Source: a candidate division Kazan bacterium RIFCSPHIGHO2_01_FULL_44_14
Lineage (GTDB): Bacteria; Patescibacteriota; Kazan-3B-28
DNA: 64,000 nt
Direction of reading: 5' to 3'
NCBI GenBank assembly: GCA_001771185.1
Contig: METB01000001.1
Coordinates: forward strand, 310,848-374,847
Below are positions 1 through 64,000 of the stretch, one piece after another. The translations under genes were made by a program, and so were the position numbers. The notes beneath the pieces were generated by a model. The model was not told where the DNA came from. It saw only the letters and a list, made by a program, of their open reading frames with translations, and ran no database searches. Numbering within the stretch: position 1 is the first letter of the stretch; every line of letters begins with the position of its first letter.

Positions 1-219
1 CTCAATCCGTTCGCGAATTTTGCTGGCCTCATCCCGGGCGGTCAGTACAATTTCTTTTTCTTTTTGTTCGGCTTGGACCAATTTTTCTTTGGCTCGACCT
101 AAAATTTTGTCCGCTTCCTGCTCGGCATTGTTGACCTTCTGTTTGGTCGCAGTGGTTTTCCACCAGTACCCTAAACCAGCGCCAACTATGGCCGCCAGGA
201 CAATTTCAACAATATTCAT
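1..219 (-). CDS. rny: Ribonuclease Y, N-terminal part. The 5' end is complete; the gene continues beyond the window start.
   Basis: The minus-strand translation starts MNIVEIVLAAIVGAGLGYWWKTTATKQKVNNAEQEADKILGRAKEKLVQAEQKEKEIVLTARDEASKIREGIE, an N-terminal TM helix followed by a K/E-rich coiled coil, which is typical of RNase Y. A GGAGGA RBS lies 7 nt upstream of the ATG at 217-219. Confidence 0.6.
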   Translation of the reverse strand, partial: MNIVEIVLAAIVGAGLGYWWKTTATKQKVNNAEQEADKILGRAKEKLVQAEQKEKEIVLTARDEASKIRERIE

Positions 220-607
220 AAATCCTCCGTGCGCTACACCAGGAACACACCACTACGCCCCTTAACCAGAGCATACTGTTTTGAACGAATAACCTACCCG
301 TCTAGAATAGCCAACCCAAGCTCGTGATTTCGAGCACCGGGCGAAGCACATCAATAAAGGTGATGAGCGGGTATCCCAACAAGGGGAGAAGTAGGGCCAT
401 GACCTGATAATTTTATTAATATGGGGGCTGGATTACCACCCAAAACTGCCTTCAGCCATACTCAATTTACGCTCAATTTGAAGGGAGGTCAAACTTGGGA
501 AATCTAGACAATTTATCCAATCTGAACAATCTAACCAATTTAGACAATAAATCTCATTCCACAACCTATCACTTTTAACTTTTCACTACTCCGGGCATAC
601 TTATGTC

Positions 608-2533
608 ATGTGGGGGAAAGTTTTGTGTTGGATAATAGTAACTGGACTCGGACTGGGTCTGGTTCAATTTGTGTCAGCGGAAGGAGAGAGTCCGAGCGTG
701 ATTATCAATGAAGTGGCGTGGGCAGGAAGTACAAAGTCCAATGACGATGAGTGGATTGAACTGAAAAATACCACTGATGCACCCGTGAATATTAGTGACT
801 GGAAAATTACCCGGGCCAATAGCATTACCGATGGTAATACCATCGCAACCTTCGGGGAAGGCGTTACGATCCCAAGTGGTGGGTTTTTGTTAATTAGCCA
901 CTTTAGCCAAGACGATCAGGACAATTCAGTACTTAATGCCGAAAGCGTTGTGGTAGAGGACAAGATGTTGTTGGCGGATAGCAATTTACGACTTCGATTG
1001 TGGCAACCAGGCATTGAAACGCGCATTGATGAATTAACTAATATTACTCAAAGCGGTTACGACAAAGAGAATAAAATTACTACTGAACGGACTTCGGATG
1101 TGACTGGCTGGCAAAGTAGCACCCGTGCTAATCACCCTAATTTCGATATTGGCGTAACCGACCTCGGTACACCCAGTGCTGAAAATTCCACCATCACCGA
1201 GCCACCAACACTCGCATCAATTACTCCCAACACAGTAACGCAAGGCGAAGCGCTGGAAGTCGAAAACATTGTCGGAACTAACTTCAGCACAGAATCACTA
1301 CCAACTTTACAACTGGTTCGGGGTAACCTCACTATCAACGGAACCGATATCAATGTTGTAAATAGTACGCTGATTGACCGCGCAGAATTTTCTACTGCCG
1401 GCGGTACGGAAGTAGGGATGTGGAATTTGACTCTGACTAACCCCGATGGCAAAATCGCAACCCTACCAAACGCAGTGGAGGTCTTAGCCCCCGAACCAGA
1501 ATTTGATTTAGGGACTACTGTTCGCATCAACGAAATTTATCCTCATCCAAATACAACCAGTAATGATGAATTTATCGAACTGTACAACTCGGGCGACCGA
1601 GCAATCAACTTACTTAGCTGGCGACTCGACGATATTCCTGAAGGCGGCTCAGCGCCATATACTTTTGAAAATGTAAATATCGGGGCCAAAGGGTTTTTGG
1701 TGATATACAAACCGCAAAGCAAATTAACATTGAATGACAATGGCGATTCGGTCTATTTAATCCAGCCCGATAATTTTGTATTGGACCAAGTTGATTATGA
1801 CAACGCTGGAATCGGTCAGACCTTGTCACGATTTACAAGTGGTTGGAAATGGACCACCACTCCCACACCCAACGGTGCTAATGTTTTGAGCGAACCCGTG
1901 GACGATACACAGCCCAACGAACCACCATTAGAACCGGACGATGAACCGATTACTCCAACCTACCAATCTAAGGATTTAGAACTAACCGAATTACTTCCCA
2001 ACCCAAACTCGTCCGACGAGTTTATTGAATTATTCAATCCCGGCACGAGTGCCATCAATTTGACCGATTGGCAACTAAAAGATGCTTCCGGTAAAAAATA
2101 TACAATTGGAGATTTTGAGGTGACCGTCCAAGCCAATGGTCTGCTCATCCAGCCACAGCAGTATGTGGTGATTACTCAAACCATGTCCAAAATTGCGTTA
2201 AATAATTCTGGCGGAGAGACGGTAACACTACTAGACCCTAGTGGGCAAATAGTCGACAGCGCGTCCTATCCCGACAAAGCACCAGTGGGTGCATCTTACG
2301 CATTGATAACGGCTGGACTTTGGACTTGGGTACCAACCCCAACTCCAGGGCAGGCCAACTTGGTTACACTATCCGAAGACATGCCCACTCCAACCATTGA
2401 AGTAGTATCTACTCTTCCTGACACATTACCGGTTACTGGTGGTTCGGCTCGACGCTGGCTAGGTGTGTTACTGGTAAGTTTTGCATTGGCAGGCGTGGTA
2501 TTCTGGGAACGCAGGAAGAAACTTTTGCATTAG
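608..2533 (+). CDS. LPXTG-anchored cell-surface protein with three lamin-tail-domain (LTD) repeats.
   Basis: There is an N-terminal signal peptide. Three LTD-like segments are present (INEVAWAGSTKSNDDEWIELKN..DWKI; INEIYPHPNTTSNDEFIELYN..SWRLDD; LTELLPNPNSSDEFIELFN..DWQLKD). The C-terminus reads LPVTGG, then a hydrophobic stretch, then an RRKK tail, which is a sortase sorting signal. Confidence 0.7.
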   Translation: MWGKVLCWIIVTGLGLGLVQFVSAEGESPSVIINEVAWAGSTKSNDDEWIELKNTTDAPVNISDWKITRANSITDGNTIATFGEGVTIPSGGFLLISHFSQDDQDNSVLNAESVVVEDKMLLADSNLRLRLWQPGIETRIDELTNITQSGYDKENKITTERTSDVTGWQSSTRANHPNFDIGVTDLGTPSAENSTITEPPTLASITPNTVTQGEALEVENIVGTNFSTESLPTLQLVRGNLTINGTDINVVNSTLIDRAEFSTAGGTEVGMWNLTLTNPDGKIATLPNAVEVLAPEPEFDLGTTVRINEIYPHPNTTSNDEFIELYNSGDRAINLLSWRLDDIPEGGSAPYTFENVNIGAKGFLVIYKPQSKLTLNDNGDSVYLIQPDNFVLDQVDYDNAGIGQTLSRFTSGWKWTTTPTPNGANVLSEPVDDTQPNEPPLEPDDEPITPTYQSKDLELTELLPNPNSSDEFIELFNPGTSAINLTDWQLKDASGKKYTIGDFEVTVQANGLLIQPQQYVVITQTMSKIALNNSGGETVTLLDPSGQIVDSASYPDKAPVGASYALITAGLWTWVPTPTPGQANLVTLSEDMPTPTIEVVSTLPDTLPVTGGSARRWLGVLLVSFALAGVVFWERRKKLLH

Positions 2534-2698
2534 ATTTCCAGTCATGCTGAACTTGTTTCAGCATCCAAATCCTGAATCCCCTCGGTACACTCGAGACATT
2601 GTAAATTCAGGATGACCGTGCAAAAGATAGTGAACAGTCCTCCTTCGTTCTGCTGGACAGCAGAACTACGGAAGGACCTACAGTGAAAAGTTATAGTT

Positions 2699-2809
2699 GT
2701 CATTCCGAGTGACCCCGAGTGTAGCCGAGGGGAATCGAGGAATCTAGTCCCGGCTAGCCGGGACGGCTCCGCCTAGATCCTTCGACTCGCTTCGCTCACT
2801 CAGGATGAC
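2699..2809. repeat. MITE-like palindromic element with GTCATTCCGAGTGA...TCACTCAGGATGAC terminal inverted repeats and an internal GTCCCGGCTAGCCGGGAC palindrome.
   Basis: The 14-bp inverted arms and the internal palindrome were read directly. Related arms occur at 3879-3919, 55623-55689, 58804-58814 and 63593-63647. Confidence 0.6.
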
Positions 2810-2878
2810 AAAAAGAAGGGCTGGATCAGGATGACAAAAAGGAGGACTTACTTAAGATGACAGAATAAAAGAATACCA

Positions 2879-3325
2879 ATGGAGATTAAAGTCACAACCA
2901 ACAATTTATCTGCCACCCAAACACTAGGGGAATTGATTGGCAAGAATTTAAAGGGCGATGAGACCTTCGCCCTGGTTGCTGAACTCGGTGGTGGCAAAAC
3001 CTCATTCACCCAAGGACTGGCTCGCGGGTTGGGTATCAAAAAAATTGTGATTAGTCCGACTTTTGTATTGGAGCGAATTTATAAAAGCCGACATCCGCTC
3101 CATCATTTCGACATGTATCGAATCGAGGCCAGCGATGCCGATTCGACTGGGCTGTTGGATATTTTGGGCGAAGCGGTCGTGGTAGTGGAGTGGGCCGAAA
3201 AAATAAAGTCGCAGTTGCCAGACGATACTATTTGGGTAACCATCAAAGTGATGGGGGAGAACGAACGAGAGTTTATATTTGAGTATCCTGAAAATCGAAA
3301 TTATGCCTTCAAAAATGTTAAGTAA
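2879..3325 (+). CDS. tsaE: tRNA threonylcarbamoyladenosine biosynthesis ATPase TsaE (YjeE).
   Basis: It has a P-loop (AELGGGKTSFTQGLARGLG) and SPTFVL, with length and architecture typical of YjeE/TsaE. It is immediately followed by tsaB. Confidence 0.75.
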   Translation: MEIKVTTNNLSATQTLGELIGKNLKGDETFALVAELGGGKTSFTQGLARGLGIKKIVISPTFVLERIYKSRHPLHHFDMYRIEASDADSTGLLDILGEAVVVVEWAEKIKSQLPDDTIWVTIKVMGENEREFIFEYPENRNYAFKNVK

Positions 3326-3980
3326 TATTTTAGGAATCGATACTAGCCACGATGAAACCGTTATTGGATTGAACGGCAAGATTGTGGCGTGGAAATCGGT
3401 TCGCAACCAGTCCAAAGAATTACTGCCAAAAATTGACAAACTGCTTTCACAGCAGAAAATCAAGCCGAATAAATTAAAAGGTGTAGTGGTAAACATTGGC
3501 CCTGGTTCGTTCACCGGACTTAGGGTCGGAGTAACAGTCGCCAATGGTTTTGGCTATGGTCTGAAAATTCCGGTGGTGGGAATTAGTGAGTTTGAAGCAA
3601 TAAAAACTTTCTATCCCAAAATAGACATTATTGTACTGGATGCCAAGCGGGGAGAGTTATTTATTCAGGCCAGGAAGTCAGCACCGAAATTAATCACTGC
3701 CGATAAACTTGGCGAGCTGATTAAAATCGGCACCCAAATTTATGTTGACGATTACCGACTCATTCCCATCATCCATGAGCAATTGAAAAAAGCCGGGACG
3801 ATTTACATCCCTGGCCTCACCCGCCAACAAAAAATGACAGCCATGATGGAGACAGCGGGTAAGCGGAATCAGAGATTCCTAGATCCTTCAACTCCGCTTC
3901 GCTCCACTCGGGATGACAATAAATTGTCAGTTTTGCCACTATATCTCCGTGGAGCCAATATCACACGAAAGAAAATCTAA
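3303..3980 (+). CDS. tsaB: tRNA threonylcarbamoyladenosine biosynthesis protein TsaB (YeaZ). The last ~30 codons derive from a repeat element.
   Basis: The N-terminus reads LGIDTSHDETVIGL...GPGSFTGLRVGVTVANGFGYG, the YeaZ/Kae1-family fold. Start chosen at the ATG at 3303 downstream of the tsaE overlap (an alternative ATG lies at 3315). Confidence 0.7.
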   Translation: MPSKMLSNILGIDTSHDETVIGLNGKIVAWKSVRNQSKELLPKIDKLLSQQKIKPNKLKGVVVNIGPGSFTGLRVGVTVANGFGYGLKIPVVGISEFEAIKTFYPKIDIIVLDAKRGELFIQARKSAPKLITADKLGELIKIGTQIYVDDYRLIPIIHEQLKKAGTIYIPGLTRQQKMTAMMETAGKRNQRFLDPSTPLRSTRDDNKLSVLPLYLRGANITRKKI

Positions 3981-4097
3981 CCAATCTAATCAATTTAATC
4001 CAATCTAATCAAAAATACGGACTGAGTCCTTCTCTGGATTGGTGAGATTGGTAGAGATTGAATAATTGGATAAATTACAGTTGCCTCGGGCAACTGT

Positions 4098-4388
4098 TTA
4101 AAATCCCATCAAAAACATCTTCTCGCCTTTGGCAAACCTTAATGCAGGCGAGGTTTCGAGAGCAGTATTACGGAAGTTTTCCGGACTATTTAAAATTGTT
4201 TGAGCGTAGTCGGTCGGGGAAATGACTGGAACGGGGGCTTGAACAACCACCGACGCCTCGGTTTTTTGTAACTGTCCATTAATCTCTTGACTAAACCACA
4301 CCACACTAGCTAATAAAATATAGCCGAGCACCAGTATCCCAAACATGCCGAGAGTTAAAAATCCAAAATGACGGCGAGAATGTTTCAT
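4098..4388 (-). CDS. Small membrane-anchored protein, translationally coupled (TAATG) to the upstream giant gene.
   Basis: There is an N-terminal TM helix (FGFLTLGMFGILVLGYILLASVVWF). Its start codon overlaps the stop of the 1485-aa ORF. Confidence 0.5.
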   Translation of the reverse strand: MKHSRRHFGFLTLGMFGILVLGYILLASVVWFSQEINGQLQKTEASVVVQAPVPVISPTDYAQTILNSPENFRNTALETSPALRFAKGEKMFLMGF

Positions 4389-7300
4389 TAGATTTTATTC
4401 AGTCCTTCTTTAACCATGTCCGACAAAGAGTTAATAAAATACTCCTGGTCATCAAAATAGAGCGATTTTTGAATATTGACACCTGGGACATTACCTGGGT
4501 AGGAATAATTTTTGCTGATTGCAAATGACACAAATCGGTCTGTCCGTCCACCAAGATAAACGACATTAAATTCAACTTTGGCATCATCGGCTGTTCCCGA
4601 CCAAACTAGGTCGAAATAGGATCGATTGTAAATATTATCAGTACCACCACTAGTCGCGGAAGTAACTTTTCCGTTTTGGCTAATTCGAACGCTGGTTGGA
4701 TTTAAATTCAGACCAAGTTGAACCGGAGGTAATTTTGGCCAACCCAATTTGGCCGACCGCTTGGCAGATTCAGTCGCTAAACTTAATGTCACATGTAATG
4801 ACTTGGCCGAACTGGTCGGCATCCGAGTTTGGCTAAACACCAAACTGCCGCTACCATATAAATTAGTCCCTTCGGCAGCATAACCACTTGAAAGCTGCTC
4901 GGAAGTTTTTGGTCGAGTGTCAGCAGAGGTTTGGTCGGCGTAATACAGCGAAATTTGTGAGGCCGGACTAACCGCACTTCCAGTTGCGCCGTTGATACTG
5001 ATTGACTCGAATCGATTAGGCCGTCCGCCAAGATAGACCACGGCATATTTTGCGCTGCCGACTACTAGCGGAAGATTGTGTTGCTGACTATATGTCCCGT
5101 CTGGATTTTGTTGGAAAATCAGCAAACCAGGGACAGCATATTGACCATTAGTGCCTCCAGTTACCAGCGGGGTTGCGTCACTAGGTAAGCCGTACTTGGG
5201 GACAATTACCTTTAGATCATTAATAATCTTAGTAATTTTTGGTTTATAGATGGTTTCATATTCATCGGCTGACACATATATATACAAGTTTTGTTTCTTT
5301 ACTGGCCCACTCCAAGGGTCTGCGGGGTCAGACTGTGTGCGCTCGATTCGCGAAGACCAAACCGAGAAGGTGGTTGGTGGATTTATCACGAGAGCAGGGT
5401 TAACTATTACTGAACTATTTGGATATGTCTCTGCCTCACGCAAAGTAATTGGTTTGATAAATGCCTGTCCACTACTGTCCACTACTTTAGCATCGATATA
5501 CACCGGCGTACCGTCAGTTGGAATGGAGTTAGCACTAGCACTAATCAGAATCTTATTGCCATAAGAGTCGGCTTTAACTGAATTAAGCGGTGCAATTTTG
5601 TCAGATAAAATTTCATTATTGGCACCGGGCTGTTGACCACTTGGCGTGGCTGGCTGACCGATCCCAGCAGATGGCGGAGTATAATCATTTCCGCTAATAC
5701 AAGCCATCTTATCGCCCCGTTTTACATCAGTGCTTTTGGTAAATTTCCAAGCGTCATAAAGTGAATCGAAATATGGGATTAATATATTGGCAGTATCGCC
5801 AGAGAATTCATCAATGTAGTCGTTGGCTTCTTGTTGGTTGATTTTGGATGCCGCCATCGTATCTAAAAACCCTTGCATAAAGGCCGAAGCGCCGAAGAAT
5901 GCTCCCCAAACACCAGTAAAAAGTGGTAAACCAAGAAAAACTGCCGGATTGGATATCATTGCCTGAATCACCGCCAATGAAGATCCACCCGCGATATCAG
6001 CATCAAGATCAATTGGCAGACCGTCTGGGCCAGTAGGTGCGCCGACCCAGATGCTAGGATCGGTTGCACCATATAATTTCCCGCGTCCACCCAAGAACAA
6101 GATACCGTCCTCCAATCTAGTCGCAGTGGCATAGACCGGAACCGGTTGATCACTGAGCGCCGGGACTTCACAATAACCATTCTGACTAAAATATTGATCA
6201 GTTTTCCCAGACAGTTGATTATATCTAGCCGCATAGGGGTTCAGGAGCCAATCCGGTAGGGGATTACCATTATGATCTACCTTGATTGTGGCAACTTTTA
6301 CTCCCGCTTTTTCTTCTTTAAAAATACCGGCCTTTCTGGCAGTGGCTGTCCATTGGAAAATAGACAGTGGCTCCCATGTATTTTCATCTAAGTCATAAAC
6401 GAACATCCCGTTATTTGGGCTAGTCAAAATATACTGGTTTTTCTCCCAGCGCGTACTGGTTGTAAGCGTACTCTGAAATGGCGTAGCGGCGGCGCTATAA
6501 GCATCTAACAATGTATTCGCATAAGAAAACAATCCAATTCGCGTCAACCGATCCCACAATGATAACCCCTTTTTAGTGGCCACGTCCTGTGTTTCTTGGT
6601 CAGACAAAGTTTTGTCTAGCTTATTTTCAAGCGTTTCCTTGAAGTCATCATGAAGTGGCCCAACTACAGCTGGCGTGTCCACTTTTTCCATTTGTCCAGT
6701 CACTACGTTATAAATATCAAACGGAGCGATATTATCATCTCGCCATTCCGAAACTATCTTCCTATCAATATTAGAGATGGATAACCATTCCAAAATAGTC
6801 GCTGGTCGGCCAATAATCGCTCCAATATCAGCATTTGATAAATGCTCCTCTTGTTTGAGATGCTGAATAAAGAAAAACCAATCAAGCTCATCAACCCTAG
6901 AGTAGAACTCTCCGCCAACCAAATAAACTTTTTGAGGTTGATTTTTGTTGTCATATTGAATCAACGGCACCATCCCTTGACCTCGAGGGTAGCGTAGTTC
7001 TCCTTGAGCAGTAAAGGTATCCTTAAATCCATCATAGATAACTACACTAGTCAGCTGTCCGCCAGTAAGCAAGACCTGACCATCGGTTAAAGGGACGGCC
7101 ACCAAATTAGCATCGGTACTGATTGGCTCTGACAATGGCTCAAACCGACCAGTTGTAAGATTAAGAATTTCTCCATCTTGTAAATAATAACTTTGTGATA
7201 AATAGCCAGGGCTACCACGCCAATCAGCAATCGCCTTAATAATGCGTTCTTTGATTGAACCGAGAAAGTTAGTTGGTTGGATTTTTCCCGAATCCGACCT

Positions 7301-8845
7301 CTCGTCGGTACTAAAATTAGGAAGATAGATCTGTTGCTTGTCATATGTAACACTAAATAGCCAACCGCCAAGTTTAACCCCAGAATAAGCCCCCGGCGGT
7401 CTAGTAAATGAGAATCGAGCATAGTTATACAACTCTCGAAGTTTGGTCAAGACATCGGGTGAAGTAGAAGTATTAGAATTCCCGTTGGTTGGACGTACTG
7501 AAGTCGGCGCGTCTTGACTGAGCGGCGCGCCAAAGGTATTCCCGTCAATATTAATAACGTTTGTGTCGGGAGTGCTTGAGGTAGTTCCGCCACGGCGTTT
7601 CACGAATTCCATCGTCCGTACCGTGCGATTGCCCCAAGAAATTTGGACATCAATGCCGATAGCATTGCGAAACTCGAAATCCTCATCTCCGGCTATCCCA
7701 ATGTAATAGGTGTAACTAAATGGATAACTCGGATAGAGAGTAGCTTCAACTTGATATGTCCGCCCTAAAATATCACGCTGTTCAACGTTTGACAAATCCT
7801 GTTCTACGAAAGTCCCGCTGGTCAGCCGCAAAAATCGTCCACCCCCCTGGATAGTCAACGTCATGTGAGCACGAGCCGGAGGCGCTAACCCTTCCACTTC
7901 TGGAGTAGAGACCTTTACTCGCAAAGCAGCTCTCTCACCAACTCCAATTGTTCGCGGAGATACACTTGTTTCCACTTCGATAATCCCATCGCCGGTGGTT
8001 TTTTGTTGAAGGAAGTTGTAAGAAGGAGCTGCGCCAGAAAAATGTTGAGTCATTGTGCTATCAGGCTGTTCAGGATCATGACTCCAAAACGATTCTGTTT
8101 CGCCACCTAAAATTAGAACCTTGTCAGTCCCTGGAACTAAAACTGCTTGATGTCCCTTCCTGCCCGTGAACATATTGGCCAGATATCCAGATCTAATATC
8201 GTCGCCATCATAAACTCCGGTATTTTTAAAATAATCTTTCAACCAAACAAACTTGCGTTCTTTGACCATGAATACTTCGCCTGTATAAGTATTCTCATGG
8301 AGCAACCCTAAGCCCCATACTGCCTTAAACGGTATCGGGCTATCTGTCACTATTTCACCACCCAAAAGTAAAACATTCCCATCCGGCAGAAGTGTGGCGG
8401 TGTGAAATGCTCGCGGTAGGCGCATATTATCAGTTGGCGTAACAAACTCGTCTTCAGGAGTGTAGATGAACGCGTGAGAAGTAGCCCTACCTTTAGATTC
8501 TATCCCGCCAGCAATTAATACCCGACCATCTCGCAGAGTAGTGGCAGTATGCCCGTATTTTTTGTGTGTTCCCAAATAATCTTGCAACTCGCCAGCTTCA
8601 TGGGGGACAGCTGCTTCTCCGGTAAGAGCTTGCTGTGACTTCTCAGATAGAGTAACTTGACCTTCACTATAAACTAAAAATCTGCCAGGATAATCATCCC
8701 CGCGCCAACCGGCCCCGACTCGTTTAAGTGAATAATTGGTGCTAAATTCCCCGACCGTATCGGCCAACGCCGGCAACGGCGAACTACCACAGAGGACTGC
8801 GATGGTTATAAGCCAGAGAATTATTTTTTGTGTTTGTTTTTGCAT
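4388..8845 (-). CDS. Giant secreted protein (1485 aa) with Kelch/beta-propeller-like repeats.
   Basis: It has a signal peptide (MQKQTQKIILWLITIAVLCGSSPLPALA). It contains repeated Kelch-like motifs: GHTATTLRDGRVLIAGG, FHTATLLPDGNVLLLGG, GHQAVLVPGTDKVLILGG, VPLTDGQVLLTGG and TRLEDGILFLGG. It is one long uninterrupted ORF. Confidence 0.65.
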   Translation of the reverse strand: MQKQTQKIILWLITIAVLCGSSPLPALADTVGEFSTNYSLKRVGAGWRGDDYPGRFLVYSEGQVTLSEKSQQALTGEAAVPHEAGELQDYLGTHKKYGHTATTLRDGRVLIAGGIESKGRATSHAFIYTPEDEFVTPTDNMRLPRAFHTATLLPDGNVLLLGGEIVTDSPIPFKAVWGLGLLHENTYTGEVFMVKERKFVWLKDYFKNTGVYDGDDIRSGYLANMFTGRKGHQAVLVPGTDKVLILGGETESFWSHDPEQPDSTMTQHFSGAAPSYNFLQQKTTGDGIIEVETSVSPRTIGVGERAALRVKVSTPEVEGLAPPARAHMTLTIQGGGRFLRLTSGTFVEQDLSNVEQRDILGRTYQVEATLYPSYPFSYTYYIGIAGDEDFEFRNAIGIDVQISWGNRTVRTMEFVKRRGGTTSSTPDTNVINIDGNTFGAPLSQDAPTSVRPTNGNSNTSTSPDVLTKLRELYNYARFSFTRPPGAYSGVKLGGWLFSVTYDKQQIYLPNFSTDERSDSGKIQPTNFLGSIKERIIKAIADWRGSPGYLSQSYYLQDGEILNLTTGRFEPLSEPISTDANLVAVPLTDGQVLLTGGQLTSVVIYDGFKDTFTAQGELRYPRGQGMVPLIQYDNKNQPQKVYLVGGEFYSRVDELDWFFFIQHLKQEEHLSNADIGAIIGRPATILEWLSISNIDRKIVSEWRDDNIAPFDIYNVVTGQMEKVDTPAVVGPLHDDFKETLENKLDKTLSDQETQDVATKKGLSLWDRLTRIGLFSYANTLLDAYSAAATPFQSTLTTSTRWEKNQYILTSPNNGMFVYDLDENTWEPLSIFQWTATARKAGIFKEEKAGVKVATIKVDHNGNPLPDWLLNPYAARYNQLSGKTDQYFSQNGYCEVPALSDQPVPVYATATRLEDGILFLGGRGKLYGATDPSIWVGAPTGPDGLPIDLDADIAGGSSLAVIQAMISNPAVFLGLPLFTGVWGAFFGASAFMQGFLDTMAASKINQQEANDYIDEFSGDTANILIPYFDSLYDAWKFTKSTDVKRGDKMACISGNDYTPPSAGIGQPATPSGQQPGANNEILSDKIAPLNSVKADSYGNKILISASANSIPTDGTPVYIDAKVVDSSGQAFIKPITLREAETYPNSSVIVNPALVINPPTTFSVWSSRIERTQSDPADPWSGPVKKQNLYIYVSADEYETIYKPKITKIINDLKVIVPKYGLPSDATPLVTGGTNGQYAVPGLLIFQQNPDGTYSQQHNLPLVVGSAKYAVVYLGGRPNRFESISINGATGSAVSPASQISLYYADQTSADTRPKTSEQLSSGYAAEGTNLYGSGSLVFSQTRMPTSSAKSLHVTLSLATESAKRSAKLGWPKLPPVQLGLNLNPTSVRISQNGKVTSATSGGTDNIYNRSYFDLVWSGTADDAKVEFNVVYLGGRTDRFVSFAISKNYSYPGNVPGVNIQKSLYFDDQEYFINSLSDMVKEGLNKI

Positions 8846-8859
8846 GTTGGAAAAAGTGT

Positions 8860-11800
8860 TTAAGGTGCGCCGGCTGGTTTATCGACACCCCATCCCCAGT
8901 TCCAGTTTAGGAACGAAAAGTCGAGCGAATCAACTTTAGTATCACCATTAAAATCGCCGAAAACCGGAGTGCGTGCAAACTCTAGATTAAAGACCGAGAA
9001 ATCGAGAGAGTCGATACGGTTATCGTGGGTTAGATTAATGTCACCAATCTTAGCAATTAACATTGTCAGATTGATTGGACTAACTGTAGAACCACCAAAA
9101 GTGGTGGCTACCGCCAAATGATTGGTGGCCTTCACCCAGACATCATAAATTTTATTAGTCGAAACCGAGATTTGTGGCAAACCAACAATTTGATTACTGC
9201 TATTAATTTTGAACCAGTTATTAATTAATGGGGTAGTGTCATTTTTGCCAATCACAATTACCAGCACCTTATTTTGAGTGAGGTAATCATAACGGTTGCC
9301 TTCGACTGGCGCGATGATATTCAGGGTCTTAGTTGTACCGCTTACTGGCTTCCTCTCAATCACCTCTCCATTAAGAGTGCCTGCGGTCGAAATTGTACCT
9401 ATACCCGCAATGAGCGCACTAGCATCAACCCTGGTCTGACCCTCGCCGTCGGCAACTTGAGTCCAATAGGTAGCAGTATCAGTTCCATTGGAACCAATTA
9501 GAAGTGTGGTTTTATTCAAGTTACCAAGACCAGTTAATATGAGTGTGACTATTTGGTTAGTACGAGGGGTATTGTCAGCGTTTTTTAAAGTTACCGTAAT
9601 CGTGGACCAATGTTGGCTACTGTTCAAATCAATGGTGGTCGGGTTGGCCTCAACTTTAAAAATCAAGTTATGAACAACCACTATTTTGACAATTGTAACA
9701 GTAGCCGAAATTGGCGCACCGCTTCGGCTGGTGCTACTGGCAGTAATCCGAACTTCAACGGCAAGATTATCGACTGTGTAGGTTGAGGTGGCAACACCAT
9801 TAGGGTCACTAGTTGTGTCTGTTGCCGGAGCAAGACCACCAGTAGTCAGATTCTTGGCAAAGTTTACTGTTACGTTGGGACGCCGAGTAATCACACCAGT
9901 AGTATTGTTTATCCAACCAACTACAGCAGTAAGATCGGAGGTCTGCTGGTTGTCTGGTACCAGTTGGGTTGGGTTGGCCTGGAGACCAATAAAGTCACTG
10001 TCGGCAACTTGAACCAGAAAATCGTGATCGCCCAACTTGGTGGCTATTTCCTCACTGTCACCCCCCACAATGGTATGGACGCTTACATCCCACCAACCCG
10101 GTGTGGCGTTGGCGGAAATAACAACCGTGGCTCGTAGGTTCTGGGTGCCATCAGGATTATTAGTTACACTCACAGTTGTGGCTGTCACCCCTTGGTTGTC
10201 GCCGATATCTGTATTTTCGTCATTCGGCTCGAAAATGACAGAAGAATGATTGGTCAACCAGTTGGTATTTTGGCCGACTAAGTCCACGATATATTGTTTG
10301 TTTCGCTCACCTCGGTCGGAAGTGATCGACGTAATATAGGCCAAATTGCTAGCCCCTTGAGGCAAAACTTCAAAATAACGAGGAGTGTAATCGGGAGTGG
10401 CTAACCATTCCAAAGCTTGGCCGTCTTGGACCACGCTAACTCGCCACATCCCCAAAGTCGCACTGGTGCCAATATCAATCGTAAACCGCAAATCATTACC
10501 AACCTTTTGAATATTTTCAACGGTAACCCCATTGTCCCTGAGCAGATACTTTTCGATCGAAACTCCATCACCCAAGAATTTATTACCAGGATTAATCGTG
10601 GCATATGCTATGGTCTCTTCAAAACCGGTTGGCTGGACTGCCGTAAACTCAGTCTGGGCTTGCCCATTGGCATCAGTATAGCGCGGATTTAAGACGGCAC
10701 TACCATTATCGGTAATGAAATTCACTAATTGGTCTGGAACTGGACTATCGTCACTCAAACTTAACCTAGCAGTCATTCTGATTGGGACAACCGGGGGCTG
10801 CAAATTGACGGTAACGGCCTCGGATGTGAGATCGAGATTATAAAACCGCAAAGTTGGGTCATTTTCAACAACCGCTATCTTGACCGGAGCAATGCCTTGG
10901 GCGCTGGCTTCGATATAAGTTACTCCAGCCGAGGTACCCGTCTGGTAACTCGTTGTAACCAAACCGTCTTTAGCAATCACCAAACTGTCCCGCAATTGTC
11001 CGTTGGTCATATGCCCTTGAACGACATCGCGAATTAATCGGAATGAAACCGGCAAATTGTCGGCTGGATTTCCGTTAGAATCAACTAGGTTCAAAACAAT
11101 CGGTTGAGGAGTTTGCCCATCGGCCTTGAGAGTTGTAACCCACGGTAATTTGTATGTAAATTGACCTTGAGTCGGTTCAAATTGAACTTCAGCATTGGCG
11201 TTGAGTGCAACACCAGCTCCCTGTAAGGTAACTTGCAAATCAGTGGAGCCCTGGACTCCGCTGACCGGGATAACATTAGTGAGATAGGGGATAAAGTGAA
11301 CTGTGACGGAATCGAGAGACAGCCCCGACCCCGCTCCCACTAACAGGTTAGCATCTCCGGATTGAGTTGATTTGATTGCCACCTTTGCGGTACCCTGGTC
11401 GTCAGATTGAATTGTAATTGAGGTGGCGGTTTGTTCGACAATTGGATAACCGGCTACCGCCTCAAAAATATCTTCGCGGGGAGCTTCACCCAATTTGACC
11501 GGCCCCTTAAAAATAGTGACTGGCAGATTCAACATTGGGGTGTCCTCGGCGCTAAACACCTGGGTCGAAATAATCCCACTATCTTGGCCGTCAGCATAAA
11601 CTGTATCATCTGGTAACACTATCGTTTCGGCTTTGCTTGGTTGATTAAATGCCCCGACAAATAGCGGACCGATATATTCAGCGGCTTTGAAAGTGGTAGG
11701 AGGAGTGCTAGAAACTTTACCATCATTAGCAACGGTATTAACCCACTTACCTGAACCGCCGGTCACATAGAGGGAAATAATTGTGCCAATTTTTTCGCCT

Positions 11801-14226
11801 TGCGAATTAAACTTATCAATTTTTACTCCAGCGCTAGCAGTAAACAACAAATTGGTGGACTGTGGCGAAGTGAACCGGAAATCGGCTCCAGACACAAATG
11901 GCCACATCCAACCTTGAATTGGTTCGTCTGGTTTGGGAGGATAAGCATCCTGATTTAAAACTCGAGTATAAGCCGTCGGCAAATCCTGCCAGTGAGACGG
12001 ATAGTGAAACTTCCCAAGTTGTTGGGTCGGCAATTTATATCCGCCAGCTACAATCGACTTTCCTTCGCTACCGTCTGGCAAACTGGCACCAACCGAATAA
12101 GAACCAAACCGGTAGTTGTCATTCAGCAACGCGCCGTCCGAACGCGCGTCGCTGATACTGGCCAAGCCGCCCGGTTCATCCAGTTGCCAACCAGCCGCCG
12201 ACACGGTAAATTTCTGTGACAAATTAGCGCTCAATGGAATTGGATTAGCGACATTGTACGGAGTCGCGTTATAAAGTCCACCGGACAAATAAATTTCAGT
12301 ATCAGAAGTGGAGGTAGCAGTCGGCATGAACAAACCACCACGAGCACCTTGAGAAGATTTTAACGGAATCGATTCAGCCCCAATCAACGAGGAACTAACC
12401 GTTGCCCAAGAGGTACCTCCAGAATGGGGTAGCAGTTTTAATGTCGAGTGGCCAACAAAATCATAACTGGGAGTCCCACTAACGGGATTATCGGCAGGAT
12501 GGCTAACGCCATCATCCAATACCCAAAACGGAGAGAGGGAAGTATTGGTCTCCGGACCAACACTACCAAAACTGGCTCCACCAAATATATAAATATGATA
12601 GCCAGGTGCACTGTCAGGCCCTTTGATTAAGACGATTTGGTGCCCATAGCGACCTTGGGCTACGGGCACGATATTCGTCACTGTATGAGCGGGAGCGGGT
12701 AGTATTATTTCTTTAAAATCAATAAATACTCGCAGTTGACCGATTTTAATCACTCGATTTGAAAGCCACTGATTAGCGTAGAGATAGGGATTTGTAGTCA
12801 GTTCACCAAACTCCCATGAGCTTGGGTTACTTGAAACGGTAGAAAAATTGAGTCGGATATGGGTCTCGACTGTGGTAACAAAAGCCCCACTTTTAACTTG
12901 GTCGAAATAAAGTTGAGAATAATCTGGACCAGCCGGAATGCTTCCGACTTGAGCCAGAACCGGTTTAGTTACCGACGACCAGCGTTGGACAAGTTTTTGA
13001 ACCCAACCGATAGTAGTGACCCCTTCAGGAGCAGTAGTGGTAGTACTACCCTCGGGTGTGACAGTGGTGTTAGTGTCTGGCGTAACAATAGTAGTGTCTG
13101 GTGAAACAATGGCTCCAGGATAACTGTCTCGGTCGTGCGGGTCATATCCCAGAAAAATCTCAATCCAGTCGGCCACCCCATCGCCGTCGCTATCAAGCGG
13201 ATCGTTTTTAATTTTGCCTAAGTATTCTGGCAAGCCGTAAAGATTGTTGGTCGAGCCAGTTGGATAATTGGTAATTGTACTGCCACTAGTTACCGGATCG
13301 GTCATGGTTAGCCCTCCGCCAGCAAAAAGATATAACGGATGATAGCCAACAATTGGTTTAGTCCCTAGGTTGTTGTCACCCCAAAAATCTGGGTCAAAAT
13401 TTGGGTCCATCAAATTACTCGGTCCAACCGGCGATAGAATCGGTTGACCATTAGCCAGACCACCAGGTGCCTGTTGCCACATATTGCCAAACACACCACC
13501 AGTGATGTGGATATACCCCCAATCAGCTGGATAAATCCCACCACCTTGCGGTCTCAAACTCGGACTATCTGTCACTAATACTTCTGGTAAATAATGGACA
13601 TCAGTGATTGAAGCCACCACTTCCCAATTATTTGGACTATGCAAATTAAGCCGTTCGATTGTGGAGTAAACCCCGCTTTCCACGCCCGAAACTGGTAATC
13701 CATTTTGATCAAGTATAATCGGGGCGATATGCATATCACCAACGATGGCATATAAGTAGTCCTGGTAACCATCCTTGTCGGTGTCCACCGCTACCAACCG
13801 ACCGGCGGCGCGAGGGGACTTCATTGAAGCAGAATACTGCCAATTACCACTGGCTGGTTGGCCGGATTCATCTAATTCCAAATATTCAACACTCGACAAG
13901 GCATTCCAAGTCCCACTAGTTTCGTTTAGTCCACCTACCACCCACAACCGTCTTTGGATAGTAGCCCCTGTCTTGACCTGGGCGTACACCATTGAATGAT
14001 GTTGCCGTGTAGTCGACATGGCTGGAACATTTTTCCAATTCAAATCATCCTGATAACCAGTCACTTCGGCCTTGGAGCCAAACAGTCGGAGGAGAAAATC
14101 CAGTTGAGAGAAAAATAGTACTGCAACGATGACGGCAGATACGCTAATGGCGCCGATAGCAAATCGGCGACGATTACCGGGGACGCCCAACCAGGTTGTG
14201 AACCGTTGCCACGGATATAGAGTCAT
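8860..14226 (-). CDS. Giant surface protein (1788 aa) with an N-terminal signal-anchor, Kelch-like repeats, a thrombospondin-type-3-like Ca-binding motif, Ig-like repeats and a C-terminal dockerin-like pair.
   Basis: The N-terminal TM is FAIGAISVSAVIVAVLFF. Kelch-like GG motifs are present. It carries DPLDSDGDGVADWIEIFLGYDPHDRD. The C-terminus has DINLTHDNRIDSLDFSVF and DFNGDTKVDSLDFSFL, which match dockerin-type Ca-binding repeats. Confidence 0.65.
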   Translation of the reverse strand: MTLYPWQRFTTWLGVPGNRRRFAIGAISVSAVIVAVLFFSQLDFLLRLFGSKAEVTGYQDDLNWKNVPAMSTTRQHHSMVYAQVKTGATIQRRLWVVGGLNETSGTWNALSSVEYLELDESGQPASGNWQYSASMKSPRAAGRLVAVDTDKDGYQDYLYAIVGDMHIAPIILDQNGLPVSGVESGVYSTIERLNLHSPNNWEVVASITDVHYLPEVLVTDSPSLRPQGGGIYPADWGYIHITGGVFGNMWQQAPGGLANGQPILSPVGPSNLMDPNFDPDFWGDNNLGTKPIVGYHPLYLFAGGGLTMTDPVTSGSTITNYPTGSTNNLYGLPEYLGKIKNDPLDSDGDGVADWIEIFLGYDPHDRDSYPGAIVSPDTTIVTPDTNTTVTPEGSTTTTAPEGVTTIGWVQKLVQRWSSVTKPVLAQVGSIPAGPDYSQLYFDQVKSGAFVTTVETHIRLNFSTVSSNPSSWEFGELTTNPYLYANQWLSNRVIKIGQLRVFIDFKEIILPAPAHTVTNIVPVAQGRYGHQIVLIKGPDSAPGYHIYIFGGASFGSVGPETNTSLSPFWVLDDGVSHPADNPVSGTPSYDFVGHSTLKLLPHSGGTSWATVSSSLIGAESIPLKSSQGARGGLFMPTATSTSDTEIYLSGGLYNATPYNVANPIPLSANLSQKFTVSAAGWQLDEPGGLASISDARSDGALLNDNYRFGSYSVGASLPDGSEGKSIVAGGYKLPTQQLGKFHYPSHWQDLPTAYTRVLNQDAYPPKPDEPIQGWMWPFVSGADFRFTSPQSTNLLFTASAGVKIDKFNSQGEKIGTIISLYVTGGSGKWVNTVANDGKVSSTPPTTFKAAEYIGPLFVGAFNQPSKAETIVLPDDTVYADGQDSGIISTQVFSAEDTPMLNLPVTIFKGPVKLGEAPREDIFEAVAGYPIVEQTATSITIQSDDQGTAKVAIKSTQSGDANLLVGAGSGLSLDSVTVHFIPYLTNVIPVSGVQGSTDLQVTLQGAGVALNANAEVQFEPTQGQFTYKLPWVTTLKADGQTPQPIVLNLVDSNGNPADNLPVSFRLIRDVVQGHMTNGQLRDSLVIAKDGLVTTSYQTGTSAGVTYIEASAQGIAPVKIAVVENDPTLRFYNLDLTSEAVTVNLQPPVVPIRMTARLSLSDDSPVPDQLVNFITDNGSAVLNPRYTDANGQAQTEFTAVQPTGFEETIAYATINPGNKFLGDGVSIEKYLLRDNGVTVENIQKVGNDLRFTIDIGTSATLGMWRVSVVQDGQALEWLATPDYTPRYFEVLPQGASNLAYITSITSDRGERNKQYIVDLVGQNTNWLTNHSSVIFEPNDENTDIGDNQGVTATTVSVTNNPDGTQNLRATVVISANATPGWWDVSVHTIVGGDSEEIATKLGDHDFLVQVADSDFIGLQANPTQLVPDNQQTSDLTAVVGWINNTTGVITRRPNVTVNFAKNLTTGGLAPATDTTSDPNGVATSTYTVDNLAVEVRITASSTSRSGAPISATVTIVKIVVVHNLIFKVEANPTTIDLNSSQHWSTITVTLKNADNTPRTNQIVTLILTGLGNLNKTTLLIGSNGTDTATYWTQVADGEGQTRVDASALIAGIGTISTAGTLNGEVIERKPVSGTTKTLNIIAPVEGNRYDYLTQNKVLVIVIGKNDTTPLINNWFKINSSNQIVGLPQISVSTNKIYDVWVKATNHLAVATTFGGSTVSPINLTMLIAKIGDINLTHDNRIDSLDFSVFNLEFARTPVFGDFNGDTKVDSLDFSFLNWNWGWGVDKPAGAP

Positions 14227-14316
14227 TTTGTTTTTCTTTACTCCTATGAGAAACCTCCGAACGATTATTTCATTATACTATAATTGTCCCAAAAAGTCAA
14301 GCCCTAAGTCAAGGAC

Positions 14317-15354
14317 CTATTCTATCCCCAGGTCTTCTAAGGATGAACCCCCAGTTAAGTCACCGGAACCATCCTCGTCTCGGCCGGCCAGATAATAGCC
14401 GGTAATGGCTTCCTGGATGTAATCTTCGTCCGCAACGGTAAAGGCCAACGGAGTATCAAACTGGGCGGTTAATCCGCCGGTGTTTTCGGGTGAAGGGTCG
14501 GCAATCGCTACGGTAATCGCTTCAGCTGAACGAGCAATCGGAATTGCCGTGAACTTAGTGGCGATTTCGTACGGCATCGTTCTCACCACGGCTGGATCGA
14601 TTTCATAACGAGACAAATCAAGCGATGGAACATGATACTGGCTACCCAAAGCTCGCACCAAATCTTCACGAGAAATAAGTTGTTTGTTCAACAAAACTCG
14701 TCCCAACCGCTGACCAGTTTGGTGCTGTTCCTGGAGAGCCAAATTCAAATCGCCCGGAGCGATGATATTTTGATTGACCAAAATTTCACCAAGCCGTTGG
14801 ACTGGTCGAGCTGAATGGGGTCCGGATTCTTCAGCTAATGGAACTCGACTGCGTTCGCTATAACTGGTAATTAAATCGGCGATATCTCTAGCACCGGGAA
14901 TCGACCGCAATTCAAAGAAGCCCTCCTTGCCAGCGGACTGAACCGTGATGTTGCCGAACCGAAAAATTGAAGATAACACTCCCTGCATTGTTACCCTAAC
15001 ATCTTGAACTTGGTCCATATTCATTTGCGATACTCGACGATTGAACAAACTAATCAATTGGATATCGATTAGCCGCTCTGGCAAAATAATCCAAACATCC
15101 ATATACCAGAAAATCCACTGCATCATAAAAAAATTGACAACGAACAGCACATACAGTCCACCAAATAGCCAAAGACCAATCTCAACCTCCGATTGGTCTG
15201 CGAATCCCAATGCGTTGATGGCGATTAAAAATATCAGCAAGGGCACCAGCATCAACACCGACCAGCCCAATGGGACTAATAAGTCCACACTATGACGGCG
15301 AAGGGTGAGCGGGGGGGCGGCGTGTGATTGATGGTTGGGGATTTGTTCAATCAT
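14317..15354 (-). CDS. Membrane protein with an N-terminal bPH (YdbS/YdbT-like) domain fused to a GspE_N/MshEN-like domain with two tandem 24-residue motifs; candidate c-di-GMP receptor.
   Basis: Two TM helices flank a PH-like segment. It then carries RLGEILVNQNIIAPGDLNLALQEQ and RLGRVLLNKQLISREDLVRALGSQ. Both fit the MshEN pattern RLGxx[LIV][LIV]xxG[LIV][LIV]xxxx[LIV]xxx[LIV]xxQ, and the second matches exactly apart from the glycine-10 position (Q there). The start overlaps the stop of the upstream 64-aa ORF (ATGA). Confidence 0.55.
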   Translation of the reverse strand: MIEQIPNHQSHAAPPLTLRRHSVDLLVPLGWSVLMLVPLLIFLIAINALGFADQSEVEIGLWLFGGLYVLFVVNFFMMQWIFWYMDVWIILPERLIDIQLISLFNRRVSQMNMDQVQDVRVTMQGVLSSIFRFGNITVQSAGKEGFFELRSIPGARDIADLITSYSERSRVPLAEESGPHSARPVQRLGEILVNQNIIAPGDLNLALQEQHQTGQRLGRVLLNKQLISREDLVRALGSQYHVPSLDLSRYEIDPAVVRTMPYEIATKFTAIPIARSAEAITVAIADPSPENTGGLTAQFDTPLAFTVADEDYIQEAITGYYLAGRDEDGSGDLTGGSSLEDLGIE

Positions 15355-15545
15355 AGTTGAGAAGCAATAATTGCCGCCGAGATTGAACCAATAATAACGC
15401 CCAGTGCGACCAGCAAATAAACACTCATTGCGAGATAGGCGTTATCATTCGGCAACCGAAATCGGAAAATATGAAAAATATTGATGGCGGCATAACCCGC
15501 CCCAAATAACAGAAGCACCGCATAGATAATTATCATGGTTGTCAT
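15351..15545 (-). CDS. Small two-TM membrane protein (64 aa).
   Basis: It has two hydrophobic helices and is translationally coupled on both sides (ATGA overlaps with ruvB and the downstream gene). Confidence 0.45.
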
Positions 15546-16558
15546 GAAACAAAAAGTTTTGGTTTATAACTGGCCAATCTAAGATGGTCATAGGTCTTGT
15601 CGGTGGCTATCCGTCCCTGGGCAGTTCTCTGCAAAAAACCCTCCTGAATTAAATATGGTTCATAGACATCTTCAATGGTCTGACGCTCCTCGGAGATAGC
15701 GGCGGCCAACGAACTTAACCCGGCCGGACCACCCTTAAATTGAGTCACCAGCGTCCGAAGGATTTTGCGGTCAACTTCATCAAGACCTAATTTGTCGATT
15801 GTGAGCAAATTTAAGGTGTCTTGAACCACAACCGAATTAATCACCCCGCTATTTTTAACTAGGGCATAATCACGCACCCGTTTCAAAATCCGATTGGCCG
15901 TCCGAGGGGTACGGCGAGAGGACCGAGCGATTAGTTCGGCTTCTGGCTTGGGAAGGTCAACTTGTAAAATTCGGGCTGAACGCCGAAGAATTTTTTCAAT
16001 ATCCTCAACTTCATAAAAATCCAACCGATAAGTAGCGCCGAACCGATCTCGCAGGGGAGAGGAAAGTAAACCAACCCGAGTAGTGGCACCAATCAGTGTA
16101 AATTTCGGCAAATCCAATTTCAGCGAACGAGCCGAGGGACCTTTGCCAACAATAATGTCTAGACAATAGTCCTCCATCGCCGAATACAACACTTCCTCTA
16201 CTGGTCGACCGAGCCGATGGATTTCATCAATAAATAAAATATCGTTGTCTTGGAGATTGGTAAGAATGGCGGCCACATCACCAGCTCGCTCAATTGCCGG
16301 ACCAGAGGTGGCTCTAAGTCCCACTCCCATTTCGTGGGCGATGATATGAGCTAGAGTGGTCTTACCTAACCCCGGCGGACCGAATAGCAAGACATGGTCT
16401 AACGGCTCACCTCGTTGTTTCGCGGCTTGAATAGCAATCGTTAAACCGGCCTTGGCATTGTTTTGGCCAACATAGCCGGCAAAATCGTGCGGACGCAGGT
16501 GGGTGTCTAGTTCGTTATCTTCCCCTTCCGCCCTTGGATCAATAATTCTTGAGTTCAT
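15542..16558 (-). CDS. ruvB: Holliday junction branch migration helicase RuvB.
   Basis: It has Walker A ([18 protein letters not shown]), Walker B ([10 protein letters not shown]), and the RuvB C-terminal winged helix. Confidence 0.9.
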
Positions 16559-16560
16559 GG

Positions 16561-17049
16561 CTACATTATAGCCCGAAAGGCAGTCAGCCCACCTAAACTA
16601 ACTAGAGCCACTATTGTAGTCGCAATGGCCGAGCCCAATAGAATAAAGATAACTGCTCGCCAATATTTAATTCCGAAGAGATGAGCCACTAGAGTCCCCG
16701 TCCAAGTCCCACCGATAAACGGCAAGGGGATAGAGACGATTAACATTAAAGCTAAACTGCCCCAGCGGTCAAAGTCAGCGGAATGTTGGCGGTGAGTTTT
16801 GGTGAACAGCCATTCAACAAACCGACTAATTGAGGGATGCCATGACCGAACCCAATTGGTGAGGGGAGTGAGCAACCAAAGCAACAGTGACACTGAAATA
16901 AAATTGCCGACCAAACTCGCCACCAGTGCAGGCACTAACGGTAAATGATAAGCCAAGGCCAATGGCATAGTACCGTGTTCCAATACCGGCAACATCCCAG
17001 CCACGCTGATAGCCAAGTACGGGCTGAATTGAGTAAGCGTCTCTAACAA
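16561..17049 (-). CDS. Small polytopic membrane protein, possibly of the small-multidrug-export-like family.
   Basis: It is 162 aa with 4 predicted TM helices. The family assignment is by loose resemblance only. Confidence 0.3.
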
Positions 17050-17050
17050 A

Positions 17051-17860
17051 TTATTTGAGCCAACTAAAAATTAATAATCCGATACCGACCGCGATCCGAT
17101 ACCAAGCGAAGATGTTTAACGGATGTTTGTTTAAAAACTTCAATAGCCAGTGAATTGCCAATAACCCCGAAATGAATGAGGCAGTAAATCCAATAACTAA
17201 TTCCAAACCAAGGTCGTTGGCCACTCCACCATCCAAAATCTGCCAAAGTGAATAGAAACCAGCCATAGCGATAATCGGTCCAGCGGCTAGAAACGAATAC
17301 CGCGCGGCGGCTTCGCGCGAAAGTCCATGGTACATTCCAGTAATAATCGTTGCTCCCGAACGAGAAATGCCGGGGATAATCGCCACCGCTTGGGCCAGAC
17401 CAATGCTTAATGCATCAAAAAAATTCAGTTTACCGATATCCCGCTTCGGACGAGTATATCGTTCGGCGGCAAAAAATAAGAGACCCACTAAAATCATCAG
17501 AATAGCGATGTCGTGGAAATGGCGGACAGTAGTTTCAATTGAATTGGCAAATAATAGACCAGCTCCGATGGCCGGGATGGTGGTGATGGCGATTAATCCA
17601 GCTAGTTTGCGTGACTGGCGAATTTCATAAGATTGTTTTTGGGTAGTTAGAGACATCACCATCTTGAGCCAGTCCCGCCGAAAATAAATTAGCACAGCTG
17701 CTAGTGTGGCAAGATGAAGCACGGCGTCAAAGGCCAGCCCTTGGTCGGCCCAATTAAACACCTGGCGGACGACCACCAGGTGGCCCGACGAACTAACCGG
17801 GATAAATTCGGTTAGCCCCTGGATTAACCCCAAAATGCCGGCTTGGAAATATTGACTCAT
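17051..17860 (-). CDS. uppP: Undecaprenyl-diphosphatase UppP (BacA).
   Basis: It has the GLIQGLTEFIPVSSSGHL signature. Start is taken at the internal Met (MSQYFQAG), which matches the family N-terminus; the ORF-track start at 17908 would overlap the protease gene. Confidence 0.8.
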   Translation of the reverse strand: MSQYFQAGILGLIQGLTEFIPVSSSGHLVVVRQVFNWADQGLAFDAVLHLATLAAVLIYFRRDWLKMVMSLTTQKQSYEIRQSRKLAGLIAITTIPAIGAGLLFANSIETTVRHFHDIAILMILVGLLFFAAERYTRPKRDIGKLNFFDALSIGLAQAVAIIPGISRSGATIITGMYHGLSREAAARYSFLAAGPIIAMAGFYSLWQILDGGVANDLGLELVIGFTASFISGLLAIHWLLKFLNKHPLNIFAWYRIAVGIGLLIFSWLK

Positions 17861-17865
17861 CGCTC

Positions 17866-20094
17866 CTATTGTACCGTAATCGTCCAACCAAACATCGGAC
17901 CAAACCAAGTCACATGTTCGGCTACAAACCGAAATTCTTCTTGATACGAACCGGGCTGACTGGGTGCTCGGACCATGAAGCTTAGAGTCAACTGTCCTCC
18001 AGGCGGAACTTTGACTCCAGCATTAATAATCCGATTGTTACTGATCCACGATAAGTATCGGAAGGGGCTGACTCGATCAAGCGGAGTAGCCGTTCCAATT
18101 CGAACTTCGCCCAACCGCTGGGTCCCAGCTCCTTGGGCCTGCCAAGTGGTTTGACCAAGATTAACCACCGTCACCGACAGTTGAGCGGTATCACCAGGAC
18201 GAAGCGTAACCGAACCGCTTTGATTAACAATAGTCAATTGATAATCGACTGGGTTACTGCTAACCGAGTTGAGATCGGTTTGGGTGGTCAGCCCATTAAC
18301 CGGCTCAACCGAAATGTCCCAATAAATTCCTAGATCATTTAACCAACTAGCATATTCAACTACCGGCCGAAAATATTCCCGATGGTGACCGACCTGGCTC
18401 GCTTTGATCGGAAAAGTGAACCGAACGGTCCCTCCGGGCAGAACTACATTGGGAGCCATGTAAGTAACTCGATTGGCTGACAGCCAGTCATCAGTTGTAA
18501 ATGAACTGATTCGATCCAATGGCCGATCAGTACCCAATTTGATGATGCCGTGTCCGTCCAAACTGGCTTGCGGGTCGCTGATCCACATCACATTGCCAGT
18601 ATTTTTTACTTCCACCCATAAATCTTGAGTCGCTCCCAAGACCAACCTGGGATAAGGACTCTGCCCAACCCATTTCATGGCATAAGTCGTTTTTGACGGA
18701 GCAGTAAATTGGATCGGAGCTTTGACGGTTAACGATGAATGAGTGGTATTGTTGGTGAAAGTTAATTCTCTGGATCCGGGGACAGTTGATGCAACTCGAA
18801 AAGAAATTTGACCCAATAGATTTGATTGGCCGAGTGACATTGTGCCAGTAGCCGATACGGGTTGTCCATTAATAAGAACATTAGAACCGTTGGCTCGGAC
18901 TAAGATTTCTTGGTTGGGCTTGGCATGCCCTACATCATCCCGCACCGTGACGGTGACAGTAGCAAAGTTCACTCCATCTGCCACTACCACACCGTTAGCG
19001 ATCGAAACATCTCCGCGTTCAGTTACCGAGTTAACCGCTAATAATTTGGGGATATTTAAAATACCAGCCCCGAAGGTGGTTTGACTACCGCTATTGATCA
19101 CATCACTACTGCCTTTGAGTGCACTTTCTAACACACTGGGGGATAGTCCGGAAAAGCGACCCAACATCAAGGCGGCAGCAGCGGTGACTTGAGCAGTAGC
19201 GAACGAAGTTCCGTCACCAATCATATAATCGCCGGTGGGGCCATTCACCAAACCAGCCATGGTGATGTCAGTCCCTGGCGCTGACAGATCGATACCTTCA
19301 CCCACACTTGCAAATGGCGGATGTTGGTCGTGAGCATCGACCGCAGTGACGGCGATGACATTAGGATAGGCGGCCGGGAAATAAACGGGTTTACCGCTCC
19401 GATTACCGACTGCGGCGATCATCGGAACTCCGCGATTGACCGAATAATTAACTGCGCTCGATAAAATTGCGCTGTCGCTAGCCGAACCAAAACTCATATT
19501 AATAATCGAAGCGCCATTGTCGACAGCATACCGAATGGCTTGGGCGATATCCTGAAAATCGCCGCCGCCATTATCATCAAGCGCCTTTAATATCATCAAC
19601 CTGGCGTTCCAATCAATCCCAGCAATTCCGGTACTATTATTGGTCTTGGCAGCAATGATACTAGCGATCCCGGTACCATGACCATTAGCATCAATGATGT
19701 TGTTGGTATCATTGAAAAAATTGTAGCCGTAGTAATCATCAGCATAGCCGTTGCCGTCATCGTCCTTGTTATTATTAGGAGTTTCACGTTGATTCACCCA
19801 CAACTTCCCAGCCAATTCAGGGTGGCTCAAATCAATTCCGGTATCGATCACTGCGATCACCAAATTGGTACCTTGGGTAATGTCCCAGGCGGCAGGAGCC
19901 CCAATTCGTTGAAGATACCACTGCTTGGAATAAAGTGGGTCGTTGGGCAACGACTGGATTGTCAACTGATGCTCGCTGACTGATTGGGTAATCCATCCGG
20001 CAATATGGATCGGCAAATCGGATTGGGCTAATACTGGCGAGACCCAACTTAGCGACAAAATAGTACTAAAGACAACTACGAGGAATTTACGCAT
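17866..20094 (-). CDS. Secreted subtilisin-like serine protease (S8) with tandem C-terminal Ig-like domains.
   Basis: It has a signal peptide and the catalytic triad contexts VIDTGIDLSHPEL (Asp), HGTGIASIIAA (His) and GTSFATAQVTAAAAL (Ser). Two ~110-aa C-terminal repeats (..LGTDRPLDRISSFTTDDWLSANRV.. and ..GTATPLDRVSPFRYLSWISNNRI..) resemble the N-terminus of the L,D-transpeptidase at 56363. Confidence 0.85.
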   Translation of the reverse strand: MRKFLVVVFSTILSLSWVSPVLAQSDLPIHIAGWITQSVSEHQLTIQSLPNDPLYSKQWYLQRIGAPAAWDITQGTNLVIAVIDTGIDLSHPELAGKLWVNQRETPNNNKDDDGNGYADDYYGYNFFNDTNNIIDANGHGTGIASIIAAKTNNSTGIAGIDWNARLMILKALDDNGGGDFQDIAQAIRYAVDNGASIINMSFGSASDSAILSSAVNYSVNRGVPMIAAVGNRSGKPVYFPAAYPNVIAVTAVDAHDQHPPFASVGEGIDLSAPGTDITMAGLVNGPTGDYMIGDGTSFATAQVTAAAALMLGRFSGLSPSVLESALKGSSDVINSGSQTTFGAGILNIPKLLAVNSVTERGDVSIANGVVVADGVNFATVTVTVRDDVGHAKPNQEILVRANGSNVLINGQPVSATGTMSLGQSNLLGQISFRVASTVPGSRELTFTNNTTHSSLTVKAPIQFTAPSKTTYAMKWVGQSPYPRLVLGATQDLWVEVKNTGNVMWISDPQASLDGHGIIKLGTDRPLDRISSFTTDDWLSANRVTYMAPNVVLPGGTVRFTFPIKASQVGHHREYFRPVVEYASWLNDLGIYWDISVEPVNGLTTQTDLNSVSSNPVDYQLTIVNQSGSVTLRPGDTAQLSVTVVNLGQTTWQAQGAGTQRLGEVRIGTATPLDRVSPFRYLSWISNNRIINAGVKVPPGGQLTLSFMVRAPSQPGSYQEEFRFVAEHVTWFGPMFGWTITVQ

Positions 20095-20182
20095 AGGTTT
20101 ATTCTATCATCTTAATACTCCGCCTGGTTTGACAGAACATTACCAGTTAAACTAGAATCAAGTACGTTGAGTTGGAATCTTA

Positions 20183-20307
20183 TGGGGACCCCGAAATGGT
20201 CTAGTTCCGATGAATAGAGGAACGAACATTTTGGGGAAGAGGAGCAACGCCGAGTCCTAATAGGTCAGTGAGTTTACCGAACTGACCGTTAAGACGAGGC
20301 CGTTGCG
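20183..20307. ncRNA. Copy 1 of a ~125-nt element predicted to fold into stem-loops (CCCCGAAAUG..GUUCC..GGAAC..CAUUUUGGGG, then GCAACG..GGUCAG..CUGACC..CGUUGC); candidate ncRNA or structured spacer.
   Basis: It is nearly identical to 30522-30645 and partly conserved at 30863-30940, where the substitutions are compensatory. It abuts a tRNA(-fragment) boundary. Confidence 0.45.
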
Positions 20308-20379
20308 TCTTGGGTCCGTAGCTCCAGCCCGCAAAGCTACGCTTAGCGTTGCTGGCGGGTAGTGGTAAAGCAATAAATT

Positions 20380-20628
20380 ATGCACTACACCTATGTTCTA
20401 CAATCAAAACTAGACGGACATCTCTATGTGGGATGTACTGCTAACTTGATGGCTCGTATAGAGACGCACAACTCTGGTGCGGTATCGTCTACCCGTTCGC
20501 GTAGACCCTTAGAACTGGTGTATTATGAGGCATGTTTGTCTGAAAAGCTGGCACATACTCGGGAACAACAATTAAAAACAGGGTTTGGTCGAGCTTATTT
20601 AAAGAGACGTCTTGGGTCCGTAGCTTAG
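20380..20628 (+). CDS. GIY-YIG domain protein (UPF0213/YhbQ-like small nuclease).
   Basis: It reads YTYVLQSKLDGHLYVGCTANLMARIETHN...RPLELVYYE...REQQLK, a GIY-YIG core of the right length. Its last codons and stop lie inside the tRNA-Lys gene. Confidence 0.7.
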   Translation: MHYTYVLQSKLDGHLYVGCTANLMARIETHNSGAVSSTRSRRPLELVYYEACLSEKLAHTREQQLKTGFGRAYLKRRLGSVA

Positions 20629-20687
20629 TGGTAAAGCAGTTGCCTTTTAAGCAATTGATGCAGGTCCGATTCCTGCCGGACCCACCA
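20614..20687 (+). tRNA. tRNA-Lys (anticodon TTT).
   Basis: The cloverleaf was read by eye: acceptor GGGTCCG/CGGACCC, D-arm GCTTAGTGGTAAAGC, anticodon loop CTTTTAA, T-arm CAGGTCCGATTCCTG, and an encoded CCA. A terminator hairpin follows. Confidence 0.8.
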
Positions 20688-20691
20688 AATA

Positions 20692-20718
20692 AAAATCCAC
20701 CGTCTGGTGGATTTTGTA
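20692..20718 (+). terminator. Rho-independent terminator after tRNA-Lys.
   Basis: It is the hairpin ATCCACCGTCTGGTGGAT followed by TTTGTATTT. Confidence 0.6.
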
Positions 20719-20787
20719 TTTGAGTGTGGTTCGGTACGGAATTGGACCTTTGGCGTCAGCCAATAGGTTCGTTCACAAAGCCACCTT

Positions 20788-21702
20788 CTACATCGTTGGT
20801 TGCCAGTGGGCTAATTTGTCCAACAAATTTTGCCGATCAAGTTCCTCGGCAACACTAGGCGGATTAACTTTGATCCGCTCATTTTGACTGGTCAAACCAA
20901 AGTCGAGCATAAATGAAATGGGAACCCCTTCAATCAAGTAAATATCAGTCACTTTAATCCGAGCCAATTGGAAAGTGCGTTTGTTAATCCAAACATCTGC
21001 TGTGTAAGTAGTCAGCGAGTCCAACCCAGTCGGAACAGGGGAACCGGTAATTTGGCTAATCCGAGTAAGCAAAGATCGCAGATTATCGCCCTGGAGTTTG
21101 CCTTGATAATGATATGACCGTTGACCAAAAGCGGTTTCGTCTGGGAATGTCTGGGTCGCTTCCAATAAAGTTGAATCGGCGATTACATCATGGATCATTA
21201 ATGATTGCTCGGAGGTCAGCCCGCCTGATGTCGGCAAAGTGCCTAATTTATTGCCGTCACTGTCCAAACTAGGTTGTTTGATCCGATACCAACGGCTGTC
21301 AGCGCCAAGTGATATTGGTAGCAAAGTCGGAAGATCTAAGTCGGTTAATTTGAAATAAGTGTAGTCGGACAACCCGATCAATTGACCAGTTAATTTAATA
21401 TTGCCCTGATCAGAGGTGGCCTGGACATCGGCCTGCAAAGAAAATTGAGGAGTGGCTGGATCCTCATTAATCACATCCCCAGTCAAATGAAGTTGCGCAC
21501 TAGTAATTCTCCCGCCTAAAGCACTTGGAAGATTACCGGTTAAATTAAGCGTGGCATCGTAATGAAAACTCTGCAGGTCGGATGACGCTTGAGTGAACCG
21601 CTGGATTACTTCATCGGCGCTCAAGGTCTTAATCGAACAACCAGATAATAGCAATCCAACTGTTAGTATTAACGCCCCCAATTGTCGTCCTGGTCTAGTC
21701 AT
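20788..21702 (-). CDS. Hypothetical lipoprotein.
   Basis: It has a lipobox (LLLSGC) after a signal peptide and no recognisable catalytic motif. Confidence 0.5.
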   Translation of the reverse strand: MTRPGRQLGALILTVGLLLSGCSIKTLSADEVIQRFTQASSDLQSFHYDATLNLTGNLPSALGGRITSAQLHLTGDVINEDPATPQFSLQADVQATSDQGNIKLTGQLIGLSDYTYFKLTDLDLPTLLPISLGADSRWYRIKQPSLDSDGNKLGTLPTSGGLTSEQSLMIHDVIADSTLLEATQTFPDETAFGQRSYHYQGKLQGDNLRSLLTRISQITGSPVPTGLDSLTTYTADVWINKRTFQLARIKVTDIYLIEGVPISFMLDFGLTSQNERIKVNPPSVAEELDRQNLLDKLAHWQPTM

Positions 21703-21767
21703 ATTTATTATTATACCAGGGTGGAGTCAGCCGGTGATGGCTGTATAATGGAGCAGGAGGTGGGTCA

Positions 21768-22301
21768 ATGAACCTGCGGCAAATCAGCAGTATGAAAGAG
21801 GTGCCGGTTTTGGATTTAGAGACCGGTGATTTGCTGGGCCACATTGCCAGTTGGGTAATTCACCCCCGTGACCAGCGGATTGCCGCTTGGCTTTTGGGTA
21901 GAAATAAATTATTCCAAGCCCCCCTGGCAGTGGTGACTGCCGACATCGCTGAATACGGCCCCCGCATGGTGGTAGTGCGTGACAGCCAAACCGTAATCCG
22001 CCCCGACGAGGTGGTGGGACTACCTGAATTAATTACCGCCAGAATGGTGGTAGTGGGATTCCAGGCCACCACCGTACAAGGTCGGGTACTTGGATCAGTC
22101 ACCGATCTGGTATTTGATACAATTAGCTCCCAGATTCAACAATATTACATTCGGCCACAGAGTATGGCTGGGTTTTTACAAAATGATTTGGTGTTACCAG
22201 CCAACCAAGTGACCCGGATCGAATCCAATCGAGTGGTATTTTCCGAAGGAGTCGAAGCCATTCCGATAGTCAACCCGCGGAAACAAGTTCAAACTGCTTA
22301 G
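21768..22301 (+). CDS. Hypothetical protein, possibly a tandem PRC-barrel domain.
   Basis: It is 177 aa with a weak PRC-barrel-like pattern; call is tentative. Confidence 0.3.
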   Translation: MNLRQISSMKEVPVLDLETGDLLGHIASWVIHPRDQRIAAWLLGRNKLFQAPLAVVTADIAEYGPRMVVVRDSQTVIRPDEVVGLPELITARMVVVGFQATTVQGRVLGSVTDLVFDTISSQIQQYYIRPQSMAGFLQNDLVLPANQVTRIESNRVVFSEGVEAIPIVNPRKQVQTA

Positions 22302-23002
22302 GTGATTTGAACGAAACCTAATTTTTGGAGTTCTTGCTTAACTTTGGAATAGTGAGGCAATTCTTGGAGTTTGGCAAACTCTTTTTTAACCACAATCGGC
22401 GAGAGTTTCTTGATTAGATTGGCGTGGGTTTTAATCGCCCTTAAAGTGGTGGGGTCGTATTTAAACCCAAGCAAATGCCGGAACCGAATGGCTCGGAGCA
22501 GACGGATTGGGTCTTCTTGGAATCGAATTGCCGGATCACCGATGACGCGAATGATTTTATTATTGATATCAGCCAAACCCCCGTGGTAATCGAAATATTT
22601 CCCTGACTTGGGATTTAAATAAATTGCATTGATAGTTAAATCGCGACGGGGAGCGTCTTCAGCAGCCACCGGTACAAATCGAATTGCATCTGGATAGCGT
22701 TTAACTTGTTCAAAATTGGTCCGATAAATATCCTGGCGAAAGGTAGCCACTTCATAAACCACATTATTGTAGCGAAACGACACCACCCCAAACCGTTCGT
22801 CCACCGAAGTCGGGATAATATGATTTTTTTTCAAAACACTAATCACTTGTTTAGGTTTAGCACTGGTAGCAATATCAACATCAAATCGATCTGACTCCAA
22901 TTTTAACAGCCGGTCCCGGACCTGATTCCCTACCAAATAAGCCGAGAACCCGGCATCCTGCAGCCAAAATACGGGAGTATTGATCTCTTGTCTACGCATC
23001 AA
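22298..23002 (-). CDS. cca: tRNA nucleotidyltransferase / poly(A) polymerase family (CCA-adding enzyme head domain).
   Basis: It reads GFSAYLVGNQVRDRLL..SDRFDVDIAT and RRDLTINAIY, the Pol-beta-like head of class II CCA enzymes. At 234 aa it is short. Confidence 0.7.
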   Translation of the reverse strand: MMRRQEINTPVFWLQDAGFSAYLVGNQVRDRLLKLESDRFDVDIATSAKPKQVISVLKKNHIIPTSVDERFGVVSFRYNNVVYEVATFRQDIYRTNFEQVKRYPDAIRFVPVAAEDAPRRDLTINAIYLNPKSGKYFDYHGGLADINNKIIRVIGDPAIRFQEDPIRLLRAIRFRHLLGFKYDPTTLRAIKTHANLIKKLSPIVVKKEFAKLQELPHYSKVKQELQKLGFVQIT

Positions 23003-23786
23003 CTGGAAGATGAAAAATATGACGAGCGTTCATTGTGGTTGTGTCTTCAACTTGTTTAATTGGTAGTCCCTTGAGTTCGGCGATTTGTTTGGCCACTTCA
23101 GCAACATGAACCGGCTCTGACCGCTGACCTTTTAACTGCCAGGGCGGGAGATAAGGGCAATCTGTCTCAATTATAATCCGCTCAAGAGGAATTATCTTAA
23201 CGGCCTCTTGAAGAGAATCGTTCTTAGGGTAGGTGATTAAATTGTTTAAACCAATATAAAAGCCCAGCTTCAGAAACTTTTGGACATAAGTCGGTCCGGC
23301 GGCAAAAGAATGGATTACCCCTGGCAACCGGCCATTCAGACGGGGAAGATACTCTTGTTCTAGAACGCTTAGAACTTCTGTATAGGCATCTCGACAATGC
23401 AAAACTACTGGCTTTTCAACCTGCACGGCCAAGTTGAGTTGGGCCCGAAAAGCCACTAATTGATTATCGTGGCTGGAAATACTCCGGAAATAATCCAGTC
23501 CAATTTCGCCAATGGCCACCACTTTTTGGCTCCGAGCCAAGTTCCGAATCTGCTCGGCAACTGACGAGAAGTTATCCGCGTAATGAGGATGAACACCTAC
23601 GGTAGTATAGATTTCCCGATAACGATGGGCTAAATTTACGGACTCCTGCGAGGTGGTCAGGTCGGTGCCAACATTAACTAGCATCACAACCCCTTGGGTG
23701 AACGCTCGTTCAATCACCGTCTCCATGTCTTGACGAAACTCGGGAAAATTGAGATGGGTATGCGTATCAATTAACGCCATAATCAC
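22992..23786 (-). CDS. tatD: TatD-family metal-dependent hydrolase (DNase).
   Basis: It has the N-terminal IDTHTHL motif and a TIM-barrel pattern, at a length of ~260 aa. Confidence 0.8.
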   Translation of the reverse strand: MIMALIDTHTHLNFPEFRQDMETVIERAFTQGVVMLVNVGTDLTTSQESVNLAHRYREIYTTVGVHPHYADNFSSVAEQIRNLARSQKVVAIGEIGLDYFRSISSHDNQLVAFRAQLNLAVQVEKPVVLHCRDAYTEVLSVLEQEYLPRLNGRLPGVIHSFAAGPTYVQKFLKLGFYIGLNNLITYPKNDSLQEAVKIIPLERIIIETDCPYLPPWQLKGQRSEPVHVAEVAKQIAELKGLPIKQVEDTTTMNARHIFHLPVDA

Positions 23787-24631
23787 TTGATCAAACTGAC
23801 CCAGACGACTAACCCGGCAATCACTACACTAGCAATTATATTTTTCATTCGCCACTGCTCATACAGAAATAGAACCGACAAGACATAAACTAGAATAGGG
23901 GAGAGGGTAAAAATAAAAATTGTTTCGCTGACACTCCGGGCGACAAAAGCCATGTAAGTGGCTGTCATGGAAGCAACTGCCAGAGCCCCAAGTATGCCAA
24001 AAATAGCCCAGTGGTGGGGCTTGATAATTTTAAAATTGGGCCAAGCCACCAATGATAAAGTTATTAGCACGAAACTTGAGCGAATTAGATAAAGGGCAAT
24101 CGGTTCGTAAACGGTGAGTAGGGTTTTCACGGCCGAGGCCTCCAACCCATAAATCAAAGAGAACCCAATAATCGCCATCAGACCACGAGTTAGGGTCAGT
24201 TTATGTTTATGCCAATGGCTCCAGACCAAGATAACACTAGCAATGGCGGCCGCAACATAGACCAACCAAATCCGTTCACTCGGATAAAACAAACCAGCAA
24301 TCAAAATTGCCACAAGCGGATTAAACAGCAAAAATGGTTCGACTTCAGAAATCTTTTCCCGCTCGATTGCCCAATAAAACAGTAAATTAGCAGCGGTAGC
24401 CAAAAGAATCACCCCGACCAGCAATTGCCAGACCGACTGCATCTGGGCGGGGGTTGGCCAATGCACAAAAAACGGGGCGGTCATCAGCAGTACAAATACG
24501 ATTCCGACAAATTGCAGCCAATTAAATTCCCGACTGGTCAACCGGCCATATCGGCGAAAAAAACTTTTGACGATGGTCATATACGACGCATCGGCCAATA
24601 CCGCGATAATGGGGAGAAGGATAACCGGCAT
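23783..24631 (-). CDS. DMT/EamA-family membrane transporter.
   Basis: It has ~10 predicted TM helices arranged as two EamA-like halves. Confidence 0.5.
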   Translation of the reverse strand: MPVILLPIIAVLADASYMTIVKSFFRRYGRLTSREFNWLQFVGIVFVLLMTAPFFVHWPTPAQMQSVWQLLVGVILLATAANLLFYWAIEREKISEVEPFLLFNPLVAILIAGLFYPSERIWLVYVAAAIASVILVWSHWHKHKLTLTRGLMAIIGFSLIYGLEASAVKTLLTVYEPIALYLIRSSFVLITLSLVAWPNFKIIKPHHWAIFGILGALAVASMTATYMAFVARSVSETIFIFTLSPILVYVLSVLFLYEQWRMKNIIASVVIAGLVVWVSLIK

Positions 24632-26137
24632 TTAATTTTGCTTAGGAAATAAAATTTCTGATTGGCCAAGTTGATGACCTTCAAGCAATCCGCCCCACTG
24701 GGTCTCTTTGACAAAATCGAAAGCATCTGGATTGATTGGTTCAAGCCCAAGTTGACGACGAATCCGGTCAGAGGTGGTGGGAAGAAAGGGATAAAGCATG
24801 ATACTGATTTGTCGCAAACTTTCAAGCATTTGGTATAAATCGTTGCCAACCGCATCGGGCTGGGTCTTAACCAGTTCCCACGGTTTAGTGGTATCAATAT
24901 ATTTGTTGCCTTCACTTACCATGGTCAACACGCTCTGAAGCGCAGCGTCTAACTCTAGCCCATCCATATGGTTTTGGTAGACACCCCATGATGGATTGAG
25001 CGAGACCGACGACACAGACGCCGGGACTTTATCGCCACAATATTTTTCAGCCATCATTAAGATCCGACTGACCAAATTACCTAAATCATTAGCCAACGCA
25101 GAATTATAAATTTCTTCAAATCGGATAGCAGAATAATCGCCATCACCCAGAGTGGGAATTTCTCGAAGTAGATAATACCGCACCGCATCTACCCCCCAAC
25201 GGTCGATTAACTCGACCGGATCCACAACATTGCCAAACGATTTACTCATTTTCTGACCATCAGACAAAATATGGCCGTGGACTAAGATTTGCTTTGGCAG
25301 AACCTCGCCAATGCTGGTTAGCATCGCTGGCCAGAACAGAGCATGGAACCGAAGGATGTCTTTCCCGATTACATGGACATCGGCCGGCCAGTATTTTTTA
25401 AATTTGGCCGGATTGTCAACATAGCCGATAGCGCTGATGTAATTAGTCAAAGCGTCGGGCCAGACATACATCACTTGTGAATCATCACCGGGCACTGGTA
25501 CACCCCAAGATAATTTTTCTTTGGGACGAGAAAAACTGATGTCGGTCAAACCGGCGTTTACAAAATTCAACATCTCTTTTACCCGATGAGTCGGCAAGAT
25601 GAAAGTGGGTTGCTCAAGAATCTTAGTTAATCGATCCTGATACTTCCCCAACTTGAACATATAGTTATCCTCCTCTAATTGGATAACCTTTTTATTGGCA
25701 TATTCGAGCGATTCGGCCTCGGTCTTGGTAATATAGGCCTCATCATTAACGCAATAATAGCCAGAGTAATGTCCCATTTCGATGTCGCCGTTGGCGACCA
25801 GTTTCTCCCAAACCCTTTGGGCCGTTGGCCAGTGACGCTTTTGATCTGTCGTCCGGATAAGGTCGGTATTGGAAATATTTAACCGCTGAATCAGGGTCTG
25901 GACTGATTCAGCCACTTCATCCACCCAGGTCTGCGGTGCCTTACCCTGCTCAATCGCTTTGTCATAAACCTTCACGCCGTGTTCATCGGTGCCAGTCAGG
26001 AAGTAGACATCATGGCCTTGTAACCGTTTCCACCGAGCGATAGCATCGGCTTGCAGCAATTCCAATGCAAACCCAATGTGGGGCTTAGCGTTGGAATAGA
26101 GAATGGAAGTAGTGATATAGAATTTTGGTTTGTCCAT
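24632..26137 (-). CDS. metG: Methionyl-tRNA synthetase (short form, no C-terminal tRNA-binding extension).
   Basis: It has the HIGH-region context SNAKPHIGFA, KMSKS (KMSKSFGN) and a MetRS Zn-knuckle-like region. Confidence 0.9.
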   Translation of the reverse strand: MDKPKFYITTSILYSNAKPHIGFALELLQADAIARWKRLQGHDVYFLTGTDEHGVKVYDKAIEQGKAPQTWVDEVAESVQTLIQRLNISNTDLIRTTDQKRHWPTAQRVWEKLVANGDIEMGHYSGYYCVNDEAYITKTEAESLEYANKKVIQLEEDNYMFKLGKYQDRLTKILEQPTFILPTHRVKEMLNFVNAGLTDISFSRPKEKLSWGVPVPGDDSQVMYVWPDALTNYISAIGYVDNPAKFKKYWPADVHVIGKDILRFHALFWPAMLTSIGEVLPKQILVHGHILSDGQKMSKSFGNVVDPVELIDRWGVDAVRYYLLREIPTLGDGDYSAIRFEEIYNSALANDLGNLVSRILMMAEKYCGDKVPASVSSVSLNPSWGVYQNHMDGLELDAALQSVLTMVSEGNKYIDTTKPWELVKTQPDAVGNDLYQMLESLRQISIMLYPFLPTTSDRIRRQLGLEPINPDAFDFVKETQWGGLLEGHQLGQSEILFPKQN

Positions 26138-26211
26138 AAAATCTGCTTCTAGGGCTAATTTTAATTCGTCCTCATTATATCGTAATCATCCATTTTGGGT
26201 ACAATAAGGAT

Positions 26212-26853
26212 ATGGTACAAGTGACTAAACTAAGTGTTCAGGTCCATAACCCCAACCGCGCCAATCTGTATGTGGACGGCAAATTTTATAAGGGCTTAGA
26301 CAAAATCGTGGCGGTCCGGCTGGGTCTAAGACCCGGTCTAACCCTAACTCCATTTTTAATTAGTCAGTTAGACCAACAACAGACCGCCAGCAGCGCCTGG
26401 GAGTTTGCCTTGCGCTCACTCCAACGCAGTCCCAAAAGTGTGAGCACTATGCGACGCAAACTGCAAGACAAGCTGTTCCCCGATGAGGTAGTCAATCAAA
26501 CAATCCAACGGCTAATCGATGGGAAAATTTTGGATGATGATTTGTTGGCTAATAATCTGGTGCGTTATTACAGCGCCAATGGCAAGCGCAGTCGTAAACA
26601 AATTTGGGCGTTACTCAAAACAAAACAGTTACCGACTTCGGTCATAAACGAGGCCTTGGCGAATATCGATGGGGGACAAGAATTTTTGGCCGCTCACAAA
26701 TTGGCCCAGCAAAAAAATCACCAGTGGCGAGAATTAGGATTCAAAGTCCGCCAACAAAAGATTGCTGGTTACTTAAACCAGCGAGGGTTCCAATACGCCG
26801 TAATCAAGCAAGTCATTGACCATAACCAACTAGATGCCGAGGAGTCGGCTTAA
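26212..26853 (+). CDS. recX: RecX-like regulatory protein.
   Basis: It shows the repeated three-helix RecX pattern (ALRSLQRSPKSVSTMRRKL..; ..LLANNLVRYYSANGKRSRKQIWALLKTKQL..). Confidence 0.6.
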   Translation: MVQVTKLSVQVHNPNRANLYVDGKFYKGLDKIVAVRLGLRPGLTLTPFLISQLDQQQTASSAWEFALRSLQRSPKSVSTMRRKLQDKLFPDEVVNQTIQRLIDGKILDDDLLANNLVRYYSANGKRSRKQIWALLKTKQLPTSVINEALANIDGGQEFLAAHKLAQQKNHQWRELGFKVRQQKIAGYLNQRGFQYAVIKQVIDHNQLDAEESA

Positions 26854-27084
26854 CCGGAGTTGATCAAAACCCACTACAACTTGTTCAGTCCCGTTGGCTA
26901 ATTTAATCACGCTAACTGGCACTGCCATCTGTTGGCTTTTTTGGACCATCTCTTTGCGAGCTTCCATGTCAGTCGCCACGTCTTTATTTTCAAAAGTCAC
27001 ACCATTAGTCGTTAGCCACTCTCTCAAGAGATGACAATAGTGGCAAGTGGGAGTGGAATAGATAGTAAAACCGGTAATTGGCAT
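26830..27084 (-). CDS. Glutaredoxin-like protein (NrdH / glutaredoxin family).
   Basis: It has a TPTCHYC CxxC motif in a thioredoxin-fold-sized 84-aa protein. Confidence 0.6.
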   Translation of the reverse strand: MPITGFTIYSTPTCHYCHLLREWLTTNGVTFENKDVATDMEARKEMVQKSQQMAVPVSVIKLANGTEQVVVGFDQLRLSRLLGI

Positions 27085-27165
27085 GGCAAAAAATTAATGG
27101 GATTATAATCCGACCATCATCGCATTTTGCGGGACCCCGCCATCGGCGGTGGCAAATCGGCTTAC

Positions 27166-28425
27166 TTAGTGTATCACGCCCCTTAGACGCATGGCGGTAA
27201 GAAGCCGAGTCGCTCCGACAATATAAGCCCCAGTCCGGAAATCCACATTGTGGGTGGCCGAGGCCTGCGCTACATCAGCAAAAGCCGTATATATAATTTG
27301 ACGAAGGCGGACTTGGATGTCACTTTCCGACCAATAGAAGTTTTGCTGATTTTGAACCCATTCGAAATAACTCACTACCACACCGCCGATATTGGCTAGA
27401 ATGTCCGGGACCACGACAATGTCTCGCTGACTCAATAGTTCATCGGCTTCAGAGGTGACTGGGTGGTTGGCTAGTTCCAAAACTATCTTGGCTTGAACTT
27501 CTTTCTGATTTACCGCTGTTACCTGATTTTCGAGTGCAGCCAACACCAAAATATCAACCGGTAAAGCCAGTAATTCCGAGTTGGTTAGATTGTGAGTATA
27601 CTCGGCGTTTTCAACCGAACCAGTTTTTTCTTTATGCTGAAGCACATCTAAAATGTCCAAACCGGTTTGATGATAAACCGCACTATGAGTATCACTAATC
27701 GCTATGACACGATACCGACTGTCTTCAGACAAAAGTCGAGCCAACCCACCACCCACATTGCCTACCCCCTGGATCGCTACAGTTAAGGGATGTTTTTTGA
27801 TGTTGAGATGATCCAATAACTTGTCCAAAACATATTTCCCGCCCAGCGAAGTAGCCGAGTTCCGACCTTGAGAACCAAACAAGCTTAAGGGTTTACCAGT
27901 GATTACTCCTGGGCTGCTAAAACCCACCATTCTCTCGTATTCATCCAACATCCATCCCATCGTGGCTGAATCCGTGTTTATATCCGGCGCTGGAATATCT
28001 CTGGTCGGACCAAGACATTGACCAAAAGCCCGAATGTAAGCCCGGGCGACCCGCTCTCGTTCGGTTGCGGAAAGAGTCCGACCATCGATTCGAACACCGC
28101 CCTTGGATCCGCCCAAAGGAATATTGGCAACTGCGGTTTTAAAGGCCATCAGTCCAGCCAGAGTAGTCACTTCGGCCAAGTCCACATCGGAGTGGAATCG
28201 AATACCGCCCTTATACGGACCGCGAGCGTTACTGTATTGAACTCGCCAGGCCGGCACGACGATGGTTTGGCCGTCATCCATATCGATTGACAGTTGGGCC
28301 GTGTAAGTATGATCGGGATGTAAAAAAAGTTGGCCAGTGGCATCGTTAACTGATAATAGTTTGAAGGCGGTTTGAGCGGCTGTCGGCAAAACAACTCCCA
28401 ATGGTGTTAGCATCACTTTAGGCAT
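27166..28425 (-). CDS. gdh: Glu/Leu/Phe/Val dehydrogenase family (glutamate dehydrogenase-like).
   Basis: It has the GPYKGGIRFH motif and a Rossmann GVGNVGG. Start is taken at an internal Met to avoid overlap with trxB; the ORF-track start is 28470. Confidence 0.8.
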   Translation of the reverse strand: MPKVMLTPLGVVLPTAAQTAFKLLSVNDATGQLFLHPDHTYTAQLSIDMDDGQTIVVPAWRVQYSNARGPYKGGIRFHSDVDLAEVTTLAGLMAFKTAVANIPLGGSKGGVRIDGRTLSATERERVARAYIRAFGQCLGPTRDIPAPDINTDSATMGWMLDEYERMVGFSSPGVITGKPLSLFGSQGRNSATSLGGKYVLDKLLDHLNIKKHPLTVAIQGVGNVGGGLARLLSEDSRYRVIAISDTHSAVYHQTGLDILDVLQHKEKTGSVENAEYTHNLTNSELLALPVDILVLAALENQVTAVNQKEVQAKIVLELANHPVTSEADELLSQRDIVVVPDILANIGGVVVSYFEWVQNQQNFYWSESDIQVRLRQIIYTAFADVAQASATHNVDFRTGAYIVGATRLLTAMRLRGVIH

Positions 28426-28435
28426 AACAAGTAGA

Positions 28436-29383
28436 TTATTTAATATATCCTTGATCGGCAAATCGGTCACCCGGATGGCGTCCTTGCAAATAATTGTAGG
28501 CGGCTAATGCGGCCTTGGCGCCCTCACCAGCCGAAATTACAGTTTGCTTAAACGGCACAATCGTTACATCACCGGCGGCGAATAGACCAGAACAACTGGT
28601 CTGATTGAAATTATCTACCATAATTTCTCCAGCATCATTTAATTGGACCAGGTCTTTCACGAAGTCGGTAAAGATTTGCTGACCGACTTCCACAAACACT
28701 CCTTCGACTGGCAACTCTTTTGGCCCGGTCGGAGTGATGACCCTCACGGCATTGACGAATTGATCACCCTTAATTTCCTGAACCGTGCTATTCAAAACTA
28801 GTTCAATTTTGGAATCGGCTTTAACTCGATCAATTAAAATCTCTTCGGCTCGAAACTCGTTGCGCCGATGAATCAGATAAATTTTACTAGCGATCTTAGA
28901 CAAAAGAATAACCGCATCCATAGCCGAGTTACCACCACCAACCACCGCTACCGTCTTGCCCTCAAATAGGGGAGCGTCACAAGTAGCACAATAAACTACA
29001 CCCTTGTTCATAAATTCGGTTTCTCCAGGGACATCCAAATGACGATGACTTTTGCCGAAAGCCAAGATTAGCGCCTTGGCATGATACTCCTCACCCAATT
29101 CACCGAGCAACACAAATCCATTCTCGGCTTTGTCAATTTTGGTTACTCCTTCCAATCTAATTTCGGCGCCAAATTTTTGGGCCTGCTTAGCAAACCGGCT
29201 CATCAAATCTGGTCCGGTTGAAAAGTCCACTCCGGGGTAATTTTCAATATCCATCGTGGTCGCGGTTTGGCCACCTAGATCCCGACTCAATACTAAAGTC
29301 GAGAGTTTGCGCCGAGTAGAGTAAAGTGCGGCGCTTAAACCAGCTGCCCCGGCCCCCACGATAATCACATCATAGTTTTTCAT
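28436..29383 (-). CDS. trxB: Thioredoxin-disulfide reductase.
   Basis: It has the FAD motif YDVIIVGAGAAGL, the redox-active CATCD, and the NADPH motif GGGNSA. Start is taken at MKNYDV; the ORF-track start is 29428. Confidence 0.9.
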   Translation of the reverse strand: MKNYDVIIVGAGAAGLSAALYSTRRKLSTLVLSRDLGGQTATTMDIENYPGVDFSTGPDLMSRFAKQAQKFGAEIRLEGVTKIDKAENGFVLLGELGEEYHAKALILAFGKSHRHLDVPGETEFMNKGVVYCATCDAPLFEGKTVAVVGGGNSAMDAVILLSKIASKIYLIHRRNEFRAEEILIDRVKADSKIELVLNSTVQEIKGDQFVNAVRVITPTGPKELPVEGVFVEVGQQIFTDFVKDLVQLNDAGEIMVDNFNQTSCSGLFAAGDVTIVPFKQTVISAGEGAKAALAAYNYLQGRHPGDRFADQGYIK

Positions 29384-29574
29384 CCCAGTAGAAGATTTTA
29401 GATGATAATACTCTTTCTGATTATGCAATCAAGTAGTACCGTTTGAACAGCAGATATTAAATATAACCTGTTAGTTGACCAAATACTTTGTATTATCAGC
29501 CTAATCAAATCTAAAATTCTCTACTGGGCATGGCCACCCCATTATAACAATGTCGGCAAATCCACAGACCAAAA

Positions 29575-29605
29575 GCCCTCCTGCTATACAGCAGGAGGGC
29601 TTTTG
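29575..29605. terminator. Bidirectional rho-independent terminator.
   Basis: The hairpin GCCCTCCTGCTATACAGCAGGAGGGC is flanked by A-runs and T-runs. It lies downstream of the acidic-protein gene on the minus strand. Confidence 0.7.
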
Positions 29606-29619
29606 AAAATAGACCTTAA

Positions 29620-29838
29620 TTAGAACTCTTCTTCGTCGCTTTCCTTTGTTTCTTCTTTATCTTTGTCTGTGTCAATGACTTCCTCTTCCTCATCATCATC
29701 GTCATCATCATCGTCTAAATCAATGTCGCTATCAGCATCACCATCGGCACCGATGACTGGCGGAGTGGCAACAACATCGTCATCGCTAAATTCAGGGTCC
29801 AGTCCATCATTAGTAATCTTAATGTCTTCGTCGTTCAT
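29620..29838 (-). CDS. Small, extremely acidic protein (72 aa, D/E-rich).
   Basis: It contains DLDDDDDDDDEEEEVIDTDKDKEETKESDEEEF and is followed by a strong terminator. Function is unknown. Confidence 0.45.
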   Translation of the reverse strand: MNDEDIKITNDGLDPEFSDDDVVATPPVIGADGDADSDIDLDDDDDDDDEEEEVIDTDKDKEETKESDEEEF

Positions 29839-30181
29839 AATATCTCTCTTTGATTTAAAATAATACTCAAACTTGGTTCGACCCTAAAGCGCTACTTCTC
29901 AAATTAGGAAGAGAGCGCATATTGCTTAATTTGCATACAATGCCGAGTTTATAGATACCTAAAATGGGTGTCAACAAGTTTTTTGACGTGGTAGCCCCAG
30001 CCCTCCTTTGCTCTGCTATGTAGCAGAACTTCGGATGAGCAGGCGGGAGTCCCGCCGACGTTATATTCTGCTGTACAGCAGAATATAACTTATGAGCGGA
30101 CCTTGCTCCCCCGATCCTTCGGCCGGGTCCTCTCTGTTACAACTACAAACAAAAACAAAGCCCTCTGGCTTCGTTTTCGTT

Positions 30182-30256
30182 TGGTAGCCCCAACGGGAGT
30201 CGGACCCGTCTTTTCAGATTGAAAATCTGACGTCCTAACCGATAGACGATGGGGCC
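30182..30256 (-). tRNA. tRNA-Glu (anticodon TTC).
   Basis: The cloverleaf was read on the reverse complement: D-arm GTCTATCGGTTAGGAC, anticodon stem TCAGA/TCTGA, loop TTTTCAA, and an encoded CCA. Confidence 0.7.
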
Positions 30257-30378
30257 AAGAACTACTGCGTAGTTAATATCCAATCACCAAATTTCAAATA
30301 ACAAAGGGGAGAGAAACAGATTCTAGGTTTTGTTTGATAATTGACTATTGGATATTGGTTATTACAGCGAAGCTGTTC

Positions 30379-30453
30379 TGGTGGGCGCAGAAGGATTCGG
30401 ACCTTCGGCCAATCGCTTAAGAGGCGACTGCTCTACCGCTGAGCTATGCGCCC
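30379..30453 (-). tRNA. tRNA-Lys (anticodon CTT).
   Basis: On the reverse complement: GGGCGCATAGCTCAGCGGTAGAGCAGTCGCCTCTTAAGCGAT..GAAGGTCCGAATCCTTCTGCGCCCACCA. Confidence 0.8.
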
Positions 30454-30521
30454 ACAAAAATGCTTCTTGCATTTTAATACTCAATAATCAAATTACAATA
30501 ATCAAATAATTTGTCTTTAGT

Positions 30522-30645
30522 GGGAACCCCGAAATGGTCTAGTTCCGATGAATAGAGGAACGAACATTTTGGGGAAGAGGAGCAACGCCGAGTCCTAATA
30601 GGTCAGTGAGTTTACCGAACTGACCGTTAAGACGAGGCCGTTGCG
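30522..30645. ncRNA. Copy 2 of the ~125-nt stem-loop element (between tRNA-Lys-CTT and tRNA-Arg-CCG).
   Basis: It is nearly identical to 20183-20307 and ends 6 nt from the tRNA-Arg(CCG) 3' end. Confidence 0.45.
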
Positions 30646-30651
30646 ACGAAG

Positions 30652-30727
30652 TGGCGCGCCCGAAGGGAGTCGAACCCCCGACCTTTGGAACCGGAATCCA
30701 ACGCTCTATCCACTGAGCTACGGGCGC
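30652..30727 (-). tRNA. tRNA-Arg (anticodon CCG).
   Basis: On the reverse complement: GCGCCCGTAGCTCAGTGGATAGAGCGTTGGATTCCGGTTCCAAAGGTCGGGGGTTCGACTCCCTTCGGGCGCGCCA. Confidence 0.8.
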
Positions 30728-30749
30728 ATGTTATCTGGATTGTCTGCAG

Positions 30750-30826
30750 TGGGGTGGGCGATGGGATTTGAACCCACGGTCACTCGGACCACAACCGAGA
30801 GCTTTAACCACTAAGCTACGCCCACC
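30750..30826 (-). tRNA. tRNA-His (anticodon GTG) with an encoded G-1.
   Basis: On the reverse complement: g-GTGGGCGTAGCTTAGTGGTTAAAGCTCTCGGTTGTGGTCCGAG..TTCAAATCCCATCGCCCACCCCA. The extra 5' G pairs with the discriminator C. Confidence 0.8.
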
Positions 30827-30862
30827 CCACTGCAGACAACTGTTCAACAAATTATTAAAGAA

Positions 30863-30940
30863 GGGGACCCCGAAATGGTCTAATTTCGATGAATAGAGGA
30901 ATGAACATTTTGGGGAAAGGAAAAATGCTGAGCCCCAGTA
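30863..30940. ncRNA. Copy 3 (partial, diverged) of the stem-loop element.
   Basis: The first hairpin is retained with compensatory changes (GUUCC/GGAAC becomes AUUUC/GGAAU). The second half is diverged. Confidence 0.4.
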
Positions 30941-31016
30941 ACCGTTCTGCTGTACAGCAGAACGCGCGTCAGATGATGAATATCGGCCATAGACCTCGCG
31001 TTGCCTTGGCGAAGTG

Positions 31017-31092
31017 TGGCGGCCCCGGGAGGAATCGAACCCCCAACCTTATCGTTAGAACCGATCTGCTCTATCCGTTGAGCTACGGGGCC
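31017..31092 (-). tRNA. tRNA-Arg (anticodon TCT).
   Basis: On the reverse complement: GGCCCCGTAGCTCAACGGATAGAGCAGATCGGTTCTAACGATAAGGTTGGGGGTTCGATTCCTCCCGGGGCCGCCA. Confidence 0.75.
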
Positions 31093-31200
31093 ATCTGGTC
31101 AGACATCAGGCAAGGTACATCATAAATCTAGCATAAGCAATAACAAAAAGCTCCGCTTCCAAAATGCAGAGCTGAATCAATTGGGATAAATTAACTTAAT

Positions 31201-31596
31201 TTAGCAAAGAGGGGAATGGATTTGTTGACGCTTCAGAGCTGACTGGATTTCGCCCTTAGTCATGACAAAGAACTGAAAGAAACCTAATTGGGGAACAGTC
31301 AACCCTCGAAAAACTTTTTTTGATTCACGCTCTACCCGCGGTTCTTGCCAGTTGGGATAAATCTCATGCATCAGTTCATGAACAAGAGTAATCACCCGAT
31401 CGTTTATCCCAATCCGCCGATTAATAAAAATTTTTAACTCATCTGGCACAATATAGCCCTTGGCAGCTCTGTGTCTAGTGCCTCGTTTACCAGTCCCGCC
31501 ATTTTGAGGGACACTAGTTAAAATCACCTCATAACCAGAGTAGAGGAGGGTGTTCTTTAGTTTAAGGAACCAATTGTTTGTTTTTGTTTTTGCCAC
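31201..31596 (-). CDS. Hypothetical HExxH metallopeptidase-like protein.
   Basis: It has LVHELMHEIYPNW (HExxH plus a downstream E), is 131 aa, and sits between tRNA genes. Confidence 0.4.
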   Translation of the reverse strand: MAKTKTNNWFLKLKNTLLYSGYEVILTSVPQNGGTGKRGTRHRAAKGYIVPDELKIFINRRIGINDRVITLVHELMHEIYPNWQEPRVERESKKVFRGLTVPQLGFFQFFVMTKGEIQSALKRQQIHSPLC

Positions 31597-31846
31597 TGAT
31601 TTTCAATTGTCATCCCAACGCTTTTATAGCACTTCTAATAATTATAGCATAAAACTCCCTAACTGTCAAGTAGTAAAGAGTGGCTCCTGGACAATAAAAC
31701 TCTAATCAAAACAACAGATCAAACTGCTGTCTGTGATTTTGAGAGTGGCCCATGCTTCGCCCTGTGGGCTACCGCAGGGCAGTCTTCGCTTTCCATCTTA
31801 AAATCTTCCCTGGCGTAGCCAGGCGTAGCTTCAACGAAGCGAAGCC

Positions 31847-31920
31847 TGGAGCGGGGTACCGGATTCGAACCGGCGTCCTTGCCTTGGAAGGGCAATATAC
31901 TACCATTGTACTAACCCCGC
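31847..31920 (-). tRNA. tRNA-Gly (anticodon TCC).
   Basis: On the reverse complement: GCGGGGTTAGTACAATGGTAGTATATTGCCCTTCCAAGGCAAGGACGCCGGTTCGAATCCGGTACCCCGCTCCA. Confidence 0.75.
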
Positions 31921-32051
31921 CTGCGTTGTCACACAACTTCGGCGGACAGGCCCGCAGAAATAAAGTAGCTTATCTATACACTCCCACATCATAAACAAAA
32001 CCCCCGTCTAGGGAAACCCAAGATAGGGGATTTTAGTTTTTGAAACTGGTC

Positions 32052-32324
32052 CTACTTAATTAGTGCTCGTAACTCTTTACCCGCCTTGAAGTGAGGAACC
32101 CGTGTGGCAGGGATGCGAATTGCTTGACCGTTTTGCGGGTTCACCCCATTGCGAGCGGCACGAGAACTAACCGAGAATGTTCCAAAACCGGTGATGGTTA
32201 CCTTCTTGTCATTTGTCAGATTCTTCTTAACCGAATCCACAAACAAGTCGATGGCTTTTGTCGCCGATTTCTTCGAGAGATTGGCTTTTTGGGCAATCAA
32301 CTCGATAAGTTCTGATTTGTTCAT
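32052..32324 (-). CDS. hup: DNA-binding protein HU.
   Basis: MNKSELIELIAQ...TITGFGTF..RAARNGVNPQNGQAIRIPA..VPHFKAGKEL is the canonical HU fold sequence. Confidence 0.9.
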   Translation of the reverse strand: MNKSELIELIAQKANLSKKSATKAIDLFVDSVKKNLTNDKKVTITGFGTFSVSSRAARNGVNPQNGQAIRIPATRVPHFKAGKELRALIK

Positions 32325-32401
32325 CTCACCTCCCTAAAACTATGCTATATAAATCCTAAGTCCATAGTATAGACCTCCTCCACACTAGTCAAGATTTGTC
32401 T

Positions 32402-32845
32402 TTATGGCAATGGGTTTTTGGAATTATCACCCAAATCCCTCCCCGGATGGGATGGCTGGTGGGAAAGCCACCCTTCCAAGATTAACTGGGCCGAAACAGC
32501 ATCAATGTCACCCTTGCGATAGGCCGTTCCGCGAAGGCGGGTTGCGGCTAGTTTTGATGTCATTCGTTCATCTTCAAAAATCAATTCAACCTCCGGCAAA
32601 TGACAACGAATCCGTTCAGACAAATTTTGAACTTGTTTGGTCTGAGCGGAAGGTTGGCCGGTAATGTGAGTCGGCCAGCCAATCACAATCGTTTGTACAT
32701 TATGTTCGCGTTGAAGTTTAGTTAACTCATTCAAAAATGCCCGATTATTGGACAAGGTAACTAGCGGCCTGGCCGTTCTGGTATCTAAATCGGCCACCGC
32801 CACCCCAATGCGCCGATCGCCTAAATCAAGACCTAGCACTATCAT
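32402..32845 (-). CDS. ruvX: Putative pre-16S rRNA nuclease / Holliday junction resolvase-like YqgF (RuvX).
   Basis: It starts MIVLGLDLGDRRIGVAVAD and has the RNase H-like YqgF pattern. Confidence 0.8.
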   Translation of the reverse strand: MIVLGLDLGDRRIGVAVADLDTRTARPLVTLSNNRAFLNELTKLQREHNVQTIVIGWPTHITGQPSAQTKQVQNLSERIRCHLPEVELIFEDERMTSKLAATRLRGTAYRKGDIDAVSAQLILEGWLSHQPSHPGRDLGDNSKNPLP

Positions 32846-34461
32846 TATTCACCTAAATAAATCACTTGCACTCGGATATTGTTAGGGAGCAAGGGGGTAT
32901 GTGTCAAGAAAGTAGGCCACATTTCAATTGAACCCGAAGTTATTTCGGTCATGCCTTGCAATAATTTTTGGCCGTCCGCTAATGACTTATTAGCCAGTTG
33001 GACTGCCAACGCGTCAGTATCTAACTGGGGTCCAATCCGACCATCAAGTTTGACGATTAAATTAATCCGATGATTTAAGAAATTACTTTCCACCACACTA
33101 ATTTCGGCTCTCTCCACAGTTTGCTTGGTCACCTGTTTGCCCTCCGGCACTTCAAAGGCAGCCGATGCGACCACGGCCTTAGTCAAATCTCCTTGATTAA
33201 TCGCAATCGCCCAACTGCGGGAACGCACTCGAACTTCAAATTGGTCCCGCTTAGCTCCCGGACTAGCACTAGGAACTGCATCAATGATGTCATTCTGCAA
33301 AAGTGACGACGATAATTCTTCACCGCGTTTCAACTGTTCGCGAAGTTCGGTTTCGGCAGCCGCAAAAATATCTTTGGCAGCGGCCTCTTTCCCTTTTTCA
33401 ATATCTTCTTCGGATACTACTTTAGTAATTTCATCGGTTCCGCCAGTAAAAGCCCCTGCGACTTCGCCTACAACCGCCGTCTTGCCGGCCTCACCTAATC
33501 CCGGGACTGTCAGTTTAGTCCCTTGAGTCACATTATATTTTGTCCCGCCCCCATCAGCAGTCGCATCGACGGCTGCTCGTCCCGGAGAACCGCTTCTGAT
33601 CGGCGGGACCAACACTTCACCATTCAAACGAAACACCAATCCATTGGCGGATTGGAATCTGGTGTTGACCAACAGACCTTGGATTGTAGTAGTGTAATTT
33701 AACACTGTGATTTTACCGGTGGCTTTTTTACCATTGTTTTCTTCACCGGTCGCATTAAAAGTACTAACATTCTCCCGACTGACTTCCACAAATCGCCCAG
33801 TCAAAATATTCGGACCAGCGGCCCGACGATCCTGGACATCCGCCAAGACCAAAGTAAATTGTTTTTGAAAAACTTCTGATTGGACCTCCAGAGCCACATA
33901 GGCCTTGGGCGCTACAAAGACCGCTACGCTCCCGAGAATTACCAATCCAACCAATACGAATCCCAATGTTACTCGGTGATGCCGTTCCCATTTTAATTGA
34001 CGCAAAGTCAGATGAGGCAAACGCATGGCCGGCAACTTCCATCGGATTAGTTGAGACGAGCGGCGCGAACGCGCAAAAGATTGTCGGAGAGGGATATCAC
34101 CAACTCCATCACTTTCGTTATTTTCGTCATCCACGGCTGCTTCAGTTAGAACCGCTACTGGTTCAGTTGACATGCTGGTTTCTGCCCGTTTCGGAGGTTT
34201 AGTGTCCTTCAACTGGTCCATCACTTTGAAACCAGCATCGACAGCAAAATTGCGTCCAACTTCATCCTGCGTTACAATGCTGACTTGTTTTTCAAACAGA
34301 TCAGCTTGAGTTTTGAGAATTTTTAAATTAATCGTACTTTGTAACATCAAAGCCCGGCGGGGAATTACCATAGTAATCTCGCTTTGTTTGGCTCGCCGTA
34401 ACCGGTTGGTTGCCTCGGCGATGTCGTCACCTAATTCTAAATAAATTAGTTGGTCGGCCAT
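32845..34461 (-). CDS. Hypothetical bitopic membrane protein (~160-aa cytoplasmic N-domain, one TM, large extracytoplasmic domain).
   Basis: The TM is VTLGFVLVGLVILGSVAVFVAP. No family signature was recognised. It lies downstream of the FtsA/PilM-like gene. Confidence 0.4.
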   Translation of the reverse strand: MADQLIYLELGDDIAEATNRLRRAKQSEITMVIPRRALMLQSTINLKILKTQADLFEKQVSIVTQDEVGRNFAVDAGFKVMDQLKDTKPPKRAETSMSTEPVAVLTEAAVDDENNESDGVGDIPLRQSFARSRRSSQLIRWKLPAMRLPHLTLRQLKWERHHRVTLGFVLVGLVILGSVAVFVAPKAYVALEVQSEVFQKQFTLVLADVQDRRAAGPNILTGRFVEVSRENVSTFNATGEENNGKKATGKITVLNYTTTIQGLLVNTRFQSANGLVFRLNGEVLVPPIRSGSPGRAAVDATADGGGTKYNVTQGTKLTVPGLGEAGKTAVVGEVAGAFTGGTDEITKVVSEEDIEKGKEAAAKDIFAAAETELREQLKRGEELSSSLLQNDIIDAVPSASPGAKRDQFEVRVRSRSWAIAINQGDLTKAVVASAAFEVPEGKQVTKQTVERAEISVVESNFLNHRINLIVKLDGRIGPQLDTDALAVQLANKSLADGQKLLQGMTEITSGSIEMWPTFLTHTPLLPNNIRVQVIYLGE

Positions 34462-34584
34462 CTTTAGTTAAATTACAATTTCCAAATTACAAATTACAAA
34501 TAATCATTAAATATCAATTTTAAAAACTTTGGGATTTAGGACTTGAAATATATTTGAGATTTGGAGCTTGGAGTTTGGGATTTA

Positions 34585-35838
34585 TCATCGTACTTGCATT
34601 GACCGAACAATGCTTTGAAGAGTATTAGTCACCACATCGTCGGGAGCAGTTAAACCAAGAGTCAGTTTGGTTAGTGCCAACGGGGGAATATCTTGAGACA
34701 CCAATGTTGTCTCGTTTACTAATGCGACCCGAAGCAAGTCGGTGGGTTTCACCAACAATGGAAATGGTTTTTTAGCGAATGGCAAATGTTCGGCCCAGAC
34801 CTTGGTTAAAAGCACCTTTTTGATTTCCGGAAGCGGGGCTGAACCACCGGTTAGATAGATCCGAGGCGGTAATAATTTTAATTCATGGAATTCGGCTAAA
34901 GCCAATCCCACCCCCGACAGCCAGGTCTGGGCATCAACCATTAGAGCGTCACTGGCTTTCTTGGTGATTCGTTTATCAAGCCGATTGTTGGCATAATCCA
35001 ATTTCATTTTTTCTGCCCGATCCCAAGTCAGTCCTAGCTCACGCTTTAACCCGCGAGTGAAAGCATCCCCGCCAAAAGCAAAACTTTGCATTCCTTCGAC
35101 TGTCCCATTTTTTACAATCACGACATCGGTAGTCCCGCCGCCAATATCAATAAATACACCACTTTTGGCCTCGGCTTCACTATCAGGCGTCACGAAAATC
35201 TTAGATAGACCATAAGGTTGAGCCGCAATACTAGCAATCGTCAGCCCGAGTTCTTTGGCCAAGTTTTGTAAGATACCGGCATAGACCAGTGGGATATAGG
35301 CGTTAAAAATAGTTAAGGTTAACCGCTTACCCTGAAACCCCAATGGGTTTTCGACAACATAACCATCTAATTGAACGTCCACAATCCCAGCATGGATTAG
35401 TTCGATATCAGGATGATCGTCTAAAAACTTTTCACTTAAACTGGTCCGCAGTTTTTCGCTAGAGCGTTGCTGAATTTTGTAGATAATATTTTTTAGTTCG
35501 GTATGCTCAATCGGCTGTTCGGGATGAGCGCGGTCATAGTGAACCGTGGTGGTCACTCCCTCGATTAATTGACCGTTTACTCCCAAAATTACATTAGTTA
35601 ATCGCCAATCGCTTTCGCCTAAAGCATCGTCAATCGCCTGATTGCAGGCATTGGCAACGGCTGGTAAGTCCACAATCATCCCGCCGCGCATGCTATTAGC
35701 CGCTTGTTTGGCTAATCCGCGAGCAGTGATTTGCGCCTGATTATCTGACACATAAAAAATCACCGCCTTTACATACGAGGTACCAATATCCAAAACCAAG
35801 AGATACTCTGGTGCTGATTGTCTTCGCCCCCAAAACAT
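34585..35838 (-). CDS. Actin-like ATPase of the FtsA/PilM family.
   Basis: It has LLVLDIGTSYVKAV (phosphate-1) and FIDIGGGTTDVVIV (phosphate-2) actin-fold motifs and is 417 aa. There is no ftsZ nearby. Confidence 0.6.
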   Translation of the reverse strand: MFWGRRQSAPEYLLVLDIGTSYVKAVIFYVSDNQAQITARGLAKQAANSMRGGMIVDLPAVANACNQAIDDALGESDWRLTNVILGVNGQLIEGVTTTVHYDRAHPEQPIEHTELKNIIYKIQQRSSEKLRTSLSEKFLDDHPDIELIHAGIVDVQLDGYVVENPLGFQGKRLTLTIFNAYIPLVYAGILQNLAKELGLTIASIAAQPYGLSKIFVTPDSEAEAKSGVFIDIGGGTTDVVIVKNGTVEGMQSFAFGGDAFTRGLKRELGLTWDRAEKMKLDYANNRLDKRITKKASDALMVDAQTWLSGVGLALAEFHELKLLPPRIYLTGGSAPLPEIKKVLLTKVWAEHLPFAKKPFPLLVKPTDLLRVALVNETTLVSQDIPPLALTKLTLGLTAPDDVVTNTLQSIVRSMQVR

Positions 35839-35977
35839 AAAAAATAGTTAATAGTGCTAAGTGATAAGTGGTGGAAAAAGATTTTTATATGTTTATTCTG
35901 CCGTCAGGCAGAGACCATAACTATTCACCGCAGGTCCCTCCGTAGTTCTGCTGTCTAGCAGAACGAAGGAGAACTTT

Positions 35978-37693
35978 TCACTCCAATATGGCTTTAATCC
36001 GTCTGACTCCCGCGCTGCTACTCTGCTCTTTTACGATTCTAAAAGTTCCTAACTCTTTACTGGTTTGAATATGTGGACCGCCGCAGAGTTCTTTGCTGAT
36101 AACTTCGCCCGTGGTTTCATTATATATCGTATAAACATCGACTTCGGCCGGATATTTTTCCTTGAAGAAAGCCAGCGCCCCGGCTTGGATCGCATCCGCA
36201 TACGGTAAAGTTTCTTTTTTTATCACAAAACCGGCTTGAATCTTTTGATTTACCCAATCCTCAATTCGTTTTAATTCATCTGGCTCAACTCGGCGGGGAA
36301 AAGCAAAATCGAACCGAGTCCGCTCCGAGTTAATATCCGAACCGCCTTGATGAATTTCCTCGCCCAAAATTTCCCTTAAGGCAGCGTGCAGCAAATGGGT
36401 GGCGGTATGCAGACGAGTAATGATTTGTTGGTCAGTTTCGCTTACGACCGCTCCAGCCGAGAGCCCATGTCCACCAAATTTTTCTTCTACTCCCGCCCTG
36501 GAAACGTCCTGGTGCTGGGCAAAGGCCGTTTCGAACTCGGCTTCATTAACTGGCACTTTCTCTTTTATAAAATCAATTGGCAAACCGTAACTGGCAAATA
36601 GGTTAAAGGCCTGTTGACCGGTTAATGCTTTGGGATGGGTCTGTAATAGTTTATCTAGTTCTTTAGAACCAAGTTCGAGGGTACGAATAAACTTGTCGGC
36701 CTCTTCGCGAGCAAACTGCGAGATTGCCTGATGTTCGGCTACCAGTTCGGGATAGACCGGGCCAAATAAATCAATAACCGTTTCGATTAATTCATCTAAC
36801 CTGACACCGCTACTATGAATATGCAACAGCACCCGGCGCAAAATCCGGCGGAGAATATATCCTTGCTCTTTGTTGGATGGCCGAACATAGTCAGCCAGCA
36901 AAAATACTACTCCGCGGATATGGTCGGCGACCACTCGTTGGGCCTTAACCGGTAAATTGGTGAGTTTGGCCATGATTGGCGCAAACACATCCGTCGCAAA
37001 AATAGTTTCCAACTGATTCACTGCCACCAACAGTCGTTCTAGCCCCATACCAGTATCCACGCCCTTGGTGGGGAGGGGAGTTAGCTCCTCATTGGAGTGG
37101 CAATAGAATTCATTGAATACTAAATTCCACACTTCCACTCCATCCACATAAAATTCGACTGTCGGACCGCAAGGACCCTCTGTGCCAGTCGGCCCCCAAA
37201 AATTATCAGTATCGGGTTGGGCCATAATCTTAGTTAGACCAGGCAGGGTTTCTAAAATCTGTTTAGCTTCAGTGTCTTCAGCCGTCCCAGTTCGATTACC
37301 ATTATAAAAAGTGGCGAATAGCCGGTTCTTGTCTATGTTGAGAAACTTTGGATCAGTTAAAAACTCCCAAGCATACTCAATCGCTTCTGGTTTAAAATAT
37401 CCGCCAAACGAAAAATTACCCAACATCTCAAAAAAAGTTAGGTGAGTGTCATCGCCAACTTCATCGATATCGGCGGTCCGAAAACATTTCTGAATCGAAA
37501 CTACATTTTGCGAACCAAAATCTTTTTCGGCCTCTTTTAGTCCAACAAAGTACGGTTTGAATTGCTGCATCCCGGCGGTTGTTAACAAAACCGAAGCATC
37601 GTCTTTGGGCAACAGCGAAGCCGAGAGCACTAACTTGTGTCCTTTGTTCTCGAAGAATTGGAGAAACTTTTGCCTTAACTCTAGATGATTCAT
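35978..37693 (-). CDS. alaS: Alanyl-tRNA synthetase, compact form (catalytic plus editing domains, no C-Ala domain).
   Basis: It has the class II motifs, the editing-site HTATHLLHAAL and CGGPH, and ends right after the editing domain. Confidence 0.85.
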   Translation of the reverse strand: MNHLELRQKFLQFFENKGHKLVLSASLLPKDDASVLLTTAGMQQFKPYFVGLKEAEKDFGSQNVVSIQKCFRTADIDEVGDDTHLTFFEMLGNFSFGGYFKPEAIEYAWEFLTDPKFLNIDKNRLFATFYNGNRTGTAEDTEAKQILETLPGLTKIMAQPDTDNFWGPTGTEGPCGPTVEFYVDGVEVWNLVFNEFYCHSNEELTPLPTKGVDTGMGLERLLVAVNQLETIFATDVFAPIMAKLTNLPVKAQRVVADHIRGVVFLLADYVRPSNKEQGYILRRILRRVLLHIHSSGVRLDELIETVIDLFGPVYPELVAEHQAISQFAREEADKFIRTLELGSKELDKLLQTHPKALTGQQAFNLFASYGLPIDFIKEKVPVNEAEFETAFAQHQDVSRAGVEEKFGGHGLSAGAVVSETDQQIITRLHTATHLLHAALREILGEEIHQGGSDINSERTRFDFAFPRRVEPDELKRIEDWVNQKIQAGFVIKKETLPYADAIQAGALAFFKEKYPAEVDVYTIYNETTGEVISKELCGGPHIQTSKELGTFRIVKEQSSSAGVRRIKAILE

Positions 37694-37731
37694 TACCTAT
37701 TCAATATATATAGTTTGGGAGCATAAAAAAA

Positions 37732-37750
37732 GCCCAGTAGAGAACTGGGC
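37732..37750 (-). terminator. Rho-independent terminator downstream of 37772..38356.
   Basis: The hairpin GCCCAGTAGAGAACTGGGC is followed by a run of seven T on the minus strand. Confidence 0.65.
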
Positions 37751-37771
37751 TTAATTAAGAACGAAGTTGAA

Positions 37772-38356
37772 TCAAAGACCAAGGACGGCGAACTCAGATC
37801 TAATAACTTCTTCTTGAGGCGATGGAGCAAAAAATATGGGTGAAAGAGTGCCGAGAGGGACGGGATAGATTGTAGTGGTTAACACAATCCCGAATCCGTT
37901 CGGGCTCCCCTCTAAACCATGATACAACCCTGCACACTGATGATCATCACCAAGCCGAACGATGTTTTCGACTAATTGGTGGCTGCCATCATGCACTAGA
38001 AAATTTCCAACTGCGATATTACGCAAATCATCTAATGCCAGATCGGTTGACTGGGATCCTCCCTCCCTGACTACCTTAAGAAGTTCCGAGTAATGTTTGA
38101 ATACTCGAGGGGGGACATGATTGGATTTGGGAATGCCAATCTTAACTCGGCAGATTTGCTTGTATAACAAATGCCTCCCGTCGTCCAAGACAAACTGACT
38201 GTCGTCGATACGACCAGGGAGAGAATCTCCGAGTGGATCTTCCCCCAAACGAATCAGTACCCGTCGTCCCTGATAGTCCCTCAAAAACCACACGAGTACA
38301 TCGCCGCCCCATCGGGACAACATCATCTGGATGAACGCCGAAACATAAAATTCCAT
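37772..38356 (-). CDS. Hypothetical protein.
   Basis: It is a 194-aa ORF with a terminator downstream and no recognisable motifs. Confidence 0.35.
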   Translation of the reverse strand: MEFYVSAFIQMMLSRWGGDVLVWFLRDYQGRRVLIRLGEDPLGDSLPGRIDDSQFVLDDGRHLLYKQICRVKIGIPKSNHVPPRVFKHYSELLKVVREGGSQSTDLALDDLRNIAVGNFLVHDGSHQLVENIVRLGDDHQCAGLYHGLEGSPNGFGIVLTTTIYPVPLGTLSPIFFAPSPQEEVIRSEFAVLGL

Positions 38357-38450
38357 CCGAACCTCCCAAGAAATGTAAGGTACAAAACAGTTTCCAATAT
38401 ACAGATAATTGGCCTCTTAGACAATGGTGGCCGGTCCATTTAAGAGGGGA

Positions 38451-38479
38451 TTGACACGAGGAGAGTTTTGTGATATAAT
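38451..38479 (+). promoter_or_regulatory. Consensus sigma70-type promoter (TTGACA-17-TATAAT).
   Basis: TTGACA at 38451-38456, a 17-nt spacer, then TATAAT at 38474-38479. It drives 38512..38952. Confidence 0.65.
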
Positions 38480-38511
38480 GAAACAATCAGTTAGAAAAAT
38501 AAAAAACAACT

Positions 38512-38952
38512 ATGACAACCGAGAGTCTCCAGCCCGAGAGCAACGAGAATCAAAACGAGATGCAAAAAATTGCCGGCGAGGCACACCAGACCACAGAAGA
38601 TGTGTTCAAATTTTTGGCTGAGCAGATTAATCAAGTATCTGATTCGGAAATCAGAGAAGATGTCGCAAACAACATAGGGCAGTGGAATAGTGGCGCCAGG
38701 GAAACCTTTGGACTAATGCTCCAAGGCCTACAAGAACTTAGAAGTAACCCTGACCGATGGGAACAGGCCCAAGAAAGAGCCCTCCAGAACAAAGAAGTCA
38801 TTTTACAAAACCAGCAATTAGTTCCATTGGCACTTTTAACCAGCCAGATGAAAGATTCCAAGCGCGCTAGTCAATATTTCCAGCGAGCGATGAAAGATTT
38901 GGGAATACCGGCCGGTGTAATTTTCCGTGGCCAATTAAAAGAAGATAAATAA
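38512..38952 (+). CDS. Hypothetical protein (146 aa, helical, Q/E-rich).
   Basis: It has a consensus promoter upstream and a terminator hairpin downstream. Confidence 0.5.
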   Translation: MTTESLQPESNENQNEMQKIAGEAHQTTEDVFKFLAEQINQVSDSEIREDVANNIGQWNSGARETFGLMLQGLQELRSNPDRWEQAQERALQNKEVILQNQQLVPLALLTSQMKDSKRASQYFQRAMKDLGIPAGVIFRGQLKEDK

Positions 38953-38970
38953 CTATCTAATTAAATGTGG

Positions 38971-39006
38971 AAATCCCGCCAACAGATGTCAGCGGGATTT
39001 TTTTAT
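38971..39006 (+). terminator. Rho-independent terminator.
   Basis: AAATCCCGCCAACAGATGTCAGCGGGATTT followed by TTTTTAT. Confidence 0.7.
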
Positions 39007-39501
39007 GGGCTCCGAGACGAGAGCCGGCCTGATAGCACAGGCAGCCAACCAGGTCCCATGCCATCTAGCAACCAACTGGTCGAGATGGACAGACGAGTGG
39101 AGATCTCGTAACAAATCAGTGTAGATAATAAAGAATTCTTCTGGTGGCTCATCCGCCAAAATTTCCTGTGCAAAATCCGCCAGATCTATACTTGCGCGCC
39201 TGGTTGCTAGCGCCATACTCAAGAGAGGCCAGAACTCACTAGCGAAACCTGATTTGGTTTCATTAATGATTTCTTCTGGCAAACCCCGAGCGACTCTGGC
39301 TAATAGTAGGGGGCTTTCAACCTGACAAAGAGCGACAAGCTCGACGGCTTTGAGGTATGATTCCCGGTCTAACCATTCATTCACCACATCACCTCCAAAG
39401 AACAAAATATTTACCAGCATCAGCATGACTAACCAAAGGTCATCAGTCAACAGTTTCTTGGCTCTAGGAGCGAGGAAGCGTAAGATGGTGATATGAAACA
39501 A
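38989..39501 (-). CDS. Hypothetical protein.
   Basis: It is a 170-aa ORF. Its 5' end overlaps the cysteine desulfurase start, so the true start is probably internal. Confidence 0.3.
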   Translation of the reverse strand: MFHITILRFLAPRAKKLLTDDLWLVMLMLVNILFFGGDVVNEWLDRESYLKAVELVALCQVESPLLLARVARGLPEEIINETKSGFASEFWPLLSMALATRRASIDLADFAQEILADEPPEEFFIIYTDLLRDLHSSVHLDQLVARWHGTWLAACAIRPALVSEPIKKSR

Positions 39502-40623
39502 ATTTACCTAGATTATTCCGCCAGCGCCCCTTTACGCCCAGAAGTGAAGACAGCGATGAGAAAAGCTGAAGCAGTTTTTGGCAATCCCAATAGTATTCAC
39601 GGGTCCGGTCGCGAAGCGCTCAACCTGGTTGACGCTTCCAGACGAGATATCGCCAGTATATTGGACTGTCAGCCCAATGAGATTATTTTCGCTGGCTCGG
39701 CCACCGAGGCCGACAACCTCGCCATTAAAGGAGTAGCTTTAAGCCAAAAGAAAGGACATGTCATTACCACCGCTATCGAACACAAGGCGGTATTAGAAAG
39801 CTACCATTGGTTAGAGGACCAGGGATTCGCCGTTAGTTATTTGGAACCTAACCACGAGGGGATGATTTTGGTCGAACAAATTGAATCAGCCATTCGACCC
39901 GATACAATTTTGGTGTCAGTCATGTATGCCAATAATGAAATCGGTACAATCCAACCAATCCGAGAAATTGGTAAATTAATCGAAGTATTAAATCGGGGAC
40001 GCACTCACCCAATTTTATTTCATACTGACGCAGTCCAAGCCGGCAACTATTTAAATTTAGATGTGAAATCGCTCCATGTGGACTTGCTGACTCTCTCTGG
40101 ACATAAACTTGGTGGGCCCAAGGGAGTGGGATTGTTGTTCGTTCGAAATGGAGTTAATTTAACCCCGCAAATCCATGGCGGAGGACAAGAGCGGGGGATA
40201 CGCTCGGGCACAATCAATGTAGTCGGAGTAGTTGGATTAACTACTGCAATTGAGTTAGCCCAAAAAAATAAAATCCGGGAAACTAAGCGATTGTCTGCCC
40301 TGCAGCGATATTTGATCAACGCTTTGCACCAAATGCCTGGAGTTGCAATCAACGGTTCAACTACTAACCGACTGCCGAATAATTTGAATTTCTCTGTGCC
40401 AAAAATAACTAGCGAGGAATTAGTGATTGGGTTAGACCGGCAGGGGATTGCGGTGTCGGCCGCATCGGCCTGTGCGGCTGGCAGTATTGAACCATCATAT
40501 GTATTATCGGCAATGGGGCTATCTCAATCGCGAATTAATTCGAGTGTACGAATAAGTTGGGGCTGGGAGACGACTAAAAGCGATTTAACCACATTGGTCA
40601 AATCGCTTAAAAACCTGGTCTAG
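39493..40623 (+). CDS. iscS: Cysteine desulfurase (NifS/IscS family).
   Basis: It has the PLP-lysine context LSGHKLGGPKGVGLLFV, the class V aminotransferase fold, and a C-terminal active-site Cys region (SAASACAAGS). Confidence 0.85.
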   Translation: MKQIYLDYSASAPLRPEVKTAMRKAEAVFGNPNSIHGSGREALNLVDASRRDIASILDCQPNEIIFAGSATEADNLAIKGVALSQKKGHVITTAIEHKAVLESYHWLEDQGFAVSYLEPNHEGMILVEQIESAIRPDTILVSVMYANNEIGTIQPIREIGKLIEVLNRGRTHPILFHTDAVQAGNYLNLDVKSLHVDLLTLSGHKLGGPKGVGLLFVRNGVNLTPQIHGGGQERGIRSGTINVVGVVGLTTAIELAQKNKIRETKRLSALQRYLINALHQMPGVAINGSTTNRLPNNLNFSVPKITSEELVIGLDRQGIAVSAASACAAGSIEPSYVLSAMGLSQSRINSSVRISWGWETTKSDLTTLVKSLKNLV

Positions 40624-40686
40624 AAAAGCAAAAAACACTTCCCCCATGGAGTGTTTTTTGCATTCGTGCGCACTAAAAGCAAAAAA

Positions 40687-40866
40687 TTATTTGCGTGCGC
40701 GGCGACGTCTGCGTTTTGGAGCTGCCTTCTTGACAGCGGCCTTACGGCGACGCACTACTCTACGCTTCTTCGGAGCGGCTTTCTTCGCAGTCGTCTTGCG
40801 ACGGCGACGTACCACTCTTTTCTTTGGGGCAGCTTTCTTGGCTGCTTTCCGTCTGCGTACTACCAT
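40687..40866 (-). CDS. Small K/R-rich histone-H1-like DNA-binding protein with three tandem VVRRR(R)K-(A/T)AKKAAPK(K/R)R repeats.
   Basis: The start MVVRRRK is preceded by a GGGGG RBS. About 55 residues are almost entirely K/R/A/P repeats, and the same repeat is visible at the DNA level. Confidence 0.5.
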   Translation of the reverse strand: MVVRRRKAAKKAAPKKRVVRRRRKTTAKKAAPKKRRVVRRRKAAVKKAAPKRRRRRARK

Positions 40867-40997
40867 GGAAACCCCCATGTGTTTAATAATATACTCTATG
40901 TTATTGTACTTTCGACAAATACAATCCTTCACTAAAAATTATACGGCGATTGTTTTAGTAATACAATGTATTTCAACTATTTTTTATCCAAATTACA

Positions 40998-41025
40998 ATA
41001 TCCCCGCTCACATGAGCGGGGATAT
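40998..41025 (-). terminator. Terminator hairpin downstream of rplY.
   Basis: ATATCCCCGCTCACATGAGCGGGGATAT. Confidence 0.55.
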
Positions 41026-41054
41026 TGTGCGAATAAATGTTAACCTGTAAAAAA

Positions 41055-41741
41055 TTATTCGTCTTTTTTCGACTCGCTTCCGCTCTCGCCTGGAGTTTCT
41101 TCACCATCCACTTTTTCCGCGGTGGCTTCGACACCGGCGACGGCTTCTTCTTCGCTAATTGGCGCAACTTCTACTTCTTCAGCGCGTTGTGGAGTTACAA
41201 CCACAATCACTTCTTCTGGCTCATCTAATATTTCCACGCCAACCGGGGCCTTAACATTTTTAACTAAAATAGAATCGTCAATCTTCTGCAAAACCGACAA
41301 GTCGAGAGTGAATTCATGCGGTAAGTCCTTCGGCAGACATTCAACTTCTAATTTATCTTTGCTGGTTAAAAGTACGCCATCAAAGGTCTCAATCGCCGGG
41401 GCCTCACCTTCAAACACTAACGGGACTTCGGCTTTAATCTTTTCGTCCAACCGCACTTGATAAAAATCCAAATGAGTAAGGGCACCGGTCCTGGGATCGA
41501 ACTGGTGGTCTTTGATTAGCACAGTCCGTTCGCCTTCACCTTCGATATTGAGATTAATTAGTGAACTACTGCCGGCTTGATGGAGAATCTTCCCGGCATC
41601 AGCCGTATCAGCCAAGACCGCTACTGGAGCGTTGTTCTTACCATAAACCACGCCTGGGACCTGTCCCTGGCGTCTTAAGACGTCCGGCTTGGTGTCAGCC
41701 GGTCTGGTGGCTACCTTCAGATTATATTCGCCAATACCCAT
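41055..41741 (-). CDS. rplY: 50S ribosomal protein L25 / general stress protein Ctc.
   Basis: It reads LKVATRPADTKPDVLRRQGQVPGVVYGKN..LHQAGSSSLINL, a Ctc-length beta domain with an acidic C-tail. Confidence 0.85.
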   Translation of the reverse strand: MGIGEYNLKVATRPADTKPDVLRRQGQVPGVVYGKNNAPVAVLADTADAGKILHQAGSSSLINLNIEGEGERTVLIKDHQFDPRTGALTHLDFYQVRLDEKIKAEVPLVFEGEAPAIETFDGVLLTSKDKLEVECLPKDLPHEFTLDLSVLQKIDDSILVKNVKAPVGVEILDEPEEVIVVVTPQRAEEVEVAPISEEEAVAGVEATAEKVDGEETPGESGSESKKDE

Positions 41742-41922
41742 AACAGGAGAATCTTATACCGAACCGCCACCTAGAGTCAACCCGGTAGAAGAAATTTGAT
41801 TGCGCTTTGCGCCGACGCCTAAAAGGGCATATCAAATTTTCTCTACTGGGTCAACTATGGGGAATTGGACACAAAAAGGACGGGTGGATTGCTCTAACCC
41901 GTCCACCTATAAGATTAAGTGC

Positions 41923-42372
41923 TTAAGGAATTCTAATTACCCTTGAGAAATCACCATCAAATTCTTTCAGATACTCGTGGGTATCTAACACATCATCATA
42001 CGATATCGGGTTGAGAGCAGAGAAGAGTTCTTCGGCGGGGATACCCTCGACCGATATCTCGCGGGGCTCGGCATCACCCAGAGAGCGGTAATCAAAGCCC
42101 TCTAGTGATTCTGGCTCCATTGATTTCATATCTGACAAGGCAACATCGTCAGCTGTTACTTCAGTTGAAATGATTTCGCCTGATTCATTAGCCAAAGCCA
42201 CGCTCGCAAAAACCGGAGTATGGCAATCAGCACATCTCATATGCAGGAAAGTCATACTGTCCAGCTGCCCCAAATAATGGATGTCTTCCGGGGTATATTT
42301 AGCCGAACAATGGGGGCACCGCATGATGTCCTGGAGATTATGAACGAGACGCTCAAACTGCTGGTTGTTCAT
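41923..42372 (-). CDS. Hypothetical zinc-ribbon protein with an acidic C-terminal half.
   Basis: It has CPHCS..17..CADCH. Start is taken at MNNQQFERL because a TTGACA-17-TATGAT promoter overlaps the upstream ATG at 42423. Confidence 0.4.
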   Translation of the reverse strand: MNNQQFERLVHNLQDIMRCPHCSAKYTPEDIHYLGQLDSMTFLHMRCADCHTPVFASVALANESGEIISTEVTADDVALSDMKSMEPESLEGFDYRSLGDAEPREISVEGIPAEELFSALNPISYDDVLDTHEYLKEFDGDFSRVIRIP

Positions 42373-42423
42373 TTTAGTTTTTGTTTTAATTTTGGAGCGC
42401 CAGGGGATTATTTCATCATACAA

Positions 42424-42452
42424 TAAAATCCTTTTCTTGTCAAGAGTATCTA
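42424..42452 (-). promoter_or_regulatory. Sigma70-like promoter (TTGACA-17-TATGAT) for the zinc-ribbon gene.
   Basis: Read on the minus strand as ttgacaagaaaaggattttattgtatgat. The -35 box overlaps the stop codon of the upstream MraY/WecA gene. Confidence 0.45.
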
Positions 42453-43472
42453 AGGTGTAAATCGCCTAAAATGCAGGACCAGACGGACTATTCCGGCTAA
42501 GACCAATATTACAATCCCAAGAGTAATCAACTTCAGCCAAGTTCCGGACATCAAAGCCACTAAACCGAAGCCAAAAGTCAGCAAATAGATAAGCCCGACT
42601 ACTGTTCGTTGACCCAGACCCAAATCTAACAGCAGGTGGTGAAGATGTTCGCGGTCAGCTGACCAGGGGGCTCGACCACTTTTGATGCGCCGAATCATCG
42701 ACCAGGCGAAATCAACTATCGGAAGGCCTAACACTAACACGGCCGTAGCAACTTTCCCGCCACTAATAATTGCTAAGGTCGCAATCATAAAACCAAGCAG
42801 GTGACTGCCTGAATCGCCCATAAACAGTTTGGCTGGATGCCAGTTATAAACCAAGAACCCCAGTGATGCGGCAGCCACAATTGAAGCCCAAATGGCCACA
42901 TCTGGTTGATTAACAATTGCAAATAAACTCAAAACCGCTAATATCCCAGCCGAAATAGCGCTGACCCCGCTCGCTAGACCGTCTAACCCATCTAAAAAAT
43001 TAACTGTGTTTACGATTAGCAAAATCCAAATCAGCGTCAATATAATATCGATTACCGGCGCCAGCAAAATTGTTCCACCTAGTGGATTAGTCAAATTAGT
43101 AATCGTAATTCCAAACATCACCGGGATAGTGGCCGAGGTAAATTGGCCGAGTAGTTTGACAGGTGGGGGAAGATTATATAAGTCATCTAGTAAACCAAGG
43201 ATAAAGAATGCCGTCCCACCCAAGAAAACGCCATAGAGTCGAGGGTCGAGACGAAAGAAAATTATTAACGACAGCATTATTCCCAAAAAGACAGCCACAC
43301 CGCCCAACCGAACCATTGGCCGAGTATGCACCCGCCGAGTCGAAGCGGGGACATCAAGTAATTTCCATTTAGTCGCCAACTTTAAAACAATCGGAGTAGC
43401 CACTATCACAATTCCACCAGCCACTAAAGCGCTAAGCGATAATTGAATCCAGGGGATAGGAATAAGATTCAT
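42450..43472 (-). CDS. Glycosyltransferase family 4 polyprenyl-phosphate sugar-phosphate transferase (MraY/WecA family).
   Basis: It has ~10 TM helices, GLLDDLYNL, and VNFLDGLDGLASG. These motifs are shared by WecA/TagO and MraY. At 340 aa, a WecA-like enzyme seems more likely. Confidence 0.7.
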   Translation of the reverse strand: MNLIPIPWIQLSLSALVAGGIVIVATPIVLKLATKWKLLDVPASTRRVHTRPMVRLGGVAVFLGIMLSLIIFFRLDPRLYGVFLGGTAFFILGLLDDLYNLPPPVKLLGQFTSATIPVMFGITITNLTNPLGGTILLAPVIDIILTLIWILLIVNTVNFLDGLDGLASGVSAISAGILAVLSLFAIVNQPDVAIWASIVAAASLGFLVYNWHPAKLFMGDSGSHLLGFMIATLAIISGGKVATAVLVLGLPIVDFAWSMIRRIKSGRAPWSADREHLHHLLLDLGLGQRTVVGLIYLLTFGFGLVALMSGTWLKLITLGIVILVLAGIVRLVLHFRRFTP

Positions 43473-43555
43473 TGAGAAAGTGAAAAGTTAAAAGTTAAAA
43501 GTTGAGGAATTCCGGCGGAGCCGAAAATTTGATACAAAACATAGAGAACGGAGAA

Positions 43556-43855
43556 TTAGGATGCTACCAATCCAAGGATGGTTGCGCGATTGTCATTGTC
43601 GGCGACTTTGTTCTTTTTGGTTATTCCGCACCGAAGACAACGATGAACTATGTCATATTCTTGGGCTTTGCTCTCTACCCCAACTGGCTCCATCATACCG
43701 CCACAGTTATTGCTTCTGTCGCCCGGGATATTATCAACATGCTTACTCCAAAGACATTTGGAGCAATGATTGGTGTAGCCAGTGCCTTTCACCTCAAGTC
43801 CGCAATGTTCACAAACAAAATCCTCGAGGGTTCGAATAAAGTTTTTTCTAAGCAT
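43556..43855 (-). CDS. RNHCP-domain protein.
   Basis: It reads FVCEHCGLEVKGTGYTNHCSKCLWSKHVD..CGGMMEPV..HRCLRCG, the RNHCP Cys pattern. The start is uncertain; the ORF is open up to 44005. Confidence 0.5.
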   Translation of the reverse strand: MLRKNFIRTLEDFVCEHCGLEVKGTGYTNHCSKCLWSKHVDNIPGDRSNNCGGMMEPVGVESKAQEYDIVHRCLRCGITKKNKVADNDNRATILGLVAS

Positions 43856-44004
43856 CCTGTTAGGAATCAACCTAGCGTTTATAAATAGATTCTGCTTGCT
43901 TGCCCTCGACTGTCCCGATAGGTGATTTCTAACGGGACAGGTTACCTCCATCATATAAGAAAAAGACACCGGTTGGCAGAACCGGTGTCTAATTAATGAG
44001 CGCA

Positions 44005-45108
44005 TTACTCTTTGGGGTCGGAGGCGCCGGTGTTGAGCGATATCTTATTCTCGCTAAGCTCGGCGAGACGTTCTTGATCAAATTCCCAACGACTTGCGGG
44101 ATGCTTGAACTCTTTGAAGGAGAGTTCTTTGCCGTCCCACTTCAACCGCACTACCGGGTAGGGAACCTCGTCGCTTCGTTCGGCATAGTGAGCATGGATC
44201 TCGCATCCCTGCTCAAGCGTAATCAAAGCAAACTTGGGGGAGTAGATGTTCCCTCCGTGAATGGACTCCTTCTCGGTTAGACGATCTAACTGTCCCCGAT
44301 TATGATCACGAAAGATTCTATCCTGTTTCTCCTCGATTGCAAGCAACCGAAACCCGGTCGGTGAGCCATCCCAGTCCCAATAGCCATTATCCCGAGTGTC
44401 ACGAGGACCACCGCGAATAATCATTGGACCTTCTGTCCAAATCCGTTTGCCGGTTACCCGGTAAAGATTAGTGACCGCCAAGATTACTCCACCACTTTTG
44501 CCCTCTTGGTATGGCACTGCCAGTTGATGACCAGACATAATGCTAGTTAAAGACATCCGGTCTGGACGAGGGTAGATGATGACAACATGTTCCCTGCAAA
44601 CATCATCCTCATCCCCAAGATTAATCAACTCACTCAAATCAAGCCATGGGCAGTTGAAAGACGCTTCGCCCAATTTAATCCGACGCTGGCCCTCAAGATT
44701 TTGGATTTGGATGCCTTTTTCAGCTACTTGGGTCGCCACATCTACTGTAAAAGCGCAATAAACCGTTTCCTGCGCCTTGGCCGAGGCATTAATCACATAG
44801 CAAAATACCAACTGTCCATCACTGGACTTAGATGCTTTTGCTCGCAACACCATCCCCTTGCCAACTAGCCGAAGATCGACCGCGTCCTGCGGTGCCTTCT
44901 TGGCCGGATTCGCTACCTCGCCAGTACCTTTGCAAAAACCGCAAGTGGTGGATGGTTCATGCATCCCCACATTCTGACGCCCACACCCGTCACAGCCCCT
45001 GCACTTGATTCGGTCATCAACCAGTATCGCTTGTTCATGGCGCCATCGCCACTCTGCTAACTCACGAAGTTGGTCATTTGAAAGATAGGACAAAATCACG
45101 CTGTCCAC
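44005..45108 (-). CDS. Hypothetical protein with an N-terminal Cys-rich zinc-finger-like region.
   Basis: It has CRGCDGCGRQ..CGFCKGTG, DnaJ-like CxxCxGxG knuckles, within a 367-aa ORF of no recognised family. Confidence 0.4.
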   Translation of the reverse strand: MDSVILSYLSNDQLRELAEWRWRHEQAILVDDRIKCRGCDGCGRQNVGMHEPSTTCGFCKGTGEVANPAKKAPQDAVDLRLVGKGMVLRAKASKSSDGQLVFCYVINASAKAQETVYCAFTVDVATQVAEKGIQIQNLEGQRRIKLGEASFNCPWLDLSELINLGDEDDVCREHVVIIYPRPDRMSLTSIMSGHQLAVPYQEGKSGGVILAVTNLYRVTGKRIWTEGPMIIRGGPRDTRDNGYWDWDGSPTGFRLLAIEEKQDRIFRDHNRGQLDRLTEKESIHGGNIYSPKFALITLEQGCEIHAHYAERSDEVPYPVVRLKWDGKELSFKEFKHPASRWEFDQERLAELSENKISLNTGASDPKE

Positions 45109-45196
45109 TATTTTTACCTCCTAAGCAGTTAAAGTACAAAAATAACTGACAGGTCATTGTATCACCCCTGTAGTAGAAATCTAGCCAAGCCAATTC

Positions 45197-46090
45197 CTAT
45201 TGGCTCGGGGAAGAAACTGCTGGATTTGCACTACGGGGCAGAATCCGGTATTTGGCCCCGTCAGTGGCTACCTCAATCGTCCCATTTTGGTCAGTCCGAT
45301 AGACCGTCGCCCCAGAATCCTTCAGATGGTTAAGGGTGGTTGGGGTGGGGTGACCGAAGTTATTATTGACCCCAACCTCAATCACGGCAATTTCTGGATC
45401 GGCAACCGACAAAAAGGCCGGGCTAGTGGAATATTGGCTGCCATGGTGACCAACCTTTAACACATCCACATCGGAAACGGTGCTGCTGGCCAACAATGCC
45501 TGTTCGTTATTCGCACTGGCGTCACCCATAAACAAAGCCGAAAAATTACCATAGCGCAACTGCGTAATAAGCGATGTCTCGTTGGGGTCTTGGCTGAACG
45601 ACTGGCCAGCGATTGGCCAGAGTAAGTCCAATCTGGTATCGCCAAAATCATATTTTTGGCCAGCAGACGCAATTTGGATAGTAATGTTTTGTTTCGCCAG
45701 TGCGCTCAATAAATTTTCATAGGTAGTAGTCGAGTAGGGTGCCCCACTGTAAATAAATTGTTCAACCGAGTAGCGCTGGAGTACTGTTAACAGTCCAGCC
45801 ACATGATCGGCGTGGGGGTGAGTCAGAATAACCAAATCCAACTGACGATCCCAGGCCGGGAGAACGCTATCCAGTTGCCCAACCACACTTCCATCCGGCC
45901 CACCATCAATCAAAATATGTTTGTGGTCGGCGGTTGAAATTAAAATCGCGTCGCCTTGCCCTACATCTAAAAAGTAGATATGCAATAGTTCGTCTGGCTT
46001 GGCATAGGCAAACCAAGTCACTGCCAAATCGGCGAGCAAGAAACCCACCATCAACCAATGGACAAATTTAAGCCGTAACTTTTTTAACAT
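45197..46090 (-). CDS. comEC: ComEC/Rec2 C-terminal metallo-beta-lactamase domain, as a separate ORF.
   Basis: It has the MBL motif LTHPHADHVAGL and an N-terminal TM helix. It overlaps the end of the upstream ComEC membrane-domain ORF by 23 nt in a different frame. Confidence 0.7.
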   Translation of the reverse strand: MLKKLRLKFVHWLMVGFLLADLAVTWFAYAKPDELLHIYFLDVGQGDAILISTADHKHILIDGGPDGSVVGQLDSVLPAWDRQLDLVILTHPHADHVAGLLTVLQRYSVEQFIYSGAPYSTTTYENLLSALAKQNITIQIASAGQKYDFGDTRLDLLWPIAGQSFSQDPNETSLITQLRYGNFSALFMGDASANNEQALLASSTVSDVDVLKVGHHGSQYSTSPAFLSVADPEIAVIEVGVNNNFGHPTPTTLNHLKDSGATVYRTDQNGTIEVATDGAKYRILPRSANPAVSSPSQ

Positions 46091-47516
46091 AAGGCAGTCG
46101 AGCTAACATAATAATTAGTATCAAATAATAGGCCACCGGGAAAAGGGGAGACAGTTTTGGAACTTGAACGAAAGCCCCCGGCAAGTGACCGAAGAAATTA
46201 ATAATCGTAATTAACAAACTGGTTGGGGCTAGTGCCATCAACCCGATTAGTTTCATAAAAGGTAAGACAGCAAAAATTGCCACACTCACAAAACCAACCA
46301 GCATGGTGATTGGGATAAGCGGAATCACCAACAAATTAGCTAGCAGGGTAACTATCGAGAAACCACCAAAATGAAACATTACTAAGGGTAAAGTAAACAC
46401 CGTGGCGGATAAAGTGGTGGATAACCCTTCTCGCAAAACCGCTGGCCAGCGAGACAAGAGATTACTGAATAGTGGGGTAAGGTACAGTAAGCCGATTGTG
46501 GCTGAAAGCGACAATTGGAAACCAACATCGGATTGCAAAATTAGAGGATTGATTGCGACCATAAAGACCCCGGCCAACAAAATCGCATTGGCCATGTGTC
46601 GTTTCCGCCCCCAAAGAGCAGTCAGCAACAATATCCAACCCATAATCGCAGCCCGAACTACTGAAGCGGCCGCTCCGGTCATTAACACAAACAATAGAAC
46701 TCCGATGCCGGCTCCGAGCAATGCCCACCGCCGACGCAGATGTTTCATCATCCATAAAAAGAATCCGACCACCACCGTAATGTTATAACCAGATAGTGCC
46801 ACAATGTGAGTTGTCCCCGAATTTCGCAAAGCAGTTTTAAAATCGTCCGGCAGTTGGATTCGCATACCCAAGAGCAATCCATCCATCAATGAACTCTGGG
46901 GTTCGGGAAGTAACTGATTAATTTTCCCCTCGAGCCAATGTTTAATTTGATACAGTCCACGGAGGAGATAAAAGTGGCGGGAACCAATCACGGAAATTTC
47001 AGCTTGAGATTGAGCGAGAGCATAAACACCTTCTTTGGCTAAATAGGCGGGATAATCAAAATCATCGGTAATTTCCGGCAGAGTAATCTTGCCGGTGAAT
47101 TTCAACCTGTCGCCATATTGATACCGCGGTAACTGCCAAGTGGTGAGCAAGACCTCGCCGACGGCTGGTTGTGAATTGACCGAATTAATTCGGAGCTGAA
47201 AATTCTGTTGGGTCCCATTAAAGTCCGGGTCACTAACTGCCGTGCCGACCATCTCAACCGTTTGCCCCGCCCATCGACTGACATTATTATTTGGTAAAAC
47301 CGCCACCGCATCGTACCGCCACCAACCCAGCAACAAGAAAATTCCGCACAGCGTTCCCAGTTTAATCGCTGGCCTGGGTGACAACCCAAACACTACCCCT
47401 AGAAGCACTAGACCGATAACGACAGTTACCCATGGTAATCCAAACCTCGAAGCCACTAAAACCCCCAAGAGAAATCCGAGGCCAGTAGCGGTCACCCATT
47501 GGTGTGGACGAATCAC
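46068..47516 (-). CDS. comEC: ComEC/Rec2 competence membrane channel (DUF4131 plus competence domain).
   Basis: It is polytopic with ALSGYNITVVVGFF, a competence-domain signature. Confidence 0.75.
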   Translation of the reverse strand: MIRPHQWVTATGLGFLLGVLVASRFGLPWVTVVIGLVLLGVVFGLSPRPAIKLGTLCGIFLLLGWWRYDAVAVLPNNNVSRWAGQTVEMVGTAVSDPDFNGTQQNFQLRINSVNSQPAVGEVLLTTWQLPRYQYGDRLKFTGKITLPEITDDFDYPAYLAKEGVYALAQSQAEISVIGSRHFYLLRGLYQIKHWLEGKINQLLPEPQSSLMDGLLLGMRIQLPDDFKTALRNSGTTHIVALSGYNITVVVGFFLWMMKHLRRRWALLGAGIGVLLFVLMTGAAASVVRAAIMGWILLLTALWGRKRHMANAILLAGVFMVAINPLILQSDVGFQLSLSATIGLLYLTPLFSNLLSRWPAVLREGLSTTLSATVFTLPLVMFHFGGFSIVTLLANLLVIPLIPITMLVGFVSVAIFAVLPFMKLIGLMALAPTSLLITIINFFGHLPGAFVQVPKLSPLFPVAYYLILIIMLARLPYVKKVTA

Positions 47517-48502
47517 TGCAGATACTTCGCCTTATTGGCGTTATGTTCGTCGAGGGTCTTAGCGTAATATATCACGCCCTCCGGGTCAGTCAGATAATAT
47601 AAATAATCAGAAGCAGCAGGGGAGAGCACGGCCTGGATTGAAGCCAACCCTGGGTTACAAATTGGTCCTGGCGGAAGCCCAGCCACTTTGCGGGTATTAT
47701 AGGGAGAATTGATATTTAAATCGGCTTGAGTAATTGGCCTAGTCCAATTTTCGGTGATATATCGGACGGTGGCATCAACATCCAACCGCATGCCTTTTTT
47801 CAGTCGATTGATCAAAATGCCGGCCACCATTTTTCGGCTCGGGTCAGTCCTGGCCTCTTTTTCAATCAGAGAGGCCAAAGTCACAATTTGATGCAAAGTA
47901 TATTTGGACGATTTTAATTGAGTGTCTACCGTGGCAATCCGTTGTTTGAAGTTATCAAGCAACTGTACTAGCAAATCCCGAACCGGTGTACCCTGATTCA
48001 TGTTGTAAGTGTCGGGAAAGAGATATCCTTCCAACGAATTGTCGGGACGGGAGGTGAGAAAAGTAAAATCGGGCGGGAAGTTGTCAGCCGCTTTCAGAAA
48101 ATCAGTCGCCATGATAATATTTTTCTTTTCTAAAAGTTCGGCAATCTGGTTTGTAGTGTAGCCCTCTGGAATGGTCACTCTGGCGGTAGCAGTTTGGTTG
48201 TGGACAATGATGTAAGCGATTTGCCACGCATCCATCCGCGGGGAAACATTATAAGTCCCGAACTGGACTACGCCAGTCCGATTTAATTTAAACGCCACCT
48301 GTGTCCCAAAAGTGGATCGAATAAAACCCTGGTCCGATAAATTCGCCACAATATCGGCAATCGTGTCATCCCGTTCGACTGCGAACAGGGTCTGATTTTC
48401 GGCCTGGAAATCTTTCGGAGCGAACCAGACCAAGTAGGCGCTAATCATCACTATGACTAGCGCCCCCAGGATAGTTAAAAGAATGGTTTGTTTCTTAGCC
48501 AA
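47513..48502 (-). CDS. mltG: Endolytic murein transglycosylase MltG (YceG).
   Basis: It has an N-terminal TM, the YceG signature EGYLFPDTY, and a catalytic Glu context. Confidence 0.85.
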   Translation of the reverse strand: MAKKQTILLTILGALVIVMISAYLVWFAPKDFQAENQTLFAVERDDTIADIVANLSDQGFIRSTFGTQVAFKLNRTGVVQFGTYNVSPRMDAWQIAYIIVHNQTATARVTIPEGYTTNQIAELLEKKNIIMATDFLKAADNFPPDFTFLTSRPDNSLEGYLFPDTYNMNQGTPVRDLLVQLLDNFKQRIATVDTQLKSSKYTLHQIVTLASLIEKEARTDPSRKMVAGILINRLKKGMRLDVDATVRYITENWTRPITQADLNINSPYNTRKVAGLPPGPICNPGLASIQAVLSPAASDYLYYLTDPEGVIYYAKTLDEHNANKAKYLQ

Positions 48503-48508
48503 AGCCGT

Positions 48509-48694
48509 TTACCGGTTTTGCATAATCTCTTTGAATGCGACCAAGACCAACAGGACTGGCCAGTAGGCCAACAGTACCCGGTCAACCAAACCCAAGTTGA
48601 TCAACAAAACCACCACCCCGACCACCAAGAGAATCAGTTGGTCAAACATATCCATTTCACCGAACAGGAAATGATTGTGCGGACCTTTCGCCAT
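48509..48694 (-). CDS. Small hypothetical membrane protein (61 aa).
   Basis: It has two hydrophobic segments and sits between ruvA and mltG in the same orientation. Existence is uncertain. Confidence 0.3.
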   Translation of the reverse strand: MAKGPHNHFLFGEMDMFDQLILLVVGVVVLLINLGLVDRVLLAYWPVLLVLVAFKEIMQNR

Positions 48695-48721
48695 GATAAC
48701 TCCTTAAATAATTACTTAATA

Positions 48722-49285
48722 TTATTTACCCAACAGTTTGAGCGCGTATTTGATTCGGTCTTCCGTATCGGATAAATCTTTGGGGATGTCGGACAGAATT
48801 TGCTTGACCTCATATGCATTATACCCCAGCGAGGTAAGCGCAGTAAGTAAATCACGCGCATCACCGGCGAATTTGGTGTCGTTAAAATCCAATTTGCCTT
48901 TCAATTCAACGATAATTCGTTCAGCAGTTTTTTTACCAATCCCGCTAATAGTAGTGAAAATTGCTACTTCACCGCCGGCGATTGCTGAACGAAGTTCCTC
49001 GACTTTCCCGGCGTTCAGAACCCCGAGAGCACTTCTTGGACCCACCCCAGACACCCCAATTAATTGGGTGAAAAAGTTTAGTTCGGCTTCGGTCAAAAAT
49101 CCGTACAAACTCATCTGATCTTCCCGCACCACCAAGTAGGTAAGTAAACTGACGGGAGCGTTAATCGAATAATCAGCCACAACTGCATGAGTGGTCGAAA
49201 CTTTATACCCGACTCCACTAGAAGTAGCAATTAACAACCAATCGAGTCCTTTGGATTGAACTGTGCCGGAGATACTAGCAATCAT
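48722..49285 (-). CDS. ruvA: Holliday junction DNA helicase RuvA.
   Basis: It has an N-terminal OB domain (MIASISGTVQ...), tandem HhH motifs (GVGPRSAL, GIGKKTAERI), and a C-terminal domain III. Confidence 0.9.
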   Translation of the reverse strand: MIASISGTVQSKGLDWLLIATSSGVGYKVSTTHAVVADYSINAPVSLLTYLVVREDQMSLYGFLTEAELNFFTQLIGVSGVGPRSALGVLNAGKVEELRSAIAGGEVAIFTTISGIGKKTAERIIVELKGKLDFNDTKFAGDARDLLTALTSLGYNAYEVKQILSDIPKDLSDTEDRIKYALKLLGK

Positions 49286-49782
49286 TTGAGAGTTTGCTCA
49301 AGAGTATAGGAGTGGGCGCAAGTAATGGCGATGGCCAAAGCATCGGCCGCATCGTCTGGCTTCGGAATACTTGGTAGGCCCAATATCATTTTAACCATTT
49401 TTTGGACTTGTGACTTGTCGGCTCGGCCATAACCCACAATGGCCTGCTTAACTTGGAGAGGAGTGTAGGAGTAAACCGGGAGTTTGGCGGCCGCAGCAGT
49501 TTGAAGTAGTACTCCTCTGGCCTGCGACACACTCATGGCAGTTGTTACGTTACGCATAAAAAATAGTTCCTCAACCGCCACCAGATCGGGCTGATATTGG
49601 CGTAAAATTACCCCTAACTGTTTCGCGATTTCGTGTAGCCGACGAGCCGGCAACTCGGTTTTGGCAGTCACAATACAGCCGTGAGCAATATAATGAGCAC
49701 TAACTCCATCATGAACTACCACGCCATAACCGGTCGTGGCTGTACCCGGGTCTAGTCCTAAAATAATCATCGCTTCTTTCAC
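49282..49782 (-). CDS. ruvC: Crossover junction endodeoxyribonuclease RuvC.
   Basis: It starts MIILGLDPGTATTGYGVV and has the RNase H fold catalytic acidic residues. Confidence 0.9.
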   Translation of the reverse strand: MKEAMIILGLDPGTATTGYGVVVHDGVSAHYIAHGCIVTAKTELPARRLHEIAKQLGVILRQYQPDLVAVEELFFMRNVTTAMSVSQARGVLLQTAAAAKLPVYSYTPLQVKQAIVGYGRADKSQVQKMVKMILGLPSIPKPDDAADALAIAITCAHSYTLEQTLK

Positions 49783-50516
49783 TCAACCTCCAATAAATTA
49801 TCGTCGATATCAAAATTGGCAAAGATCTCACTCACATCCGGATTCTCATCAAGAACATCCATGAGATTTAAAACTTTTTTAGCCAGAGCGGCATCGGTAA
49901 TTTTTGTTGTGGTAGTAGGAACCATTGTCAGTTTATCCTCTAGTACCTTTACCCCGGCTATCGTTAAGTTCTGTTTCACTTGATTCAAATCTTTGGGTTG
50001 AGTGTAAACCTCCCAAGTATCGTCCGTATCTTGAAAATCCGATGCCCCTGCATCGATAAACTTCATTTCCATGTCTGGTTCGGTCTTGGGAACAATTAAT
50101 ACTCCTCGTTGTTGGAATTGCCAAGCCACCGAACCGTTGTTTCCTAAACTACCACCGGCTTTAACAAAGATATTTCGCAGTTCCGAAACTGTTCGGTTTC
50201 GGTTGTCGGTTAGGGTTTGAATCGTCACCGCCACATTACCAGGACCTAGCCCCTCATACACCACTTCTTCAATCTGACTTTTATCAGCATCCAATCCAGC
50301 CCCCTTGCGAATAGCTTTTTCAATATTGGCCATCGGCATATTCCCACTTCTGGCCTTCTGGACCGCTAACTTCAGTCGGGGATTCATTTCTAAGTCAGCG
50401 CCATAACGAGCAGCTACCTCGATTAGCCGACCAAGTTTAGTGAACTCGGCCCCTCGCTTAGCATCGGTGACACCTTTCTTGCGTTTAATTGTAGACCACT
50501 TAGAATGTCCGGACAT
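49779..50516 (-). CDS. yebC: YebC/PmpR-family transcriptional regulator.
   Basis: It starts MSGHSKWSTIKRKKGVTDAKRG. Start is taken at that Met; the ORF track extends to 50576. Confidence 0.9.
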   Translation of the reverse strand: MSGHSKWSTIKRKKGVTDAKRGAEFTKLGRLIEVAARYGADLEMNPRLKLAVQKARSGNMPMANIEKAIRKGAGLDADKSQIEEVVYEGLGPGNVAVTIQTLTDNRNRTVSELRNIFVKAGGSLGNNGSVAWQFQQRGVLIVPKTEPDMEMKFIDAGASDFQDTDDTWEVYTQPKDLNQVKQNLTIAGVKVLEDKLTMVPTTTTKITDAALAKKVLNLMDVLDENPDVSEIFANFDIDDNLLEVE

Positions 50517-50775
50517 AGAAATGGATTTAGAATAAGAAAGGGATTCGGAACGACCTTGGTTATTTAAGTATAACAAACTCGCCTCAGGACAAGATAATCT
50601 GTCTTGCGCCTACCTAACCCGACCAACCTATATATAATAGTGGAGTATGCCCCGTAGAGAAATTTAGATTGCCCTATTGGGTATGGCCCCATAGTGCAAC
50701 ATCTGTTCATCTCACAGGGCAACTCACACTAGTGAGTTATCTTGTTGGCATAATATCTAAATTCTTCTACGGGGT

Positions 50776-52878
50776 ATGTCTGACCTATTGACCGGGCTTA
50801 ATCCAGAACAAGCCAAAGCCGTGAAACAAATTAAGGGTCCTGTCTTGGTATTGGCCGGAGCGGGGAGTGGGAAGACCAAAGCCCTAACCCACCGAGTGGC
50901 GTATTTAGTAAATGAAGAAAAAATCTCGCCGGACAAAATTCTGGCGATTACTTTTACTAACAAAGCCGCTGGCGAAATGCGCGAACGGGTCAAACGAATT
51001 ATTGGAACTCGGAGCAATAAAAACTTTAATATCAGTACCTTCCATTCCTTCTGTGCTCGGATGCTCCGACGCGAAGCCCACCATTTGGGCTACGCCCCCA
51101 GTTTCAGTATTTTAGATGCCGATGACCAACTTACTGCCATCAAGCAAGCCATGGAGCAGTTGCAAATGGATACTAAAAAGATTGTTCCAGAAGCGGTTCG
51201 ATCACACATTTCTTCGGCCAAAAATGAATTACTCGACGAAGATGCTTACGCCAAAATCGCCAACGGCGCTTTCCAACAAGCAGTTGCCAAAATCTACCGA
51301 CTATACCAAGACATCCTTCGGCGCGCTCAAGCCATGGATTTTGACGACTTGCTAATGAACTTAGTAGTAATTCTCCAACAACATCCCGAAATACTTGACC
51401 GGTACCAAAATCAATTTCAATATATTTTAATTGATGAGTATCAAGATACGAACACAGCCCAATATCGGCTAAGTCAACTTCTGGCCAACAAACACCATAA
51501 CCTATTTGTGGTCGGGGACGACTGGCAATCGATTTACTCATGGAGGGGCGCGAATTTCCGAAACATCTTAAACTTCCATAGTGACTATCCCGACGCTAAG
51601 ATTATTAAATTAGAACAAAACTACCGTTCAACTCAAAACATTCTCGACTCGGCCCATGCCGTCATCGCCCACAATAAACACCGAAGCGACAAAAAACTAT
51701 GGACCGACCAGACCCAAGGAGAGCTTCTAACTGCCTATGAGGCACTGAACGAAAAAGATGAAGGAGATTTCGTGGTCCGAGAAATCGCGGCTTGGCGAGG
51801 GCGTACCAATGCCTCATTGAATGATTTTGTAATTTTATACCGGACCAATGCTCAATCCAGAGCGCTAGAAGAAACCATGCTCCGGGCTGGAATTCCATAC
51901 CGAGTAGTGGGCGGAGTCAAATTCTACGAGCGCAAAGAGATTAAGGACATGTTGGCTTTTCTGAAATTGCTACACAACCCTGGTGACAATTTAGCACTTG
52001 GCCGAGTAATCAATCTGCCAGTGCGCGGGATTGGGAAAAAGACCCTGCAATCGCTTGAACAAGAAGCCCGAATAGCCGATGTCGGAATGTATCATTACCT
52101 TACTCACTTGGCCAACCCAACTCCGGCCATCCAAGATTTTGTGGCGGTAATGAAAAAAATTGAATCCAAAAGTACTACTCTCACACTTAGTCGGCTACTC
52201 GATTTTATTCTGCTGACTACTGGCTATCAAACCTTGCTAAAGAGTGAGGGAATAGAGGGGGAGACCCGGTTAGAAAACATCGCCGAACTAAAATCGGTAA
52301 TGGAAAAATACGACCATCTAGCACCCAAAGAAGCGCTCACTACTTTTCTAGAAGAAGTGGCTCTTATTTCTGACATTGATAATGTCGATACCGCCGATGA
52401 TGCCGTAACAATGATGACGATGCACACCGCTAAAGGGTTGGAGTTTGATTTTGTATTTATTGTTGGCGCCGAAGAAAATCTCTTCCCTCACAGCCGAAGT
52501 TTGTTTGACCAAGAAGAATTGGAAGAAGAGCGCCGACTGTGTTACGTCGGGATTACTCGAGCCAGAAAGAAAGTGTATTTCACCCACGCCCAAGAGCGCC
52601 TTATCTACGGTAGTATCCAGTCCAACCATCGTTCCAGATTCATTGATGATCTGCCTGACGAGTTGGTAGAGTTCGTTCGCCGATCCGGTCCGGTCAGCGC
52701 CATCGGTTCTGGGCATCGGACTGGCAACCGATTACAGCCAGGAGTTCGCGTAATTCATCAAAAATTTGGCCCCGGGACAGTCATCAGCCAAAGCGGCGAT
52801 ATTATCACAGTCGCTTTTGTAAAAACTGGGATTAAGGATTTATCCGCCGACTTAGCCGGCCTGAAAGTTAAAACATGA
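50776..52878 (+). CDS. pcrA: ATP-dependent DNA helicase PcrA/UvrD.
   Basis: It has Walker A (AGAGSGKTKALTHR), the conserved UvrD motif III context (DDWQSIYSWRGA), and motifs V and VI. Confidence 0.9.
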   Translation: MSDLLTGLNPEQAKAVKQIKGPVLVLAGAGSGKTKALTHRVAYLVNEEKISPDKILAITFTNKAAGEMRERVKRIIGTRSNKNFNISTFHSFCARMLRREAHHLGYAPSFSILDADDQLTAIKQAMEQLQMDTKKIVPEAVRSHISSAKNELLDEDAYAKIANGAFQQAVAKIYRLYQDILRRAQAMDFDDLLMNLVVILQQHPEILDRYQNQFQYILIDEYQDTNTAQYRLSQLLANKHHNLFVVGDDWQSIYSWRGANFRNILNFHSDYPDAKIIKLEQNYRSTQNILDSAHAVIAHNKHRSDKKLWTDQTQGELLTAYEALNEKDEGDFVVREIAAWRGRTNASLNDFVILYRTNAQSRALEETMLRAGIPYRVVGGVKFYERKEIKDMLAFLKLLHNPGDNLALGRVINLPVRGIGKKTLQSLEQEARIADVGMYHYLTHLANPTPAIQDFVAVMKKIESKSTTLTLSRLLDFILLTTGYQTLLKSEGIEGETRLENIAELKSVMEKYDHLAPKEALTTFLEEVALISDIDNVDTADDAVTMMTMHTAKGLEFDFVFIVGAEENLFPHSRSLFDQEELEEERRLCYVGITRARKKVYFTHAQERLIYGSIQSNHRSRFIDDLPDELVEFVRRSGPVSAIGSGHRTGNRLQPGVRVIHQKFGPGTVISQSGDIITVAFVKTGIKDLSADLAGLKVKT

Positions 52879-53474
52879 CACCAAGTAGCCGGGGGGCAAT
52901 ATTGGCATTAGTCGGATTAGCTTTACTGGCCAGTGGGTTGTCTTGGCAAAAACCGGTTTTGGCTCAACCCAAAACCGTAACCCTCCAATTTAATGGCTTA
53001 CCTTGGAAATTAGAAACTCAAGCCCAAGACATTGCCGAATTATTATTACAGTCATTCGGCGATTACGAAAATTGGAACATTGATCCAGCCCCTAAAACAG
53101 CGATTACCGACCAAATGACAATTACCATTCAAGACAGTAGCGCTAGCGCTCTAACTAAATCAGTCGCTATAAACCTCCAAGCCGAAATTAAAAAACGCGA
53201 AGAAGCCCAAGCCGAACCCAAGTCGCCAATCTATGCTGGTCTGGCCACCTGGTATGATTTTGGGGGCTCGCTCGGAACGGCTAGCCGACAATTCCCGAAA
53301 GGCACACGCTTGAAAGTGGTAGCCGTTAATTCTGGCAAAAGCGTGATAGTAACCGTGAATGATTACGGACCCCAGACCTATACCGGCATTGCTCTTGACC
53401 TGAATCGGCCATCCTTTACTCAACTCGCTCCCCTAGGAGCCGGCAAGATTCAGGTGAAATACTATAAAATTTGA
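52875..53474 (+). CDS. rlpA: RlpA-like double-psi beta-barrel lipoprotein (septal ring lytic transglycosylase family).
   Basis: It has a signal peptide and GLATWYDFGG..TASRQ..GTRLKVVAVNSGKSVIVTVNDYGP, the DPBB RlpA pattern. Confidence 0.7.
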   Translation: MTPSSRGAILALVGLALLASGLSWQKPVLAQPKTVTLQFNGLPWKLETQAQDIAELLLQSFGDYENWNIDPAPKTAITDQMTITIQDSSASALTKSVAINLQAEIKKREEAQAEPKSPIYAGLATWYDFGGSLGTASRQFPKGTRLKVVAVNSGKSVIVTVNDYGPQTYTGIALDLNRPSFTQLAPLGAGKIQVKYYKI

Positions 53475-53751
53475 GAGGGAAACGAGGTGTGACGAATCTT
53501 GAGGAAGGAACGGGGTGTGTTCCTCCCTCAACGGGCAGTTGGGAAACCCAAGCTTCACTTCGTCCAGCCAAGCTGCCCTGCTCCCACCTCCACTCTCAAA
53601 AGTGCGGGGCAAGCTCACTGCTCTCCCTTCCACCCATTAAGATTAATATAGTGATAAGTTATAAGTGATAAATGAATGTGGTTGCCTGTTCGATAGCATT
53701 GATAGTTTCCTGTTTTCCAACTTGTCACTTGTCACCCATAACTCATTCTCC

Positions 53752-54627
53752 ATGTTAGAACTCACTGATCTCCAAACTGTTAAGGGCCTGCTAACCCATT
53801 ACAATCTATCGGCCCAAAAAAGTTTGGGTCAGCATTTTTTGATTGACGCTGGAGCACTCCGAGCCATGCTTGAAGCGGCCGACCTGGGCAAAGGGGACTT
53901 TGTGGTAGAAATCGGACCCGGGTTTGGTGTTTTAACTTTTCCAGTTGCCGAACGAGCCGGGAGGATTCTAGCAGTTGAAACCGATAAGCGATTAATCAGT
54001 ATTCTCAAAGCCCTCGGCAGTGGCTACCCAAATATCGACCTGTTACCAGCCAATATTTTGCGGTTAGAAAGTAAACTTATCCACGAACGCTATCGCCAAT
54101 GGAGCAAAGTTAAAACCGGACGAACCCATTACAAACTGGTCTCGAACTTGCCCTACTATATTACTTCGCCCATTCTGAAACAATTTTTGGAAACCGATTA
54201 CCGGCCCGACTTGATTGTGGTAATGGTCCAAAAAGAAGTTGCAGAACGAATCGTGGCCAAACCCGGGCAGATGAGCATCTTGGCTGTATCAATCCAATTC
54301 TTTGGTCAACCAGAACTAGTCCGCACCGTCACCAAGCAATCCTTTTGGCCTAAACCAGAAGTGGACTCGGCTATTCTAAAAATTACGCCATACCAAAAAT
54401 TGCCATACGATGTAGACGACATCCGATTTTTCTTTAGGATGGTCAAAGCCGGGTTTGGTGAAAAACGCAAGCAACTCCACAACTCTCTTGGTGGAGGACT
54501 TCACTTAGAAGATACTGTCGTGCGGAATTTACTGGCCGGATCCGGGATTGATCCTAAAGCCAGGGCCCAAGAGTTGTCTGTCGAAAGATGGGTGAAACTA
54601 TATCACCAATTAAAAACCGTCCTCTAA
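53752..54627 (+). CDS. rsmA: 16S rRNA (adenine1518/1519-N6)-dimethyltransferase.
   Basis: It reads LGQHFLID...VVEIGPGFGVLT (SAM motif) and NLPYYITSP. Start is taken at MLELTD. Confidence 0.9.
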   Translation: MLELTDLQTVKGLLTHYNLSAQKSLGQHFLIDAGALRAMLEAADLGKGDFVVEIGPGFGVLTFPVAERAGRILAVETDKRLISILKALGSGYPNIDLLPANILRLESKLIHERYRQWSKVKTGRTHYKLVSNLPYYITSPILKQFLETDYRPDLIVVMVQKEVAERIVAKPGQMSILAVSIQFFGQPELVRTVTKQSFWPKPEVDSAILKITPYQKLPYDVDDIRFFFRMVKAGFGEKRKQLHNSLGGGLHLEDTVVRNLLAGSGIDPKARAQELSVERWVKLYHQLKTVL

Positions 54628-55280
54628 TGCTATTTGTCATCGCCACTCCAATCGGTAACTTGCAAGACATTTCCATGCGCGCCCTAGAGACCTTGGGTAC
54701 AGTTAGTTTAATTGCCGCCGAAGACACCCGCCACACTAGACGCCTACTCGACCATTACCACATCACCACCCCACTAGTCAGTTTTCACCAACATAGCCGT
54801 TCACCCAAAGTCGAACAATTGGTCGCTCAAATGAAGACCGGCAAAGATATTGCTCTGGTTACCGATGCCGGAACTCCTGGCATCGCTGACCCCGGTGGGG
54901 TATTAGTGGAAGCGTCTCACCGGGCCGGGATTAAAGTAATCCCAATCCCGGGAGCCAGCGCTATCACTACACTTTTAAGTGCCTCCGGAATTCCCGCTGA
55001 TAGTTTCTTGTTTTTGGGCTTCCCGCCCAAGAAAAAAGGCCGAGCCAGTTTGTGGCAGGAAATGAAAACCATTGCCGTACCAATCGTATTATTTGAATCA
55101 CCCAACCGAGTAGTGAAAACCCTAACTGAAATTCGTGAAGCGCTGGGGGAGAGAGAAGTAATTATCGGCCGAGAGTTGACCAAACTCCACGAAGAGATTC
55201 TGCGCTTACCAATTGGAGACGCAATTGAACGATTCAGCAAACAAACCCCCAAAGGAGAGTTTGTGATTGTGATTAGTTAA
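54627..55280 (+). CDS. rsmI: 16S rRNA (cytidine1402-2'-O)-methyltransferase RsmI.
   Basis: MLFVIATPIGNLQDISMRALETL..AAEDTR is the tetrapyrrole-methylase-like fold. It has a TAATG overlap with rsmA. Confidence 0.85.
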   Translation: MLFVIATPIGNLQDISMRALETLGTVSLIAAEDTRHTRRLLDHYHITTPLVSFHQHSRSPKVEQLVAQMKTGKDIALVTDAGTPGIADPGGVLVEASHRAGIKVIPIPGASAITTLLSASGIPADSFLFLGFPPKKKGRASLWQEMKTIAVPIVLFESPNRVVKTLTEIREALGEREVIIGRELTKLHEEILRLPIGDAIERFSKQTPKGEFVIVIS

Positions 55281-55297
55281 TTTATAATACAAGTACG

Positions 55298-55519
55298 ATG
55301 CCCGCCAAGAAAAAATTGAATGCTAAGGTTCGCCAAGCAATGAGCAAAGCGAAGCCCAAGAAAAGGTTTTTTATTATCCAAATGCCGGAGGACAAAGATG
55401 AAGCCCCACACTGGCTGTTTTGGGTATTAGTAATTCTCTTTGTGACACTTCTGGTCAGTATTATTTGGCAGGGTTTGTCGGTGTCTTCCAGTGTGCAGGC
55501 ATACCTGCCTTACTTATAA
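55298..55519 (+). CDS. Small membrane protein (basic N-terminus, one TM).
   Basis: It is 73 aa and is followed by the hairpins CCGCCAGCTGGCGG and CGGGCAATGCCCG-TTTTTG. Confidence 0.4.
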   Translation: MPAKKKLNAKVRQAMSKAKPKKRFFIIQMPEDKDEAPHWLFWVLVILFVTLLVSIIWQGLSVSSSVQAYLPYL

Positions 55520-55622
55520 AATAAGTAAGGAATAATCAATCTTCAATCCGCCAGCTGGCGGAACAATTATCAAAAAGACCAAAACGGGCAATGCCCGATT
55601 TTTGTTAACCAAACAGTTGCTT

Positions 55623-55689
55623 GTCATTGCGAGTAACCGGAGGGAACGAAGCAATCTGGATTGCCACGGGCTAAAGCCCTTGCAATGAC
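55623..55689. repeat. Palindromic MITE-like element (GTCATTGCGAG...CTTGCAATGAC).
   Basis: The inverted arms were read directly. The internal segment GAAGCAATCTGGATTGCC recurs at 63593. Confidence 0.55.
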
Positions 55690-55725
55690 ATTGATATATA
55701 AAAGAAAGCCCCGGATAGCCGGGGC

Positions 55726-64000: not shown

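Follow-up and report, generated by a model that had tools for sequence, protein, structure and literature searches.

The stretch of DNA analysed here (the window, 64 kb in length) carries the genes tsaE and tsaB downstream of a gene for an LTD-domain protein, and the spacer between the LTD gene and tsaE is a mosaic of hairpin modules, further copies of which turn up at other places in the window and also in related genomes (Table 1). A sequence-only reading of the same DNA had described a modular palindromic repeat family at this place; direct reading of the window found each of its sequence features where it had put them, and the recurrence of the spacer modules bears out the description of a modular family.

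Table 1. Genes, repeat arms and hairpin modules of the tsaE-tsaB locus, with the related arms found further along the window.
Feature	Position	Strand	Description	Basis
Arm A-left	2541-2565	+	GTC-ATGCTGAA-cttgt-TTCAGCAT-C hairpin	structural arm scan
Arm A-right	2566-2616	-	GTC-ATCCTGAAT-(27 nt)-ATTCAGGAT-T	direct reading
Module B, unit of about 63 nt	2630-2692	+	edges GTGAACAGT and GTGAAAAGTT around palindrome TTCTGCTGGACAGCAGAA (2648-2665)	
Element C, left arm	2699-2747	+	(T)GTC-ATTCC-loop-GGAAT-C..GAGGAATC-TAG	direct reading, structural arm scan
Element C, central spacer	2748-2772	.	own small hairpin TCCCGGCTAGCCGGGA	fold
Element C, right arm	2773-2809	-	(T)GTC-ATCCT-GAGTGAGCGAAGCGAGTCGA-AGGAT-C-TAG	direct reading, structural arm scan
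Tandem arm-end copies and A-rich tail	2800-2865	+	TCAGGATGACAAAAAG.. twice, then AGATGACAGAA	
tsaE	2879-3325	+		Pfam PF02367, E=7.9e-33
tsaB	3303-3980	+		Pfam PF00814; homologues; AF2 model
Solo arm inside tsaB	3878-3919	-	(T)GTC-ATCCC-GAGTGGAGCGAAGCGGAGTTGA-AGGAT-C-TAG	
In-frame tsaB insertion, 45 nt	3879-3923	+	encodes LDPSTPLRSTRDDNK, aa 190-204	orthologue and DNA alignments
Compact inverted arm dimer, 67 nt	55623-55689	.	ATTGC stems; TGTCATTGCGAG..GCAATCTGG / CCAGATTGC..GCAATGACA	
Solo arm	63603-63647	-	GTC-ATTGC-..-GCAAT-C-TAG; loop holds a module-B palindrome	

The largest module, element C (2699-2809, 111 bp), begins with GTCATTCCGAGTGA and ends with TCACTCAGGATGAC. Its location had been read correctly, but the 14-bp terminal inverted repeats ascribed to it are imperfect, being complementary at 12 of the 14 positions. 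Both strands fold into a long imperfect hairpin, with RNA minimum free energies of -54.9 and -56.7 kcal/mol (z of -3.6 and -3.8), and none of 200 shuffles was as stable. The element resolves into two arms which share one architecture, namely TGTCAT, a stem, a loop, the complementary stem and C-TAG; the left arm has the same ends as the NTS motif of Neisseria, CGTCATTCCC..GGGAATCYRG (PMC11893778), and the right arm contains a 21-nt core, GCTTCGCTCACTCAGGATGAC, found across about 13 phyla. No target-site duplication was visible at the ends of the element (2698/2810), where the flanks read ..TATAGT|TGTCAT and ATGACA|AAAAGA. Element C is an inverted dimer of two CGTC/TGTC-tagged REP (NTS/SRM) hairpin motifs.

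The remainder of the spacer is built in a similar manner. Arm A-left, which immediately follows the LTD-domain stop codon, has a homologous arm at its position in the Kazan genome CP011216 and forms with A-right an inverted dimer (2541-2616), in which A-right carries GGATGAC at 2610-2616. The palindrome previously noted at 2647-2666 (GTTCTGCTGGACAGCAGAAC) is real and lies at the centre of module B; as the motif TTCTGCTGNNCAGCAGAA it is dispersed through the window in 6 copies against 0.01 expected, and the whole of module B occurs again, inverted, at 35917-35981. The tandem GGATGACA units reported before tsaE are likewise genuine and consist of two 26-nt tandem blocks (2800-2825 and 2826-2851, 81% identical) followed by a third, partial unit at 2855-2865, so that the block stops 13 nt 5′ of the tsaE ATG. 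Elsewhere in the window, the compact dimer at 55623-55689 sits between convergent ORFs and shows no visible target-site duplication at 55622/55690 (flanks ..GTTGCT|TGTCAT and ATGACA|TTGATA). Altogether the window holds at least eight arms, with 8 structural matches compared to 1.3 +/- 1.05 in shuffled sequence, and three inverted dimers (2541-2616, 2699-2809 and 55623-55689). In this Kazan-lineage genome the arms thus share intergenic spacers with other small hairpin modules. Rfam searches, run at the gathering threshold on the window and on 18 foreign arm-bearing loci and in E-value mode on 2400-4200, returned no RNA family for the repeats or arms, the sole matches being tRNAs and one unrelated riboswitch.

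The right half of element C had been reported to recur inside tsaB, and a proper alignment reproduces this similarity: 2772-2811 and 3878-3919 agree in 38 of the 42 aligned columns, two gaps of 1 nt being needed (blastn-short over the 64 kb, E=1e-4), and at this stringency the window yielded no further copy of the arm. A search for a degenerate left arm 5′ of this copy gave an alignment score no higher than that of shuffles (p of about 0.17-0.18), and the tsaB copy is for this reason treated as a solo arm. Its stem has one mismatch (ATCCC against AGGAT) and it carries a C-containing 22-nt core variant, GCTTCGCTCCACTCRGGATGAC, which is common in other phyla too; the tsaB arm is not a recent copy of the nearby element C.

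According to the earlier reading, one repeat copy supplied the C-terminus of TsaB and the last 30 or so residues were repeat-derived. Only 15 residues are (numbered in the 222-aa form that starts at 3312; the 225-aa form starts at MPSK), and the insert is internal, followed by 18 residues, LSVLPLYLRGANITRKKI, which form the conserved TsaB tail and are ancestral to the protein. In an alignment of 41 orthologues the insert lies in frame between the conserved blocks ..KLPKKF and SQVLPLYLRGANIT.. and is missing in 40 of the 41, the exception being a near-identical strain (P0001), so the segment is lineage-specific, as had been predicted. In the AF2 model of TsaB (pLDDT 86.5, pTM 0.83) residues 189-203 have a pLDDT below 50 and the rest is of high confidence; the insert is thus predicted to lie in a disordered loop, which separates the last helix from the conserved C-terminal tail PLYLRGANIT; this tail is intact, as is the reading frame. 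TsaB with the insert would stay functional, and the inserted sequence is most likely a tolerated passenger, by analogy with the RPE-4/RPE-6 elements of Rickettsia.

When 2638-4261 was compared with the corresponding part of a second strain (contig L004), all differences fell within two places, module B and the tsaB arm. The sole difference outside module B is a G>T change at 3915, inside the GTCAT tag of the tsaB arm. Between strains the inserted peptide varies from D to Y. The complete Kazan genome CP011216 lacks, at the syntenic locus, about 260 bp of the LTD-tsaE spacer and has there a spacer of 84 bp without modules B and C. In other orthologues of TsaB this loop is occupied by different inserts, likewise repeat-derived, and in sister lineages no fewer than three or four different repeat modules have hit the surface loop independently.

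The arms were then set against the two published descriptions of tagged hairpins to which they are closest. SsnA of Neisseria is a 94-aa single-domain GIY-YIG nuclease (Chenal et al. 2025, Nat Commun 16:2388; PMC11893778) that recognises its motif in single-stranded DNA only and cleaves the motif strand a few nucleotides 5′ of it; the C following the palindrome is the most critical base for binding, and the GTC, which a non-G base precedes, supplies the three bases governing cleavage (PMC11893778). The arms of the window have GTC 5′ of the palindrome after a non-G base, as TGTCAT at 2698-2703, at 2805-2810 and 3913-3918 on the minus strand and in the arms at 55622, 55690 and 63648, and as AGTCAT in A-left; in related arms (n=452) position -1 is T in 77% and G in 3%, and the stems begin with AT. 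The stem follows the GTC directly (ATTCC/GGAAT, ATCCT/AGGAT, the A-left pair listed in Table 1, and ATTGC/GCAAT), and after the palindrome come a C and a YRG tail, as GGAATC-TAG, AGGATC-TAG twice and GCAATC-TAG, -TGG or -CAG. The exception is A-right, which ends ..AGGAT-T, with T as closing base instead of C. Among relatives the post-stem base is C in all 12 of the commonest 4-nt tails (208 of 296 arms with an exact closing stem), and the GTCATTCC..GGAATC-TAG ends are shared with NTS, CGTCATTCCCGCGMAVGCGGGAATCYRG (PMC11893778).

The published degenerate SRM pattern, HGTCWYN(0-2)YYVSBRHN(0-5)WNVSBRGN(0-2)RNCYNB, had no match in the window, while the NTS control was matched, and it recognised none of 459 GTCATYCYGA arms from 200 loci; the pattern misses them because their loops are too long and the composition of the inner stem is different. 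As regards the CGTC-tagged REPs (Di Nocera, De Gregorio and Rocco 2013, BMC Genomics 14:522; PMC3733652), which correspond to dRS3 in Neisseria and to RPE-4/RPE-6 in R. conorii, the published families tolerate a TGTC tag, have AT-initial stems, form head-to-head dimers and lie in some cases inside genes (PMC3733652). An unpaired tag of the kind admitted there (CGTC, or else TGTC or CCTC), with an AT-initial stem, is found in the window arms, and the organisation in inverted, intergenic dimers is found both in the window and in related loci. The 8-9-bp stems and 4-5-nt loops of the four families CGTC-1 to CGTC-4, whose hosts belong to five phyla, mainly Alphaproteobacteria and without CPR (PMC3733652), are not: stems in the window are of 5-9 bp and loops range from 5 nt (A-left) to 31 nt, with modes of 11-12, 19-22 and 26-30 nt among relatives. 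The repeat is a long-loop variant of a known hairpin class, newly seen in a CPR genome.

Outside the window the arms are widely distributed. The 21-22-nt arm core occurs in at least 120 genome stretches of about 13 phyla, with about 1.1 expected by chance; the hosts include Bacillota, Bacteroidota, Acidobacteriota, Pseudomonadota, Planctomycetota, Verrucomicrobiota, Omnitrophota, Nitrospirota and Actinomycetota among others, and also one CPR genome, of Magasanikiibacteriota. Arm pairs in related loci (n=64) have a median length of 111 nt, which is the length of element C, and are mostly intergenic, with 8% lying in open frames of at least 600 nt compared to 79% of random positions. In-frame copies were nevertheless encountered: in an Acidobacteria TPR/FG-GAP protein an arm within a linker encodes nearly the same peptide as the TsaB insert (GPSTSLRSTQDDK), and a CPR amidohydrolase contains another; the real intragenic cases elsewhere are solo arms (L008, L091). 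The three best candidates for full arm dimers inside long ORFs turned out to be 5′-leader or shadow-frame artefacts, and matches in the ArgRS genes of three Acidobacteriaceae (L076, L085, L111) look like ordinary coding sequence with a chance 22-mer match. Literature text searched for the arm sequence and its peptides (GTCATTCCGAG, GTCATCCTGAGCG, HPERSEG, FASLRMT, GTCATTGCGAG) gave chance primer matches or nothing.

The same arms are found in other genomes on either side of a gene for a GIY-YIG nuclease of about 93 aa, in an IS-like cassette (arm, gene, arm), and at three loci (L117, L093, L115) the GIY-YIG ORF is exactly bracketed. Among 80 metagenome loci picked by the GIY-YIG protein alone, 54 (68%) had an arm within 250 nt and 25 (31%) had correctly oriented arms on both sides, against a background density of 0.11 arms per kb; the published figures for motif flanking of SsnA homologues are 71% on one or both sides and 42% on both (PMC11893778). 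The association of arms with the gene is thus directly observed in these genomes, and membership of the proteins in Ssn/cd10448 is putative. Compared with PDB, a set without an Ssn structure, the arm-flanked nuclease gave only weak UPF0213 and SLX1 matches. One GIY-YIG protein (P0202) was found in 24 contigs, always between the same ABC-F and ArgRS genes, and its cassette is no evidence of mobility because this is a single fixed locus. The 64-kb window has no Ssn-type GIY-YIG gene; its sole GIY-YIG ORF, at 20380-20628, resembles UPF0213 more closely (1zg2, E=1e-4), with no arms adjoining it. A putative Ssn-type nuclease may act on the arms of the window, and such a nuclease, or recombination between copies, may spread them.

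Other origins of these repeats were weighed against this evidence. The term MITE-like, applied to element C by the earlier reading, holds only in a loose sense: terminal inverted repeats, a length of about 111 bp and presence or absence between related genomes are what a classical MITE would show, that is, a deletion derivative of a DDE-transposase IS whose inverted ends allow mobilisation in trans, with target-site duplications as the trace. Such duplications are lacking at 2698/2810 and 55622/55690, the ends are REP-type hairpins with a conserved tag, a closing C and a tail, as in NTS/dRS3 and unlike any IS end (PMC11893778), and the GIY-YIG nuclease is the only gene type found between such arms; an origin as a classical MITE is extremely improbable. 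A REPIN mobilised by a RAYT (REP-associated tyrosine transposase, IS200/IS605 type) would have the same architecture, since element C resembles REPIN/BIME structures as an inverted REP doublet of about 100-110 nt which folds into a long hairpin and belongs to mosaic intergenic clusters (cf. PMC3116915). RAYT-associated REPs carry a GTAG tag and flank a Y1 (HUH) transposase, whereas here the tag is TGTC and the genes between arms are GIY-YIG; in a general look at the genes beside arms in 200 loci, GIY-YIG genes and no Y1 transposase were seen, so that we regard RAYT mobilisation as very unlikely.

The cluster lies between the stop of the LTD gene and the start of tsaE, its hairpins are strong, and REPs are often transcribed (PMC3733652), which would suit a host-selected cis-regulatory element for tsaE/tsaB (a terminator, a stabiliser or an out-reading promoter), the tsaB copy then being functional coding sequence. 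An ATGACA arm end even forms, with TAAGAT, a sigma-70-like ATGACA-16-TAAGAT at 2831-2858, 20 nt upstream of the tsaE ATG, but this 9/12 match is weak and non-significant, and in the scan of 2400-4200 promoter-like and terminator-like counts were no higher than in shuffles. In addition, no T-run follows the hairpins on the 3′ side, Rfam gave no match, the syntenic locus of CP011216 functions with its short spacer, and the peptide added to TsaB, for which disorder is predicted, is not constant from strain to strain; a selected regulatory role is unlikely. Instead of by independent insertion, the tsaB segment could also have arisen locally, by ectopic gene conversion or template switching with the element 1.1 kb upstream as donor, given that the two copies are the only ones of this arm type in the window and that the modules do exchange sequence, the L004 differences being clustered in them. 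The tsaB copy differs, however, by two 1-nt indels and two substitutions, its core variant is common in other phyla and the intergenic copy has the 21-nt variant, so the two look like two variants of the family, and other orthologues gained unrelated repeat modules in the same loop. A local conversion event appears quite unlikely.

Taken as a whole, the reading of element C as an inverted CGTC/TGTC-REP (NTS/SRM) dimer, with a solo antisense arm inserted in frame in tsaB, is probably correct. Each arm comprises an unpaired TGTC tag, an AT-initial stem, a loop with the complementary stem, and a C followed by a short TAG tail, and these positions are the ones needed by Neisseria SsnA. Arms of the same sequence bracket the gene of about 93 aa in many phyla, gene-less dimers such as element C are the abundant intergenic form, and a single solo arm, antisense to tsaB and in frame, adds 15 residues in the putatively disordered loop.

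A wider proposal, which we put forward tentatively and which may well not hold, is that the long-loop GTCATYCYGAG...GGATC arms are a very widespread hairpin/GIY-YIG branch (at least 13 phyla) and, with their companion modules, an active source of in-frame protein variation in 0.6-Mb CPR genomes. The independent hits in the TsaB loop together with strain differences confined to the repeats would point to nuclease- or recombination-targeted turnover and not to passive relics; if this is true, the SRM and CGTC-REP definitions miss the long-loop branch entirely. The finding reveals no new mechanism. For annotation, it means that a known repeat class, in translation, accounts for the odd 15 residues of TsaB and for many spurious small ORFs (peptides such as ..SLRS.RDD.. 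or VIPSE..). The range of this class now includes a genome of a candidate phylum (Kazan) and a long-loop variant; since published search patterns do not detect this variant, pattern-based surveys undercount the class. The different inserts at one TsaB loop in sister lineages offer a natural polymorphism series for neutrality.

Among known systems, the NTS/SRM motifs are approached by the window arms in the non-G base with GTCAT tag, the AT-initial stem, the C after the stem and the YRG (TAG) tail, in being directional hairpins, clustered and mainly intergenic, and in flanking elsewhere a single-domain GIY-YIG gene of about 93 aa at a frequency like the published one. They differ from them by longer loops (21-31 nt in the window, except for 5 in A-left, and 11-12 in the shortest relatives), by shorter, AT/GC-mixed stems and by their host, a CPR bacterium (Kazan), a group absent from PMC11893778, with no Ssn-type gene in the window. 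With the CGTC REPs they share the unpaired CGTC/TGTC tag, AT first in the stem, a prevalence of inverted dimers, a mainly intergenic location with occasional copies within real genes, and short unpaired tails, CCA-like at 2563-2565 and CCAG on the minus-strand motif of the 55659-55689 arm; their stems of 5-9 bp, long loops and a tail that is mostly CTAG and not CCA set them apart. The closest parallel for tsaB are the RPE-4/RPE-6 elements of Rickettsia, which are CGTC-4 and CGTC-1 REPs found in-frame in genes (Ogata et al. 2000, as cited in PMC3733652). The tsaB case differs from them in being one solo arm (15 aa of the predicted protein) in one gene of 64 kb, compared to dozens of genes, in another organism and with other arm sequences. 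It resembles them in that a palindromic repeat has entered, in frame, a conserved housekeeping gene in an organism with a reduced genome, adding a short peptide and leaving the conserved downstream sequence undisrupted, which makes this a second reduced-genome lineage, beside Rickettsia, with palindromic repeats in-frame in housekeeping genes.

The source of the window is a "Kazan"-lineage CPR bacterium. Among named relatives of its TsaB, the closest is that of candidate division Kazan bacterium GW2011_GWC1_52_13 (73% identity), and the window and the complete Kazan genome CP011216 have an identical gene order, RNase Y / LTD-domain protein / tsaE / tsaB / small ORF / ~1470-aa protein. The features described by the sequence-only reading were all found at their coordinates, and the reading as a modular repeat family was right. 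The 111-bp element at 2699-2809 is an inverted dimer of a hairpin arm, composed of a TGTC tag, an AT-initiated stem, a loop, the complementary stem, a C and a TAG tail. The ends GTCATTCCGAGTGA and TCACTCAGGATGAC, described as 14-bp terminal inverted repeats, are present, although their complementarity is imperfect (12/14), and the element folds on both strands into a long imperfect hairpin (z of -3.6 and -3.8) that none of 200 shuffles equalled in stability. Alignment upheld the recurrence of the right arm in tsaB (2772-2811 against 3878-3919; 38 identical columns out of 42, two 1-nt gaps; blastn-short E=1e-4 in the 64-kb window), and the tandem GGATGACA units are real: here the arm end is duplicated as a 26-nt block.

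The window TsaB was aligned with its 41 closest relatives. In 40 of the 41 the sequence runs uninterrupted through ..KMxAML..AKLPKKF-SQVLPLYLRGANITK.., and LDPSTPLRSTRDDNK separates the two conserved blocks only in the window protein and in the near-identical metagenomic P0001; the segment is therefore an internal, in-frame insertion of 15 residues (aa 190-204, nt 3879-3923). The same outcome was obtained when the DNA was aligned with CP011216 and a JGI relative. The repeat-derived segment is thus lineage-specific, as had been proposed, but it does not supply the C-terminus of TsaB: the ancestral tail, with the invariant P209, Y211 and R213 inside it, makes up the final 18 residues. An AlphaFold2 model built on the ortholog alignment was confident overall (mean pLDDT 86.5, pTM 0.83) and fell below a pLDDT of 50 exactly at residues 189-203, immediately behind the final helix (171-184); a disordered loop is predicted for the insert. 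No left-arm remnant was detectable upstream of the tsaB copy, which is therefore taken as a solo arm, antisense to tsaB.

This loop of TsaB is a hot spot for inserts. Inserts of unrelated sequence lie a few residues upstream in six further orthologues, such as AGQSSFARELRTGKQVSPTSPRLRRICDG in P0023. The insert DNA matched repeat modules of the respective locus's own LTD-tsaE spacer in L126 (p=0.001), a related contig of the Kazan lineage, and in L128 (p=0.004 and <0.001), whereas the inserts of L127 and L005 contain short tandem AGC(G/A)GGT(T/A)AG units instead. In L126 the tsaE-tsaB pair is flanked on each side by a ~200-bp composite block of hairpin modules.

The LTD-tsaE spacer is itself a mosaic. 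In CP011216 it measures 84 bp and contains module A only, against which the window spacer has ~260 additional bp (2618-2878). The palindrome of module B occurs six times in the window versus 0.01 expected, two of the copies being harboured by a tRNA cluster, and the module B unit (~63 nt) recurs inverted at 35917-35981. In L128, as in one solo arm of the window, the palindrome is nested in the loop of an arm with a TGTC tag; it might serve as an operator or a terminator, or be a mobile module of its own. A structural scan (GTC, AT-initiated 5-nt stem, loop of 3-45 nt, complementary stem, then C) retrieved eight arms in the window versus 1.3 +/- 1.05 in dinucleotide shuffles.

Features of the window and of related loci
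Feature	Coordinates	Context	Basis
Module A	2541-2616	inverted pair of hairpin arms	
Module B	2630-2692	surrounds palindrome TTCTGCTGNNCAGCAGAA	
TTCTGCTGNNCAGCAGAA copies	2648, 30066, 30945, 35946, 63519, 63616		
tsaE	2879-3325		Pfam
tsaB	3303/3312-3980		Pfam
Compact arm dimer	55623-55689	between convergent ORFs	structural scan
Solo arm	63603-63647	module-B palindrome in loop	structural scan
Composite block copies	L126:722-920 and L126:2226-2420	near-identical, direct orientation	
In-frame solo arm	L008:7239-7268	Acidobacteria (Terracidiphilus) TPR/FG-GAP protein; GPSTSLRSTQDDK in inter-domain linker	
In-frame solo arm	L091:5411-5440	CPR (Magasanikiibacteriota) amidohydrolase; ..HLSSRANPPAGGGVEGS..	

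Differences between strains were concentrated in the repeats. Over 2638-4261, all differences between the window and the near-identical strain contig L004 fell in module B (a 13-bp indel and seven substitutions) or in the tsaB arm (G>T at 3915, a position of the GTCAT tag), versus zero over the other ~1,550 bp. Upstream of ~2638 the two are unrelated (L004:1-311 against window 2330-2637) and the end of the LTD gene is absent from L004, a discontinuity that may reflect a rearrangement, or else a break in the metagenome assembly at a repeat. The L004 module B loop has an extra TCCGCCAGCTGGC palindrome, present also at window 55548-55563.

Further repeats were observed in the window. About five tandem CTATTCA (ACTATTC) heptamers (63650-63700) directly follow an arm end, ...CTCGCAATGACAGAAAA, and related AACTATTAACTT motifs lie at the L004 breakpoint as well as at ~43484, 59416 and 63688 of the window. 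A second, unrelated inverted-repeat family has three copies (29384-29528, 41770-41861, 50647-50777), with arms CCCnGTAGA(A/G)(A/G)Ann TTTAGAT / ATCTAAAnnTCTCTACnGGG of 20-31 nt, spaced by 30-105 nt and with GTAG inside. Six minus-strand tRNA genes with interspersed palindromes occupy 30185-31920, and the tRNA at 30753-30825 is bracketed by a perfect 21-nt inverted repeat.

A scan of one genome per species (596 Gb) for the core GCTTCGCTC(N)ACTCRGGATGAC gave matches in at least 120 stretches versus ~1.1 expected by chance. Hosts span roughly 13 phyla among the matches listed, and include isolates (Roseospira navarrensis, Hymenobacter, Sediminibacterium, Bifidobacterium vespertilionis) and a Magasanikiibacteriota MAG of the CPR; R. 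navarrensis DSM 15114 has at least 17 copies within a longer conserved repeat (at least 100 nt). The cross-phylum loci contain inverted arm pairs of median length 111 nt; these avoid coding sequence, with 8% in open frames of at least 600 nt versus 79% of random positions. Among 452 related arms, the conserved positions were the tag, the AT-stem, the closing C and the TAG tail. In-frame solo arms were also found in real genes of other phyla, and the Terracidiphilus peptide is almost identical to the window TsaB insert; such copies are a small minority, in agreement with the literature. In the arginyl-tRNA synthetase genes of three Acidobacteriaceae (L076, L085, L111), the 22-mer of the arm lies in a conserved coding context (..VRHPELSEAERASIATQ..) and is probably a chance match of ordinary coding sequence rather than an insertion.

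Inspection of conserved flanks revealed small GIY-YIG ORFs adjoining arms. L117 (Faecousia), L093 (Planctomycetota) and L115 (Oscillospiraceae) have one common layout: TGTCATCCCGA..GGGATCT as left arm, then a short leader, the GIY-YIG ORF (~93 aa) and AGATCCCTCGA..CTCGGGATGACA as right arm. As an unbiased test, we used 80 metagenome loci picked solely by similarity to these proteins; a GTCATYCYGA arm lay within 250 nt in 54 of them, correctly oriented upstream in 37, downstream in 39 and on both sides in 25, against a background density of 0.11 arms per kb. The Ssn family consists of GIY-YIG nucleases with a single domain (cd10448), and size, single-domain architecture and shared motif ends suggest that the arm-flanked proteins fall in the Ssn clade. 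SsnA of N. meningitidis binds the hairpin repeat NTS, CGTCATTCCCGCGMAVGCGGGAATCYRG, solely as ssDNA and cuts a few nt upstream; cleavage is governed by the three bases before the palindrome, and the C after it is the base most critical for binding (Chenal et al., 2025; PMC11893778).

No Ssn-type gene was found in the window. Its only GIY-YIG ORF (20380-20628, 82 aa) is closer to UPF0213 (1zg2, E=1e-4 versus 0.087 for the arm-flanked type), and no arms lie beside it. This ORF ends within tRNA-Lys(ttt) (20614-20687). Ahead of it, the 5' end of the tRNA is partially duplicated (CTTGGGTCCGTAGCT at 20308 and 20608; TAGTGGTAAAGCA at ~20356 and 20623), and a 36-nt insert, CCAGCCCGCAAAGCTACGCTTAGCGTTGCTGGCGGG, interrupts the duplicate. 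The stretch 20308-20687 looks as if a nuclease cassette had inserted into the 5' half of the tRNA and duplicated its target.

With moderate confidence, we infer that the arms would act as ssDNA hairpin substrates of an Ssn-type nuclease. More tentatively, new copies might arise through nuclease-initiated events or through recombination between copies, and the tsaB insert may have been kept because the loop is permissive, for which our confidence is likewise low. Compared with this nuclease-substrate reading, a classical MITE or a REPIN/RAYT system is less well supported, and the same holds for a host regulatory element and for purely local gene conversion.

Repeats of this kind have been described before. 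CGTC-tagged REPs, whose tag is sometimes TGTC, have stems starting with AT and occur predominantly as head-to-head dimers; they were equated with Neisseria dRS3 and with RPE-4 and RPE-6 of Rickettsia conorii, the classic in-frame palindromic inserts, and intragenic copies in real genes were listed (Di Nocera et al., 2013; PMC3733652). Ssn homologues have their motif nearby in 71% of cases and on both sides in 42%, and NTS-ssnA-NTS was likened to an insertion sequence (Chenal et al., 2025; PMC11893778); GTCATYCYGA arms flank GIY-YIG genes at frequencies resembling those reported for SsnA. The window arms show the tag, the AT-stem, the closing C and the TAG tail. However, their loops measure 21-31 nt versus 4-5 nt in the described CGTC families (modes in related arms: 11-12, 19-22 and 26-30 nt), and the published degenerate pattern of Ssn-related motifs (SRM), which matches the NTS control, had no match in the window and none among 459 GTCATYCYGA arms (200 loci, L006-L125 and L129-L208). 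Surveys using that pattern have probably missed this widespread variant. Among described classes, the element groups with the CGTC/TGTC-tagged REPs, the Ssn-related motifs and the Rickettsia RPE-4/6 type; it is a long-loop variant, and its host lineage is new to the class.

Follow-up and report, generated by a model that had tools for sequence, protein, structure and literature searches.

Does a membrane protein with a domain resembling cyclic-dinucleotide receptors, encoded directly ahead of two giant surface-protein genes in a candidate division Kazan bacterium, control those surface proteins? An earlier note on this DNA had proposed such a second-messenger-gated adhesin module, likened it to the LapD/LapA logic of Pseudomonas, and regarded the co-translation of ruvB with a pair of membrane proteins at the same locus as odd. 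Here, the locus was analyzed within a 64-kb window of the genome (the whole stretch of DNA studied, ~10% of the genome), and compared with related loci in other Patescibacteria.

Organization of the locus

The locus comprises six open reading frames (ORFs), all on the minus strand (Table 1), in agreement with the positions given in the earlier note. The ATGA overlaps at the ruvB/64-aa and 64-aa/345-aa junctions and the TAATG coupling of giant 2 to the 96-aa gene were read directly in the sequence, and the gap ahead of giant 1, described as about 90 nt, is exactly 90 nt; the spacer between the giants is 14 nt. Both the 64-aa and the 96-aa ORFs are real genes, being kept in relatives. Overlaps of this kind are nothing unusual in this genome: 4 nt are shared at 7 of the 38 junctions between same-strand neighbors in the window. 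Moreover, 19/38 junctions overlap or lie at most 3 nt apart, including the clearly unrelated pairs TatD/EamA, ComEC/YceG, and UvrD/DPBB, and coding density is ~87%.

Table 1. Features of the ruvB-MshEN-giant locus, in positions of the 64-kb window.
Feature	Position	Strand	Basis and content
ruvB, 338 aa, which opens the conserved three-gene cassette	15542..16558	-	RuvB_N (263.6 bits), AAA_lid_4, RuvB_C; ATGA stop/start overlap with next gene
64-aa protein, two TM helices, conserved small partner	15351..15545	-	Translation; orthologues in Kazan loci
345-aa membrane protein: two TM helices, bPH_2, full MshEN	14317..15354	-	Pfam, AF2, Foldseek
Two TM helices of the 345-aa protein (~residues 24-84), short acidic outside loop	15103..15285	-	AF2 model
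bPH_2 (YdbS-like) domain of the 345-aa protein (~residues 87-170)	14845..15096	-	PF03703, model, Foldseek
MshEN_N subdomain: two 24-residue motifs and 5-residue spacer	14638..14796	-	Motif alignment, AF2 helices
MshEN_C subdomain (~residues 240-327)	14374..14637	-	PF05157, phmmer against PDB
Sigma-70-type promoter-like site TTGACT-17-TATAAT in the spacer before giant 1	14272..14300	-	Consensus scan; putative function
Giant 1, 1788 aa	8860..14226	-	Big_1; N-terminal signal anchor; sub-threshold Kelch-like region; TSP3-like Ca motif; one dockerin-like repeat
Giant 2, 1485 aa, variable member	4388..8845	-	Sec signal peptide; Kelch beta-propeller repeats
96-aa single-TM protein	4098..4388	-	TAATG-coupled to giant 2

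The 345-aa protein combines a YdbS-like membrane part with a MshEN domain

Two transmembrane (TM) helices and a PH-like segment had been claimed for the 345-aa protein, and both were recovered. In the AF2 model (mean pLDDT 72), TM helices span residues 26-49 and 55-84 (pLDDT >90), while the Pfam family bPH_2 (PF03703) matches residues 103-162 with 28.6 bits against a curated cut-off of 22, this part being modelled as a beta-sandwich with a C-terminal helix. This is the arrangement of YdbS-like proteins, in which a single PH fold comes after a pair of N-terminal TM helices. From the helix positions and the RRH ahead of the first helix we infer an N-in/C-in topology, in which both soluble domains would be cytoplasmic; only ~10 residues lie outside the membrane.

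The profile search proposed in the earlier note supported its assignment of a MshEN/GspE_N domain, with PF05157 matching residues 240-324 at 45.8 bits (curated cut-off 23.1). PilB, PilF, and MshE are the closest solved relatives of the protein. Phmmer against the PDB retrieved PilB (5TSG, 6e-22) and MshE (5HTL, 3e-15), and Foldseek placed 5HTL (MshE with c-di-GMP) and PilF GSPII-B (8PDK/8PFA) on top at probability 1.00, followed by the bacterial PH domains 3DCX and 3HSA, which match the bPH part at an rmsd of ~3 Å. The model shows the two-subdomain MshEN fold, a four-helix bundle plus an alpha/beta part (pLDDT ~85-90 in both), with MshEN_N helices at residues 188-194, 200-213, 217-223, and 229-239 (pLDDT ~85). 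[quoted passage not shown] The bPH-MshEN fusion is rare: 1.84 billion representative proteins contain ~12 such clusters at 50% identity. The paper in which the domain was defined does not list this architecture.

The putative nucleotide site

The tandem motifs had been said to fit the published MshEN pattern. They are indeed present, with 10 of 11 specified positions each, but the turn Gly (position 10) is replaced by N in the first and by Q in the second, so that neither motif of the window protein agrees with the published RLGxx[LVI][LVI]xxG[LVI][LVI]xxxxLxxxLxxQ or with the relaxed [GAS] pattern of Wang et al. (PMC5013675). All twelve ligand-contact residues (R1, L2, G3, L17, L21, and Q24 of each motif) are present. 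Over 33 relatives at 45-80% identity, L2, G3, L17, L21, and Q24 of motif 1 and G3, L17, and Q24 of motif 2 are invariant, and the Leu/Gly/Gln contacts of both motifs are invariant or nearly so; R1 is variable (kept in 21/33 for motif 1 and 23/33 for motif 2), and G10 is kept in 21/33 and 10/33, respectively. More distant members of the same architecture have more canonical motifs, with the relaxed pattern present in both motifs of P0101 and in motif 2 of P0098, whose motif 1 carries D in place of the turn Gly. Purifying selection on the MshEN contact residues is visible, and c-di-GMP binding by this domain is plausible. Sequence alone cannot settle binding, since PilF GSPII-A does not bind even with its full consensus restored (PMC12002112).

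Giant surface proteins and their putative promoter

Kelch-like repeats had been described in both giants. This holds for giant 2 (Kelch_4, 58.4 bits vs a cut-off of 21.6) but not for giant 1, where all Kelch matches fall below the curated cut-off (best Kelch_1, 18.5 vs 20.1 bits); giant 1 matches Big_1 in three stretches (47.9 vs 34.9 bits). The dockerin-like pair placed at its end is reduced to one repeat (residues 1757-1773), with a marginal Dockerin_1 match (PF00404, 23.4 vs 22.9 bits) obtained only by scanning the last 149 residues alone; the whole protein gives none. Both giants have ordinary Sec-type N-termini.

Giant 1 orthologues are fast-evolving (24-39% identity), carry Big_1 and Invasin_D3, and are confined to Kazan-like loci, in all of which, including the MshEN-less ones, they lie directly downstream of the bPH gene. 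Giant 2 orthologues occur only in L007, L013, L023, and the P0036 locus, and are absent at L008 and L010-L012. Homologues of the 96-aa protein (110-115 aa, conserved C-terminus FL[VM]GF) also follow the last giant at loci that lack giant 2 (L008, L012).

The 90-nt spacer contains a promoter-like site with 11/12 consensus positions, a score that equals the maximum of a 17-kb scan and is the highest for the minus strand. The same site (TTGAC[AT]-17-TATAAT) scores at least 11/12 in 13 of 16 Kazan-like lineages, which suggests that the giants may be transcribed from a strong promoter of their own, separate from the ruvB cassette.

The ruvB cassette across Patescibacteria

We surveyed 80 species-level loci, many with titles that are third-party labels. 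RuvB was found at 73, and the other seven end <840 nt upstream of the match. In 72 of the 73 testable Patescibacteria species ruvB directly precedes the bPH gene in the same orientation, with a small 2-TM ORF in between at 71/72 loci (median 84 aa, consensus N-x-YH-x-x-RFGF...IDW); the Kazan 64-aa orthologues share the motif IN-x-FH-x-x-RFRL. The third cassette protein has ~180-210 aa in most lineages, and beyond the Kazan-like clade no surveyed locus carries a giant gene or a MshEN domain. Upstream flanks vary among lineages (YfhO, GAF-HD-GYP, RNase J, an exonuclease, an SPFH protein, SpoU), queA lies downstream in 7/10 sampled loci, and L014/L015 provide an independent example. Therefore, the association that had seemed odd is, by its phylum-wide conservation, the conserved feature of the locus.

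In the window, ruvA belongs to a yebC-ruvC-ruvA operon 32 kb away, so that ruvB is detached from its usual partner. Indeed, ruvB is fixed beside two small membrane-protein genes, detached from ruvA, in many Patescibacteria lineages. The classical gene order in Firmicutes is ruvA-ruvB-queA; many Patescibacteria loci keep ruvB followed by queA, but with two membrane-protein genes between them and ruvA elsewhere.

Distribution of the MshEN domain

The order ruvB, small ORF, MshEN protein, giant is kept in all examined relatives at 46-80% identity; the neighborhood is conserved and the MshEN match significant, two points on which the earlier note had said that its proposal could fail. Synteny in the Kazan clade extends over the entire metG-tsaDE block, so that adjacency within this clade is not independent evidence. 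MshEN occurs in 9/80 loci (9/11 in the giant-bearing clade vs 0/69 elsewhere), a pattern that might stem from a functional link with the giants, although a single evolutionary event would explain their co-occurrence in one clade. In a rough NJ tree without support values, forms lacking MshEN branch within the MshEN-bearing ones at three separate points, and giant 1 is still downstream in the two MshEN-less groups with examined context (4/4 loci).

Among 53 scanned ORFs of the window (the six of the locus and 47 others), there was no GGDEF, EAL, HD-GYP, or PilZ gene, nor any LapG-type protease, T1SS, or RTX family, and the 64 kb contained no c-di-GMP riboswitch; a true GAF-HD-GYP gene is present in another Patescibacterium (L042).

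Discussion

The locus is best explained, at a probability of roughly 0.55, as two separate adjoining units, namely a ruvB cassette with a likely c-di-GMP-binding accessory MshEN domain, and a separately promoted giant cassette. The former (ruvB, the 64-aa 2-TM protein, and the 345-aa protein) would be the Kazan-clade version of a translationally coupled three-gene Patescibacteria cassette, in which ruvB is joined by genes for a small 2-TM protein and for a YdbS-like protein that combines two TM helices with a cytoplasmic bPH. In the Kazan-like clade, the third protein would have gained a complete C-terminal MshEN (GSPII) domain, of the type that type IV pilus and type II secretion ATPases carry at their N-terminus. 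This domain may serve as a cytoplasmic regulatory input, most likely binding c-di-GMP and thereby modulating the activity of the small-TM/bPH membrane pair, and it is probably an accessory and not a core part, because it has apparently been shed several times. The latter unit (giant 1, giant 2, and the 96-aa protein) appears to be a fast-evolving, Kazan-specific surface-protein cassette with its own putative promoter.

Compared with Vibrio cholerae MshE (5HTL) and the GSPII domains of PilB/PilF, the domain has the same two subdomains, MshEN_C coming after a four-helix MshEN_N whose two 24-residue motifs are 5 residues apart (PMC5013675); 5HTL is the top Foldseek match, phmmer E-values are 3e-15 to 6e-22, and all twelve contacts are present. 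It differs in being at the C-terminus of a membrane bPH protein, not on a secretion or pilus ATPase, and in having N and Q for the turn Gly. Escherichia coli NfrB, an inner-membrane glycosyltransferase, is likewise reported to be a membrane protein whose cytoplasmic C-terminal MshEN is a local c-di-GMP input (PMC8669469); its output is a glycosyltransferase, whereas here it would be a bPH domain without a known partner diguanylate cyclase. The N-terminal 175 residues, with two TM helices and one bacterial PH domain, and the adjoining small membrane-protein gene resemble the YdbS/DdE family (PF03703). The partner of YdbS is YdbT, with three bPH domains, unlike the 64-99 aa 2-TM protein without PH found here, where the conserved neighbor is ruvB.

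It is also conceivable, albeit unlikely, that MshEN is a protein-docking module without nucleotide binding, tethering the bPH/2-TM pair, and possibly RuvB, to a type IV pilus/competence platform or another machine. There are precedents, as the N1 domain of GspE binds GspL, PilF GSPII binds PilM, and Xanthomonas PilB-N binds PilZ; the PilM-binding part of PilF is its N-terminal half (PMC12002112). Foldseek also matched 7LKO, a PilB(N)-PilZ complex, and 2D28, the N-domain of the non-binder XpsE; the turn Gly and the first Arg vary, and the variants P0099 and P0112 retain MshEN_C alone, without the 53-residue nucleotide site, so that MshEN_C has a use of its own. ComEC, RecA, RecX, RuvX, and RuvAC, all encoded in the window, would fit a theme of DNA uptake and recombination. 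However, the Gln and Leu/Gly contacts, so constant over the 33 relatives, have no obvious structural role, they have been lost in the known non-binders XpsE and PilF GSPII-A (PMC5013675, PMC12002112), and the window has no pilus ATPase or platform gene except for one FtsA/PilM-like ORF (34585-35838).

Rather less probable is a role of the membrane MshEN protein as a c-di-GMP sensor that governs whether the downstream giant adhesins are secreted, retained, or released, with LapD/LapA-like logic and a different receptor. The domain is genuine and membrane-anchored, it occurs only in the giant-bearing clade, giant 1 is directly downstream in every Kazan-like locus, and a conserved S8 subtilase with Ig domains is encoded four genes upstream. 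In addition, the sole experimental precedent for YdbS/YdbT-like proteins is the export of leaderless bacteriocins (PMC8657885). Nevertheless, MshEN and the giants occur together in one clade only, three groups lack MshEN while giant 1 is kept in both of those with examined context, and the giants have ordinary Sec-type N-termini. The gated-module proposal had started from adjacency, and it is not supported, because the phylum-wide partner of the bPH protein is ruvB, not a surface protein, and the giants have a separate conserved putative promoter.

The Pseudomonas system comprises LapD, with degenerate GGDEF-EAL, HAMP, and periplasmic output domains, the protease LapG, and LapA, an RTX adhesin exported by a T1SS. 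All that the locus shares with it is the idea of a cyclic-dinucleotide receptor in the inner membrane whose gene lies close to that of a giant adhesin. Degenerate GGDEF-EAL, HAMP, a periplasmic output domain, a LapG-type protease, a T1SS, and an RTX adhesin are all absent from the scanned window proteins, and the giants have Sec-type N-termini and their own putative promoter. Since only ~10 residues are outside the membrane, the 345-aa protein has no LapD-like external output domain. LapD/LapG/LapA-type control does not match this locus, given this loop and the absence of GGDEF, EAL, T1SS, and RTX from the scanned window proteins.

A further, doubtful idea is that the 2-TM and bPH proteins are functional partners of RuvB in Patescibacteria, for instance holding the branch-migration motor at the membrane and coupling recombination to DNA uptake, and that in the Kazan clade they are under c-di-GMP control or docked to a pilus/competence machine via MshEN. 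If true, the candidate phyla radiation, for which our literature searches found no characterized c-di-GMP receptor or c-di-GMP signaling study, would have its first described cyclic-dinucleotide receptor, and RuvB a new membrane-linked mode of use. Least probable is the absence of any functional coupling, with gene order reflecting compaction and inherited synteny and the MshEN fusion being neutral domain accretion, for although coding is dense, junctions between unrelated genes are tight, and the metG-tsaDE block is syntenic across the Kazan clade, the ruvB/2-TM/bPH trio is kept in 71-72 of 72-73 species despite completely different flanks, and the MshEN contacts are under selection.

Under the preferred reading of two adjoining units, the giant genes are a separately promoted, fast-evolving neighbor cassette, which removes the tempting story of an adhesin gate. 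The intact-looking MshEN site in a membrane protein is a concrete and cheap target for a binding experiment. Patescibacteria are thought to depend on DNA uptake, and the link between ruvB and membrane-protein genes, which we judge the more important result, is an unexplained, testable tie between a recombination motor and the membrane.

A ruvB-linked cassette across the Patescibacteria

All six ORFs were found on the minus strand where the earlier note had placed them, and direct reading confirmed both proposed overlaps, ruvB/64-aa (gtttcATGAcaacc) and 64-aa/345-aa (caactATGAttgaa), as well as the coupling of giant 2 to the 96-aa ORF (aaatcTAATGaaaca); the spacer ahead of giant 1 indeed spans 90 nt.

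A profile search of the genome collection with the N-terminal module of the 345-aa protein returned 80 species-level loci (L017-L096), titled in their records as Kazan, Falkow-, Buchanan-, Uhr- and Kuenenbacteria, Parcubacteria and Patescibacteria group; in about 25 cases, all third-party assemblies, the title reads 'Gammaproteobacteria' or 'Saccharibacteria', these being record labels only. The ruvB gene was recovered at 73 loci; at the other seven, the sequence stops within 840 nt upstream of the match. In 72 cases ruvB is the immediate upstream neighbour of the bPH gene on the same strand, and in 71 of these a two-TM ORF (median 84 aa, N-x-YH-x-x-RFGF...IDW) separates them. Furthermore, a bPH-only homologue with 33% identity, located in wholly different surroundings (L014/L015), still follows RuvB and an 85-aa two-TM ORF with an ATGA overlap. 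The co-translation of ruvB with the membrane pair, previously regarded as odd, thus involves a conserved partner. Although ATGA overlaps are common (7/38 same-strand junctions in the window), the ruvB/2-TM/bPH trio is conserved far past what compaction explains, and no published description of it was found in the literature.

That ruvB might have a constant upstream neighbour, for instance ruvA, was rejected, as ten sampled loci displayed ten different ones; downstream, queA was present in seven of ten sampled loci and RmuC in one locus (L041). In the genome studied here ruvA sits in a remote operon (see table), so that ruvB is detached from its usual partner genes. MshEN was identified in 9/80 loci, and giant genes were confined to the Kazan-like group.

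Elsewhere in the window, the gene for RuvX (Holliday junction resolvase-like) shows TAATG-type coupling to that of a 538-aa protein, for which the sole family signal is a weak, sub-threshold Baseplate_J match, and ComEC looks split into two ORFs overlapping by 23 nt.

Coordinates of features in the window and in loci of relatives
Feature	Location	Coordinates	Strand	Remark
Protein with three lamin-tail domains, 641 aa	window	608-2533	+	LTD, 177 bits
96-aa protein	window	4098-4388	-	
Giant 2, 1485 aa	window	4388-8845	-	
Giant 1, 1788 aa	window	8860-14226	-	
S8 subtilase	window	17866-20094	-	Big_1/Invasin_D3 and N_BRCA1_IG domains
tRNA-Lys, lone	window	20614-20687	+	just upstream of S8 block
Six-tRNA cluster	window	30182-31920	-	Glu, Lys, Arg, His, Arg, Gly
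RuvX and 538-aa protein	window	32402-34461	-	
Actin-like ATPase, 417 aa	window	34585-35838	-	FtsA and weak PilM_2 matches; only pilus-platform-like gene of the window
ComEC-like, metallo-beta-lactamase ORF	window	45197-46090	-	
ComEC-like, Competence+DUF4131 ORF	window	46068-47516	-	
yebC-ruvC-ruvA operon	window	48722-50576	-	ATGA-joined; 32 kb from ruvB
DUF520/YajQ-family protein	window	58902-59417	-	181 bits
23S_rRNA_IVP four-helix-bundle protein	window	59448-59810	-	
23S_rRNA_IVP family member	L012	9384-9752		
GAF and genuine HD-GYP protein	L042	2764-4509	+	HDIGK...HHERPDGKGYP; directly upstream of ruvB

Domains and fold of the 345-aa protein

A hypothetical protein of candidate division Kazan bacterium RIFCSPHIGHO2_01_FULL_44_14 has exactly the sequence of the 345-aa protein, and the same locus is present on 16 metagenome contigs. 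Both domains suggested earlier were recovered with Pfam, bPH_2 at residues 103-162 (28.6 bits, cut-off 22) and MshEN at residues 240-324 (45.8 bits, cut-off 23.1). Immediately ahead of the latter match are two motifs of 24 residues each (187-210 and 216-239), five residues apart, a position corresponding in MshE to the four-helix c-di-GMP-binding subdomain (PMC5013675). Against PDB sequences (phmmer), residues 168-345 matched PilF (1e-26), PilB (about 5e-22) and MshE (5HTL, 3e-15). The closest PilB matches (613 aa) look to us unlike CPR proteins.

The AlphaFold model, based on 33 relatives (mean pLDDT 72), comprises two TM helices (pLDDT >90) followed by a PH-type sandwich, a set of four short helices and an alpha/beta subdomain, with both MshEN subdomains at about 85-90. 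Foldseek ranked MshE with c-di-GMP at the top, followed by PilF GSPII-B, the PilB(N)-PilZ complex, XpsE-N and bacterial PH domains. Moreover, the outside loop of ~10 residues and the RRH ahead of TM1 would leave both soluble domains in the cytoplasm.

The fusion is rare. When 1.84 billion representative proteins were searched exhaustively with the profile, 169 matched at E <=1e-30, and 12 proteins among the matches listed cover both profile halves in one stretch. Six of these 12 were checked with Pfam; five carry bPH_2 plus MshEN at E <1e-3 (bPH_2 slightly below the curated cut-off in two of them) and one carries MshEN only. The paper defining MshEN describes fusions with ATPase, REC, HD-GYP, CheA/CheX, cyclase, kinase and glycosyltransferase partners, and neither its main text nor its supplement includes a PH or DUF304 fusion (Wang et al., 2016; PMC5013675). 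Two bPH-protein variants (P0099 and P0112) have the MshEN_C subdomain alone, without the 53-residue nucleotide-binding bundle.

Candidate nucleotide site

The earlier note had both motifs fitting the published MshEN pattern, which holds except at position 10, where N and Q replace the turn Gly and fall outside even the relaxed [GAS] class (PMC5013675). The 12 residues with which MshE contacts c-di-GMP are all present. Among 33 relatives sharing 45-80% identity, motif 1 shows no variation at L2, G3, L17, L21 and Q24, and motif 2 none at G3, L17 and Q24; R1 occurs in 21/33 and 23/33, and G10 in 21/33 and 10/33, for motifs 1 and 2, respectively. More distant proteins that share this architecture have motifs closer to the canonical form, with the relaxed pattern satisfied by both motifs of P0101 and by motif 2 only of P0098, in which the turn position of motif 1 is D. 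The non-binders XpsE and PilF GSPII-A have lost several contact residues, Gln among them (PMC5013675, PMC12002112), and restoring the consensus in PilF GSPII-A did not regain c-di-GMP binding (PMC12002112). We judge c-di-GMP binding by the 345-aa protein plausible, at roughly even odds.

The giant genes and their putative promoter

The giants' features are ordinary for bacterial surface proteins. Kelch repeats, proposed for both, were significant in giant 2 (Kelch_4) and sub-threshold in the Kelch-like region of giant 1, and the dockerin-like pair thought to end giant 1 was reduced to one marginal repeat. Giant 1 also carries a signal anchor, a TSP3-like DSDGDGVADW motif and Big_1 repeats, and its orthologues are fast-evolving (24-39% identity); a Sec signal peptide is present in giant 2, which is limited to some lineages, the ~100-aa tail protein being retained even where giant 2 is lacking. 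Interpreting the 96-aa protein as a prepilin (HFG/FLTLG) was rejected because Glu at +5 is absent and no pilin family matched.

In a promoter scan of the 17-kb region, which gave no more sites in total than shuffled sequence, TTGACT-17-TATAAT in the 90-nt spacer (11/12 match) tied the top score and was the best on the minus strand. CTTGAC[AT]-17-TATAAT scored at least 11/12 in 13 of 16 Kazan-like lineages, the P0036 locus being read from its equivalent, L023. From this conserved promoter-like site we infer that the giants are transcribed as a separate unit.

Lamin-tail (LTD) proteins, of which the window encodes one (see table), also flank tsaDE in L010-L012.

Kazan-clade neighbourhood and probable loss of MshEN

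By analogy with LapD/LapA, the MshEN membrane protein had been proposed to control the giant adhesins. The gene order underlying this proposal is conserved in seven relatives (46-76% identity), in full as S8 protease, UppP, Sm_multidrug_ex, RuvB, small ORF, bPH/MshEN and giant Big_1 protein; since the entire metG-to-tsaDE stretch is kept in the Kazan clade, the adjacency of the 345-aa gene and the giant is not independent evidence. At the P0036 locus, a bPH protein without MshEN (about 200 aa, two TM plus bPH) sits between a 66-aa ORF and giant 1, and three further loci (L016, L023, L025) are likewise MshEN-less, each followed by a giant 1 orthologue. An NJ tree computed from the N-terminal module, without support values, places the MshEN-less forms at three separate positions nested among MshEN-bearing sequences and has outgroups that lack MshEN, a pattern suggestive of a single gain and three or more losses. 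On the context of two of the three MshEN-less groups (four loci; the third being P0070-P0072), the domain appears dispensable in Kazan-like loci. The comparative evidence does not point to control of the adhesins by the MshEN protein, which we consider unlikely.

In every Kazan-like locus, the S8 subtilase gene is the first of a block that continues with UppP, Sm_multidrug_ex and ruvB. In L012, a member of the 23S_rRNA_IVP family separates ruvB from the small two-TM ORF, the remaining cassette being undisturbed.

Cyclic-dinucleotide context

Among 53 scanned ORFs of the window (the six discussed here plus 47 more), no GGDEF, EAL, HD-GYP, PilZ or secretion-ATPase protein was found, and an Rfam scan of the window returned tRNAs only. 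A LapD/LapG analogue was rejected, matching domains being absent throughout the window. The DUF520/YajQ family is probably widespread, so its presence in the window says little. Published c-di-GMP binders (PMC4199771) and effectors of Xanthomonas and Lysobacter (PMC4199771, PMC6988422) belong to it. The GAF-HD-GYP gene of L042, a Patescibacteria genome bin (922-kb contig), is evidence of cyclic-dinucleotide turnover genes in the phylum. A literature search on c-di-GMP, GGDEF or diguanylate cyclases in CPR or Patescibacteria found one general statement and nothing on Kazan, with diguanylate cyclase genes reported in ultra-small groundwater genome bins (PMC9938205).

Overall reading

Overall, with a probability of about 55%, we favour two juxtaposed units. 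One would be the Patescibacteria-wide cassette of ruvB, the two-TM protein and the bPH protein, whose last protein may have gained, in the Kazan clade, an accessory and plausibly c-di-GMP-binding MshEN; the other would be a clade-specific giant surface-protein cassette with its own promoter.

Follow-up and report, generated by a model that had tools for sequence, protein, structure and literature searches.

Three adjacent genes of candidate division Kazan bacterium RIFCSPHIGHO2_01_FULL_44_14, a member of the candidate phyla radiation, are intact, form one operon-like unit, and probably encode a cell-surface attachment device of this ultra-small bacterium, in which protein A is a stalk tipped with a dockerin. 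The A-B-C trio is conserved and narrowly distributed, and both its domain identities and its pattern of conservation are established here. The reading in which the trio is a Kazan-lineage-specific operon building a calcium-dependent cell-surface attachment structure is given a probability of about 0.55. The attachment reading is drawn from the adhesin-type fold neighbours of the B tail, from precedents in Saccharibacterium and Omnitrophota, and from P0072, a protein outside this family that pairs Kelch and Dockerin_1 in one chain.

In this proposal, where the topology of the three proteins, the binding of calcium, all of the protein-protein contacts, and the adhesive role are predicted, A would be inserted N-in via an uncleaved signal-anchor. 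Reading outward from the membrane, A would then present a propeller of Kelch-like type that includes a TSP3 calcium site, a stalk built from β-sandwich domains, among them Big_1/invasin-type ones, and a distal dockerin, which would be a conserved protein-docking module. B, in which a Kelch propeller interrupted by insertions is joined to an orphan tail of tandem β-sandwich domains, would be exported through a cleavable Sec signal peptide, while C would be a small bitopic membrane protein synthesised in step with B. Retention of B at the surface would be non-covalent, through the invariant tail of C, the dockerin of A, or both, and the propellers and Ig-like arrays may touch another cell or polymer.

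Arrangement of the genes

All three ORFs are on the minus strand, with coordinates exactly as reported in an earlier sequence-only reading of this DNA. Gene A (8860–14226; 1788 aa; P0001) encodes a predicted membrane-anchored giant surface protein and is an exact match to the deposited Kazan bacterium protein A3K24_01610, gene B (4388–8845; 1485 aa) a giant Kelch-propeller protein that is predicted to be secreted, and gene C (4098–4388; 96 aa) a predicted bitopic mini-protein. ORFs so long cannot be produced by chance; the fragmentation that the sequence-only reading had allowed for is not seen, as A, B, and C are whole. The split ortholog in assembly DPXF01, when compared with the intact copy, reflects a small local gap, with four Ns in the compared region.

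There are 14 nt between A and B, and the TAA of B and the ATG of C share 1 base, which reads TAATG. The 90-nt gap upstream of A contains a promoter-like site, TTGACT-17 nt-TATAAT (14272–14300, minus strand), with 11/12 consensus matches, which is the top-scoring site in a promoter scan of 3800–15600. This is a consensus match only, and the total of promoter-like sites in the region is no higher than the shuffled expectation. Located 2 nt past the stop codon of C is a hairpin with a perfect 8-bp stem, CAGTTGCC-CGA-GGCAACTG (4078–4096, minus strand), which is a possible terminator for the operon; it is absent from the terminator scan list because its T-tail is weak. The promoter-like site before A, the short A-B gap, the B/C overlap, and the hairpin after C together point to an A-B-C operon.

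Conservation and distribution of the trio

Three or more genomes of the Kazan lineage share the trio in syntenic order, which is kept in CP011216/LCQY01 and L007, and in L004 up to the end of the contig. The flanking genes are as syntenic as the trio among these close relatives, which means that gene order alone is no proof of a functional unit. The A orthologs have 39% identity (CP011216) and 37% identity (L004), and P0008 is a full-length ortholog of B with 52% identity. A metagenome scan for C returned two loci only, one on a CP011216-type Kazan contig and the other on an unassigned 1.9-kb contig. The family is confined to a handful of genomes, and with three to five related loci there are too few for co-variation analysis to be feasible.

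Anchor, propeller region, and stalk of protein A

The N-terminus of A carries a hydrophobic stretch at aa 20–51 (14074–14169, minus strand; hydropathy 2.47), preceded by 19 residues ending in RRR; after RRR come a hydrophobic helix and the conserved SQLDFLLRLFG. This predicted signal-anchor helix is nearly invariant in three orthologs, and across aa 1–60 identity to the ortholog is 70–75% (40-aa windows) against a mean of 40%, which fits a retained anchor and not a discarded signal peptide. The uncleaved-looking signal-anchor described earlier for A is supported.

Beyond the anchor, aa ~60–880 (11587–14049, minus strand) make up a Kelch-like propeller region with long insertions. The GG-doublet blade motifs are readable about seven times each in A and B, which would suggest about seven blades for A. 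Pfam matches of A to Kelch_1/2/3/4/6 are weak and sub-threshold (E 0.0015–0.6), while an A ortholog has Kelch and β-propeller matches. The Kelch-like blades of A had been missed previously.

Within this region there is a single, degenerate TSP3-type repeat of the calcium-binding type, LDSDGDGVADWIEIFLGYDPHDRD (aa 343–366; 13129–13200, minus strand), with the motif DSDGDGVAD at aa 345–353. The DxDxDG motif described earlier as TSP3-like is therefore present, but scanned alone the A segment has no Pfam matches at E<=10, and so none to TSP3_bac (PF18884). In orthologs A2 and A3 two TSP3_bac repeats are found at the aligned position (~2e-11; 43.9 and 44.1 bits, for a cut-off of 25 bits and a repeat length of 22 residues), so that A retains one degenerate copy. 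P0006 has 57% identity to this stretch of A. In the ortholog alignment, the site of the second TSP3 repeat is occupied in A by a Thr-rich linker, encoded by 1.9 copies of a 21-nt tandem repeat identified by Tandem Repeats Finder (13071–13110, minus strand).

The Ig-like stalk (aa 1038–1616; 9379–11115, minus strand) contains at least four Big_1-type domains in an iterated HMM map (aa 1038–1120, 1153–1226, 1420–1514, and 1530–1616), with β-rich modules between them. Of the Big_1/invasin-type families tested (PF02369, PF09134), Big_1 matches A in four tandem stretches (Pfam; 47.9 bits, cut-off 34.9, 1.5e-12), with Invasin_D3 matching A2 (48.3 bits) and Big_1 matching A3 (70.5 bits). A search for Big_2 had been suggested; the bacterial Ig-like class is indeed present, although as Big_1 and not as Big_2.

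The dockerin module

The C-terminus of A (aa 1726–1780; 8887–9051, minus strand) consists of two EF-hand-like loop-helix segments. The dockerin pattern is two segments of ~22 residues, each pairing a helix with a preceding calcium loop, D-x-[ND]-x-[DN]-x-x-x-[DN]-x-x-D. As an isolated 65-aa module the A sequence scores 26.7 bits against Dockerin_1 (PF00404; E=6.6e-6) and that of A2 scores 24.4 bits, both above the curated cut-off of 22.9 bits, and there are no matches of the isolated modules to other Pfam families. Dockerin_1 is sub-threshold within the full-length proteins (12.4 bits in A, 14.2 bits in A2) and in the third ortholog, the L007 fragment (16.5 bits). A profile of the three orthologs searched against the PDB gives 12 matches at E<=1, all 12 of them dockerin modules or dockerin-bearing enzymes, the best being 2vn5_B (E=2.7e-4), and the top matches of a single-sequence PDB search are likewise dockerins. 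The failure in profile searches that was to count against the dockerin-like repeats has thus not occurred for the isolated modules, and from sequence these repeats read as a dockerin.

The dockerin is 62–65% identical to its ortholog, well above the 40% mean, and no part of A is better conserved than this module and the anchor. The second loop fits the 12-residue calcium pattern in all three orthologs (DFNGDTKVDSLD in A, DFNHNTFVDALD, and DFNGDKDVNSLD), while the first is non-canonical in the ortholog alignment, with an insertion of 2–3 residues (for example DINLTHDNRIDSLD). A single-sequence AF2 model of the module has a pLDDT of 34.6, so that its fold and calcium sites are read from sequence alone. 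Both helices repeat the motif (I/V)(D/N)(S/A)LDF, and in the CP011216 ortholog Ser has become Ala in both repeats; this repeated helix motif resembles type I dockerins that have a symmetric, dual binding mode. Two tandem loop-helix segments are also found in the type I cellulosomal dockerins of C. cellulolyticum Cel5A (2vn5_B) and C. thermocellum CelS (1daq), from which the A module differs in its first loop and in its carrier, a membrane-anchored Ig-like stalk instead of a glycoside hydrolase.

Protein B and its propeller

B begins with a Sec-type signal peptide (aa 1–28; 8762–8845, minus strand), composed of MQKQTQK, a hydrophobic core, and LPALA followed by DT, which is supported by sequence, hydropathy, and conservation in B2. 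By the AxA rule, cleavage is predicted between LPALA and DT. There is no anchor at either terminus, in keeping with the earlier description of B as having a cleavable signal peptide and no anchor of its own.

The best Kelch blades, at aa 98–164 (8354–8554, minus strand), match Kelch_4 in two stretches (6.8e-16; 58.4 bits, cut-off 21.6), as expected from the Kelch repeats noted earlier. GG motifs and weak Kelch matches suggest more blades at ~aa 229–283, 575–660, 800–830, and 900–935, separated by large insertions, and an insertion of ~135 aa (aa 286–420) is conserved. The B-family profile matches only Kelch/galactose-oxidase and other β-propeller chains in the PDB (3e-7).

These matches bear on the idea that A and B are enzymes instead of adhesins, with B as a galactose-oxidase-like copper radical oxidase or as a carrier of activities that degrade host envelope polymers. 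The nearest solved relatives of B are indeed the Kelch domains of copper radical oxidases and galactose oxidase, there is a weak match in B to NCBIfam GlxA, and an S8 peptidase domain is found in one homolog of B. However, similarity to the oxidases is not full-length, as about two blades only (aa ~98–177) align and the region of the catalytic site has no match, and the GlxA score, 15.8 bits, falls far below the cut-off of 800. B is thus unlikely to be a galactose oxidase or copper radical oxidase. The S8 domain is an extra domain of the B variant P0009 and is missing from B and B2. An enzymatic function is therefore hardly credible for this pair.

A Gly-rich hydrophobic internal segment at aa ~957–990 of B (5876–5977, minus strand), with a borderline Kyte-Doolittle mean of 1.65, is partly conserved in B2 and P0009. 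The C-terminal region that follows (aa 1075–1485; 4391–5623, minus strand) is β-rich and lineage-restricted, being carried by ~3–5 proteins among 1.84 billion representatives, and has an internal duplication in which YLGGRxxRF ... SLY[FY]xDQ appears twice. Its fold neighbours are the adhesin-type tandem Ig-like/β-sandwich domains of AgI/II, RbmA, invasin, intimin, and S-layer proteins.

With such neighbours, and with A and B both large, β-rich, and predicted to be exported, it might be argued that these are structural proteins of the cell's own envelope, similar to an S-layer, with no role in attaching to another cell. SLH and other wall-binding domains were not found in A or B in Pfam and NCBIfam, the S-layer matches are generic Ig-like ones, and an envelope layer that the cell cannot do without should be present across the wider lineage, not in a handful of genomes, which makes this very unlikely.

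Protein C and the retention of B

C has a basic N-terminus, a predicted TM segment at aa 7–34 (hydropathy 2.27), and a predicted external tail of ~60 aa, and has no matches in Pfam or NCBIfam. From the TAATG overlap, C is judged to be translationally coupled to B, and the coordinate overlap of the two genes recurs at two or more other loci of the Kazan lineage, in agreement with the co-translated TM mini-protein reported to follow B.

It is possible, though doubtful, that B is tethered by the invariant tail of C, leaving the dockerin of A to target a protein or glycan on the surface of a host cell, or else a cohesin-like product of another part of the genome. The overlap of the B stop and C start is retained in two relatives, and C is better conserved than either A or B, being 69–88% identical between genomes (CP011216, L007) with a nearly invariant tail. 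In L007, C persists even though the B homolog there has acquired both an S8 domain and a long hydrophobic segment at its N-terminus. The lack of a cohesin signal in B (see below) also favours this arrangement. Against it, the external part of C is small, a contact between B and C is conjectural, and the search for a dockerin partner elsewhere covered 64 kb of a ~700-kb genome.

Search for a cohesin partner

The sequence-only reading had proposed that A is a membrane-tethered scaffold and B its partner, in a cohesin-dockerin-like assembly. The part concerning A and B themselves stands, in that both appear to be extracytoplasmic, have different targeting signals, and in the case of A have a well-conserved anchor and dockerin; the cohesin partner is not supported. 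There are no Pfam Cohesin matches in A, B, or C at E<=1, or in seven segments of B at E<=10. By hhalign, the B family aligns with the verified CipA cohesin-2 (1ANU) with a probability of 0.2%, and no cohesin was found by profiles of the A and B families against the PDB, nor in the top 50 Foldseek matches of a B C-terminal model. The ~60 extracellular residues of C cannot hold a cohesin of ~140 aa. When cohesin-2 was compared by phmmer with all ORFs of the window, that is, the whole 64-kb stretch of DNA analysed, no cohesin-2-like ORF was present in any frame.

The locus also has no glycoside hydrolase or carbohydrate-binding-module domains, and A has the only dockerin in the window. A cellulosome-type system, with its scaffoldin cohesins, enzymes, and CBMs, is thus not seen at this locus; scaffoldin and cohesin, both part of cellulosomes, were found neither at the locus nor in the window.

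That B contains a divergent β-sandwich of cohesin-like type to which the distal dockerin of A binds, in a two-component, non-cellulosomal assembly displaying B, is unlikely given these results. The conserved dockerin on an anchored A, the absence of a terminal anchor in B, the conserved A-B adjacency, and the helix motif shared by the two dockerin repeats, with its paired Ser to Ala change, would all be consistent with such binding. However, B already has a coupled candidate membrane partner in C, and dockerin-like modules of non-cellulosomal type have reportedly been described apart from cellulosomes (Peer et al. 2009, as cited in PMC10066038).

The B tail resembles the cohesins of the C. perfringens toxin complex (2vo8, 2w1n) at the generic β-sandwich level, in a model with a pLDDT of 59; there is no sequence similarity between B and the C. 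perfringens cohesin-dockerin pairs, and no glycoside hydrolase in B. It is quite unlikely that the β-sandwich region of B, or its aa 286–420, represents a divergent cohesin-like family that would make A-B-C a minimal non-cellulosomal dockerin-cohesin display system. Were B cohesin-like, the stalk of A would dock the secreted B propeller as a 'head' for attachment to host cells, and C would be a second tether or an assembly factor.

Comparison with other surface proteins

For the attachment structure proposed here there are precedents among bacteria with reduced genomes. In an epibiotic Saccharibacterium, an envelope protein with a dockerin domain is essential (PMC10633639), and the dockerin and TSP3 surface giants of Omnitrophota have been interpreted as adhesins (10.1101/2023.11.21.568195, PMC10066038). 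Like SEML1_0315 of Southlakia epibionticum and the 'Dockerin-type' giants of Omnitrophota, A is a large protein that is predicted to be extracellular and is encoded by a reduced genome, sharing with them Dockerin_1/TSP3-type modules, the lack of cellulolytic enzymes, and a proposed role in adhesion. The likeness is one of domain content. A has a single C-terminal dockerin and an N-terminal anchor in 1788 aa, as against proteins of at least 30,000 aa that carry repeats by the dozen, and differs from them also in its companions, a Kelch protein that is predicted to be secreted and a mini membrane protein coupled to it.

The Big_1-type Ig-like stalks of invasin and intimin are attached through an outer-membrane β-barrel and terminate in a C-type-lectin-like domain, whereas A has a single N-terminal helix as its anchor and ends in a dockerin. 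Many bacterial Kelch-repeat surface proteins, including P0072, combine a secreted multi-blade propeller with Ig-like or other adhesion modules, as B does. Unlike these, B has a 410-aa tail that, as is also the case for C, has almost no relatives, and its blades are cut by long insertions unique to the lineage.

Locus and probable operon structure

The three adjacent genes A (8860-14226, 1788 aa), B (4388-8845, 1485 aa), and C (4098-4388, encoding a 96 aa mini-protein) are all on the minus strand and match the description given by the sequence-only reading. Protein A is identical to the deposited hypothetical protein A3K24_01610 of Kazan bacterium RIFCSPHIGHO2_01_FULL_44_14, which belongs to the candidate phyla radiation; the deposited protein is encoded on a contig of ~700 kb. 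The 90 nt gap 5' of A carries the top promoter-like site of the region (TTGACT-17-TATAAT), A and B are separated by 14 nt, the stop codon of B and the start codon of C have one base in common (TAATG), and a perfect 8 bp hairpin is present 3' of C. On the sequence, A-B-C looks like one operon.

Housekeeping genes predominate in the neighbourhood, and a few of the genes there encode secreted or membrane proteins. On one flank are a bPH_2 and MshEN membrane protein, RuvB, a small multidrug exporter, UppP/BacA, and a secreted S8 peptidase; on the other are TsaB, TsaE, and a protein with three Lamin Tail Domains. A foreign origin for the locus was considered and dropped, given that its GC content of 0.44-0.48 is the same as that of the remaining window. 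Misassembly through repeats was likewise set aside, as there is a single 40 nt tandem repeat in the locus.

Conservation and distribution

The gene order, including the trio, recurs in three more contig sets. The complete Kazan genome CP011216, with its draft LCQY01, has orthologs of 1765 aa (A), 1471 aa (B), and 100 aa (C), which are 39%, 52%, and 69% identical to A, B, and C, respectively. The ENA contig L004 has an A homolog that is cut by the contig end, and the ENA contig L007 has a C-terminal fragment of an A homolog, an 1881 aa B homolog, and a 98 aa C homolog. A 937 aa protein (P0007) that is 99% identical to B is a truncated copy of it.

Fragmentation of the ORFs, a concern raised with the original annotation, is not seen. 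The A ortholog in DPXF01000008 is split into three genes; set against the intact CP011216-type copy, it shows a small gap at one place, and the region compared includes four Ns. The ORFs are therefore taken to be intact, and fragmentation was rejected.

The distribution of the family is very narrow. A family scan of 185,579 species genomes returned CP011216 and a 3 kb contig labelled Saccharibacteria, and no others, and C was found in metagenomes at two loci, a CP011216-type Kazan contig and a 1.9 kb contig of unassigned origin. The final ~410 residues of B are essentially restricted to the Kazan lineage: an exhaustive HMMER search of 1.84 billion representative proteins with the last 446 residues matched the 1881 aa homolog on L007, a fragment of the CP011216 ortholog, a distant 425 aa protein, and two repeat proteins, the last two being judged spurious. 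The contig labelled Saccharibacteria (CAYOXG010000057.1, 699-3077) encodes a remote B-like protein (792 aa or longer) with Kelch-like GG motifs and one copy of the C-terminal module of B at 36% identity, so this module may occur, rarely, beyond the Kazan lineage.

Protein A, a probable anchored stalk with a dockerin-like end

The first 19 residues of A end in an invariant RR and are followed by a strongly hydrophobic helix (aa 20-51). Residues 1-60 are 70-75% identical among the orthologs, against 40% for the whole of A, which argues for a retained signal-anchor and not a cleaved signal peptide, in agreement with the uncleaved anchor proposed from the sequence. The invariant RR could be read as a Tat motif, yet this is judged unlikely for a 1788 aa multi-domain, putatively calcium-binding protein, a positive-inside anchor being the simpler account. 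The sequences of A, B, and C show no signal of the sortase (LPXTG), lipobox, SLH, or pilin type.

After the anchor there is a part of ~800 residues with weak Kelch matches and about seven GG blade motifs. Towards the C-terminus come four Big_1 Ig-like domains with other β-rich modules in between, and then a ~95 aa β-rich module N-terminal to the C-terminal dockerin-like module. A also has one degenerate TSP3-type calcium motif. In two A orthologs the aligned site holds a pair of bona fide TSP3_bac repeats (~2e-11), and a Thr-rich tandem in A stands where the second of these is found. The possibility that A and B are paralogs was rejected, with an hhalign Prob of 0.8% and a single Kelch motif common to both.

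The Dockerin_1 profile (cut-off 22.9 bits) scores 12.4 bits on full-length A, 26.7 bits (E=6.6e-6) on the 65 aa module alone, 24.4 bits on the CP011216 module alone, and 16.5 bits on the L007 fragment; the isolated A and CP011216 modules matched no family other than Dockerin_1. When a profile of the module from three orthologs was compared with the PDB, all 12 sequences at E<=1 were dockerins or dockerin-bearing enzymes, the top one being 2vn5_B (2.7e-4). The second loop, DFNGDTKVDSLD, agrees with the canonical 12-residue calcium loop pattern, and the first has an insertion of 2-3 residues. The module is 62-65% identical among orthologs; no part of A is under tighter constraint than this module and the anchor. 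A search with the last 169 aa of A gave no homologs, a single-sequence model of the C-terminus (pLDDT 34.6) was uninformative on the predicted dockerin fold, and no second dockerin module was found within the 64 kb window. The evidence supports A being an N-in anchored stalk with a conserved dockerin at its distal end.

Proteins B and C

Protein B has a typical Sec signal peptide, ending at LPALA/DT. Kelch_4 matches it at 6.8e-16 and the PDB matches of the B-family profile are Kelch and galactose-oxidase propellers (3e-7). There are long insertions between the blades, including a conserved β-rich insert of ~135 aa (aa 286-420) for which no family match was obtained. A Gly-rich hydrophobic stretch of borderline hydropathy at aa ~957-990 (5876-5977), LAVIQAMISNPAVFLGLPLFTGVWGAFFGASAFMQGFL, is partly conserved; a helix buried in the fold, or an element that interacts with a membrane, would be possible readings of it. 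The hydrophobic, Gly-rich character of its second half is kept in the CP011216 and L007 homologs.

The final ~410 residues of B contain an internal duplication (YLGGRxxRF...SLY[FY]xDQ). An AF2 model of this tail from a four-sequence alignment is mostly β, with a mean pLDDT of 59, and Foldseek relates it to adhesin and matrix domains of the tandem Ig-like type (AgI/II, RbmA, PAD4 N-terminus, integrin, complement) at low TM-scores of 0.15-0.2. These results support B as a secreted propeller protein with an adhesin-like β-sandwich tail, alongside A. That B contains a cohesin-type partner with which the dockerin of A pairs is unlikely.

The L007 homolog of B (P0009, 1881 aa; L007 396-6041, ENA contig k141_929193) keeps the B architecture and is followed by a C homolog. 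It has the same MQKQTQKIILWL start, a longer hydrophobic segment, an inserted S8 peptidase domain, and then the B-type propeller and tail. The S8 domain shares no more than 27% identity with the S8 peptidase of the window and so is not its ortholog; for this reason, the idea of a Rosetta-stone link joining B to the neighbouring peptidase was dropped.

In protein C a basic N-terminus is followed by a single transmembrane helix and ~60 external residues. It matched no known family, and its last 40 residues are nearly invariant across three genomes. The evidence supports C as the third component, a mini membrane protein that is stoichiometrically coupled. It is possible, though less likely than surface attachment as such, that C tethers B and that the dockerin of A binds something else, an alternative that is no less economical.

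Probable role in surface attachment

A surface attachment structure is the favoured reading of A-B-C, with a probability of roughly 0.55; it is compatible with both A-B pairing and a C-tethered B, the three not being mutually exclusive. The most likely role would be calcium-dependent surface attachment, the bacterium being ultra-small and probably dependent on a host. Large surface proteins of bacteria with reduced genomes are already known to carry non-cellulosomal dockerins, Kelch propellers, and Big_1 stalks. What is new here is a lineage-restricted member with two orphan components, the tail of B and C. In an epibiotic Saccharibacterium, an envelope protein with a dockerin domain is essential (PMC10633639), and giant surface proteins of Omnitrophota with dockerin and TSP3 have been read as adhesins (10.1101/2023.11.21.568195, PMC10066038).

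The locus offers a small, well-defined candidate: its three genes are conserved as a unit, and a recognisable module for protein docking is placed distally on an anchored stalk. Host attachment and exploitation by candidate-phyla-radiation bacteria are poorly understood and few of their surface proteins have an assigned role. Should the dockerin partner come to light, be it B, some other protein of the cell surface, or something from the host, attachment in the uncultivated Kazan lineage would become testable at the molecular level, and dockerin-based assembly would extend past polysaccharide degradation. As it stands, this is a lineage-specific adhesin-like operon, useful rather than surprising.

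Other features of the window

Six tRNA genes (Glu, Lys, Arg, His, Arg, Gly) are clustered within 1.8 kb on the minus strand (30182-31920), with a separate tRNA-Lys(UUU) on the plus strand (20614-20687); the window has no other hit that attains an Rfam gathering score. Pfam gave no match at E<=1e-4 for two minus-strand ORFs, 32845-34461 (538 aa) and 20788-21702 (304 aa).

Directly upstream of A is a 345 aa protein (14317-15354, minus strand) with bPH_2 followed by a C-terminal MshEN, a module by which type II secretion and type IV pilus ATPases bind c-di-GMP. Its N-terminal hydrophobic stretches resemble two transmembrane helices, and its position, like the whole neighbourhood, is kept in three genomes. 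Between it and RuvB lies a 64 aa ORF (15351-15545, minus strand) with no family match on record; the gene calls of CP011216 and L004 place an ORF of equal length there. Five genes upstream of A and on the same strand, the 742 aa S8 subtilase (17866-20094), with Big_1/Invasin_D3-like and NBR1-type Ig-like domains, is probably another surface or secreted protein. The 641 aa protein with the three Lamin Tail Domains (608-2533, plus strand; E=1e-52) adjoins TsaE and TsaB in CP011216 as well.

Follow-up and report, generated by a model that had tools for sequence, protein, structure and literature searches.

Comparative sequence analysis indicates that three elements located beside tRNA genes in the window (the whole stretch of 64,000 nucleotides analysed here), designated E1, E2 and E3, are real members of a previously undescribed RNA family of ~130 nt and two hairpins in groundwater bacteria of candidate division Kazan. 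A covariance-model search of relatives, as the original prediction had proposed, retrieved 19 members in at least six Kazan lineages; these were drawn from the window lineage (species A), from species B (L011, L019 and L039), and from GWA1, L029, L036, L038, L034, L013 and L017. We consider the chances about even that they constitute a lineage-specific, modular, structured RNA family associated with tRNA ends. No match to the element was found in Rfam, in GTDB representative genomes, or in phage, plasmid or viral collections. Rfam 15 at the gathering threshold returned only tRNAs across the entire window, and at E <= 10 over 20050-20750 the sole match to the element was the archaeal C/D sRNA sR2 (12 bits, E = 5.3), which is noise.

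The near-identity of E1 and E2 that had been claimed was borne out by a repeat finder, which returned a 125-nt direct repeat (20183-20307 and 30521-30645, 99% identity) and a 55-nt family of three copies at 20184, 30522 and 30863, with identities of 95-100%; within the window, exact 13-15-mers of the element were confined to these three copies (Table 1). The two extended hairpins predicted earlier were recovered on the + strand of E1 at -55.7 kcal/mol (z = -6.3), a value equalled by none of 200 dinucleotide shuffles, with the terminal loop of hairpin 1 being 10 nt in length (GAUGAAUAGA) rather than 11 nt. The third copy, E3, does retain hairpin 1, but it does not end at 30940 as had been proposed, since a diverged domain 2, the first part of which is homologous to domain 2 of L038, reaches 31016 and abuts the CCA end of tRNA-Arg(UCU) with a gap of 0 nt. 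The opposed changes described in its inner stem were present (ATTTC/GGAAT versus GTTCC/GGAAC, G-C to A-U plus C-G to U.G), and the G.U intermediate GTTCC/GGAAT was found in a strain contig (L006:1985).

Table 1. Coordinates of the elements, neighbouring tRNA genes and associated features in the window.
Feature	Position	Strand	Remarks
Sigma-70-type promoter TTGACA-18-TAGAAT	20129-20158	+	11/12 consensus matches; would drive the E1/tRNA-Lys(UUU) transcript
E1, full element	20184-20311	+	E2 99% identical; covariance model 167 bits and 131 bits (two runs); 5' GGGGA
E1 hairpin 1	20189-20236	+	From fold
E1 linker AAGAGGA	20237-20243	+	From fold; unpaired
E1 hairpin 2	20244-20306	+	
E1 tail GTCTT	20307-20311	+	GACGA in other copies
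Insertion between E1 and tRNA	20312-20628	+	Split copy of tRNA-Lys 5' end (20312-20372) and 82-aa GIY-YIG ORF (20380-20628)
tRNA-Lys(UUU) (Lys-TTT)	20614-20687	+	Gene downstream of E1 leader
tRNA Lys-CTT	30379-30453	-	
E2, full element	30522-30649	+	
E2 tail GACGA	30645-30649	+	2 nt from the tRNA-Arg(CCG) CCA end, opposite strand
tRNA-Arg(CCG)	30652-30727	-	3' end adjoins E2 tail
tRNA-His	30750-30825	-	
E3, mosaic, partly decayed	30863-31016	+	Covariance model 62.8 bits over 30858-30954
E3 hairpin 1	30868-30915	+	E1/E2 type with inner-stem changes; linker AAAGGAA
E3 domain 2, CTGCTGTACAGCAG palindrome	30947-30960	+	Domain of other subfamily, resembling L038; 3' closing strand disrupted
tRNA-Arg(UCU) (Arg-TCT)	31017-31092	-	3' end adjoins E3

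Across the family, the module of ~120-135 nt is arranged, from 5' to 3', as GGGG, hairpin 1 with a CUA/GAA internal loop, a purine linker, hairpin 2 with a tandem GA/GA internal loop, and the tail GACGA. The linker is always unpaired, and its A-AGGA is invariant in the 11 members aligned with MAFFT. When domain 2 was aligned with MAFFT on sequence only, 13 of 23 pairs displayed double-sided change and 90.9% of cells were paired, compared with 24-44% for slid partners, a level attained by 0 of 500 shuffles. Model-fitted alignment of all 19 members, a type of alignment that leans toward structure, gave double-sided change in 30 of 35 pairs and 94.6% pairing, against no more than 45% in slid controls. 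Stem substitutions between species A and B preserved pairing on the element strand in all but one instance. The many compensatory changes in these alignments show that the fold has been preserved on the strand of the element itself. The original prediction of selection on RNA structure and of a tRNA-tied RNA family is thus supported by the covarying pairs together with the 19 members in relatives; however, the single change cited at that time lies in the decaying mosaic E3, and the real evidence comes from other genomes.

The arrangement of loci in relatives shows E1 to be, by position, the 5' leader of pre-tRNA-Lys(UUU), situated between a conserved promoter and the tRNA +1. A matching promoter is located 5' of tRNA-Lys(UUU) in species B, GWA1, L026 and L029, with the order promoter, element, tRNA-Lys(UUU) +1 seen in species B and L029. 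In L019 and L029 the E1 orthologue is followed immediately by an intact tRNA-Lys(UUU), and the GWA1 leader yields a weak match at exactly the same place and on the same strand (19 bits, E = 0.016). Judged by its distribution, the GIY-YIG cassette that separates E1 from tRNA-Lys(UUU) in the window is a later arrival, being missing in species B and present as a tandem duplicate in L001/L002; the stop codon of its ORF falls inside the real tRNA-Lys(UUU). A second leader-like case is copy E5 of L029, a sense-oriented element in the spacer between tRNA-Lys(CUU) and tRNA-Glu that stops at the tRNA-Glu +1. Placement on the transcribed strand, between a promoter and a tRNA or between co-transcribed tRNAs, was found for E1, its orthologues and L029 E5, and not for E2 or E3.

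Whilst the copies do abut tRNA genes as first noted, it had been missed that all tRNAs neighbouring E2 and E3 are encoded on the other strand. As they are antisense to these tRNAs, they cannot be ordinary operon spacers in the folded sense, so that the earlier suggestion of a processed inter-tRNA spacer holds in terms of placement for E1 and L029 E5 and fails for E2 and E3. The geometry is nonetheless constant, in that the 3' tail (GACGA) faces the tRNA gene end, and either joins the +1 of a same-strand tRNA or leaves a gap of 0-4 nt to the CCA end of an opposite-strand tRNA. In all sense copies the junction falls exactly at +1 (GACGA/G, the slash marking the junction), and in convergent copies it falls at TGG, the complement of CCA, with 0-4 variable nucleotides. 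The majority of copies are antisense to the adjacent tRNAs (E2, E3, B_E4, three in L036, L038 and GWA1_E2), and in L036 there is hardly any room for the antisense copies to have a promoter of their own; sense-strand RNA from such copies is therefore putative.

Orthologous sites of E1, E2 and E4 are kept across lineages with 58-80% protein identity; those of E2 include species B (L011:3012-3145 and L039) and a diverged orthologue in GWA1 (L024:972-1075). Relative to species B, E1 plus its promoter was 95-97% identical and E2 88-96%, compared with 65-90% for coding DNA and 20-55% for other spacers. The E1 of L029 scored 103 bits, though the adjoining protein was only 42% identical. By these comparisons the element is under selective constraint. 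Copies located between alaS and pilM in L013 and L017 have no adjacent tRNA.

We propose that tRNA transcripts are the probable source from which the element is processed, and that a protein probably binds it. E1 would be transcribed as the 5' leader of a pre-tRNA, with the RNase P cut at G+1 freeing a stable structured RNA of ~150 nt, and the same release may occur from the tRNA-Lys(CUU)-tRNA-Glu spacer of L029. A putative protein- or RNA-binding surface, and so the functional part of the molecule, would consist of the GA/GA loop together with the single-stranded, invariant AGGA. E2 and E3 would be paralogous copies beside tRNA 3' ends, which either act from an antisense transcript, its 3' end possibly set by a cloverleaf-shaped mirror tRNA, or serve as reservoir or decaying copies. 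No partner protein was found, nor was a CsrA-like ORF in the window or in the relatives' loci examined.

Formation of 3' ends by tRNA-like structures is known from MALAT1-mascRNA, plant tRNA-snoRNA dicistrons and the tRNA-miRNA units of MHV68. The Kazan element resembles these in being a structured ncRNA immediately upstream of a tRNA or tRNA-shaped element, where RNase P would set the 3' end, but they are eukaryotic or viral, whereas the element is bacterial, is joined to genuine tRNA genes or their mirror strand, and would be processed only by our conjecture. Spacers of tRNA precursors also yield sRNAs and sponges, such as the 3'ETS of leuZ in E. coli. Like these sRNAs (for general background see PMC8166272), E1 and L029 E5 are inside a tRNA transcription unit and would be freed by tRNA-processing nucleases; unlike them, the element constitutes a repeated ~130-nt family with a conserved two-hairpin fold and strong covariation, and has most of its copies antisense to the tRNA.

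The patchy spread of the element and the swapping of its modules would suit a selfish element equally well. The main rival explanation, which we regard as possible though rather unlikely, is that the element is selfish DNA of the REP/BIME, BOX, ERIC or MITE kind, a non-autonomous repeat that is mobile or recombines, for which the flanks of tRNA genes would be the sole places in a compact ~0.6-Mb genome that either tolerate it or are targeted, and whose strand-specific hairpins would be kept for a single-stranded DNA (or RNA) mobilisation intermediate and not for a host service. Consistent with this, the element is present in species A and B, L029, L034, L036, L038 and GWA1 and missing in L026, L030, L031 and L033, as well as at the tRNA loci of L013, and the E1 of L029 is far nearer to that of species A than is the E1 of GWA1, although, judged by protein identity, GWA1 is more closely related than L029. 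Copies are found in either orientation with respect to tRNAs. The build is modular, with the genome's REP-like palindrome CTGCTGTACAGCAG, which is over-represented (8 loci versus 0.08 expected) and embedded in some copies of the element, taking the place of hairpin 1 as such or of the apical part of hairpin 2. In L034 the element sits within a 215-nt insert that has an 18-nt direct repeat of the tRNA-Gly(CCC) 3' end on either side. E3 itself is decaying, and its counterpart in species B, B_E3, is reduced to GGGGACCCCG.

Sequence comparison further showed that copies within a genome have been homogenised, as by gene conversion, and that modules have been swapped among copies, which appear to recombine: A_E1 and A_E2 match at 124 of 125 positions, species A and B each have their own lineage-specific substitutions common to E1 and E2, and the loop of B_E1 is present in the E2 of L039. 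Concerted evolution, both orientations and use as a recombination substrate are traits shared with REP/BIME/REPIN, ERIC, pneumococcal BOX and Neisseria Correia elements, which are likewise short, non-coding, intergenic, repeated, modular or mosaic, and hairpin-forming. Unlike those repeats, the element is of low copy number per region, lacks a GTAG-type 5' motif, terminal inverted repeats and target duplication, is set precisely against tRNA gene ends, and has an invariant AGGA linker and GA/GA loop.

Several further observations tell against the selfish repeat. E1, E2 and E4 persist at orthologous sites across diverged lineages, and the invariant unpaired linker and internal loops would be needless for mobilisation by hairpins only. 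The tRNA-targeting MITE initially entertained lacks its hallmarks: the ends (GGGGACCCC at 5' and CGTTGCGACGA at 3') are not mutually complementary, the inverted repeats all being internal hairpins, and no target-site duplication was found in the flanks of E1-E3 or of the L011, L029, L036 and L038 copies, the sole flanking repeat being that of L034, around a larger insert. With respect to REP/REPIN traits, which comprise a palindrome of ~20-40 nt in many copies, the element measures 130 nt, and neither the 64 kb nor the relatives' loci examined contained a RAYT, transposase or TnpB gene. An IS200/IS605 PATE or TnpB omega RNA was rejected on the basis of variable left flanks (CTTAT, TTTAGT, AAGAA, ATTA, AAACT, CAACT, AATGG), which supply no conserved target of 4-5 nt, and the window ORFs that were scanned yielded no OrfB/TnpB domain.

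A reading that we think unlikely takes the tRNA-sense strand to be the functional one, the reverse complement of the element then being a 3' trailer or inter-tRNA spacer with strong hairpins just past the CCA and then a C/U-rich tract complementary to the AGGAG linker, serving as a terminator, an exonuclease block or a platform for processing polycistronic tRNA precursors. Most copies do lie 0-4 nt past the 3' end of a tRNA, occupying the spacers of co-directional arrays (L036; E2 and E3 in the window), this strand is certainly transcribed in arrays that are operons, a good fold is obtained for the reverse complement too (-47 kcal/mol, z = -5.5), and relatives without the element carry simple hairpins at the same place (L013). 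Against this, E1 and its orthologues, L029 E5 and the alaS-pilM copies are oriented oppositely to what such transcription requires, and wobble cells, at 52 for G.U versus 14 for A.C, favour the element-sense strand, although in the independently evolving convergent copies this ratio is only ~2:1; transcription-coupled C-to-T bias would be expected to give the reverse asymmetry. The MFE was lower on the element-sense strand in 17 of 20 distinct copies folded both ways, about half of this asymmetry being compositional (shuffle means differ by 4.8 kcal/mol between strands). The hairpins also have no U-tract, while canonical U-run terminators exist in the region, and a scan for intrinsic terminators found none in the element on either strand, the reverse complement having just a C/U-rich tract (UCCUCUUCCCC).

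SINE-like copying of RNA onto tRNA termini or, in a milder form, a new class of protein-binding ncRNA with its 3' end made by RNase P on a tRNA or mirror tRNA, we hold to be highly improbable. Barely plausible, as a rival in its own right, is spread via an RNA intermediate as a bacterial SINE-like element joined to mature tRNA termini, whether by tRNA-primed reverse transcription of the element RNA or by a template switch from the tRNA 5' end to the element 3' end, the product then recombining into the tRNA gene. Such joining would bring the 3' tail to +1 or to the CCA end in either orientation, and the junctions, at +1 in all sense copies or at CCA plus 0-4 nt, are positions defined only at the RNA level; Neurospora mitochondrial retroplasmids, which integrate at tRNA genes via hybrid cDNAs, offer a precedent. 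However, no reverse transcriptase was seen at any locus examined, compact spacers and selection for RNase P processing could yield the same junctions, and the alaS-pilM copies have no tRNA beside them.

Phages carry self-cleaving ribozymes beside tRNAs (hammerhead and HDV-like theta ribozymes), and the element is similarly a small structured RNA against a tRNA end, but Rfam ribozyme models were unmatched even at E <= 10, and the hammerhead-like CCGAUGA of loop 1, a candidate for the core, varies between species (GACAAAC in species B). A group I intron (RF00028) and a T-box (RF00230) were also rejected, there being no matches to either; the element lies outside the tRNA and, at 130 nt, is too short for a group I intron.

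The genomes of CPR/Patescibacteria are tiny and contain very little non-coding DNA, and to our knowledge hardly any regulatory RNAs have been described in the group. An RNA of ~130 nt that is conserved and covarying, is kept at tRNA gene ends, evolves in concert and apparently mediates rearrangements would add to both topics. Should the RNA be functional, the family would represent a new tRNA-linked RNA layer in Kazan bacteria, either as leader-derived RNA or as antisense control of tRNA operons; if selfish, it would be a repeat that targets tRNA termini with unusual precision. Either way, a family missing from Rfam is now open to modelling and searching.

A repeat finder returned a direct repeat of 125 nt at 99% identity from the window, which bears out the near-identity asserted in the original prediction for the first two copies (E1 and E2) of the two-hairpin element E, and the first 55 nt of this repeat recurred at 30863-30917 with 95% identity, in the third copy (E3). 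Diagnostic 13-15-mers of E were confined to these three copies within the 64 kb. The predicted fold into two hairpins was recovered on the + strand of E1 at -55.7 kcal/mol (z = -6.3), with none of the shuffled sequences equally stable, whilst the complement of E1 folded more weakly (-47.0 kcal/mol, z = -5.5). The inner stem reads ATTTC/GGAAT in E3 as opposed to GTTCC/GGAAC, which is the change that had been claimed, and the G.U intermediate GTTCC/GGAAT was present in a strain contig (L006). E3 is a mosaic of an E1/E2-type hairpin 1 and a domain 2 (the second hairpin) of the subfamily found in metagenome locus L038, with the 3' strand of domain 2 disrupted; the copy at this site in a related species, B, is nearly lost.

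Seven tRNAs were identified in the window, and as those surrounding E2 and E3 are all encoded on the - strand, these two copies are antisense to all of them. The adjacency of E to tRNA genes stood, but the orientation of E2 and E3 relative to their neighbours had been missed. The window may also hold the decayed remains of a fourth copy (…GTGATTTTGAGAGTGG…CGAAGCC, then TGG), which abut the 3' end of tRNA-Gly(UCC) and score under the model threshold; at that site, copies that do score are present in species B and in candidate division Kazan bacterium GW2011_GWA1_50_15 (GWA1).

Coordinates of E copies and associated features in the window and in related metagenome contigs and loci (L handles)
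Feature	Location	Strand	Remarks
E1	window 20184-20311	+	
E2	window 30522-30649	+	
E3	window 30863-31016	+	
Direct repeat	window 20183-20307 / 30521-30645		
Possible decayed fourth copy	window ~31724-31846		
tRNA-Lys(UUU)	window	+	ARAGORN, Rfam
tRNA-Glu, Lys(CUU), Arg(CCG), His, Arg(UCU), Gly	window	-	ARAGORN, Rfam
Diverged species B copy	L011 1751-1870		
Diverged GWA1 copy	L024 972-1075		
Copies on the strand opposite to the tRNA	A_E2, A_E3, B_E2, B_E4, GWA1_E2, three in L036, L038		
Junction, E1 right flank to E2 left flank	L004 955-1113		
Junction, E1 right flank to E3 left flank	L006 1960-2121		
REP-like palindrome loci	window 2650, 29581, 30013, 30068, 30947, 35948, 63521, 63618		
REP-like 69-nt inverted repeat	window 2629-2697 / 35914-35982		
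GIY-YIG unit (split tRNA 5' end and ORF)	window 20312-20628; L001/L002 9620-10250; L003		ORF of 82 aa
Partial tRNA-end duplicates	window ~29987-30000; L011 ~1726-1751; L034 8047-8064; L026 4540-4760; L024 1590-1660		
Second non-coding family	L019 1820-2090; L006 2490-2680; L024 10940-11060; L029 100-240, 10930-11090; L036 890-1035		
LAGLIDADG ORF	L013 11989-12438		
MGMT-like ORF	L024 1143-1559 (GWA1); L029 959-1372		PF01035

Identical versions of the GIY-YIG protein and its flanking genes were found on groundwater metagenome scaffolds. A neighbouring 304-aa protein of the window was 58% identical to a protein of GWA1, whose complete 0.6 Mb genome is syntenic with the window, identifying the latter as that of a Kazan (CPR/Patescibacteria) bacterium. 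Syntenic loci of relatives were retrieved via the neighbouring proteins. In species B (contigs L011 and L019), with 76-80% protein identity to the lineage of the window (A), E1 and E2 were located at equivalent sites; between A and B, E1 with its promoter was 95-97% identical and E2 88-96%, the comparison regions giving 65-90% for coding DNA and 20-55% for other spacers. Since E1 of species B runs from the promoter through E and GACGA straight into an intact tRNA-Lys(UUU), without the GIY-YIG gene, the GIY-YIG cassette of A was inserted later, separating E1 from its tRNA. The insertion places the GIY-YIG ORF at the 5' end of tRNA-Lys(UUU), with the stop codon of the ORF falling in the D-loop of the genuine tRNA gene; ahead of the ORF, the tRNA 5' end is repeated as a split copy that contains an inserted hairpin of 36 nt. 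The unit occurs as a tandem duplication in some strains, is partially deleted in another and is absent from species B.

Further copies of E were also found in related genomes, as the original prediction required. A first covariance model, with six full copies as input, retrieved as diverged members E3 itself, a species B copy beside a remnant of a tRNA-Gly 3' end, a GWA1 copy abutting tRNA-Arg(CCG), and copies in L013 and L017 that both lie within the alaS-pilM spacer. A second, broader model revealed an E1 orthologue (103 bits) directly 5' of tRNA-Lys(UUU) in L029, despite an identity of just 42% for the neighbouring protein, together with a sense copy that fills the spacer from tRNA-Lys(CUU) to tRNA-Glu and ends at tRNA-Glu +1. 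The GWA1 tRNA-Lys(UUU) leader was the third-best match in 52 kb, exactly in the expected place and on the expected strand, at 19 bits (E = 0.016). A 20-mer common to A, B and L029 led to six metagenome loci. In L036, three successive spacers of a tRNA array are filled by E, and each copy converges with the 3' end of a tRNA gene (Phe, Gly-GCC and Cys). The L038 copy abuts a tRNA-like 3' end, and the L034 copy is contained in an insert of 215 nt bounded by direct repeats of 18 nt that match the 3' end of tRNA-Gly(CCC). Among the loci examined, E was absent from L026, L030, L031 and L033, and also from the L013 tRNA cluster. In L026, 12 nt separate the same promoter from a partial copy (22 nt) of a tRNA-Lys 5' end, and the complete gene follows after another 16 nt.

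Selection on RNA structure, originally proposed from a single compensatory change, now has far stronger backing. In a MAFFT alignment of domain 2 that was not fitted to any structure, both-sided changes occurred in 13 of 23 pairs, 90.9% of cells were paired vs 24-44% with slid partners, and 0 of 500 shuffles reached the observed values. A model-fitted alignment of 19 members, which is biased towards structure, gave both-sided changes in 30 of 35 pairs and 94.6% paired cells vs at most 45%. Hairpin 1 is nonetheless built from wholly different sequences in B_E4, L029 E5, L036b, L036c and GWA1. The linker A-AGGA was invariant in all 11 MAFFT-aligned members, and other conserved unpaired features are the GA/GA internal loop of domain 2, the CUA/GAA loop of domain 1 and the tail GACGA.

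The E-sense strand was favoured by wobble cells, with 52 G.U vs 14 A.C, a ratio of only ~2 to 1 for convergent copies evolving independently. Of 20 distinct copies folded on both strands, 17 had the lower MFE on the E-sense strand, around half of the energy gap being compositional, as the shuffle means of the two strands are 4.8 kcal/mol apart. All stem substitutions except one between A and B preserve pairing on the E-sense strand.

Constant across contexts was the 3' tail of E facing a tRNA gene end, the exception being the alaS-pilM copies, in which the pilM start codon, ATG, comes after GACGAT. Where the tRNA is on the same strand, GACGA leads directly to +1 (E1 of A, B, L029 and GWA1, and E5 of L029); for a tRNA encoded opposite to E, the distance from the tail to TGG, the CCA complement, is 0-4 nt. 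Relative to replication E has no set orientation, since L029 holds two oppositely oriented copies within 10 kb. The opposite (mirror) strands of tRNA-Arg(CCG), tRNA-Arg(UCU) and tRNA-His also have cloverleaf folds, and E joined to these retains its own fold.

One of 125 positions distinguishes A_E1 from A_E2, as against 5-10 between each of them and its B orthologue. Lineage-specific substitutions are common to E1 and E2 in A and in B alike, and E2 of L039, a further species B locus, has the loop of B_E1; the pattern is one of concerted evolution. The right flank of E1 was also found joined to the left flank of E2 or E3, the element in the latter case (L006) being a sequence hybrid. Such junctions are as expected from recombination between direct copies and may represent a circle or tandem duplication of the intervening 10.3-10.7 kb, which carries metG, recX, gdh and trxB; alternatively, assembly through the repeat could have generated chimeras. 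E is furthermore modular, in that the palindrome CTGCTGTACAGCAG can replace the inner hairpin of domain 1 (L029) or the apex of domain 2 (E3, L038). This REP-like palindrome, in the form CTGCT(G/A)TNNAGCAG, is over-represented in the window, with eight loci in intergenic spacers vs 0.08 expected, two of them within a 69-nt inverted repeat.

Other features were observed at Kazan tRNA genes. Partial duplicates of tRNA 3' or 5' ends beside intact genes (Glu, Gly, Gly-CCC, Lys-UUU and Lys-CUU) resemble traces left by recurrent insertion at the tRNA genes of this clade. A second family of conserved non-coding sequence, with motifs GCATAGGTTCG...GAGACCGCTTTATA...GGGGCCCCACAG...GTGGGGATACAC and with all the copies noticed lying outside the window, is found just 3' of tRNA genes and frequently has a terminal repeat of the tRNA 3' end, able to form an acceptor/T-arm-like minihelix. 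A LAGLIDADG ORF separates tRNA-Arg(UCU) from tRNA-His in the L013 cluster, and MGMT-like ORFs lie between tRNAs in two loci.

The E family is real, and it lies outside Rfam: no match was obtained at the gathering threshold or at E <= 10. Matches were likewise absent from phage and plasmid collections (BLASTN with E1), viral contigs (pattern scan) and GTDB representative genomes (two patterns), as well as from a first metagenome search, whose pattern used an A-specific loop later found to be variable; no description of the family was found in the literature searched. An assembly artefact is ruled out, since separate assemblies of several samples yielded the same copies. The hammerhead and hairpin-ribozyme readings of CCGAUGA and GUCUA/GAA were rejected, the motifs being variable or misfitting, as were integron attC and K-turn readings, whose consensus E does not match. 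A small ORF after the AGGAG linker would have no start codon in A and B, and the AUGs of E3 and GWA1 belong to a covarying stem. For a CsrA sponge, the loop GGA motifs are unconserved and a CsrA-like ORF was not found in the DNA examined. A processing duplex in trans between the E1 leader and the E2 complement is complementary in A, has ~9 mismatches in B and is absent in GWA1 and L036, whose copies differ.

For the antisense copies three readings remain: antisense transcription, with the ends marked by mirror tRNAs; a trailer role on the tRNA strand; or a status as selfish or reservoir copies kept by gene conversion. That E as a whole is a selfish repeat seems rather unlikely; the patchy distribution, module swapping, L034 insert and decay of E3 speak for it, whilst E lacks MITE hallmarks, the REP 5' motif and IS200/IS605 target conservation, and no transposase, RAYT or TnpB was present among the annotated genes of the window and fetched loci. 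Spreading by an RNA-mediated mechanism is speculative and highly improbable, even with junctions that coincide exactly with mature tRNA termini.

Terminator U-tracts and ribozyme cores were also absent from E. As a genomic entity E resembles REP, BOX or ERIC-type mosaic repeats, whilst E1 operates most like a tRNA-spacer-derived RNA of the ETS/ITS type; E belongs to neither class as defined. The mechanism for E1 is fairly clear: a conserved sigma-70 promoter would drive its transcription as the 5' leader of pre-tRNA-Lys(UUU), and RNase P, by cutting at +1, would free this leader, a step that we infer. The best-supported interpretation is that E is part of a family of structured RNA modules, new and restricted to Kazan, tied to tRNA gene termini. 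A binding surface for a protein or RNA is suggested by the unpaired AGGA, which is invariant, and by the GA/GA loop.
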